Assembly: GCF_001598795.1 (NCBI RefSeq)
Contig: NZ_BCZP01000045.1
Span: 1-21,459, forward strand
Source: Delftia acidovorans NBRC 14950
Lineage (GTDB): Bacteria > Pseudomonadota > Gammaproteobacteria > Burkholderiales > Burkholderiaceae_C
Reading direction: 5' to 3'
Length of the DNA: 21,459 nt
Positions 1 through 21,459 of the stretch are shown here, piece by piece. Made by a program: the position numbers and the translations under genes. Each line of letters opens with the position of its first letter. Position 1 is the first letter of the stretch. Below the pieces are notes generated by a model, which did not search any database, was not told the origin of the DNA, and saw only the letters and a list, made by a program, of their open reading frames with translations.

Positions 1-1099
1 ACAGCGTGATGGTGCAATTGGCCAGCGGCGCCAGCGAAGAGGTGCAGGTGGTGGAAGACTGGGTGATGCCACTGCCAGCCGGGATGGAGGCCTTCACATC
101 GAGCGCAGGTGCCGTGCCGCTGTTGGTGACGCTTACCAAGGCGGCGCTTCCGGCGTTGAAAGAAAGGGGGGTAGCAGGGACGTTCAGCGTGGTCGGCGTG
201 ACGGAGCTGGCGACGGTGACCTGGGTGGACGTAGCTGAGGCGTTGCTGCCTGCGATACCGACAGCGGTCGGTCCTTCCGCTGCGGAGGCGGCCAGGATGA
301 TGGAGCAGCTGGAGCCTGCTGGCAGCGATGCCGCGCAGCTGTTGGAAGACACCGTGATGCCGCTGCCTGCGGGCACGGTGGCCCGCACATTGATCGCTGG
401 TGATGCGCCGCTGTTGGTGATGGTCAGCGTGCCTGTGCTGCCTGCAACGAACGAGAGGCCGGGACCTGGAACGCTGAGGGTGGTCGGGGTGGCTGCCGCG
501 GTGGCCTCGTCAGCCTTGGTGCGGCAAATGGTCTCCACGTTCACGCGGCACACGCCATTGGGGGCAATGGTGTCTCCCACCGCGCAAAGGGGTGGAGGCG
601 ACGCGGGCGGGACGCCGGGTGGCACGAGCTGGGTGAAGCCTGCAGGAAAGCACTGGTTCAGGTTCGGAGGCTGGATAGCCGTGATCCTGAGAGCCACGCC
701 GGAGCTGTTCGTGAAATCCTCTGCGGAGAAGCCGTCGATCTGTCCGCCATTGACAATCTGCGCCACGATCAATGTGCGTGTTTCCCCCGACGGATTTGTG
801 AAGCTGGCGGCCAGCTGCGCCCGCAGATCAGGGCTGTGCCAGAGACCGGCACACACGATGGCACTGGCCCACAGGGCCATGAAAAAAGCCCTGTGCTGGC
901 GGTTGCGCAATGTCAACCAAGCCGCCAGGGCCAGGCCCACAGCCAGGGCCAGCAGGCTCCAGGGATTGTCCACCGGGATCGGCGCTGCACCAACGACGGC
1001 AGCGGGCGCGACGGTGATGCTCTGGGCATGGGCTGCCAGGGGGAGATGGGAGGCCACGGCGACAGCCGCGGCGGCAGGTGCAGCGGAGATCTGCTTCAT
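1..1099 (-). CDS. Secreted/cell-surface repeat protein, N-terminal ~366 codons only (CDS runs off the left edge)
   Basis: Absent from the ORF track because no stop is reached. The reverse-strand frame from ATG 1099..1097 is open to position 1. MKQISAAPAAAAVAVASHLPLAAHA/QS looks like a signal peptide. Residues 41-70 (IPVDNPWSLLALAVGLALAAWLTLRNRQHR) are an IPTLxxWG-like motif plus TM helix plus basic cluster. Two ~95-aa repeats (TLSVPGPGLSFVAGSTGTLTITNSGASPAINV..C..LPAGSSCSI and TLNVPATPLSFNAGSAALVSVTNSGTAPALDV..C..LAPLANCTI) resemble choice-of-anchor-D/ASH beta-sandwich domains. An AT-rich region (1100..1190) lies upstream. The + strand ORF 6..1127 is its antisense shadow. Confidence 0.8.
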   Translation of the reverse strand, partial: MKQISAAPAAAAVAVASHLPLAAHAQSITVAPAAVVGAAPIPVDNPWSLLALAVGLALAAWLTLRNRQHRAFFMALWASAIVCAGLWHSPDLRAQLAASFTNPSGETRTLIVAQIVNGGQIDGFSAEDFTNSSGVALRITAIQPPNLNQCFPAGFTQLVPPGVPPASPPPLCAVGDTIAPNGVCRVNVETICRTKADEATAAATPTTLSVPGPGLSFVAGSTGTLTITNSGASPAINVRATVPAGSGITVSSNSCAASLPAGSSCSIILAASAAEGPTAVGIAGSNASATSTQVTVASSVTPTTLNVPATPLSFNAGSAALVSVTNSGTAPALDVKASIPAGSGITQSSTTCTSSLAPLANCTITL

Positions 1100-1190
1100 G
1101 GTATGGCCAAAGTTGATGCGAAGCTGAAATGTAAATGAAGTTCCTCAAGTGATTTCTATTTGTATCTATTGATATCGCGCAATCATTACG

Positions 1191-1998
1191 TTATAGCTTC
1201 CTGGGAACGTACACCCGCGCCGTCCACCGTGAACGTGTCTCGGCCACGGCCAGGGCAGCCGCACGGCGCGGGCTCGTTGTGCACGGCACAGCAGGAGTCA
1301 TGAGCACAGTTGCCGGATGCACAGGCGCAGCCAACTGCCAGCGAGGCGGGGTGTTGCAGGGCGAACTGGCGGAATCGCCAATGTTGCGGGACAGCACGTC
1401 GAGGGCACGCTTGATGCCCTGGGCGATTTCTTCCGCACGCTTGGGAGAGTTGGCGATGGCGGCACCGACGGCCGAAATCATGGCCAGGGCCAGCTAGCTA
1501 CGGAGGGAAAGGGACTGATGCATGCGCGTGACCTGTGGTGGTTTCGATCACGGCAGGGTGGCAGGCATGGTACGGGACCGGCCCCAGCCGGACGCGTGGA
1601 CTCAGGCCGCTGCGATGCCCTCGCTAAGGATGGCAGACAACTCGTGCATCACGTCCAGCTACCGGCACAGGCGGGTCTGCTCGGCCGCCTGCGCATGGGC
1701 TCTCGACTGTCGCCTGCCGACCCGAAGCAGCCATCCAGCAGGAGGCTTCAAAGCCGCCATTTAATTTGGCTGAAACGCAAGGCCGCCCGTCGCTCGTTCA
1801 CCAGCATGGCCGGAAACCCCTCGACCTCCTGTTGCCCATGTAGCGCGGATGCCGCAAACCATGCCATTTCACAAATATGTGCACTCATTGCACATAGGCC
1901 TGATCGGTGCGCACGCTATAGTGTTTGTAACGAATCCGCTCACGGACCTGATCAAGAAATCGTGTAGCGAGCAACACAGGAGGGGCGGCGAGTTTCAT
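1191..1998 (-). pseudogene. intI: Integron integrase (IntI) remnant with nonsense, frameshift and deletion lesions
   Basis: Reverse-strand ATG 1998 gives MKLAAPPVLLATRFLDQVRERIRYKHYSVRTDQAYVQ (cf. IntI1 ..[25 protein letters not shown]). A TGA at 1887..1885 then sits exactly where IntI has the conserved Trp. It is followed by VHIFVKWHGLRHPRYMG (cf. VRAFIRFHGVRHPATLG). Similarity continues only by changing frame: QQEVEGF..LVNER (cf. SSEVEAFLSWLANER), GWLLRVGRR.., RLCR*LDVMHELSAILSEG (cf. [20 protein letters not shown]), GLSPRV (cf. GLQLRV), and AQGIKRALDVLSR (cf. AEGRSGVALPDALER). There are in-frame stops, and the segment that should carry the box-I Arg is missing. Track ORFs 1191..1481, 1317..1967 and 1885..2100 are fragments or shadows of it. 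The 3' limit is uncertain, with weak traces to ~1130. Confidence 0.7.
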
Positions 1999-2139
1999 GG
2001 CTGAATTTGATACCGTATTTTTGCAAAGAATATGCGCCGTAAAGCTATGCAGCCTCCCTTTTCGCGTTCTCTTCGTGCCAATTGAGACCACAAGCGTCAT
2101 ATATGCTTGCGGTTTTTTGCGGTCTACACTTCGTTAGCT
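1999..2139 (+). other. attI-like region ending in the cassette-insertion core GTTAGCT (2133..2139)
   Basis: This is an AT-rich non-coding stretch between the leftward intI remnant and the rightward cassette, which is the canonical integron geometry. GTTAGCT matches GTTRRRY at 6/7 positions and is the perfect reverse complement of AGCTAAC at 2943..2949. A weak candidate rightward sigma70 promoter, TTGATA-N18-TATGCG, starts at 2007 (low confidence). Confidence 0.45.
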
Positions 2140-2994
2140 TTCACAATCAAGGAGAGTGTCATGCGAAAGAATTTTTTACTTATTTCCCTCATAGCCGTAG
2201 CACTCAGTGGCTGTTCCACATGGACTATTCCAGCCACTCCTGGAGATCCCAAGTCCGCACAAAGTTATGGATATAATCCGATTGACTCGCTACCAGTTAC
2301 GGTTTCTCCGGCAAACGCTACGCGAGAACAAAAACTTGAAGCCCTTCCTGACGAGACTATGCGGTTAGCTGTTGGTCAGCTCGATGGAAAGGCTGGAATT
2401 TCGTTTGGACCAGCTAAAGCCGGGGTGGCTGGAAATAGTTATGTTGTTATTCTTGATTACACGAAATTCACAACAAAATCATTTGGGGTAAAGAAAACTG
2501 CTGTAGTGGGTAGCGACAAAATTTCCGTTGCTTTAACTACAGTGCCCGATCCGGATGTTGTGGTGCCTGTTTACGTGGGTGTCGGGCTGCGACTCACTGC
2601 CAATATAACTGTCAAAGAAGGAAGTGTTGATCTTGGAAATTTGTTTGCATTGGGGGTGGCTGCCCAAGCAAAGCAGATATCCGGCACGCTGGTTATCCAA
2701 TCCCTTGGCCTGAGCGGAGAAGGGGTTTCTCCGTTGATTCCTATTCCGAGTGAGATAAATCCAACAACAATTCAAAATGCGCTCATGGCTATCGGCTCAA
2801 TCAAAGCCAAGATATACGACGGGAAGATCACCATAGTACCCCGCGTGGTCGGGGTCTATAACAATCTCGGTGGAGGCCAAGAAACGATAAACGGCTTTAT
2901 TTCCACAATCTTGGAGAAGCCTCTGACACTTGATGCGCAATGAGCTAACAAATCGTTCCAGCGGAACGCCTTCGGCGACCGCTGAACTCCAACG
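2134..2994 (+). mobile_element. Integron gene cassette (861 bp, one ORF plus attC), bounded by G|TT crossover points
   Basis: The 5' boundary lies inside GTTAGCT (2133..2139) and the 3' boundary inside GTTGAAT (2994..3000). The cassette holds a single ORF with its own SD. Composition drops sharply: 25/60 G+C in the first 60 nt of the ORF versus 42/60 in a phage sample at 3601..3660. Circularising 2134..2994 would rebuild an R' box (G+TTAGCT) perfectly complementary to R'' (AGCTAAC). Confidence 0.6.
2161..2943 (+). CDS. Orphan lipoprotein (260 aa), cassette-encoded, function unknown
   Basis: ATG 2161 lies 5 nt downstream of AAGGAGA (2149..2155). MRKNFLLISLIAVALSG/C has a basic n-region, a hydrophobic core and a lipobox LSGC with Cys18. 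Ser at +2 means no Asp inner-membrane retention signal. The mature part has no further Cys. The track ORF start at 2107 (TTG) is unlikely. I recognise no family. Confidence 0.85.
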   Translation: MRKNFLLISLIAVALSGCSTWTIPATPGDPKSAQSYGYNPIDSLPVTVSPANATREQKLEALPDETMRLAVGQLDGKAGISFGPAKAGVAGNSYVVILDYTKFTTKSFGVKKTAVVGSDKISVALTTVPDPDVVVPVYVGVGLRLTANITVKEGSVDLGNLFALGVAAQAKQISGTLVIQSLGLSGEGVSPLIPIPSEINPTTIQNALMAIGSIKAKIYDGKITIVPRVVGVYNNLGGGQETINGFISTILEKPLTLDAQ

Positions 2995-3000
2995 TTGAAT
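2943..3000 (+). other. attC recombination site (58 bp)
   Basis: Layout: R'' AGCTAAC (2943..2949, overlapping the last base of the TGA stop), spacer AAATC, then L'' GTTCCAGCGG (2955..2964). L'' pairs with L' CCGCTGAAC (2979..2987) over 9 bp with one bulged base (C2959 on the top strand, G on the bottom strand). The terminal stem-loop is CGCC-TTC-GGCG (2967..2977), followed by spacer TCCAAC and R' GTTGAAT (2994..3000), which fits GTTRRRY. The R''/R' AAC/GTT bases pair and the central spacers do not, as expected for attC. Confidence 0.65.
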
Positions 3001-3080
3001 GTCTGCTTCTCGATCCCACCAGCGACGGCTCATGGCCGTGAGCAGTCGGCTACCGTACACGCAGCAGGAACACCCGCCGA

Positions 3081-3590
3081 TCAGCGTGAGACGTTCGGCC
3101 AAGCATCCCTCATCAGCGCGGCGTCAGCGGCGTGGCCATCAGCCGCTCGCGCGATGTCTGCACCGCGCTCTGCCAGGCGTCCACCGTGGTCTGCCAGCTC
3201 TTGGAGTACGGTTGTGCAGGTGCTGGCGTAATGAGCGAGGGCGGGCTGGGCAGCTCCAGCGATGCGCTCGGGGAGGCCGGCAAAGTCGCCCCGCATGCCT
3301 GCAGTAGCAGTGCGCAAATCGCGCAGGCTGCGGTCGAGATCCTGCTGAGCCGCGGCGTTGCGCTGGCCAGCGGCCTGGAAATTGGCGAGTGCATCGTTCA
3401 TTCCTTTCTGAAATCCGGCCATGTCGCGCACGGCCTGCTTTGTGCTAGCCAATTCGGTGCTGGTCTGTAGGTGGCGCAGCTGCTCCAGCTGCAGGCCGTA
3501 GCGCTGGCCCTGAGCCCACCAGGCACCGCCGGCACCAATCGCAAGCGACGCAGTGGCCGCAGCCAAATAAGTTGAGAGTGGGCTGATCAT
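3081..3590 (-). CDS. i-spanin (Rz-like), 169 aa
   Basis: ATG 3590 overlaps the endolysin stop (ATGA). It has an N-terminal TM helix (ISPLSTYLAAATASLAIGAGGAWWA) followed by a long Gln/Ala/Arg-rich coiled-coil-like region. It is the last gene of the lysis cassette. The track start at 3650 is an upstream extension into the endolysin. Confidence 0.75.
   Translation of the reverse strand: MISPLSTYLAAATASLAIGAGGAWWAQGQRYGLQLEQLRHLQTSTELASTKQAVRDMAGFQKGMNDALANFQAAGQRNAAAQQDLDRSLRDLRTATAGMRGDFAGLPERIAGAAQPALAHYASTCTTVLQELADHGGRLAERGADIARAADGHAADAALMRDAWPNVSR
3113..3394 (-). CDS. o-spanin (Rz1-like) lipoprotein fully embedded in the i-spanin gene in another frame
   Basis: The translation is ..RLSRISTAACAICALLLQA/CGATLPASPSASLELPSPPSLITPAPAQP.., with a lipobox LQAC followed by a short (~60 aa) Pro-rich mature peptide. 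It lies wholly inside 3081..3590 in a different frame, like lambda Rz/Rz1. The exact start codon is uncertain. Confidence 0.65.
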   Translation of the reverse strand: MHSPISRPLASATPRLSRISTAACAICALLLQACGATLPASPSASLELPSPPSLITPAPAQPYSKSWQTTVDAWQSAVQTSRERLMATPLTPR

Positions 3591-4198
3591 TGCGAAGCCC
3601 TCGCCAGCAAGCCCGGGCTGAAATGCCCATCCCTGCCCCACTGCGCGCACAGTTCGCGCGTGGCTTCGCGGCGATCAACAAGGCCCGGCAGGCGCGTCGG
3701 AACGCCGTTGACCGTCCCGTAGACCCATCGCGGCATCTGCTCGCATGCAGCATCCAGCTGCCCTGCGTTGGCCAGCCGCATGACCGTCGTGTCAGGTGCC
3801 AGCGCCGATGGCACGTTGTAGGCCACGTCGATAAAGCTGGCCTGCACCCAGACGTTGTAGCGGTCCCAGTGCCGCAGCGCGCGCCGCGCCAGGCGCTCGG
3901 CCTCGTGGTACTTGGGCCGCTCCAGGCGTTCGCAGTCCTCGGGCGTGTAGTAGCGCCCTGCCACCACCTCGGGACCCGTCACGCCCGCGCAGACGGTCAG
4001 CGGCTGCCCCTTGCCCACGCGGTCGATGTAGGGCGTGCCGATGTGCCGACCGCTGCTCTCATAATGCAGCCCGATCTCCCGGGCCAACTTCACTGCAGGG
4101 CTGGGTCCGGCGTCCTGGGTGGCAACATAGCCGCCGGCAGCGGTGACGGCCAAGCCCGCAGCAGTAGCCAGGAGTCGATTGCGTAAGGTCTCGTTCAT
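3587..4198 (-). CDS. Endolysin, GH24 (phage lysozyme) family with N-terminal SAR (signal-anchor-release) domain, 203 aa
   Basis: The N-terminus MNETLRNRLLATAAGLAVTAAGGYVA is a weakly hydrophobic Gly/Ala/Thr-rich TM helix typical of SAR endolysins. HYESSGRHIGTPYIDRVGKGQPLTVCAGVTG fits the Glu..Asp..Thr lysozyme catalytic pattern. It is ATGA-coupled at both ends (4198/4195 and 3590/3587). Confidence 0.85.
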   Translation of the reverse strand: MNETLRNRLLATAAGLAVTAAGGYVATQDAGPSPAVKLAREIGLHYESSGRHIGTPYIDRVGKGQPLTVCAGVTGPEVVAGRYYTPEDCERLERPKYHEAERLARRALRHWDRYNVWVQASFIDVAYNVPSALAPDTTVMRLANAGQLDAACEQMPRWVYGTVNGVPTRLPGLVDRREATRELCAQWGRDGHFSPGLLARASQ

Positions 4199-4497
4199 CG
4201 GCCACCTCCTCCCACCATCAGGGCCTTCCAGAACGCGATGCCAGCCGTGCCGAGCATCACGATGTAGGTGATCGGCTTGGCCGCCTTTCCGATCCAGTTG
4301 AGCACGCGGAATGCGCCCTGCGCTGCCTTGAACACCTCCACCATTTCAGCCGTGTTGGCACGAACCTTTTCCGTGGCCTCGGTGTTCGCGCGCAGCTCTG
4401 CCTCAATGCGCGTCATGCGCGCATCCCCCTCGTCCAGCCTCGCATTAATGGTCCGGGCCGTATTCGGAGTTATTGCGTTTCCATAGTCGTCCTGCAT
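4195..4497 (-). CDS. Lysis-associated membrane protein (putative atypical holin or SAR-endolysin release factor), 100 aa
   Basis: ATG 4497 follows AGGAG (overlapping the upstream TAG) by 7 nt. An N-terminal ~70-aa charged coiled-coil-like region (RLDEGDARMTRIEAELRANTEATEKVRANTAEMVEVF) is followed by a single C-terminal TM helix (ITYIVMLGTAGIAFWKALMV). Its stop overlaps the endolysin start (ATGA). Coding is likely, and the function is inferred from position only. Confidence 0.55.
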   Translation of the reverse strand: MQDDYGNAITPNTARTINARLDEGDARMTRIEAELRANTEATEKVRANTAEMVEVFKAAQGAFRVLNWIGKAAKPITYIVMLGTAGIAFWKALMVGGGGR

Positions 4498-4505
4498 GAG
4501 CACTC

Positions 4506-5018
4506 CTAAAGCGTTACCGCCAAAACAAAGGCCTCGTCCAGGGATTCCGACGTGCCACCCAACTGCGCCCACAGTCCAGCGAGAAACGGGTTGCTGCGCT
4601 CCCAGGTGTCAGCCTCGTACTCGATTTCGGCCTCACGCATTTGCACGGGGTCCGTGATCGCGGCAATGGCCGCCTCGGCTTCATCGAGCAGCCCGAATGC
4701 AAGGAGCGCAAGACGCCCCTGGCGGCGCGTACAGGACCTCGGGATCAAAGCGGCGGCAGCCTCATCACGTAGACGCTGCAGCTCGGCCAACTCCTCGTCG
4801 GACAGAGGTACTACAGACCACTGCTGCCGCCAAACGCCGTCGATTTCCACGGGATCGATCTCGGCGGGCTTATGCGTGTCCGCGTCGTATGCGGGCGTTT
4901 CCGATGGCTCAACGAGCACATAGCACTCCAGATGCTGGGCCATCATCGTCATAGGGTGCAGTTCCTGGATCTGCGCGACGCTCAGCGGGTATTGCCCGGT
5001 TTCGATATTGATATACAT
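4506..5018 (-). CDS. Tail fibre assembly/chaperone-like protein with DUF4376-like C-terminus, 170 aa
   Basis: ATG 5018 (MYINIETGQYPLS..) lies 8 nt after the upstream TGA, with GAGGA overlapping that stop. The C-terminal region RQGRLALLAFGLLDEAEAAIAAI..AEIEYEADTWERSNPFLAGLWAQLGGTSESLDEAF resembles the DUF4376 pattern seen downstream of phage fibre genes (recalled from memory). The track start at 5066 is an extension. Confidence 0.6.
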   Translation of the reverse strand: MYINIETGQYPLSVAQIQELHPMTMMAQHLECYVLVEPSETPAYDADTHKPAEIDPVEIDGVWRQQWSVVPLSDEELAELQRLRDEAAAALIPRSCTRRQGRLALLAFGLLDEAEAAIAAITDPVQMREAEIEYEADTWERSNPFLAGLWAQLGGTSESLDEAFVLAVTL

Positions 5019-5026
5019 ATTGATCC

Positions 5027-5725
5027 TCAAATGACGCGGCCGAGACGGGTGCCGGTGGCGAGCCAAGTGATATAGGCGTTGCCGTCAACGTAGTAGCCTG
5101 CGGGTTGACCGTCTCCGGGCGGTGTTGTCTCCGAGGCTGATGCTGAGCCGCCGACGCCGCCCCAACCCCCAGAAAATCCTGACTGCCCAATTGATCCTCC
5201 ACTGCCGCCCGAGCCTCCCGACGCCGCCGGAGCTGTATCGCCGGGAAATATCGCCCCTTGATACTGATAGTCCTCCCCCCGCCCGCCTGACTGAGCAGAT
5301 ATCAACGCCACACTACCGGAGGCATTGAAGCCTGCACCGTTGCCCCCGCCGCCGCCAGAAGCGCCGCCAGAAGAGCCGTGGTACTGCACCCATGCGCCGC
5401 CTCCGTAGCCACCTTGACCACCCCCGCCGAAAATGGTGCCGTTGTTGGTTACTCGGATGGGTATGCGCGTGTACAGGCCCGTGCCAGAGTTCACAACACC
5501 ACCAATTCGACCATAGTTGATAACGTGCAGCTGGTTTGCTCCAATGCCGCTGATATTCAGACTAGCGACATCCACTCCTGAATTAATCGTAACTTGAATA
5601 AGTTGCGATCCATTCCATCCCAGCGCTGTAGCAAGTGCGGCAATGTTTGGACTGCGGACATTGGCCGAGACAATGACGTTTATCTGCCGTTGCCCGCTGG
5701 CCATCAACATACTTCGTGCAAACAT
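5027..5725 (-). CDS. Glycine-rich tail-fibre-associated protein, ~232 aa
   Basis: The open frame follows the fibre gene. ATG 5725 shares one base with the fibre TGA (TGATG). Alternative starts are at 5710 and 5704. An ordered N-terminal ~100 aa (QINVIVSANVRSPNIAALATALGWNGSQLIQVTINSG..) is followed by GGGGQGGYGGG..SGGASGGGGGNGAG..SGGSGGSGGS tracts. The C-terminus is YYVDGNAYITWLATGTRLGRVI. Confidence 0.65.
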   Translation of the reverse strand: MFARSMLMASGQRQINVIVSANVRSPNIAALATALGWNGSQLIQVTINSGVDVASLNISGIGANQLHVINYGRIGGVVNSGTGLYTRIPIRVTNNGTIFGGGGQGGYGGGAWVQYHGSSGGASGGGGGNGAGFNASGSVALISAQSGGRGEDYQYQGAIFPGDTAPAASGGSGGSGGSIGQSGFSGGWGGVGGSASASETTPPGDGQPAGYYVDGNAYITWLATGTRLGRVI

Positions 5726-6963
5726 CAATGCACCCCCGCATAAAAGCATTCCCAGCGATTGACGCGATTGCAGGTAAAGATGAGGCTTACCATCCCGTTA
5801 GCGGGATACTGCGGAAACGGCAGCAGCGCCCCCGTTCCGTCAATTTGCAGTCCTACGTTTCCTGAGAACGTAATTGCTCGGATTGCACCTGCACTGATAA
5901 CGTGTAGCGTCACTTCATCACCATATTGACGGCCGGCAGGCAATATGAATTGGCATGTCGCGTTAATCGTCACGACATGCACACCACCCTGACCAGGATC
6001 AACGATGTAGGAAGGGGTGCTGGCAGGGACGTTTACAGTCACCTGCCGGCCCATGGCCGTCTTGCTGGTAATCACCCGATCCCAGGCACTCCAGGTCGTG
6101 TCCTCCAGCACACGTTGCCATGTGCTGCCCTGGATACGCGACACATAGTCCGGCGTTGTGGAGAGCACTTGGGTAGCCACCTGTTTGGCTCGACCTGTCG
6201 CCCCTGTGGTCTCCACAAGCCAGGATTGGCTCCCGTTGTTGTATTCCTCCGGCGGCCAGTCCGCACCACGCCCAGTGGTGGTGGTCATCAGGGCAAAACC
6301 GACCAGCAACTCGCCCATCAACTTGGACTTGCCCCAAGCCTCTGGCGCCTTCGCGATTACTTCGCTGACACGCGGCGCTTGGTTACCAGTTGCGCCTTGG
6401 GGCACTTCAATCGGCCCAGTAAAGACCCCCCCACCCCTAGGCATGAACGTTGCCGGCAAATCCCCAACGCCAGGCACCCACCTCAGGACATTGCCACCCC
6501 ACCAGAACCAACGGTTGTTGAGATTGGGATCGATGCCTACGTTGATATACATCGCCCCCAGCTTGATGGCCCCGCCCTGGTTGTCAGTGGTCGGCGGGAC
6601 TGTCTTGGGGCCGAGCATGTACTGGTCAACCGCCTGTGCGCTGGCGGCAGCCGATGCCGCAGCGCTTTGCGCCTGATTCTTGAAAGCCTCCGCCGATGAG
6701 GACGCAGCCTGCGCAATCGCTTTCGCAGCCTCGGCCGCTGCAGCGGAATTTGCCGCCTGATTGCGATAGCTCATTGCCGCATCGGCCTGCTCCCGAGCAA
6801 CGATGGCGCAGGTTCGGCAGGCCACAGCAATCTCCCGCATGCGCGACACAGCGGGCGGGACGCTTGTGGCGTAGCTGAATGCCTCCTGGTTGAAATTGGC
6901 GCTGCCGAGCGCGGGATACTGCGAGATGGGCAGCAGGTCTGGGATGTTGACGATGTCGGTCAT
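5725..6963 (-). CDS. Tail fibre / receptor-binding protein, 412 aa
   Basis: ATG 6963 overlaps the upstream TGA (ATGA). It has an N-terminal attachment region and an Ala/Gln/Ser-rich coiled segment (AANSAAAAEAAKAIAQAASSSAEAFKNQAQSAAASAAASAQAV). The motif PPTTDNQGGAIKLGAMYINV..NRWFWWGGNVLRW is typical of proteobacterial phage fibres. The C-terminal domain is distinct. Confidence 0.75.
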   Translation of the reverse strand: MTDIVNIPDLLPISQYPALGSANFNQEAFSYATSVPPAVSRMREIAVACRTCAIVAREQADAAMSYRNQAANSAAAAEAAKAIAQAASSSAEAFKNQAQSAAASAAASAQAVDQYMLGPKTVPPTTDNQGGAIKLGAMYINVGIDPNLNNRWFWWGGNVLRWVPGVGDLPATFMPRGGGVFTGPIEVPQGATGNQAPRVSEVIAKAPEAWGKSKLMGELLVGFALMTTTTGRGADWPPEEYNNGSQSWLVETTGATGRAKQVATQVLSTTPDYVSRIQGSTWQRVLEDTTWSAWDRVITSKTAMGRQVTVNVPASTPSYIVDPGQGGVHVVTINATCQFILPAGRQYGDEVTLHVISAGAIRAITFSGNVGLQIDGTGALLPFPQYPANGMVSLIFTCNRVNRWECFYAGVH

Positions 6964-7910
6964 ACGTTGCCTTTGATTTGCAGGTCCACCTGGGCCGAAG
7001 TCCAATCGGTTGAGCGCACGGTGCCGGTGACCTTGCCCACAGTGGCCAAGTGCCCGTAGCGCGGCAGGTCGCTGACCTCAATGGCCACGGCCTTGCCCAG
7101 GATCTGGTCCAGCAGCGTCTTTGCTGCAGGCGCCTGCACTGCGTCGATGACGCAGCTCAGATTGATGTTGGTGGCCAGCCGCCCCTGCACCTCGGTGTAG
7201 GTTCCGTCCTTGCGGTCATCGACATAGGAGTAGTCGCGCGTGCTGGCCTCGACGCCGTACTGCGCGCCGCCCATGCGCTCGCGGCCAGGCAGCAGGAGCT
7301 GCTTCCAGTTGCCCACGCTGATAAACCCCACGGCCGCCTCCACCCCTGCGTTATTGCGCGCCACGGTGATGGAGATCTCGATGCCCGGATGGATGGGCAG
7401 GTCCTTGAGCACAAAGTAGGTGCCGCGCTGCAGGTCGCCGAAGAGATATTCCCACTCGCCGAATGCCTGCTCCCACAGCTGCGCATTGACAGGCGGCATC
7501 AGGTCCACGCCATCCGCCTTGACGGTGATGGTCAGCTTGTCGGCCTCCAGGCCGTACAGCGCCAGGCCGTTGACGAAACCAGGCCGCAATACATAGGTCA
7601 GCGAGGTGGCCCGGCGAGCTTTGGTGAACAGGTATTTGTCGAACGGCGCCATGCGGCTGGCGGGCGCCCCTTCGTCACGCTCCCAGAAGGTGGCGGCATT
7701 GGGCGTGCCTGGCTCGTATGTGTTGGCGGGCGCGCCCGCCACAGCCTTCACGCATTCGTAGGCGTAGCCCTTCCACACGCGGCGCAGGCCCACGGCAGCA
7801 TCCGAGCCACTGGCCCAGGCCACTTCGCCAACGGTCGCATCGACCTCGGGAATGGTGGTGCCGACCATGAACATTTCCGGCGTGATGGTCTTGGGCACAA
7901 GGATGTTCAT
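6960..7910 (-). CDS. Minor tail / distal tail-tip protein, 316 aa (function from position only)
   Basis: ATG 7910 overlaps the tape-measure TGA (ATGA). The frame is open with a non-shadow amino-acid composition. It sits immediately downstream of the TMP, where distal tail proteins are normally encoded. Confidence 0.6.
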   Translation of the reverse strand: MNILVPKTITPEMFMVGTTIPEVDATVGEVAWASGSDAAVGLRRVWKGYAYECVKAVAGAPANTYEPGTPNAATFWERDEGAPASRMAPFDKYLFTKARRATSLTYVLRPGFVNGLALYGLEADKLTITVKADGVDLMPPVNAQLWEQAFGEWEYLFGDLQRGTYFVLKDLPIHPGIEISITVARNNAGVEAAVGFISVGNWKQLLLPGRERMGGAQYGVEASTRDYSYVDDRKDGTYTEVQGRLATNINLSCVIDAVQAPAAKTLLDQILGKAVAIEVSDLPRYGHLATVGKVTGTVRSTDWTSAQVDLQIKGNV

Positions 7911-10900
7911 GCGATTGCCTTCCCACGCATGGCGTTGCCGCCGTTTGTGACACGGTCGAACTGCTCACCCAGCTCGGGCAATGGCGCCGTGTTGCGCGCA
8001 GTGGCCTCTGCAGGAGCACGCAGGCCCGCTACCTCGCCACGCAGGGCGCTGACCTCGGCCAGCAGCGCGGCAATCAGCGCTGCGCTTTCGGAGCCCTGAC
8101 CGCCCCCGCGCATGGCCTGGCCGAGCTGCTGCTGGTTCCAGTAGCGGGCCGGCCCGGTAGCCTCGACCTCCCAGCCGCGCTCACCCACAACACGCAGGCC
8201 GCCCGCGTGCATACCACCGCTGGCGAATGCGGGGAGCTTGATGCCGGTGATTCGCTCGACTTCAGCCCAGTCCCGGGCATACAGCCCCGACAGCGCTTCC
8301 ATGTCGGACAGCGTGGCGCCAGCACTTTGCATGGCGCGCATGAGCCCGGCCAAGTCGCCCGTGCCGTCATAGGCGTGGTACTTGTCAAACAGACCATCGA
8401 GCTTGTTGACCGTGCCCGGCTCAACAACGGACTCATACCAGGTGCCGCCGGAACCATCGCTGCGAGGCCGCAGGTACTTGGAATCCACGGTGTCAGGCTG
8501 CCCGCCACCACCCGGCCCCCAGACGGCACCACCATCGTTGGCGCCAGCGCCGGGCTTGGTGCCAGGCTTGGTCGCACCGGCGTCCTTGCCCAAGGTGGCC
8601 AGCAGCTTCTCGAAGTAACCCTGCACCGTGCCGGTGAGCATGGTGGTGCCGTTGACCAGCTCGTCGGCGCGCTTGGCCAGGGCATCCAGGCCTTCAATCT
8701 GGGACTGCAGGGCCTTGAGGGACCGTTCCTCGATGTTCAGCTGCGATTCACCCAGATCGCCCAACTCCGCAAACTTGCCCGCCCACACCAGGGCATCACG
8801 GCGGCGCTCGAAGTCGGTGGCGTAGACGCCCCCGGTCAGGCCCGAGCGGGTGGCCTGGATGGCAGAGCCCAGATCGGCATAGTCAGAGACCTTGCGGCCC
8901 GCGCGCACGCCCTGCAAGGCCTCCTCGATGTAGACCATGCCCCGCGCAGCCATCCACTGCGTGGTGCTGTCCACGGTGCCATAGAGATCCGTCGCAGCAC
9001 CCTTCAACTGCCCCACCGCCGCCGTGATGGCTGAGATGGATTCCTCCACGCTGCTCACGCGCTGCTGCAGCAGTTCGCGGTCACGGTTCACGGCACGGCT
9101 GAACAGGTCGTAGGCAGCCGATTGCGCTTCCTTGGCCGCCACCTGGGCAGCGCGCTCGTCCTCGATGGCCCAGATGCGTTCCTGCAGGGCGCGGTTGCTG
9201 GGATCCAGTGCAGCCAGTTCCAGGCGGCGCAGTTCCGCCGTATTGCCCTGCATCTCCAGCAGCTTGCGCTCCAGGTCGGTGCGCTGGTCCACGCGGGCGA
9301 TCTCTTCGCGCAGCGCCTGGTTGTAGTCCCAGGCGGCGCGCTCGGCTTCGCTCATGCCCTCGGTGGCCAGCTTGCGCAGTGCCTCGCGGTACTTGTCGGT
9401 CTGGCCCGTGGCGCGCAGGTACTCGGCTTCCAGCTGCCTGCGGTCGTTCTTGAGCGTGTCCAGCACCTGGCCGGCAGCATCGGCCACGGCGCCGAATTCC
9501 TGAGCCAGCGGAATGAGCTTGGCCAGCAGCTCCACGTCGCCGGCCGCCATGGCGTCCTCGATGAGCTTGCGGAACTTGGCCTTGGCGTCCTGGCCCATTC
9601 GGGGATCAATGTCGATCTTGAGGTCGGCCAGCGCCTTGTCCACCGCCTTGGCCGCGTTCTCGATGCGCTCCCGCTCGCTGTAGAAGCTGGTGTAGAACGC
9701 ATCCATACCGGTGATCAGGTCCTGGATGCCGCCGGCGCTCTTGATGAGCTTGGCAATGGCCTCGTCGCCCAACTTGCCGAAGTTGGTGATGTTGCGGGTC
9801 CAGCCCTCGATGGCGGCGCCCGTCAGCTCCACGGTCTGCAGGGCCGCGTTGAAGCTCTCCAGCGTGATCTCCTCACCCATGTCATCGAAGACATTGCGCA
9901 TCCAGCTGGGGATATCAGCCTTTTTCAGCTGATCGATCAGCGATCCGCCCATGTCGGCAATGAACTGGGCATAGGCCTTGGCGGGGTCCGTGCCAAGCGC
10001 GCCATCGCGCTTGGTGTAGCTGCTCAGGACCTCGCCGGTCACCTTGTCGATCAGCTTGAAGTAGCCGTAGGAATCCTCGTCGCCGTACTTCGGATTGGAG
10101 GCGAAGCCCGCGACGATATCGATCTGCTTGGCACTGTCACCGGCATAGCGCGCGAGACGCTTATAGACATCGGACAACGAATCAACGGTGGTGCCCAGTT
10201 GCTTCTCAAGATCGGCGTTGTGGCGCTTGGTCAGATCGTCATACCAGTCACCGCCAGCACGATCGAACAGCATCTCGGCGGCCTTGTCATTGCCCGCGCC
10301 CGTGGTGCTGTAGGCCGCGCCAACGTGGTTGGCACCGCGCGAACCAAACAGGCCGCCCTTGAGCAGCGAGAAAATGGCGATGGCTCCCGCAATCCAGGGC
10401 ATTGCAGCCCCCAGGCCGCTCATCAAGGAGCCAAAGCTGCTGCCGACACCGGCCCAGCTTCCATTGCCCGCGATCAGGGCGCCAAGGGCATCGCCGCCAG
10501 CCAGGCCCACGGCATTGGCACCAGCAAGGCTGGCAGCCGACGCACCAGGCATAAAGCCCCACATTGCCTGGGCACCTGCACCCAGCGTGCCAAGGTTGTT
10601 CAGCATGCCCATGCCAGCGCCGCCACTCTGGCCAGCCGCAGCAGGTGCGCCAAACAAACTGCCCAGGGCACCGCCAGCAATCTGGACCGTGGCCTGAATC
10701 AGCGGTTTGAAAATGAGCGTGCGCGCCAGATTCTTGAGGTACTGACCGAACGAGAGACCGCCCTGCATCAGCTGGTCGGCCAGGCTCTGGCCGATCTGGT
10801 CCACACCCTTCTGCCATTCCGAGGTGCTGGCCTTGGCAGCTTCTGCCGAGGCTTCGCGTGAGGCCTTCACAGAGGTCAGGCCCAGGCGCTCGCGCAGCAG

Positions 10901-12883
10901 CTCGATTTCCTGCTGGAGCAGCGCGTGCTCCATAGTCATGGTGCCGGTGAGCGCGGCCGAGCGCTCCATCTCGGCCAGCTGCTGCTCCTTGCTCAGGATG
11001 ATGGCCATCTGCCGCTGCTCGATCACCACGCGCTGCTGCTCCGCGCTCAGGCCGATCAGCTCGATCTCATCGCGCAGCGCCTGGTTGCTGGCGGTCAGCT
11101 CCTCGACCGTCTTGCCCTGGGTGGACATCCACTCCTGGCGGTACTTGCGCTCTGCCTCGGCGGCCTTGAGGGCCTGCTGCCGGGCCTCGTTCTCCTTTTC
11201 CAGAACCTTGAGCGTCTTGAGCTTGGCCTCGATGTTGGCGCGCTCGGCCGCGTTCAGGCCCTTGAGCGAGCCCAGCAGGTCCTGCGAAAACTTGAGGCGC
11301 AGCTTGTCGGATTCGCCCAGCTTCTCGCTGCCGGAGATCTCCAGGCGCTGGGCCGCGATCTTCTCTTCGATGGAATCGACCAGGTTGCCATAGGCCGTAT
11401 GCAGCTGCTTGGCTGTGCTGGCACGCGCCTTGGCCGACTCGTCCTCCTTGTAGTTTTCCTTGGCCAGCTTGCTGACCAGCTCGACATAGGCGGACTCGGT
11501 GAGGCGGCCGGCCTGACGCAGCTCGTTGAGCTTCTGCAGCTGTGGCAGGTAGTCTTTGCTGACGCCGTACAGCTTCTGGCGAATCTCCAGCAGCGCCTGC
11601 TCTGCATCCGCATCTTCCTGGGCCTTCTTCGCGGCGGACTCCGCCACGGTCGGCGGATTGACGGAGCCCCGCCCGCCGCCTGCGCCCTTGCTGCTGGTGT
11701 TGAGCATGTCCAGCTCGGCCCGCAGCTTGGCGATCTGGTCCTTGCGCGCCTCGATGGTCTTGGCGATGTTGTCCGCCCCAGCCGTGCGGCCGCCGGCTAC
11801 GGCACGCGCCATGGCCGCCTCCGAACGCTCGTTCTCGACGCGCAAGGTGGCAATCGCGTCCTCGATGCCCGCAGCCGTCTTGGCATACATGTTGACCGCC
11901 GCCACGCCGGCACCGGCAACCACTCCAACGCCCAACAGTGCGAGCGTCACGGGATTCGCTGCGAGCACGGCCGCCAGCGTGACGATGGCCCCCTTGACCA
12001 CACCGATGGCACCGCCCACGGCCACCAGGCCCGCCGCAGCCGCTGCGCCGCCAGCAGCACCGAGGAAGGTCATTACCACACCCTGGTGGTTCTCGACCAT
12101 CTTGCCCAGTCCATCGATGGCATCCGTTACCAGGCGCACGCCCCCGGCGGCCTTCTCCGAAAAACCCGTGCTTTCGTTGATTGTGCGGAACAGTTCGTCC
12201 CAGGAGTCACCCAGGGCAGCAATGGCGCCGTCCAGGGTCTTGGCGCGCTGCTCCATGGCACCACCGAACGCGGTGTTGCCAATGTTCTCCAGGTAGTCGG
12301 TGATGTCCTTGGCCGAGTTCTTCACCCGGGTCGTGACTCCCTGGAAGGTGAACGCCACCATGTCGCCCTGCTTGGACGCCTTGATGCCGAATTCCTTGAG
12401 GCGCTCGAATTCGCCCGTGGCCGCATCCGCCACGGCCTCGATCATCTGCATGAGGCTCTTGCCCATGCCGGCCGCCGTATTGCCGAAACTGGTGAGCTTG
12501 GCCTGGGTGGGATCGAGGCCCAAAGCCTTCATTTTCACGAAAGCCTCGGTGGCCTGGGCCAGCCCATAGGGCGTGTCCTTGGCAAAGGTCTTGATCCAGG
12601 CCATCTCCCGGCCAGCGGCCTGGGCACTGCCCGTGACCGTGACCAACGAGCTGTTGAGCACGTCGAATTCGCGCTGCACGGACACCAGCTTGCCAACGAA
12701 CGCCGTGACGGACACGCCAGCAAACACGCCGCCGAGCAGCGTGCCCAGGCGCCCTAGCGAGCCGGCCATGCCATCGACCATGCCCGTGACAGCGCGCTTG
12801 GACTTCTCGACCTCGGCCTGCAGCTGCGAGCTGTCGCCAGTGATCAGGAACCGCAGGTAGTTGATGTTGCCGGAGCCGATCAT
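7907..12883 (-). CDS. Tail tape measure protein, 1658 aa
   Basis: This is the largest ORF and lies directly after the chaperone pair. It has a TMP-core-like N-terminus, central Gly/Ala hydrophobic stretches, long Ala/Glu/Arg/Gln coiled-coil segments, and a C-terminus ..SGGMHAGGLRVVGERGWEVE.. like the gpH family. By the ~1.5 A per residue rule of thumb, the tail would be roughly 250 nm long. Confidence 0.95.
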   Translation of the reverse strand: MIGSGNINYLRFLITGDSSQLQAEVEKSKRAVTGMVDGMAGSLGRLGTLLGGVFAGVSVTAFVGKLVSVQREFDVLNSSLVTVTGSAQAAGREMAWIKTFAKDTPYGLAQATEAFVKMKALGLDPTQAKLTSFGNTAAGMGKSLMQMIEAVADAATGEFERLKEFGIKASKQGDMVAFTFQGVTTRVKNSAKDITDYLENIGNTAFGGAMEQRAKTLDGAIAALGDSWDELFRTINESTGFSEKAAGGVRLVTDAIDGLGKMVENHQGVVMTFLGAAGGAAAAAGLVAVGGAIGVVKGAIVTLAAVLAANPVTLALLGVGVVAGAGVAAVNMYAKTAAGIEDAIATLRVENERSEAAMARAVAGGRTAGADNIAKTIEARKDQIAKLRAELDMLNTSSKGAGGGRGSVNPPTVAESAAKKAQEDADAEQALLEIRQKLYGVSKDYLPQLQKLNELRQAGRLTESAYVELVSKLAKENYKEDESAKARASTAKQLHTAYGNLVDSIEEKIAAQRLEISGSEKLGESDKLRLKFSQDLLGSLKGLNAAERANIEAKLKTLKVLEKENEARQQALKAAEAERKYRQEWMSTQGKTVEELTASNQALRDEIELIGLSAEQQRVVIEQRQMAIILSKEQQLAEMERSAALTGTMTMEHALLQQEIELLRERLGLTSVKASREASAEAAKASTSEWQKGVDQIGQSLADQLMQGGLSFGQYLKNLARTLIFKPLIQATVQIAGGALGSLFGAPAAAGQSGGAGMGMLNNLGTLGAGAQAMWGFMPGASAASLAGANAVGLAGGDALGALIAGNGSWAGVGSSFGSLMSGLGAAMPWIAGAIAIFSLLKGGLFGSRGANHVGAAYSTTGAGNDKAAEMLFDRAGGDWYDDLTKRHNADLEKQLGTTVDSLSDVYKRLARYAGDSAKQIDIVAGFASNPKYGDEDSYGYFKLIDKVTGEVLSSYTKRDGALGTDPAKAYAQFIADMGGSLIDQLKKADIPSWMRNVFDDMGEEITLESFNAALQTVELTGAAIEGWTRNITNFGKLGDEAIAKLIKSAGGIQDLITGMDAFYTSFYSERERIENAAKAVDKALADLKIDIDPRMGQDAKAKFRKLIEDAMAAGDVELLAKLIPLAQEFGAVADAAGQVLDTLKNDRRQLEAEYLRATGQTDKYREALRKLATEGMSEAERAAWDYNQALREEIARVDQRTDLERKLLEMQGNTAELRRLELAALDPSNRALQERIWAIEDERAAQVAAKEAQSAAYDLFSRAVNRDRELLQQRVSSVEESISAITAAVGQLKGAATDLYGTVDSTTQWMAARGMVYIEEALQGVRAGRKVSDYADLGSAIQATRSGLTGGVYATDFERRRDALVWAGKFAELGDLGESQLNIEERSLKALQSQIEGLDALAKRADELVNGTTMLTGTVQGYFEKLLATLGKDAGATKPGTKPGAGANDGGAVWGPGGGGQPDTVDSKYLRPRSDGSGGTWYESVVEPGTVNKLDGLFDKYHAYDGTGDLAGLMRAMQSAGATLSDMEALSGLYARDWAEVERITGIKLPAFASGGMHAGGLRVVGERGWEVEATGPARYWNQQQLGQAMRGGGQGSESAALIAALLAEVSALRGEVAGLRAPAEATARNTAPLPELGEQFDRVTNGGNAMRGKAIA

Positions 12884-12898
12884 GCAGCCCCCTGCTCG

Positions 12899-13800
12899 TC
12901 ACTTCGGCGCGCGCCGGAAGGAGCGCAGCATTTCACCCAGCCCGCTGGACACGCGCTCGCGCCGCTCCTCGGCTTGCTCAGGCGATTCATCGACACTGCC
13001 GGGTCGAGGGGCGCCAGGGTCTTTGGCAGCGTCCTTGGCGACCAGCCATGAAACGGACAGGTCGCACAGCGTTTTGCCCTCCCAGGGTGTGAGCTGCACG
13101 CCATGAATGGACTGCCAGGCAACCAGTTGCTCGTAGCCGATGGGCGATTCGCCCATGGGCGACTGCAGCGATGGCCCCAGGTCAAAGAACACTTCGAGGA
13201 GATAGCCGGCCGGGCCAGGGTCGGGCAGGTCAGGCTCACGGCCTTCTGCCTTGAATTCCTCGATGCGTGTGATCCTGGGTTCGTCATGTTGCGGCTGGGT
13301 CTTTTTTCCGGTCTTGGGCTTGAGCGGGGCGTTGAGCCACGCCCATGTGCGCACGTAGAGGCTCAGTCCTTCGGCGCACTCTTGGAAAAATTTGCCCAGT
13401 CCGCCGCAAAGGCGTTGACCTGGTCAGCCACCCAGCCGGCAGCTGGGTCCGCATACAGGGCCTGCATCCCCTCACGCACTGGGCGGCCCTCCAGGTCCAG
13501 GCCTTCGACTGAGTGCGTGATGTCGGCCAACAGCGCTGCCGTGTCGGCGGTACGCTCCTCGGGCGTGCGCTCTTCCAGCGCGCGGCGGCTCTTTTTGACC
13601 AGCGCCATGACGCGGCGTTGGGCGCCCAGTTGGGCCTTGCGGTAGGGCTCCGAGCCGGGGCCGTACACATGGATCAGCACGGGCTGCTCCACAGCCCCAG
13701 CGCCTTTGGTGGGGTCCTTGAAGTACAGGAGTTCGCCGGCGGCATCCTTCAGATGCAGGGCAGCGGTGTCGGCAACGCGGAGTTGGGAAAGCTTGAGCAT
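12899..13800 (-). CDS. Tail assembly chaperone -1 frameshift fusion product (gpGT analogue, ~300 aa; joins the 13363..13800 frame to the 12899..13393 frame)
   Basis: The downstream frame (track ORF 12899..13354, GTG start) is open upstream as far as the stop at 13472..13474, so it covers the slippery heptamer at 13387..13393. After a -1 slip the reading is ..N F F Q E C A E G L S L Y V R T W A W L N.., running straight into the track ORF. This is the canonical position between the major tail and tape measure genes. Confidence 0.6.
13363..13800 (-). CDS. Tail assembly chaperone (gpG analogue), 145 aa
   Basis: It starts at ATG 13800 (MLKLSQLRVADTAALHLKD..). The track start at 13956 would overlap the major tail gene. 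It is acidic and lies between the major tail protein and the tape measure. Confidence 0.75.
   Translation of the reverse strand: MLKLSQLRVADTAALHLKDAAGELLYFKDPTKGAGAVEQPVLIHVYGPGSEPYRKAQLGAQRRVMALVKKSRRALEERTPEERTADTAALLADITHSVEGLDLEGRPVREGMQALYADPAAGWVADQVNAFAADWANFSKSAPKD
13387..13393 (-). promoter_or_regulatory. -1 programmed ribosomal frameshift slippery heptamer A_AAT_TTT
   Basis: The reverse strand reads GCA AAT TTT TCC in the zero frame of 13363..13800 (W A N F S K S A P K D *). This fits X_XXY_YYZ in the correct phase, 8 codons before the stop. Confidence 0.6.
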
Positions 13801-13837
13801 GGTGGTGGCGATGAAAGAAAGACAGAAGGGCATGCCA

Positions 13838-13853
13838 CCCGGCTGCAGCCGGG
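13838..13853 (-). terminator. GC-rich palindrome CCCGGCTGCAGCCGGG after the major tail gene (possible partial terminator or attenuator)
   Basis: It is a perfect 16-nt palindrome (6-bp stem, 4-nt loop) starting 15 nt after the TAA of 13869..14537. It is followed, not immediately, by a pyrimidine-rich tract CCCTTCTGTCTTTCTTTC. There is no tight U-run, so at best it is a leaky terminator. Confidence 0.3.
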
Positions 13854-13868
13854 CAAGGCGGCGGCGAA

Positions 13869-14537
13869 TTACTCGGGGATGAAGCTGGCCTGCACAGCCA
13901 CGTTGGCGAGCACGTTGGCATCGGAGCGCGGGTTTTCCGTGCTGTTGTCGCTCCACTTCTCGAAGTCGAAGCCGGCGGCGGCCTGCGCGAACACGGGCTT
14001 GCCCGTGGCGCCCTGCAGCACGGTCTGGCTTGCAACGCCCACGATGGAGCCATTGGCGCCGGCCGTGTAGGCCAGGGTGAACGAGATGGCCGGGACTTCG
14101 ATGATGTCGTTGTCGATTTCCAGCTGTGCCGTGTGCGCCGTGATGGAATCAACGCTGCCCACGTTGAGCTTGAAGCTCATGCACTGCGCCGTGAAGTAGT
14201 GGCTGGAACCGTCCTGCAGCCGGATGCAGTAGCTGTAGCTGTCGTCGGACATGGAGGCGGCCTTCAGCAGAACCTGGCCCTCGTCGTTCATGTCGCGGGC
14301 CATGGGCACGGACAGGCTGCCATCGTTGAAGCTGCCTTTGCGCTTGACGATGCGGCGGGTTGCCAGGGGCGAATGCGTGGCCTGGTTGTATTCCCGGCCC
14401 AGTTCGGCCAGGTCGGTGATCTCAGCGATCTCTTTGAAGGCCAGGGCCTGGAAGCCGGCCGCATCGTAGGATGCTGGCCGGGCGGCGCAGATCAGCAGCT
14501 TGCTGCCGGCCGAGGTACGAACGTTTTGGACTGCCAT
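13869..14537 (-). CDS. Major tail (tube) protein with C-terminal InlB-B-repeat/Flg_new-like domain, 222 aa
   Basis: ATG 14537 lies 6 nt downstream of AAGGAAA. It occupies the position upstream of the chaperones. The N-terminal ~150 aa looks tube-like. The C-terminus FTLAYTAGANGSIVGVASQTVLQGATGKPVFAQAAAGFDFEKWSDNSTENPRSDANVLANVAVQASF matches the YTAG.NGSI.G...QTV..G.....A....G+.F..WSD.S..NPR.D.NV.AN..V.A.F repeat pattern. Confidence 0.8.
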   Translation of the reverse strand: MAVQNVRTSAGSKLLICAARPASYDAAGFQALAFKEIAEITDLAELGREYNQATHSPLATRRIVKRKGSFNDGSLSVPMARDMNDEGQVLLKAASMSDDSYSYCIRLQDGSSHYFTAQCMSFKLNVGSVDSITAHTAQLEIDNDIIEVPAISFTLAYTAGANGSIVGVASQTVLQGATGKPVFAQAAAGFDFEKWSDNSTENPRSDANVLANVAVQASFIPE

Positions 14538-14549
14538 GGTCGTTTCCTT

Positions 14550-15020
14550 TCAAGGATGGGATGCCGGGCCGCGCGGGGCGCCCTCGGCAGTGAGGTATCG
14601 GCACAGCCACATGCCGCGCACGATGTAGATGGGCTGGGCAGCGGCGTCGTCCCACTGCCCACGGATGCCGCGCAGGCGCGGTGGCGCGATCAGCAGGCCG
14701 GCCAGCACGCCGTCAGCTGCAGGCCCCATGCGCTCCTCGATCTGCGCATGCAGCTCCATGGCCTGCTCGCGTGCCTGGTCGCCTATGGCGATGCTGGTGA
14801 CATCGACCAGGAATTCCCGGTGCAGCGTGGCCAGGCCACCGCACCCGCCCGAGAGGGGTTCGATGCCTTCGTCTGCCGCGCTGATATCAATGGCTGGCAG
14901 GGCACTTACCGGGTATGCGTTACGACCTTCGACGCGCACGCTGTCTCCAGCCAGGGTGGCCGCGAGCACAAGATCCACGCGCCAAGCGGCCAGGATCTGC
15001 TGTTGCATGTGCTGCGCCAT
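14550..15020 (-). CDS. Tail completion/terminator-like protein, 156 aa (assignment by position)
   Basis: ATG 15020 lies 1 nt after the upstream TGA (TGAcATG). It lies between the head-tail adaptor and the major tail gene. Its composition is not shadow-like. Confidence 0.6.
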   Translation of the reverse strand: MAQHMQQQILAAWRVDLVLAATLAGDSVRVEGRNAYPVSALPAIDISAADEGIEPLSGGCGGLATLHREFLVDVTSIAIGDQAREQAMELHAQIEERMGPAADGVLAGLLIAPPRLRGIRGQWDDAAAQPIYIVRGMWLCRYLTAEGAPRGPASHP

Positions 15021-15021
15021 G

Positions 15022-15330
15022 TCAGGCCACCTCCAGCTGCAGCAGCAGCCAGCCGGACTCGTCGGGCTGGGGCGGCTCGGCGATCAGGTAGGTGACCTGG
15101 TCGATCTCTATGCGCTCGCCTTGGGCGATGCCCGGCACCATGTCAGCGGGCAGCCGGCAGGCCAGGACGTAGGCACTCACCATCCCCAAGGCCTCGCGCG
15201 GGCCGCGCCGCAGGATGACGCCGAAGGGCTCGCCGCCCTGCCAGACAGCCACCGCATTGGCGTGGTGCCGCTGCTGGGCTGAGCGCACGCGCCCTGCCCG
15301 CTCGGCGCCTGGGATTAGGAGGAAAGTCAT
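15022..15330 (-). CDS. Head-tail joining/adaptor protein, 102 aa
   Basis: It starts at ATG 15330 (MTFLLIPGAERAGRV..). The track ORF 15022..15801 extends this frame across the DUF2190 gene as an Arg/Gly-rich shadow. The C-terminal pattern ..GERIEIDQVTYLIAEPPQPDESGW.. resembles head-tail joining proteins. Confidence 0.6.
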   Translation of the reverse strand: MTFLLIPGAERAGRVRSAQQRHHANAVAVWQGGEPFGVILRRGPREALGMVSAYVLACRLPADMVPGIAQGERIEIDQVTYLIAEPPQPDESGWLLLQLEVA

Positions 15331-15347
15331 GCCCGGACCTGCTCCGC

Positions 15348-15707
15348 TCAGGCCGCGACCGTGCCGATGACGCCAGGCAGGCAGACGGCGCCCTGCGTGG
15401 CCGCGCTGTCGGCCGCCTCGAAGGCGAACGCCGCCCCCGTCACGTCGCCGGCCGTGGCCGCGCCGCCCACTGCGAATGCGCCGGTTTCGACATCCCAGCG
15501 CAGCGGCTGGCCCTGTGTCCACGCGGTGCCTGCCGCCTTGGGCAGGACAAAGACGCCCACGCGCTCGGCGTTGTAGGGCTCGCCGACCTGGGCCGGACCA
15601 TTTGCCACGGCAAGGATGGCGCCGATGGCCACGGGCTGGCCTGCAGCCACTGCGGCGGCAGCTGCCAGGACCTCGATGACGTGGCCGCGCTGTTGGTAGT
15701 TTTTCAT
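15348..15707 (-). CDS. DUF2190-family head decoration/cement protein, 119 aa
   Basis: MKNYQQRGHVIEV..AAGQPVAIGAILAVA....GEPYNAERVGVFVLPKAAGTAWTQGQPLRWD matches the characteristic DUF2190 pattern (MKNY.Q.G....., GVF.LPKA.G). GGAG lies upstream and the gene is adjacent to the capsid gene. Confidence 0.85.
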   Translation of the reverse strand: MKNYQQRGHVIEVLAAAAAVAAGQPVAIGAILAVANGPAQVGEPYNAERVGVFVLPKAAGTAWTQGQPLRWDVETGAFAVGGAATAGDVTGAAFAFEAADSAATQGAVCLPGVIGTVAA

Positions 15708-15748
15708 GGGTTGAACTCCTGAAAGCGTGTGAGTGGATGGCGGCGCGC

Positions 15749-17830
15749 TCAGGCGCCGTTGCTCTTGGCCAGGCCGTGCCAGTCCAGGCTCTTGGCCGCA
15801 AAATCCAGGCTGGCGCGCAGCTTCACGCCGTCCACGTCCTCGCTGGCAAAGGTCTCGGTGCGCAGGCCTTCGTACCCGTCCACGTAAGCGAACTCGACGG
15901 TGTCGATCTGGCCGGCGCGGGCTGCCAGGTAGAACGCGGTGGTGGACACGGCATCCAGCAGCGGCTCCACGATGGGCTCCAGCGCCGTGCGGCCACCCGT
16001 GCGGAACTCGTTGATGTCGCCGGACTTGGTGGGCTGGTAGTTCGGGCTGGTGAACTGGTAGGCCAGGGTTTCCAGGTCGGAGGGGACCAGCAGGAAGGCA
16101 GGCGCGATGTTCAGCGTCTCATCGTCACGGCCCTTTTGCTTGCGCATCAGCGTGCGCAGGCTGGACAGCGCTTCCAGCGAGAACTTGGACCCTGCGCCGG
16201 TCAGCAGGTTGTGATGCTCGGCATCAAACAGAGGCTCGCCATCCGACATGGCCGGGTTCTTCAGGATCTGGTCATAGACCAAGCGGTTTTCGAGGCGGCG
16301 GGCCGCGTCGGCAAAGCGGGTGCCGGTGCGCGTCAGTGCGTCCAGATCGTCATTGATGATCATCTGGCGGGTGATGGCCAGCGAGCGACCGAAGGTAAAG
16401 GCGCGGTAGCCCGTGGCATCCTCGGACAGGTTGCCGTAGGTGTACTCGCCATGCTCGTTGAGCTTCTTGAGTTCGACATCGCCGCCCACGCCAATGGCCT
16501 GGCGGATGCGGAAGTCCGGCAGGTTGGCGGCACGGCGCGCCCACAGCTGGTAGGTGCTGGGTGCTTGGTCATAGGCCGCACGCAGCACGCGCTGCCCCAC
16601 GCTGCCCAGCAGCGCGGGGAAGTCGCCCGTACCCAGCATGCCGGAGCGCAGGCGCAGCGCCACGCCAACAATCTCGGCACGGCTCATGCCACGCGTCCGC
16701 TGGCCCAGGCCTTCCACCACCTCGCGCGCCATCTCCACCAAGGCCATGGCGCGGTACTGGCGGCCGTTGTCGTCCAGCTGTGCGCCTGGATTCAGACGGT
16801 TCATGAGCGCGTTTTCGATGCCGCGCATGCGGGTTTCGTGCTCATCGCCCACGGTGCGGATGGAGGTCGTGGGGCCGGTGGCTTGCTCCTGGCTGCGCTG
16901 GTCCAGCGCCGTCAGCACGGCAGCGCGAGCCTCGTCCATGGTGGACTGGTTGCGCAGCAGATCGGCCTGCAGATCGGCCAGGTTGTGGCGCTGGCACAGC
17001 GCAACAATGTCGGCGGCGCGCTGACCATCGAACGCACCGGCAGGCGCGGGCAGCGGTGCACCCTCAGTCTGGCGGTTCTGCGGAACCTGCGACACGTTGG
17101 CGGGCGCGGTGCCCGGGGTGGTGTTGGCGGTCTGGCCGCCTTCACCGGCTTGGTTTGCTTGGGGCATACGTTGGTGCTCCTGGGTGGTAGGTTGGGCGGC
17201 TGCCCGTTGGAAGAACTCGCACGGCATGCCGCCCTGGGGCGCTGCACCGGACGGGGCCTGGGAAGTGGGTGCGCTGCGCGTGCCGGCGTTTGGGTCGGCG
17301 GGCACAGTGACGAAAGAGATTTCCTGCGGGGTCCAGGCGACTGCGCGGTAGAGATCGACGTTGATGCCGTCCGTGCGGTCCTGGGCGCGGGTGATTTCGT
17401 AGCGCTGGACGCTGTAGCCGAAGCTGATGGCGCGGATGATCCCGGCGCGGATGTCGGCCACGATGCCGGCCAGCTCGGGGCGCTGGCTCAGCCGGATCAC
17501 AGCCCGGCCTTCGCCACCTTCGATCCAGCCCCGTACAGCGATTCCAAGGATGGCGGCCACGCCGCCGTAGCTGCGGTGGCCGTCCAGCACCTGGACCGTG
17601 CCGGCATCGAAGCGGGCCATGTCCACGGCTTCGGGGGTGATCTGCAGGTCCTCGTCGTAGGGACGCTCGTTCCAATAGTCGTAGCGGCGCACCATGGCGC
17701 CCGTGGTCCAGACCACCTCGACCGTGCCGTCGGTCTCGTTGTAGGTGTCAGGGACCAGGCTTGCGGCGCGCGTCTGCACCGGCAAATCGTGGATCTGGGG
17801 CGCGGAAGATTGGGCGTTGGCTTGTGGCAT
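15749..17830 (-). CDS. Prohead protease / scaffold-like linker / major capsid protein fusion, 693 aa
   Basis: The N-terminal ~190 aa is HK97-type prohead serine protease-like (..VQVLDGHRSYGGVAAILG.., ..IRAISFGYS.., ..QEISFVTVPADPNA). The middle ~130 aa is a Pro/Gln/Ala-rich low-complexity, helical region. The C-terminal ~330 aa is capsid-like (..FRIRQAIGVGGDVELKKLNEHGEYTYG.., ..LNIAPAFLLVPSDLE.., ..FYLAARAGQIDTVEFAYVDG..). It lies between the portal and decoration genes. Confidence 0.85.
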   Translation of the reverse strand: MPQANAQSSAPQIHDLPVQTRAASLVPDTYNETDGTVEVVWTTGAMVRRYDYWNERPYDEDLQITPEAVDMARFDAGTVQVLDGHRSYGGVAAILGIAVRGWIEGGEGRAVIRLSQRPELAGIVADIRAGIIRAISFGYSVQRYEITRAQDRTDGINVDLYRAVAWTPQEISFVTVPADPNAGTRSAPTSQAPSGAAPQGGMPCEFFQRAAAQPTTQEHQRMPQANQAGEGGQTANTTPGTAPANVSQVPQNRQTEGAPLPAPAGAFDGQRAADIVALCQRHNLADLQADLLRNQSTMDEARAAVLTALDQRSQEQATGPTTSIRTVGDEHETRMRGIENALMNRLNPGAQLDDNGRQYRAMALVEMAREVVEGLGQRTRGMSRAEIVGVALRLRSGMLGTGDFPALLGSVGQRVLRAAYDQAPSTYQLWARRAANLPDFRIRQAIGVGGDVELKKLNEHGEYTYGNLSEDATGYRAFTFGRSLAITRQMIINDDLDALTRTGTRFADAARRLENRLVYDQILKNPAMSDGEPLFDAEHHNLLTGAGSKFSLEALSSLRTLMRKQKGRDDETLNIAPAFLLVPSDLETLAYQFTSPNYQPTKSGDINEFRTGGRTALEPIVEPLLDAVSTTAFYLAARAGQIDTVEFAYVDGYEGLRTETFASEDVDGVKLRASLDFAAKSLDWHGLAKSNGA
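17165..17181 (-). promoter_or_regulatory. Candidate internal translation start (AGGAG-N9-ATG, in frame, Met222) inside the protease-capsid fusion
   Basis: The reverse strand reads CCCAGGAGCACCAACGTATGCCCCAAGCAAAC. AGGAG is at 17181..17177 and ATG at 17167..17165, which is 663 nt (221 codons) downstream of ATG 17830. The product would begin MPQANQAG.., echoing the full-length N-terminus MPQANAQS... Confidence 0.4.
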
Positions 17831-17851
17831 GGCGCTCAGTTTTCCGGTTTG

Positions 17852-17886
17852 ACTGTCTCAAATCCCGGAAAACTGAGACGATTTCA
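17852..17886 (-). repeat. Copy A of a 35-nt stop-codon-anchored dyad element (TGAAATCGTCTCAGTTTTCCGGGATTTGAGACAGT)
   Basis: It begins with the portal TGA stop. It contains the dyad GTCTCA-N13-TGAGAC. It is 31/35 identical to copy B (19641..19675). The distance from the T of TGA through the G of the next ATG (17828) is 59 nt, the same as in copy B. Confidence 0.7.
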
Positions 17887-19386
17887 CTTCTGCCCCTGCC
17901 CCTCCATCTGGGCCACCAGGTCGATGGGGTTCTGCGCACCCCACAGCGCGGCCAGCAGCGGCAGGATGCCGCCATCCTGCAGCCGCATCAGGTCGGCCTG
18001 CAGCTCGCTGAAAACGGCCTCTGGGTCATAGCCCCGGCGCCGGATGACTTCGCTGATGCTCTGCATGCCGCCCTTGACGGCGCTCAGGTCGCTGGCCACG
18101 TCCTGCACGGGGTTCGGGCTGGCCCAGCGGGGCGTGCTCCAGTCCGGCGCCTGCACGTTTGCCGGCACCGTGGCCACCAGATCCACGGCCGCCAGGAACC
18201 ACCGCGCAATGGGCGCGCACAGGCGCGGCACGGTGATGCGCCACTGCTCGGATTCGACCTCGGCCCGGAACTGGTTCATGGACATGCGTGAGGTTGAGAA
18301 ATTGACCTCGGTCAGGTCGCCGGTCATCAGCTCGTAGGGGCAGCGGTAGCCTGCGGCCACCTCCTTCCACCCTCCCTTCATGTAGTCACCAAAGCCCGGG
18401 ACGGCCTTCGGCTCGATGAAGGTGGGATTGGTCATGCCTGGCGGCAGGCCCACGATGCCGCCGCCAGCGAGGTCGCCCAGGTCCATCAGGCCGGGCTTTT
18501 GCCCCCCGGCCTCCTCGGGCAGCGGCGGCGGCATGCCTCCGGCCCCTTCCATCTCGGCCAGCACCCCCATGCGCGATTCCAGCTGCTTGCGCTGCAGCTC
18601 GGAGTCACCATAGGTGTGCAGGTCGCGCACCTTGGCGATGATGGGCGCCAGGCGCGTGATGCCGTCCTGCTGGCCGGCGCGCTCGGGATCGAAGAAGTGG
18701 ATGATTTCATCGGCCGGCACACGCTGACTGGTGCCGCTGCGGCCCAGGGTCCACATGCCGGCATCACCGGGGTGGCGGTCGAACAGGTAGTAGGCCAGGC
18801 GCTGGCCGCGCTTGTCGTACTCGATGCCCCGGATGATCTCGCGCCCGCCGGCCAGCACGCCGTTGCGCTCCACGTCCAAAAAGTCGATCTCCAACAGCTG
18901 CAGCTTGAGCGGCACCGTGGAGCCCATGCGCTGGATGTGCTTGCGGATGAGCACGGCGCCGTCAACGTCGCGCGTGCGCTCGGCTTTGTATTGCAGGCCG
19001 TAGAAGTCCAGCAGACCGTCATAGTCGGCATGGGGCACCCATTCGCGCCAGCGCTTGGCCAGGCCATCGTCGGCCCACACGGGCACGATGCCCTGGCCCA
19101 CGCGCATGGCGAGCACGGCATTGACGGCGCGCACGATGTTCGGCACGTTCTGCGCGAGTGAGCGCGCACGCATGCGCAGCTCGCGCGCATCGGCGGCGTG
19201 GTCGGCAGTGGGGCTGGCCCCCGAGCGCTTGACGCGCCAGCCATCGGCGCGGCTGGCGCCCTCGTAGGCGCGCACCAGCATTTCCCGGGCGACCTGGCGG
19301 CGCACGCCCTGCGCGGGCGAGAAATAGCCGACAACACGGTCAACCAGCGTGGGGGAGGCCCTGCGGGCTACGGTACCGCGCTGCAT
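17884..19386 (-). CDS. Portal protein, lambda (gpB) family, ~500 aa
   Basis: It has the size and position (directly after gpW) of a lambda-type portal. ATG 19386 lies 2 nt after the gpW TGA (TGATCATG). The track begins at TTG 19392. The composition is protein-like throughout. Confidence 0.85.
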   Translation of the reverse strand: MQRGTVARRASPTLVDRVVGYFSPAQGVRRQVAREMLVRAYEGASRADGWRVKRSGASPTADHAADARELRMRARSLAQNVPNIVRAVNAVLAMRVGQGIVPVWADDGLAKRWREWVPHADYDGLLDFYGLQYKAERTRDVDGAVLIRKHIQRMGSTVPLKLQLLEIDFLDVERNGVLAGGREIIRGIEYDKRGQRLAYYLFDRHPGDAGMWTLGRSGTSQRVPADEIIHFFDPERAGQQDGITRLAPIIAKVRDLHTYGDSELQRKQLESRMGVLAEMEGAGGMPPPLPEEAGGQKPGLMDLGDLAGGGIVGLPPGMTNPTFIEPKAVPGFGDYMKGGWKEVAAGYRCPYELMTGDLTEVNFSTSRMSMNQFRAEVESEQWRITVPRLCAPIARWFLAAVDLVATVPANVQAPDWSTPRWASPNPVQDVASDLSAVKGGMQSISEVIRRRGYDPEAVFSELQADLMRLQDGGILPLLAALWGAQNPIDLVAQMEGQGQK

Positions 19387-19388
19387 GA

Positions 19389-19619
19389 TCAACGGTCCCG
19401 CAGGCCGGCGAAGCGAAAGCGCGCCACCAGGGCGCGTGGCTGGCCGGTGCCGGCCACGGCCGAGATCTGCGTGTGCAGATCCCGGCGTGCGCCCATCATC
19501 TCGTCCAGGCTTCGATATGTGACCGAGGCGCCATCCTCGGTCGTGATGGTGCGCTCACCACTGTGGATGGCGGCATTGAGGCGCGCGAGGCGCATCTGGA
19601 GGTCTTGGAGCGTGCTCAT
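19389..19619 (-). CDS. gpW-family head-tail joining protein, 76 aa
   Basis: MSTLQDLQMRLARLNAAIHSGERTITTEDGASVTYRSLDEMMGARRDLHTQI parallels lambda gpW (..[46 protein letters not shown]..). I prefer ATG 19619 over GTG 19628 because it reproduces the 59-nt stop-to-ATG spacing seen at repeat copy A. Confidence 0.8.
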   Translation of the reverse strand: MSTLQDLQMRLARLNAAIHSGERTITTEDGASVTYRSLDEMMGARRDLHTQISAVAGTGQPRALVARFRFAGLRDR

Positions 19620-19640
19620 ATGCCGCACGCTACCGGGGCA

Positions 19641-19675
19641 ACTGTCTCATTTCCCGGAAAAGTGAGACGGTTTCA
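19641..19675 (-). repeat. Copy B of the 35-nt stop-codon-anchored dyad element (TGAAACCGTCTCACTTTTCCGGGAAATGAGACAGT)
   Basis: It begins with the TGA stop of the Mor-like gene. The dyad arms GTCTCA/TGAGAC and the central TTTTCCGGGA are identical to copy A. The four differences all lie outside the arms. A CCGG follows at the same offset in both copies. Confidence 0.7.
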
Positions 19676-20026
19676 GCCGGGCTGCTTCAGGTGCCGGTAC
19701 ACGGTGGCACGGCTGATGCCCAACGTGCGCGCCACGGCCGTGGCATTGCGCCCATTCCACAGCCGCAGCACCTGCCGACGCTCCTCGGCCTTGTCCACCG
19801 AGGACCTGGCAGGGATGTAGGCATCCTGGCCGGCGAACTCCCGGCGCAGCTGAAGCTGGACACGCTCCATCGCGGCAGGGCTGCCGCGCAGCTCGGGCAG
19901 CAGCTCCACAAGATAGTCAAACATGCGATCCACCAGATCGGGCGCGAAATCGGCCGCTGGCATGGCGGAACTCTTGGCCGCATCGGGGGCCATGTGGGGT
20001 GCTGGGGCGTTGATCTTTGGGGTCAT
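19673..20026 (-). CDS. Mor-family transcriptional activator-like HTH protein, 117 aa
   Basis: ATG 20026 lies 4 nt after the terminase TAG. ..LVELLPELRGSPAAMERVQLQLRREFAGQDAYIPARSSVDKAEERRQVLRLWNGRNATAVARTLGISRATVYRHLKQ aligns by eye with Mu Mor (..LRGELSRLG..ICKHLGGGQVYIPRGQALDSLIRDLRIWNDFNGRNVSELTTRYGVTFNTVYKAIRR). The track ORF 19673..20317 is an upstream shadow extension into the terminase gene. Confidence 0.75.
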   Translation of the reverse strand: MTPKINAPAPHMAPDAAKSSAMPAADFAPDLVDRMFDYLVELLPELRGSPAAMERVQLQLRREFAGQDAYIPARSSVDKAEERRQVLRLWNGRNATAVARTLGISRATVYRHLKQPG

Positions 20027-20030
20027 GGGG

Positions 20031-21459
20031 CTACCAGGAACGGGAGAAACCGCCGTTGCGGCGAACGGGTGCCGCACGGCGTGGCGCGGGGGCCGACGCA
20101 CGGGGCGCGGTGGTGGCGGAAACGGGTGGCGCGACCGACGTGGGCGCAGCCGTGGGAGCCGACGGCGCCACGCTGGCGGGCGCTTCGGGTGGGCTGAAGA
20201 GGTCACGCGCAGGCTGCACCATCTGCTCGACCTGCGACCAGCGCGCATCGGTGTACTTGTGCAGGCCCTGGGCCATGGCCGCGTGGATGGCGTAGTTTCG
20301 GCAGTCCAAGTCCTCATTGCGCTGGCGGCGCTTGACCCAGCGGTAGGCCTCGCGGCCCTGGACCTTGGCCAGGATGCGCTGCTCTGCGGTCAACTGCTCG
20401 AAGAACTCGCGCGGCAGATCCTCGCTGAAGTGCACGCATCCCGGGCCAGCGTCGGTGATCGCCAGTTGGCCCAGCAGCAGATCCTTGGCGTTGTCCACGC
20501 CCACCAGCCAGAGCTTGATGCCCTGCTTGACCTTCTGCCCGCGCCAGTCCAGGTCCTGCATGCTGGCCGGCCCCACGATAGGCCGGTTGTCGTTGTTGTC
20601 GCCCTTGATGGCGCGCAGGTTGGGCAGCATGTGCTGGTGCGTGCGGACGTAGTTGTAGACCGCCTGCGTCTGGTCGGACGAGTCGATGCTGATGGCGCTC
20701 AGGCCCAGGCTGCCGCCGTGCCATGCCTGCCGGTAGCGGCGCTGCAGGTAGGCCGTCACAGGTGCCCAGTCGCCCTCGCTGGATGGGTTGCCCTCGATGA
20801 TGTGGCGGTCCACGATCCAGCTTTCCATGCCGCGGCCCCATGCCCAGACGTTGATCTGCCACCAGGTGCGCTGCACGTCCACGCCGGCCGCCAGCACCAG
20901 GCCACCCACGGGCACCGTGCCCAGGGCGTAGGGCTCGGCGCGGGCCTGCAGCACATGGTCGTCGGTGCCCTCCCCCTTCAGTTCCCAGGCCTGGCCCAGC
21001 GTCTCGTTGGTGAACGAGGTCATGGGGCCTGCATCGCCCTCCTGCAGCGCACGGTGGGCCTTCTCGAACTCGTCCACGATGGACGCCCAAGTGCGCTGCG
21101 GGCTGTACGCGGCCCAGATGTGCACGCCCAGCGTGCGTGGGGGCCTGCAGGGCGTGCCATCGGCAGTGCGCCAGATCCGGTCGGCGCCGAAGCGGCGGCC
21201 GGAACGGCGGCACACCCAGGCGCCCGTCAGCGGCCAGCCACCGGGCAGGTACTCGGCCTGGCTGATGGACTCCCGGCAGTGGGGGCACATGTGGCGCACG
21301 GTCTCGGGCTTGCCGGCCTCCCATTTGAAGCCGTGCATGGCCTCCTTGCCGCCCCAGGTCAGCGGGTGCTCGGCCTCGCAGCGCGGGCACTCGATCAGGT
21401 AGTCGACCTCGTCCTCGGAGTCCTCGCAGGCGCGGCTGACGTGGCACAGGCCCTTGATT
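20031..21459 (-). CDS. terL: Terminase large subunit, GpA (lambda A) family, C-terminal ~475 codons (5' end beyond the right edge)
   Basis: The frame is open from the right edge (..IKGLCHVSRACEDSEDEVDYLIECPRCEAEHPLTWGGKEAMHGFKWEAGKPETVRHMCPHCRES..), giving paired CxxC motifs. The nuclease-domain pattern is AAGVDVQRTWWQINVWAWG..SIDSSDQTQAVYNYV... The C-terminal tail is Pro/Ala-rich. M at 21338 in the track is internal. Confidence 0.9.
   Translation of the reverse strand, partial: IKGLCHVSRACEDSEDEVDYLIECPRCEAEHPLTWGGKEAMHGFKWEAGKPETVRHMCPHCRESISQAEYLPGGWPLTGAWVCRRSGRRFGADRIWRTADGTPCRPPRTLGVHIWAAYSPQRTWASIVDEFEKAHRALQEGDAGPMTSFTNETLGQAWELKGEGTDDHVLQARAEPYALGTVPVGGLVLAAGVDVQRTWWQINVWAWGRGMESWIVDRHIIEGNPSSEGDWAPVTAYLQRRYRQAWHGGSLGLSAISIDSSDQTQAVYNYVRTHQHMLPNLRAIKGDNNDNRPIVGPASMQDLDWRGQKVKQGIKLWLVGVDNAKDLLLGQLAITDAGPGCVHFSEDLPREFFEQLTAEQRILAKVQGREAYRWVKRRQRNEDLDCRNYAIHAAMAQGLHKYTDARWSQVEQMVQPARDLFSPPEAPASVAPSAPTAAPTSVAPPVSATTAPRASAPAPRRAAPVRRNGGFSRSW

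What the first reader, a model, noticed from the sequence alone, without database searches (positions are those of the whole stretch)
1130..3000. Fossil integron: dead intI, attI junction and a single cassette with a textbook attC
Seen in the sequence:
(i) The reverse-strand N-terminus LDQVRERIRYKHYSVRTDQAYV is the hallmark IntI N-terminus. It is followed by a TGA exactly at the conserved Trp codon, and IntI-like similarity continues only across frameshifts, in-frame stops and deletions.
(ii) An AT-rich gap follows (1999..2132).
(iii) A divergently oriented, low-GC ORF follows.
(iv) Directly on its stop codon sits a 58-bp element with R'' AGCTAAC, an unpaired spacer, a 9-bp L''/L' stem carrying one extrahelical base (G on the bottom strand), a small terminal hairpin, a second spacer and R' GTTGAAT (GTTRRRY).
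(v) GTTAGCT at 2133..2139 is the perfect reverse complement of R''.
Point (v) is the signature expected because, after G|TT crossover, a cassette keeps its own TTRRRY half at its 5' end.
Established knowledge: integron architecture and attC structure (R/L boxes, unpaired central spacer, extrahelical bases).
Inference: this is a one-cassette chromosomal integron whose integrase has decayed, so the cassette is now frozen in place.
Basis: partly seen in the sequence, partly recalled or inferred. Interest (0 to 1): 0.8.

Follow-up and report, generated by a model that had tools for sequence, protein, structure and literature searches.

The report
Dead integron beside a Delftia prophage
This is a real but disabled integron (a gene-capture platform) in Delftia acidovorans that still holds one intact captured lipoprotein gene; such remnants are a known kind of element, and the less ordinary point is that this one sits directly against the lysis end of a prophage, as it does in several related prophages.

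Summary
The core of the finding holds. Window 1709-3047 is an integron remnant. It has the first 73 codons of intI with TGA at the Trp codon, an attI site, and one 861-bp cassette (2134-2994) carrying an intact lipoprotein gene. It ends in a 58-bp attC (2943-3000) and a 53-bp conserved array-end segment.

One part is wrong. intI did not decay through scattered frameshifts across 1130-2000. A single ~765-bp deletion removed codons 74-328. Positions 1190-1521 are the remnant of an unrelated gene.

Comparative evidence is strong:
- Relatives share attI up to exactly G|TT and then carry different cassettes.
- The same cassette, with the same boundaries, occurs in other arrays and genomes.
- A covariance model built from 15 independent attCs hits only 2943-3000 (49 bits, E about 3e-9).
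- A complete integron of the same family, with IntI 61.5% identical to IntI1, sits on a Diaphorobacter plasmid.

"Chromosomal and frozen" is doubtful. The module abuts the prophage lysis genes through a junction shared by at least three related (pro)viral contigs, so it is probably prophage cargo. Relatives with the same nested intI deletion carry other cassettes.

It is a new member of a known kind, of moderate interest.

The parts
1780..1998 (-). intI 5' fragment: codons 1-73 of an integron integrase, with TGG changed to TGA at 1887-1885 and a frameshift near 1837
   Evidence: NF011946 E 1e-22, TIGR02249 E 1e-14, PF13495 E 1e-15. tblastn gives 77% identity to residues 1-62 and a second frame for residues 55-73. 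It is 79% identical at DNA level to codons 1-73 of the intact Diaphorobacter intI.
1709..1784 (-). Remnant of the last ~8 codons of intI plus about 40-50 bp of conserved downstream sequence. This is the left edge of the conserved module.
   Evidence: Window 1784-1721 aligns to L004 3567-3631 and L180 7984-8048 at 71%. Homology with L021, L010 and L028 ends at 1708-1718. It extends to 1683 against L147.
1999..2136 (.). intI-attI spacer and attI. The imperfect inverted repeat AGACCAC (2085-2091) / GCGGTCT (2119-2125) is a putative IntI-binding pair. The crossover G|TT is at 2133-2135.
   Evidence: The region is 79-81% identical to the same region of L004, L010, L021 and L180. Homology in all of them stops exactly after ...AC|GTTA, with a different cassette beyond.
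2134..2994 (+). One 861-bp gene cassette, from the TT of G|TT at attI to the G of the attC R' box
   Evidence: The same cassette with the same TTAGCT...AACG boundaries and unrelated flanks occurs in L014 (Aeromonas salmonicida), L016/L017, L029 (inside an array, preceded by an attC ending GTTAGCT), L030 and L032. GC is 0.45-0.50 against 0.65-0.70 in the flanks.
2161..2943 (+). Intact 260-aa lipoprotein gene of unknown function. It has a lipobox LSGC, an AAGGAG ribosome-binding site at 2150-2155 and a TGA stop at 2941-2943.
   Evidence: No Pfam, NCBIfam, PHROG or PADLOC family matches. More than 450 homologues were found across phyla. dN/dS is about 0.1 against orthologous cassettes. The AF2 model has pLDDT 83, and only insignificant cytolysin-like fold hits were found.
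2943..3000 (+). attC site (58 bp): R'' 2943-2949, L'' 2955-2964, terminal hairpin 2965-2978, L' 2979-2987, R' 2994-3000
   Evidence: Custom covariance model R1 scores it 49.4 bits, E about 3e-9, over the full model length. The bottom strand folds at -13.1 kcal/mol, z = -3.5. It is 80% identical to the first attC of the L021 array.
2995..3047 (+). Conserved array-end segment, interpreted as the original right-hand half of attI, displaced by cassette insertion
   Evidence: It is conserved directly after the last attC in L021/L020/L023 and L004, and all diverge after about 3047. It is also present next to the Rz gene in L103, L110 and L142.
3048..3080 (.). Junction between the integron module and the prophage lysis end
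   Evidence: It is contiguous with the Rz 3' end and with the array-end segment in one alignment block with L103 and L110. In L095 and L105 the same phage sequence is followed instead by TIR-domain genes.
3081..4572 (-). Prophage lysis module: Rz-like spanin 3081-3590, endolysin 3587-4198, and the putative holin within 4195-4572 (called as 100 aa, 4195-4497, in L011/L012). Tail and head genes run to the right end of the window.
   Evidence: PF00959 E 1e-15. phrog_2466 Rz-like spanin. Gene calls in L011 and L012 include TMP_3 and GP38. 38 related IMG/VR contigs were found.
1190..1521 (-). Remnant of an unrelated gene (P0191-like, 238 aa in its intact form) with a TAG stop and a frameshift. It is not part of intI.
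   Evidence: phmmer against 1.8 billion representatives gave only P0190 (the same ORF) and P0191, 77% identical over residues 1-47.
1..1099 (-). 5' part of an 816-aa midcut-by-XrtH protein gene; this is flanking context
   Evidence: NF033207 E 2e-33. The full gene is in L012. Homology with metagenome contig L097 runs over 2-1258 and then stops.

Best explanation
Window 1709-3047 is a degenerate integron platform. It belongs to a Comamonadaceae integron family whose IntI is about 61.5% identical to IntI1. A complete member sits on a Diaphorobacter plasmid.

What is shown:
- intI is dead. It has a TGA at the Trp codon and a ~765-bp deletion that removed codons 74-328, which includes the whole catalytic domain.
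- attI and one cassette are structurally intact. The cassette was inserted by IntI-type recombination between attI and the folded attC. This explains why its 5' end (G|TTAGCT) is the exact complement of its own R'' box (AGCTAAC). It also explains why the original right half of attI now follows the attC, at 2995-3047.
- The lipoprotein gene is intact and the family is under purifying selection.

What is inferred:
- The gene is presumably expressed from the intI-attI spacer; no promoter was found.
- The cassette cannot be moved by its own integron. It remains a competent substrate for an integrase of the same family supplied in trans.
- The module most likely lies in the variable accessory region at the lysis-proximal end of a Delftia prophage or island, rather than in the core chromosome.
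For: Identity as an integron.
- The N-terminal fragment matches integron-integrase models.
- The close relative L004, once its frameshift is repaired, scores 463 bits on TIGR02249 (cutoff 265).
- An uninterrupted 335-aa IntI, 98.5% identical to that sequence, is annotated on Diaphorobacter plasmid NZ_CP049911.1. It has the same attI and two attCs.

attI.
- Six different loci share sequence up to ...AC|GTTA and then carry different cassettes.

Cassette.
- The same boundaries are seen in unrelated flanks and inside the L029 array.

attC.
- Model R1 scores it 49.4 bits, E about 3e-9, as the only significant hit in the window.
- In the training set the L stem is 89.6% paired and 6 of 9 pairs show compensatory changes.

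Array-end segment.
- It is conserved after the last attC in L021 and L004.

Deletion.
- The endpoints in four lineages are perfectly nested: L010 2800|3519, window 2798|3567, L021 2784|3585, L117 2727|3592.

Selection.
- dN/dS is about 0.1.

Prophage link.
- The Rz 3' end, the 33-bp joint and the array-end segment are contiguous in the window, L103, L110 and L142.
- L103, L110 and L117 also carry attI and intI remnants. L117 has two good attCs after its lysis genes.
- L142 ends in a tRNA-Lys 3' fragment 2.6 kb past Rz, which places its integron remnant inside that prophage.
- A copy 97.7% identical to window 1708-3032 lies between different flanks in L028.
- The [92-aa + midcut] block next to the module starts about 210 bp from a tRNA-Pro gene and is itself in another context in L097.
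Against: - The far end of the prophage lies outside the window. No att repeat could be identified, so whether the module is inside or just outside the prophage is not shown for this genome.
- The same junction could also arise if these phages integrate site-specifically next to the integron end.
- The module occurs without any adjacent phage genes in L021, L010, L028 and L004.
- The attI-intI fragments of the phage-linked copies L103 and L110 are more divergent from the window (66-77%) than the non-phage copies are (79-81%).
- No sigma-70-like promoter was found in the spacer, so expression is inferred.
- Model R1 was trained on sites picked by a rule-based scan that the window site also passes, and its E-values are rough.
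- Activity of attI and attC was not tested.
Confidence: 0.72

Rival explanations
1. This is a sedentary chromosomal integron fossil. The integron is ancestral in the Delftia chromosome, its integrase decayed, and a prophage later integrated next to the end of the array, possibly using a site at the integron's outer edge.
For: The module occurs in chromosomes without adjacent phage genes (L021 in D. acidovorans CP022656, L010 in A. kalamii). Homology with a related prophage (L095) stops at about 3050-3061, right at the module edge. Site-specific integration would reproduce the same junction in independent lysogens.
Against: The flanks of the module differ in every genome examined, even for the 97.7%-identical copy in L028. 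It is therefore not at a conserved chromosomal locus. In L142 the integron remnant is followed by 2.6 kb and then a tRNA-Lys attR-like fragment, so it is internal there. Related prophages carry other cargo (TIR genes) at exactly the same point, as expected of a phage accessory region.
Confidence: 0.25
2. There is no integron. This is a lone cassette inserted at a secondary (non-att) GTT site, or a chance palindrome downstream of a horizontally acquired gene.
For: Single cassettes outside integrons do occur. The orthologous cassette in Aeromonas salmonicida (L014) has no integron nearby. IntI-mediated insertion outside att sites is described in preprint 10.1101/2022.09.11.507474.
Against: Here the cassette abuts an attI that is 79-81% identical to that of a complete integron, next to an intI fragment in the canonical divergent orientation. 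The attC model hit is highly significant and unique in the window.
Confidence: 0.02
3. The cassette is truly frozen. The different cassettes in relatives reflect independent intI deletions that each happened after the arrays had diverged, not cassette turnover after intI was lost.
For: The deletion endpoints are not identical between lineages. L103 may retain intI sequence up to L004 position 2839, beyond the other left endpoints. No intact intI was looked for elsewhere in this genome.
Against: Four endpoint pairs are perfectly nested, with left endpoints within 2-3 bp in the window and L010. This fits one ancestral deletion followed by erosion. The chance of full nesting for four independent deletions is roughly 1 in 24 (my own estimate). 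An intact IntI of the family circulates on a Comamonadaceae plasmid.
Confidence: 0.35

Closest known systems
Integrons with an inactivated integrase, and attC clusters lacking an integrase (CALIN), e.g. Xanthomonas chromosomal integrons and the intI pseudogenes near CALINs reported by Cury et al. 2016 (PMC4889954)
   Same: A decayed intI next to a retained attI and cassettes with recognisable attC sites. The cassette gene is of unknown function. Low GC relative to the host.
   Different: There is only one attC, and IntegronFinder's CALIN class needs two or more (from memory of the tool's defaults, not run here). The decay is one large deletion. The module is not at a conserved chromosomal locus; it moves between contexts and abuts a prophage.
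Complete integron on Diaphorobacter sp. HDW4A plasmid NZ_CP049911.1 (IntI WP_166312465.1)
   Same: Same family. attI and the first 73 codons of intI are 79% identical at DNA level to the window, the architecture is the same divergent one, and the crossover point ...AC|GTTA is the same.
   Different: There the IntI is an intact 335-aa protein, with two attCs detected by model R1, on a plasmid. The window lacks codons 74-328 and has one different cassette.
Class 1 integron (IntI1 / attI1 / 3'-conserved segment)
   Same: Overall logic: divergent intI and cassettes, attI crossover at G|TT, and a conserved segment after the last attC. The repaired relative IntI is 61.5% identical to IntI1.
   Different: It is not class 1. 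Identity is only about 61%, the attI is different, and no Tn402, qacEdelta1 or sul1 features are present. No resistance gene is carried.
Integrons and CALINs in phage and prophage genomes (Qi et al. 2023, PMC9892861)
   Same: An integron component lies at the edge of a prophage. Possible capture from a host integron or carriage as cargo is discussed there for Vibrio anguillarum and Shewanella prophages.
   Different: Here the same phage-integron junction recurs in several related Comamonadaceae (pro)phages with different cassettes. The integrase is deleted in all phage-linked copies.

Membership tests
Integron (functional platform) | intI encoding a tyrosine recombinase with the IntI-specific additional domain and catalytic residues | tested here: not met
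   Only codons 1-73 (with a TGA and a frameshift) and the last ~8 codons remain. tblastn with a full-length relative finds nothing for residues 74-328.
Integron (functional platform) | attI site adjacent to intI, with the cassette junction at G|TT | tested here: met
   Homology to six related loci, including a complete integron, ends exactly at ...AC|GTTA (2133-2136). Each locus has a different cassette beyond. Binding and recombination were not tested.
Integron (functional platform) | Cassette promoter Pc in intI or attI | tested here: inconclusive
   The consensus scan found no sigma-70-like site on the + strand in 1650-2160. The scan is crude and Pc variants are often weak.
Integron (functional platform) | At least one cassette with an attC, in the orientation opposite to intI | tested here: met
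   Cassette 2134-2994 (+) against intI (-). attC scores 49.4 bits, E about 3e-9.
attC recombination site | R''/R' boxes ending ...AAC and starting GTT..., with R'' complementary to the cassette's own 5' end | tested here: met
   AGCTAAC at 2943-2949, GTTGAAT at 2994-3000, and GTTAGCT at 2133-2139 is the exact reverse complement. R'' departs from RYYYAAC at position 2.
attC recombination site | L''/L' stem with an extrahelical base on the bottom strand, unpaired spacers and a variable terminal structure; length 57-141 bp | tested here: met
   A 9-bp stem with one bulged C on the top strand (G on the bottom strand), spacers of 5 and 6 nt, a GCC/GGC hairpin, and 58 bp in total. A second extrahelical base (T) was not resolved.
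attC recombination site | Recombination by IntI as a folded bottom strand | not testable with these tools
   Needs an in vivo or in vitro recombination assay.
Mobile gene cassette | The same unit found with identical boundaries in different arrays or contexts | tested here: met
   Found in L029 (inside a four-attC array), L030, L032, L016/L017, L014 and L028.
Class 1 integron | IntI1 (>98% identity), attI1, 5'-CS/3'-CS | tested here: not met
   The family's IntI is 61.5% identical to IntI1 over 328 residues.
Prophage accessory (moron) region | Location between the last conserved phage module and the att site, with variable content among related phages | tested here: inconclusive
   Content after Rz varies among related phages: integron remnants in the window, L103, L110, L142 and L117, and TIR genes in L095 and L105. 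An attR-like tRNA fragment was seen only in L142. The att sites of the window's own prophage were not found.

The most novel reading that the evidence does not exclude
A lineage of temperate Comamonadaceae phages carries, just after its lysis genes, an integron platform without an integrase (attI, a cassette array and the array-end segment). Its cassettes have been exchanged repeatedly since the integrase was lost, using an IntI supplied in trans by plasmid-borne integrons of the same family. The phage would then act as a vehicle that shuttles an attI docking site and its cargo between hosts.
Probability: 0.3. Interest if true: 0.6.

Novelty: new member of a known kind. Interest (0 to 1): 0.4.

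Why it matters
Taken alone, the locus adds one more decayed integron, which is an expected kind of object. Three things give it some value.

- It defines, with a complete plasmid-borne reference, a non-class-1 integron family in Comamonadaceae. Its remnants are scattered in Delftia and Acidovorax genomes and in sewage metagenomes.
- It offers a clean natural test of whether an attI/attC platform stays in use after its own integrase is lost. Nested deletions of the integrase co-occur with different cassettes.
- It links an integron platform to a recurring position in a prophage family. This bears on how cassettes and attI sites travel between hosts.

The cassette protein is a widespread, conserved lipoprotein family with no annotation.

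Tried and rejected
- The genome-contig scan with the 73-aa IntI fragment gave only three distant loci and no orthologues.
- An exact look-up of the 71-aa ORF found only two short contigs.
- Megablast of 3001-9000 against sequenced phages gave no match.
- The attI pattern searched in IMG/VR gave no exact match.
- I tried to reach the far (integrase) end of the related proviruses with the L010 integrase. This returned one unrelated contig.
- The tRNA-Lys core search found only one end of the L142 contig. No prophage could therefore be shown bounded on both sides.
- tblastx and blastn of 1100-1730 against all loci gave only compositional noise.
- A candidate 24-nt direct repeat (1478-1501 / 3030-3053, 71%) and possible terminal inverted repeats at the module edges were considered. 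I dropped them as not better than chance.
- The structure search of the lipoprotein against PDB gave no significant match. The best hits were cholesterol-dependent cytolysins at E 0.06-0.2 and TM about 0.24.
- PHROGs and PADLOC gave nothing for the lipoprotein.
- The promoter scan found no Pc candidate.
Full report
SOURCE AND LAYOUT. The window is a whole 21,459-bp contig of Delftia acidovorans. The same locus occurs in KN046795.1 and OZ338672.1. From left to right it contains:
- the 5' part of an 816-aa midcut-by-XrtH protein gene, 1-1099 on the minus strand;
- a GC-rich stretch, 1130-1708;
- the integron remnant, 1709-3047;
- from 3081 to the right end, a siphovirus-type prophage read on the minus strand. 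It has an Rz-like spanin, an endolysin (PF00959), a holin, tail fibres and a 1658-aa tape-measure protein.

CHECK OF THE OBSERVATION.
- The minus-strand peptide starting at ATG 1998 matches the integron-integrase models NF011946 (E 1e-22) and TIGR02249 (E 1e-14).
- The stop at 1887-1885 is TGA where relatives have TGG.
- The low-GC spacer, the divergent low-GC ORF, the 58-bp element beginning on the stop codon, and the exact complementarity of GTTAGCT (2133-2139) to R'' AGCTAAC (2943-2949) are all as described.

One claim fails: that IntI similarity continues down to 1130 through frameshifts and stops.
- tblastn with a full-length relative matches residues 1-73 only.
- At DNA level, window 2136-1782 aligns to codons 1-73 of an intact gene. 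Window 1784-1721 then aligns directly to its last 8 codons and about 40 bp downstream. One deletion of about 765 bp therefore removed codons 74-328, which is the whole catalytic domain.
- The stretch 1190-1521 is the remnant of a different gene. An exhaustive phmmer search found only the ORF itself and a 238-aa protein, P0191, whose reading frame is followed in the window across a TAG and a frameshift.

THE INTEGRON FAMILY. The closest relatives of the N-terminal fragment are all short ORFs in Delftia, Acidovorax and Paracidovorax.
- Sewage-metagenome contigs (L004-L009) carry a full-length gene with one frameshift. Once repaired, it scores 463 bits on TIGR02249 against a cutoff of 265.
It has the same attI and two attCs.
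- IntI1 is 61.5% identical. This is therefore a distinct, non-class-1 family with at least one complete member.

attI. The window, L004, L005-L009, L010 (A. kalamii), L021 (D. acidovorans CP022656) and L180 share the intI-attI spacer at 79-81% identity to the window. In every case the homology stops after ...AC|GTTA, and each locus continues with a different cassette. This is the comparative signature of an attI crossover point. It places the junction at 2133-2135.

THE CASSETTE. The 260-aa lipoprotein has more than 450 homologues and no Pfam, NCBIfam, PHROG or PADLOC family.
- Its closest relatives (83-98% identity) sit in unrelated contexts but share the same unit boundaries, TTAGCT...AACG|TT. 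These are Aeromonas salmonicida (L014), metagenome contigs L016/L017, L028, L030 and L032, and L029. In L029 the cassette lies inside a four-attC array, and the preceding attC ends in GTTAGCT.
- More distant homologues carry other attCs. In L035 and L036 the same cassette has different sequence after its GTT. Others, in Bacteroidota and elsewhere, have no attC and end in terminators.
- dN/dS against five orthologous cassettes is 0.09-0.20, so the family is under purifying selection. The window copy has no internal stop codon.
- An AlphaFold model (pLDDT 83) has no significant PDB neighbour. The best, insignificant, hits are cholesterol-dependent cytolysins.

attC. The bottom strand folds at -13.1 kcal/mol, z = -3.5. 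IntegronFinder was not available, so I built a substitute model.
- I collected 15 attCs from other cassettes in related arrays. None came from the lipoprotein cassette.
- I aligned them and imposed the R/L-box structure. The L stem is 89.6% paired and 6 of 9 pairs show changes on both sides; every slid control collapses.
- Searching the window without filters gave one significant hit, at 2943-3000 on the + strand. It scores 49.4 bits, E about 3e-9, over the full model length. The next best hit has E 0.9.
- Caveats: the training sites were picked by a rule-based scan that the window site also passes, and the calibration is rough.
- Orthologous cassettes score from 59 bits (L029) down to nothing (Aeromonas L014). 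The window's attC is therefore among the better preserved.

ARRAY END. The 53-54 bp after the GTT of R' (2994/2995-3047) are conserved directly after the last attC in L021/L020/L023 and in L004, and all diverge after that. The simplest reading is that this is the original right half of attI, pushed outward by cassette insertion. The conserved module is thus 1709-3047.
- A copy 97.7% identical over 1708-3032, with the same cassette, lies between entirely different flanks in soil contig L028.
- The flanks also differ in L021, L010 and L004.
- The module is therefore not at a fixed chromosomal locus.

RELATION TO THE PROPHAGE. Only 33 bp separate the module from the stop codon of the Rz-like gene.
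- Among related IMG/VR (pro)viral contigs, L103/L140, L110/L147 and L142 show the same contiguous block: Rz 3' end, the 33-bp joint, then the array-end segment.
- L103 and L110 go on to attI and intI remnants.
- L117, a more distant phage (endolysin 52% identical), has a three-gene array with two good attCs (53.6 and 32.7 bits), attI and an intI stub after its lysis genes.
- L142 ends 2.6 kb past Rz in a tRNA-Lys(UUU) 3' fragment of the attR type. Its integron remnant is therefore internal to that prophage. This tRNA end is a frequent terminus of viral contigs.
- Other relatives (L095, L105) carry TIR-domain genes at exactly the same point, as expected of a variable accessory region.
- On the other side, homology with contig L097 runs from the midcut gene to window 1258. 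It is then replaced by other genes plus short Rz-3' fragments.
- The [92-aa + midcut] block begins about 210 bp from a tRNA-Pro gene in L012 and is itself in another context in L097.

Together these results favour the module being cargo at the lysis-proximal end of a prophage or island. The far end of this prophage is outside the window, however, and no att repeat was found. Site-specific integration next to the integron end remains possible. The module also exists without phage neighbours. The phage-linked copies L103 and L110 are more diverged from the window than the non-phage copies are.

IS IT FROZEN? Expressed in the coordinates of the full-length gene, the deletion endpoints are 2800|3519 (L010), 2798|3567 (window and L028), 2784|3585 (L021) and 2727|3592 (L117). 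These are perfectly nested. That fits one old deletion followed by erosion, yet each lineage has different cassettes at the same attI. Either cassettes kept turning over with an IntI supplied in trans, and an intact one circulates on a Comamonadaceae plasmid, or the deletions recurred independently. L103 may retain slightly more of intI, which would favour recurrence. I could not decide between these.

COMPARISON WITH WHAT IS KNOWN.
- Decayed intI genes next to cassette arrays, and attC clusters without an integrase, are established. Cury et al. 2016 found intI pseudogenes near 15 of 279 CALINs (PMC4889954).
- Integron parts in phages and prophages have been reported (PMC9892861).
- Cassette insertion outside att sites has been reported (preprint 10.1101/2022.09.11.507474). 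This would account for the lone Aeromonas copy.
- The attC anatomy used here (R and L boxes, unpaired spacers, extrahelical bases, bottom-strand folding) is established knowledge of integron recombination and was not re-derived.

VERDICT. This is a genuine integron fossil with one textbook cassette. It is a new member of a known kind. Interest is moderate, mainly for the recurring prophage junction and for the evidence of cassette turnover on integrase-less platforms.

Noticed in passing
window 1190-1521 (-): Pseudogene remnant of a 238-aa protein (P0191) that has almost no relatives among 1.8 billion representative proteins. The C-terminal half of P0191 weakly resembles Rz-like spanins (phrog_13, E 0.003).
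   Followed up: partly
window 1-1099 (-), continuing in L012 6489-8939: An 816-aa midcut-by-XrtH protein gene with internal ~290-bp repeats. Together with a 92-aa gene it forms a block that starts about 210 bp from a tRNA-Pro gene in L012 and sits in a different context in metagenome contig L097. It may itself be island cargo.
   Followed up: partly
window 2161-2943 (+): The cassette lipoprotein belongs to a large unannotated family (>450 hits, from Proteobacteria to Bacteroidota and Planctomycetota) under purifying selection. The AF2 model is confident (pLDDT 83), with long beta-hairpins and only weak cytolysin-like fold hits. It is a candidate new family.
   Followed up: partly
L095 7418-11105 and L105/L146: Related Delftia prophages carry a cluster of TIR-domain genes (ThsB_TIR, TIR_2, LD_cluster2) at exactly the position where the window has the integron module. 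This suggests a cargo hot spot after the lysis genes.
   Followed up: no
L004-L009 (sewage metagenomes): An integron of this family whose intI carries a single frameshift (91-aa and 242-aa ORFs) is indexed in 79 blocks of the collection, with at least two different first cassettes. It was not checked whether the frameshift is real, an assembly artefact or tolerated.
   Followed up: no
L014 6001-6850 (Aeromonas salmonicida CM142686.1): The same lipoprotein cassette (92% aa identity) sits alone between a sigma-54 activator gene and an AI-2E transporter gene, with cassette boundaries intact but an attC too degenerate for the model. It looks like a cassette inserted outside any integron.
   Followed up: partly
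L010 12865-14029 (Acidovorax kalamii): A phage-type integrase next to tRNA-Lys(UUU) lies 2.6 kb from the intI remnant. The integron's orientation relative to the att/int end is opposite to that in the window's prophage, and this is not explained.
   Followed up: no
L001 11363-19945 (Gemmatimonadales MAG): A large cassette array with at least 15 very homogeneous 135-140-bp attC sites lies next to an IntI relative. This is a sedentary-type integron in Gemmatimonadota.
   Followed up: no
window 5400-6000: GC drops to about 0.50-0.54 over the tail-fibre genes (5027-7005, minus strand), against 0.62-0.70 around them. This is consistent with a mosaic host-range module.
   Followed up: no
L097 853-1115: Two separate short copies of the Rz 3' end (matching window 3076-3165) lie next to an HNH gene, about 2.4 kb from the midcut gene. 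They look like debris of a related prophage at the same relative position.
   Followed up: no

Follow-up and report, generated by a model that had tools for sequence, protein, structure and literature searches.

A repeated dyad among prophage head genes

The window analyzed here, a stretch of 21,459 nucleotides from Delftia acidovorans NBRC 14950 (contig NZ_BCZP01000045.1, positions 1 to 21,459), contains a short dyad that occurs twice among the head genes of a prophage, each time immediately before a start codon, which raises the question of what the element does and which protein, if any, recognizes it. The motif AAAYC-GTCTCA-N13-TGAGAC is present in two minus-strand copies, at 19644-19668 and 17855-17879. 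Copy B extends from 19675 to 19617 on the minus strand, where the TGA at 19675-19673 is the stop codon of a Mor-like open reading frame and the ATG at 19619-19617 is the start codon of a gpW-like open reading frame. Copy A extends from 17886 to 17828 on the same strand, between the stop codon of the portal gene (TGA, 17886-17884) and the start codon of a 693-residue protease-capsid open reading frame (ATG, 17830-17828). Counted from the first base of the stop codon through the last base of the start codon, both copies span 59 nt. The first 35 nt are identical at 31 of 35 positions with all four differences outside of the arms, and a CCGG is found at equal offset in both copies, immediately 5' of a -10-like hexamer. 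The two strings and these identities were re-read exactly as written in a sequence-only reading of the locus that preceded this analysis.

No GTCTCA-N13-TGAGAC other than these two was found in the window. A search with the 22-specified-base core GTCTCANTTTTCCGGGANNTGAGAC, allowing up to three mismatches, returned the same two window sites and no third, and none of 100 dinucleotide shuffles of the window yielded a match, results bearing out the earlier statement that no other gap carries the element. A further copy was likewise not found in the window or in 10 kb upstream from the same prophage, and a search of the same sequence for degenerate modules (up to two arm mismatches, spacers of 12-16) revealed none with promoter features. 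The sequence-only reading had noted the start on a TGA and the 59-nt distance for each copy. This description holds for both window copies but not beyond this clade: in other lineages the upstream stop can precede the left arm by as much as 59 nt or fall within the element, as far as 19 nt past the first base of that arm. Since the position of the upstream stop varies, an interpretation of the regularity as a termination-reinitiation or bypass signal was rejected. Across lineages the AAA tract of the string TGAAA is conserved independently of where the upstream stop lies.

Just 19 element loci were obtained when 185,579 species genomes (596 Gb) were scanned. Approximately 12 of the 19 are in Acidovorax, Delftia, Comamonas, Caenimonas, Rhodoferax, Rubrivivax, Aquabacterium and Piscinibacter, where they frequently form pairs separated by ~1.8 kb, and the number of remaining loci fits chance expectation. 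The element is present once or twice per genome and is restricted to the head modules of prophages and to satellite-like islands of Comamonadaceae and related Burkholderiales. In more than 100 viral contigs the context and orientation are constant, with the order Mor-like gene, element, gpW and the order portal, element, protease-capsid; the relatives in viral contigs number 284 or more. Both copies and their relatives have perfect 6-bp inverted arms, and the core remains identical where the flanking proteins have fallen to ~45-55% identity. The search of genomes and related prophages that the sequence-only reading had proposed thus revealed prophage and island contexts, and the lack of conservation in related phages that it had named as grounds for abandoning its proposal was not observed. 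As a short palindromic intergenic sequence with two occurrences, the element could have been a generic host repeat of the REP or BIME type or a chance duplication without dedicated function. That explanation was refuted by the genome scan and the shuffles and retains practically no probability: no occurrence is expected from the shuffles, the real ones among the 19 matches in 596 Gb are restricted to head modules and satellite-like islands at one or two per genome, and the core is unchanged despite the divergence of the flanking proteins.

The genes flanking the two copies are all on the minus strand. The 3' part of a gpA-type large terminase gene (20031..21459; Pfam GpA_nuclease, 346.9 bits), present in full in the loci L158 and L159 (the latter from OZ338672.1), is followed 5 nt after the TerL stop by a gene encoding a 117-residue Mor/C-family protein (19673..20026; Pfam Mor), the putative activator, which is the last operon partner of the terminase gene. 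Downstream of copy B is a gene for a 76-residue gpW-like head-completion protein (19389..19619) without a Pfam match, the conserved N-terminus of which starts at the ATG at 19619-19617 in all relatives, in agreement with the gene call from the same prophage. A lambda-family portal gene (17884..19392; Pfam Phage_portal_2, 298 bits) lies between the two copies, and a gene encoding a fusion of prohead protease and major capsid protein of 693 residues (15749..17830; Phage_capsid_4, 172.9 bits; Peptidase_S78, 21 bits) follows copy A. Gene callers place the start of the portal gene at the ATG at 19386. The Pfam matches confirm the identities assigned from sequence alone to the Mor-family protein, the lambda-type portal and the capsid protein with a prohead-protease region, and also identify the gpA terminase nuclease. 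Megablast of positions 15700-21459 against GenBank phages gave no match, and the best cultured relative of the portal protein is that of Stenotrophomonas phage S1 with 45% identity.

Promoter features and predicted transcription starts

Comparison across the family delineated two candidate promoter modules on the minus strand, P1 (copy B, 19617..19673) and P2 (copy A, 17828..17884). In P1 an AAA tract (19673-19671) precedes the left arm GTCTCA (19668-19663), the conserved centre CTTTTCCGGGAAA (19662-19650) and the right arm TGAGAC (19649-19644); an 11-nt spacer then leads to the -10-like hexamer TAGCGT (19632-19627), and a 7-nt discriminator to the ATG of the gpW-like gene (19619-19617), the predicted +1. 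P2 is built in the same way, with an AAA tract (17884-17882), left arm (17879-17874), centre GTTTTCCGGGATT (17873-17861), right arm (17860-17855), 11-nt spacer, -10-like hexamer AAAACT (17843-17838), 7-nt discriminator and predicted +1 at the ATG of the protease-capsid gene (17830-17828).

When ~130 unique copies were compared, a hexamer of the form nAnnnT was found exactly 11 nt past the proximal arm. Among 56 unique modules picked by the dyad alone, A38 (the A-11 position) and T42 (T-7) were each present in 54, and the AAA tract just 5' of the distal arm was conserved; in a looser set of 129 unique modules each of the two bases was present in 111. The ATG begins 23-25 nt past the arm, which is 6-8 nt after the hexamer, in 72 of the 129. 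None of these 72 ATG-adjacent sites has a Shine-Dalgarno-like motif, while such motifs, AGGAG among them, are present in 11 of 34 sites with a leader of 16-50 nt. The ATG of P1 also has no Shine-Dalgarno sequence; neighboring genes of the window have one. A -10 hexamer 6-8 nt 5' of the start codon and the absence of a Shine-Dalgarno sequence are together the sequence pattern of leaderless genes. No two-hexamer sigma70 promoter was detected in a scan of 17600-20200, and neither inspection nor the scan revealed a -35 hexamer in the centre or right arm that aligned with a 16-18 bp spacer. Measured from the dyad centre, the -10 hexamer begins 24 bp downstream and the ATG lies 37 bp downstream.

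Because the hexamer is 11 nt past the dyad and the ATG 6-8 nt later, transcription most likely starts at the A of the ATG, which would produce a leaderless transcript and place the dyad centre near -37. The sequence-only reading had argued from geometry against a simple Mor-type promoter. Its calculation is correct, in that a centre near -42, as in Mu, would place the transcription start no earlier than the ATG, but the conclusion drawn against a promoter fails in view of the conserved -10-like hexamer 11 nt past the dyad and the ATG 6-8 nt beyond. The features described, which are read directly from the sequence and its relatives, indicate that each copy is probably a complete activator-dependent late promoter of the Delftia prophage. 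Counting against this proposal are the poor -10 hexamers of the second site, in which A-11 and T-7 alone are retained, and the arm spacer that ranges from 13 to 16 bp across lineages, a range that is large for a rigid dimer.

The overlap of the dyad with the -35 region, the usual position of a repressor, would also suit an operator at which the Mor-like protein shuts off or attenuates read-through, or represses a constitutive promoter. The flanking genes are co-oriented, so that read-through is possible, and binding of the Mor-like protein, for which the covariation described below argues, is common to both explanations. A repressor or roadblock is nevertheless improbable. There is no -35 hexamer and the -10 hexamers are weak, and therefore no strong promoter to repress; the ATG without a Shine-Dalgarno sequence at the predicted start in 72 lineages is sensible only if the promoters supply a translated mRNA; in satellite-like islands the module precedes the islands' own alpA-primase operon, an arrangement that suits an inducing rather than a repressing signal; and the characterized Mor/C proteins all activate such -35-less promoters (PMC4390567; bioRxiv 10.1101/2025.05.02.651988).

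A Mor/C-family protein adjacent to the element

The protein encoded at 19673-20026 scored 29.8 bits against the Pfam Mor model, above the cut-off of 24.9. A profile built from 40 homologues matched Mu Mor (1RR7/9L0Y) over positions 25-112, covering both domains, with E = 1.7e-5, and matched Mu C (9L0X) with E = 0.016. The sequence identity with Mor is ~24%. The architecture is that of Mor, with a dimerisation domain, a linker containing a conserved Y-I-P motif and a C-terminal helix-turn-helix (HTH) with the recognition helix ISRATVYRHLKQPG. The AlphaFold model had a mean pLDDT of 76, with values above 90 in the HTH, and the top Foldseek matches were 1RR7, 9L0Y and 9L0X, with TM-scores of just 0.33-0.40. 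PF08765 is carried by most of 97 homologues, and near-identical Delftia proteins are named 'Mor transcription activator family protein' by NCBI. No homologue was found when 50,697 GenBank phage records were searched with tblastn. Residue S105, which is variable, aligns with S110 of Mu C, for which the C-TAC cryo-EM structure shows a DNA contact (bioRxiv 10.1101/2025.05.02.651988).

The HTH also scores against resolvase HTH_7 and against the Tn3 and gamma-delta resolvase chains, and the recognition helix almost matches that of serine recombinases of the resolvase/Hin type, I-[SA]-R-[AS]-T-V-Y-[RK]. Unlike resolvase and Hin, the protein is without a catalytic domain, its N-terminal half is of the Mor type and its genomic role is another. 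The resemblance, together with the location of the gene adjoining terL, could point to a packaging or DNA-transaction site in which the dyads are cos or pac accessory sites or recombination sites; satellites often copy the packaging sites of their helpers. Two co-oriented copies 1.8 kb apart in a head operon would be destructive if cut or recombined, the protein has a Mor-type dimerisation domain in place of a recombinase catalytic domain, and such a site leaves the nAnnnT hexamer, the ATG spacing, the co-orientation and the Shine-Dalgarno leaders unexplained. A cos or pac role was rejected on the arrangement of the copies, the protein domains and the promoter-like features, and this group of explanations is very improbable.

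Covariation of the recognition helix with the dyad arms

The sequence-only reading had suggested checking the arms for covariation. The arms were compared with the recognition helices of 93 distinct Mor-like homologues. Residues of the helix covary with arm positions 3 and 4. The helix [S/G]-R-[A/S] is accompanied by GTCTCA arms in every case having a site, H-R-x-T by GT(C/A)GCA in seven of seven, S-R-R-T by GTG(C/A)CA in five of five and G-R-T-T by GTT(C/T)CA in five of five; further pairings are S-R-V-T with GTTTCA, G-R-S-T..VYL with GTCCAA and S-R-M-T with GTATCA. Variation is located at positions 3-4, with positions 1, 2, 5 and 6 almost invariant across classes. The switches in specificity point to independent events, since they separate proteins that are 89-95% identical outside of the HTH and a given class recurs in two to three unrelated backgrounds, and in 14 loci with arms other than GTCTCA the same arms are present at both sites of the phage. 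In the reverse direction, starting from the DNA, GTCGCA arms were found next to proteins with IHRxTVYR in six of six cases and GTGCCA arms next to ISRRTVYR in six of seven. Two loci are partial exceptions: in L020 the arms differ between the sites, GTGCCA in site 1 and GTCTCA in site 2, and in L171 a GRTT helix accompanies GTGCCA arms. The pattern suggests a code in which helix residue 1 would specify arm base 4 and helix residue 3 arm base 3.

These results indicate that the dyad is very probably bound by the adjacent Mor-family protein, the candidate favored in the sequence-only reading, and the concerted change of both sites in step with the helix lends support to its proposals of a dedicated regulatory module and of an operator for a dimeric HTH protein, the latter in the form of a multimeric one. 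Symmetric changes in the arms would also keep an RNA stem, a point that counts against the promoter explanation.

The alternative that the sequence-only reading had placed beside an operator was an RNA element in a polycistronic late transcript, the dyad hairpin and a second hairpin before the AUG controlling processing, stability or translation without involvement of the Mor-like protein. The arm changes keep a 6-bp stem, including one G-U-compatible pair (GTTTCA/TGGAAC). On the minus strand, CCGGAAAACTGAG at 17835..17847 overlaps the -10-like hexamer of P2. It repeats the left arm and centre (CTCAGTTTTCCGG, 17877-17865) in inverted orientation over 13 nt, and the hairpin that it is predicted to form in read-through RNA stops 4 nt short of the AUG. 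Unrelated GC-rich stems are found at this location in other lineages. The ATG of leaderless-type sites is where a second hairpin ends, and its stems clearly covary. The RNA of copy A folds strongly (-28.5 kcal/mol, z = -5.55). At many copies of the second site A38 and T42 could alternatively close the covarying hairpin, a point that counts against the promoter reading.

The near invariance of arm positions 1, 2, 5 and 6 is unlike selection on a purely structural stem, and both dyad hairpins of a genome share their sequence and follow the protein helix, neither of which is required by structure. Hybrids that do not pair are present as GTCTCA/TGATAC (L057, L058), GTGACA/TGGCAC (L100) and GTAGCA/TGCGAC (L132). 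The minimum free energy fold of copy A pairs differently from the dyad, and copy B, with z = -1.76, folds no better than shuffles. No Rfam match was obtained at gathering thresholds, and no U-tract follows the dyad; a terminator scan of 17600-20200 was empty at both elements, the sole terminator-like site being an unrelated one within gpW (19420-19436). An RNA element acting without the protein is therefore doubtful, about as improbable as a repressor operator.

Proposed mechanism

The preferred explanation is an activator-dependent late promoter at each copy; that the protein binds, that it activates and does not repress, which sigma factor is used and where exactly transcription starts are all inferred. 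The Mor/C-family protein, whose gene is the last of the terS-terL operon, would grip the 6-bp arms GTCTCA and TGAGAC through its C-terminal HTH, bound as a dimer or as a tetramer like Mu Mor/C. The T-tract/CCGG/A-tract centre between the arms would take the place of the missing -35 element, and the bound activator, with the dyad centre at about -37, would bring host sigma70 RNA polymerase to the weak -10 (TAGCGT or AAAACT) located 11 bp past the proximal arm. Transcription is predicted to begin 7-8 nt past the -10, at the A of the ATG, and the gpW-portal transcript from P1 and the capsid-to-tail transcript from P2 would thereby be leaderless. The arrangement would constitute a feed-forward switch in which early or middle transcription passes through the terminase genes and reaches the activator gene, whose product then switches on the head and tail genes, with P2 giving a second boost ahead of the abundant capsid protein.

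A more far-reaching interpretation that joins these elements is offered tentatively, as less likely than not. The Mor/C activator may work in a geometry not recognized before for its family, in which it would fill the whole -35 region (centre ~-37) and substitute for the contact of sigma region 4 with DNA; the head mRNAs may be obligately leaderless; the covarying hairpin at the ATG may limit translation of the capsid protein, which is without a Shine-Dalgarno sequence, to the activator-dependent transcript rather than read-through; and a code of two residues and two base pairs may have produced at least six naturally orthogonal pairs on which satellites eavesdrop.

Comparison with known activator-dependent promoters

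Pm and the late promoters of Mu have a -10 hexamer and no -35 and depend on binding of Mor or C to a dyad (PMC4390567). The modules resemble Pm in the activator family (N-terminal dimerisation domain, linker and C-terminal HTH), in a -10 without a -35, in a dyad activator site replacing the -35, in the use, here putative, of host sigma70 polymerase (PMC4390567), and in an A/T-rich, UP-like patch just 5' of the site. The Mu site is a 16-bp element in which a G/C-rich spacer of 6 bp separates two 5-bp repeats, and its centre is at -43.5, whereas the element described here has 6-bp arms and a conserved T-tract/CCGG/A-tract centre of 13 bp (13-16 bp), 25 bp in total, and lies 11 bp from the -10 with a predicted centre near -37, so that it would cover the whole -35 region. 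A 16-bp element of the Mu type is not present, the spacer being 13-16 bp with a TTTTCCGGGAAA-like centre, nor is a centre at -43.5, which would put +1 inside the open reading frame. The predicted centre at ~-37 differs from that of every studied Mor/C promoter (-43.5), which counts against the proposal. Also unlike Pm, the transcripts are predicted to be leaderless, and the prophage is a lambda-like siphovirus (gpA, gpW and lambda-type portal) rather than a transposable phage, with the activator gene between terL and gpW.

[quoted passage not shown] C differs in that it sits 5' of the -35 position, in the sequence of its site and the spacing of the half-sites, and in that Mu late genes have leaders; just two promoters were found in ~30 kb here. 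In lambda, CII binds at PRE, PI and PaQ to repeats that straddle the -35 region of promoters with a poor -35, so that activator and sigma share DNA as proposed for P1 and P2. CII is an unrelated protein that binds as a tetramer to the direct repeats TTGC-N6-TTGC and serves lysogeny promoters, not head genes.

A search of the literature on the motif, on Mor-like control in Delftia prophages and on leaderless late genes found nothing relevant. The modules appear to represent a promoter type without earlier description, a variant of the Mu Mor/C promoters. If correct, control of late genes by Mor/C proteins would not be limited to Mu-like transposable phages but would include lambda-like prophages of Burkholderiales, a group that is large and uncultured, with an architecture that differs in the wide dyad over the -35 region and in predicted leaderless head-gene transcripts. 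The natural covariation would be a ready-made recognition code that could supply orthogonal activator/promoter pairs for Betaproteobacteria. The mechanism also raises the question of whether leaderless translation and the upstream hairpin set the ratio of portal to capsid expression.

The module in satellite-like islands

The same module, with a leader bearing a Shine-Dalgarno sequence, precedes the alpA-primase operons of satellite-like islands without a Mor-like gene (L004, L019, L060, L071 and L073). Among the viral contigs, in which numbers are small, no satellites with arm classes other than GTCTCA were found. The module could serve as a sequence signature by which late promoters and helper-sensing satellites of these genomes are annotated. 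A parallel is provided by P2 Ogr and P4 Delta, for which a phage-specific dyad activator site defines a few late promoters and the satellite P4 uses the same type, by which it responds to the activator of its helper. Ogr differs in that it is a zinc-finger protein with the site TGT-N12-ACA centred near -55. The alpA-primase islands described here carry a helper-type promoter, as does the satellite P4.

The dyad element and its neighbours

Both copies of the dyad element quoted in the sequence-only reading were found verbatim on the minus strand of the window. Copy B (site 1, 19675 to 19617) begins with the stop codon (TGA) of a 117-aa ORF and ends with the start codon (ATG) of a gpW-like ORF of 76 aa, and copy A (site 2, 17886 to 17828) runs from the portal TGA to the ATG of the gene encoding a 693-aa protease-capsid fusion. 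The identical 59-nt length of the two copies was confirmed, as was the 31/35 identity over the first 35 nt, with all four differences outside the arms. The pattern GTCTCA-N13-TGAGAC is present in the window only at 17855-17879 and 19644-19668, and a longer core with three mismatches allowed matched the same two sites only, in accord with the claim that no other intergenic gap carries the element. The core was matched in 0 of 100 shuffled windows. Pfam supports the neighbours as a gpA-type large terminase, a lambda-type portal and a capsid with a prohead-protease region. The source of the window is a Delftia prophage. The 117-aa ORF (19673-20026, minus strand) encodes the Mor-like protein, a predicted transcription activator (hereafter the activator); its start is most plausibly at 20026, 5 nt past the terminase stop, in agreement with the gene caller in the same prophage.

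The activator belongs to the Mor/C family; it scores 29.8 bits for the Pfam Mor family, above the cut-off of 24.9. The alignment with Mu Mor spans both domains (single-sequence E=0.002), and a 40-sequence activator profile matched Mu Mor with E=1.7e-5. An AlphaFold model had a mean pLDDT of 76, with the HTH above 90, and its best PDB matches were Mor and C with low TM-scores of 0.33-0.40.

Distribution among relatives

The exact pattern was found at 40 loci in IMG/VR, and the element or a variant was present in the same place in 19 of 19 close relatives of the Mor-like protein. A relaxed pattern of 18 specified bases, scanned against one genome for each of 185,579 species, returned 19 loci only. 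About 12 of these, often paired approximately 1.8 kb apart, are from Acidovorax, Delftia, Comamonas, Caenimonas, Rhodoferax, Rubrivivax, Aquabacterium and Piscinibacter; the remainder are from unrelated phyla, have none of the flanking features and equal in number the chance expectation. Exactly two modules, each comprising the dyad and a downstream hexamer, are present in the 20 kb around the activator gene. A host repeat is ruled out by this count and by the 19 loci in the species genomes; the element is specific to related prophages and satellite-like islands and is not scattered through host chromosomes.

The element is intergenic in all informative contigs and shares the orientation of the downstream gene. 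It occupies two places: past the Mor-like gene, in some cases with an extra gene interposed, and ahead of the gpW-like gene (site 1), or past the portal and ahead of an approximately 690-aa protease-capsid gene (site 2). The flanking proteins have diverged strongly: identity among the Mor-like proteins of different lineages is 41-57%. The 25-bp core is nearly unchanged. None of the cultured phages among 50,697 GenBank phage records has a detectable activator homologue, and the nearest cultured relative of the portal is that of Stenotrophomonas phage S1 (45% identity). So far the phage group is known solely through prophages and metagenomes.

Covariation of the recognition helix and the arms

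Alignment of relatives selected by protein (80 loci) revealed approximately 30 without GTCTCA arms that have the same module with other arms. The recognition helix was tabulated against the arm for 93 distinct proteins. Helix [S/G]-R-[A/S]-x-V-Y-R was accompanied by GTCTCA in all cases with a detectable site, H-R-x-T by GT(C/A)GCA (7/7), S-R-R-T by GTG(C/A)CA (5/5) and G-R-T-T by GTT(C/T)CA (5/5), with single cases of S-R-V-T with GTTTCA, G-R-S-T...V-Y-L with GTCCAA, and S-R-M-T with GTATCA (locus L059, 15-nt spacer). Variation is confined to arm positions 3 and 4, which follow the recognition helix; the leading G-T and trailing C-A are essentially fixed. The same arms are present at sites 1 and 2 within the phage in 14 non-GTCTCA loci. 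When contigs were instead chosen by their DNA arms, the neighbouring protein carried IHRxTVYR in 6/6 GTCGCA contigs and ISRRTVYR in 6/7 GTGCCA contigs.

The switches occur in near-identical proteins. Outside the HTH, L100 (SRRT, GTGACA) is 89-90% identical to L097 and L098 (HRAT, GTCGCA); L138 (SRVT, GTTTCA) is 92-95% identical to L099 and L104 (SRRT, GTGCCA), and L020 (SRRT) 92% identical to L028 and L039 (SRST, GTCTCA). Two or three unrelated backgrounds are represented in each of the H, SRRT and GRTT classes. Overall divergence as the cause of the switches is excluded by these backgrounds and recurrences. Partial exceptions are L020 (577-601 and 2405-2429), with GTGCCA at site 1 and GTCTCA at site 2, which may be a recombinant or chimeric assembly, and L171 (GRTT; 4011-4035 and 5844-5868), with a hybrid GTTCCA/TGGCAC at site 1 and GTGCCA at site 2.

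In a profile alignment the variable first helix residue, S105 in the window protein, lies opposite Mu C S110, which is among the DNA-contact residues reported for the C activation complex (bioRxiv 10.1101/2025.05.02.651988). The element centre (TTTCCGGGAAA-like) is kept across arm classes, as is the protein linker motif E-F-x-G-x-x-x-Y-I; we speculate, from the analogy to the Mor/C structures, that the linker may contact the centre. The covariation, with both sites matching, backs the earlier proposal of an operator with the Mor-like protein as its probable binder.

The same reading had offered an RNA hairpin as the alternative, and since symmetric arm changes would preserve stem pairing, symmetry alone is not decisive. 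The alternative is nevertheless contradicted by five lines of evidence. Just two arm positions vary; paired copies in one genome match and follow a trans-acting protein, except in L020 and L171; and hybrid arms that do not pair are found, namely GTCTCA/TGATAC (L057 and L058), GTGACA/TGGCAC and GTAGCA/TGCGAC. The RNA fold of copy A favours pairing other than the dyad, and that of copy B is not above shuffles (z = -1.76). Lastly, neither an Rfam match for the element nor a terminator-like site at either copy was found.

Promoter-like anatomy of the module

When 56 unique modules, picked by the dyad alone, were aligned without gaps, the logo showed three features beyond the dyad itself: AAA at positions -4 to -2, an A immediately past the right arm, and a tAnnnT hexamer (positions 37-42) whose A38 and T42 are near-invariant (54/56 each). 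The most critical positions of the sigma70 -10 element are A-11 and T-7, and the simplest reading of the alignment is that A38 and T42 are their equivalents. A looser, arm-agnostic search that did not require the hexamer A and T yielded 129 unique modules, with each of the two bases present in 111. For 72 of these 129, the downstream ATG begins 23-25 nt past the right arm (6-8 nt past the hexamer), and a Shine-Dalgarno-like motif was found at none of these 72; sites with a 16-50 nt leader have one in 11 of 34 cases, including a clear AGGAG, and Shine-Dalgarno sequences are present at other window genes. No -35 hexamer could be placed at 16-18 bp spacing, and a consensus scan of 17600-20200 found no two-hexamer promoter.

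The simplest reading of these features is a promoter without a -35 element, with transcription predicted to start at the A of the ATG. Counted from this start, the AAA tract would span -54 to -52, the arms -49 to -44 and -30 to -25 around a dyad centre near -37, and the hexamer -13 to -8. The earlier argument from geometry against a simple Mor-type promoter appears to be overturned by the conserved hexamer and ATG spacing. The distance between arms ranges from 13 to 16 bp across lineages (14 in L096-L103, L107, L110 and L126; 15 in L154 and L059; 16 in L130 and L148) and that from the proximal arm to the hexamer stays at 11 bp, variation which implies a flexible or bent complex.

In the Mu Mor promoter the activator element substitutes for the -35 element, leaving a -10 hexamer only, with a proximal UP-like subsite upstream (PMC4390567), and recent cryo-EM studies have reported Mor and C as bound tetramers covering approximately 26 bp of DNA (C: bioRxiv 10.1101/2025.05.02.651988). 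Like Mu promoters, the module has only a -10, its dyad substitutes for the -35, an A-rich patch lies upstream, and the element is approximately 25 bp long; it differs in the position of the site and in half-site architecture. Lacking these two defining features, it is best classed as a variant outside the Mu promoter type proper. Overall, the comparative evidence strongly supports a predicted promoter.

A second hairpin before the ATG

In the interval from the proximal arm to the ATG, leaderless-type sites (mostly site 2) contain a further hairpin or palindrome. Its stems, of which at least 15 different ones were found, are GC-rich, 5-8 bp long and centred on the hexamer, and they end 0-2 nt before the ATG; the mean z is -1.61 versus 0.02 at leader-bearing sites. 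The copy A hairpin pairs the left arm and centre (17865-17877) with their 13-nt inverted repeat at 17847-17835 on the minus strand and folds with -28.5 kcal/mol (z = -5.55). The stems covary, unrelated GC-rich stems filling the same position in other lineages. Being upstream of the predicted start, the hairpin would be present in read-through RNA only, where its role may be to stabilise or process the transcript of gpW and portal, or to silence the capsid ORF, which has no Shine-Dalgarno sequence. A competing reason for the conservation of A38 and T42 is that they could be the loop-closing pair of this hairpin; for site 2 this is the chief objection to reading the hexamer as a -10.

Proposed late-gene circuit

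The 10 kb upstream in the same prophage contain a cII-like (Phage_CP76) gene, a DUF1376 gene, a probable small terminase gene and terL, all co-oriented and leading directly into the activator gene, with no further module. This arrangement suggests that the activator is produced from the end of an early or middle transcript. It would then fire the predicted promoter at site 1 (P1) for gpW and portal, and that at site 2 (P2) for the genes from capsid, decoration and connector to tail and beyond; P2 would boost transcription for the highest-copy proteins. Downstream of the tail genes is a lysozyme gene (3587-4198, minus strand; Pfam Phage_lysozyme, 58 bits) without a module, so the lysis genes would rely on P2 read-through or an unrecognised promoter. 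The GC content is 0.47 at 2001-3000 compared to 0.61-0.70 elsewhere in the window. This stretch contains a 278-aa ORF (2107-2943, plus strand), opposite in orientation to the structural genes and with no Pfam match, which may be a moron or cargo gene at the prophage end.

Satellite-like islands

The same module precedes an AlpA-family gene in five loci: L060 from Acidovorax bellezanensis (4326-4700), L071 (100-450), L019 (about 8228-8252, minus strand), L004 (494-518) and L073 (971-995). In these modules the arms are GTCTCA and a -10-like hexamer lies after an 11-nt gap; the A/T signature of the hexamer is retained in 4/5 loci, and L073 has TGCAAT instead. No Mor-like gene was found within the 6-10 kb of island sequence. 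The AlpA genes sit behind a leader, with an AGGAG Shine-Dalgarno sequence in L060 and L071. In L019, L060 and L071 a small ORF and then a PriCT_2/Toprim primase of approximately 960-990 aa follow, with DUF927 also in L060. The loci look like P4/PICI-like satellites whose copy of the helper late promoter, by its appearance, serves to sense helper induction.
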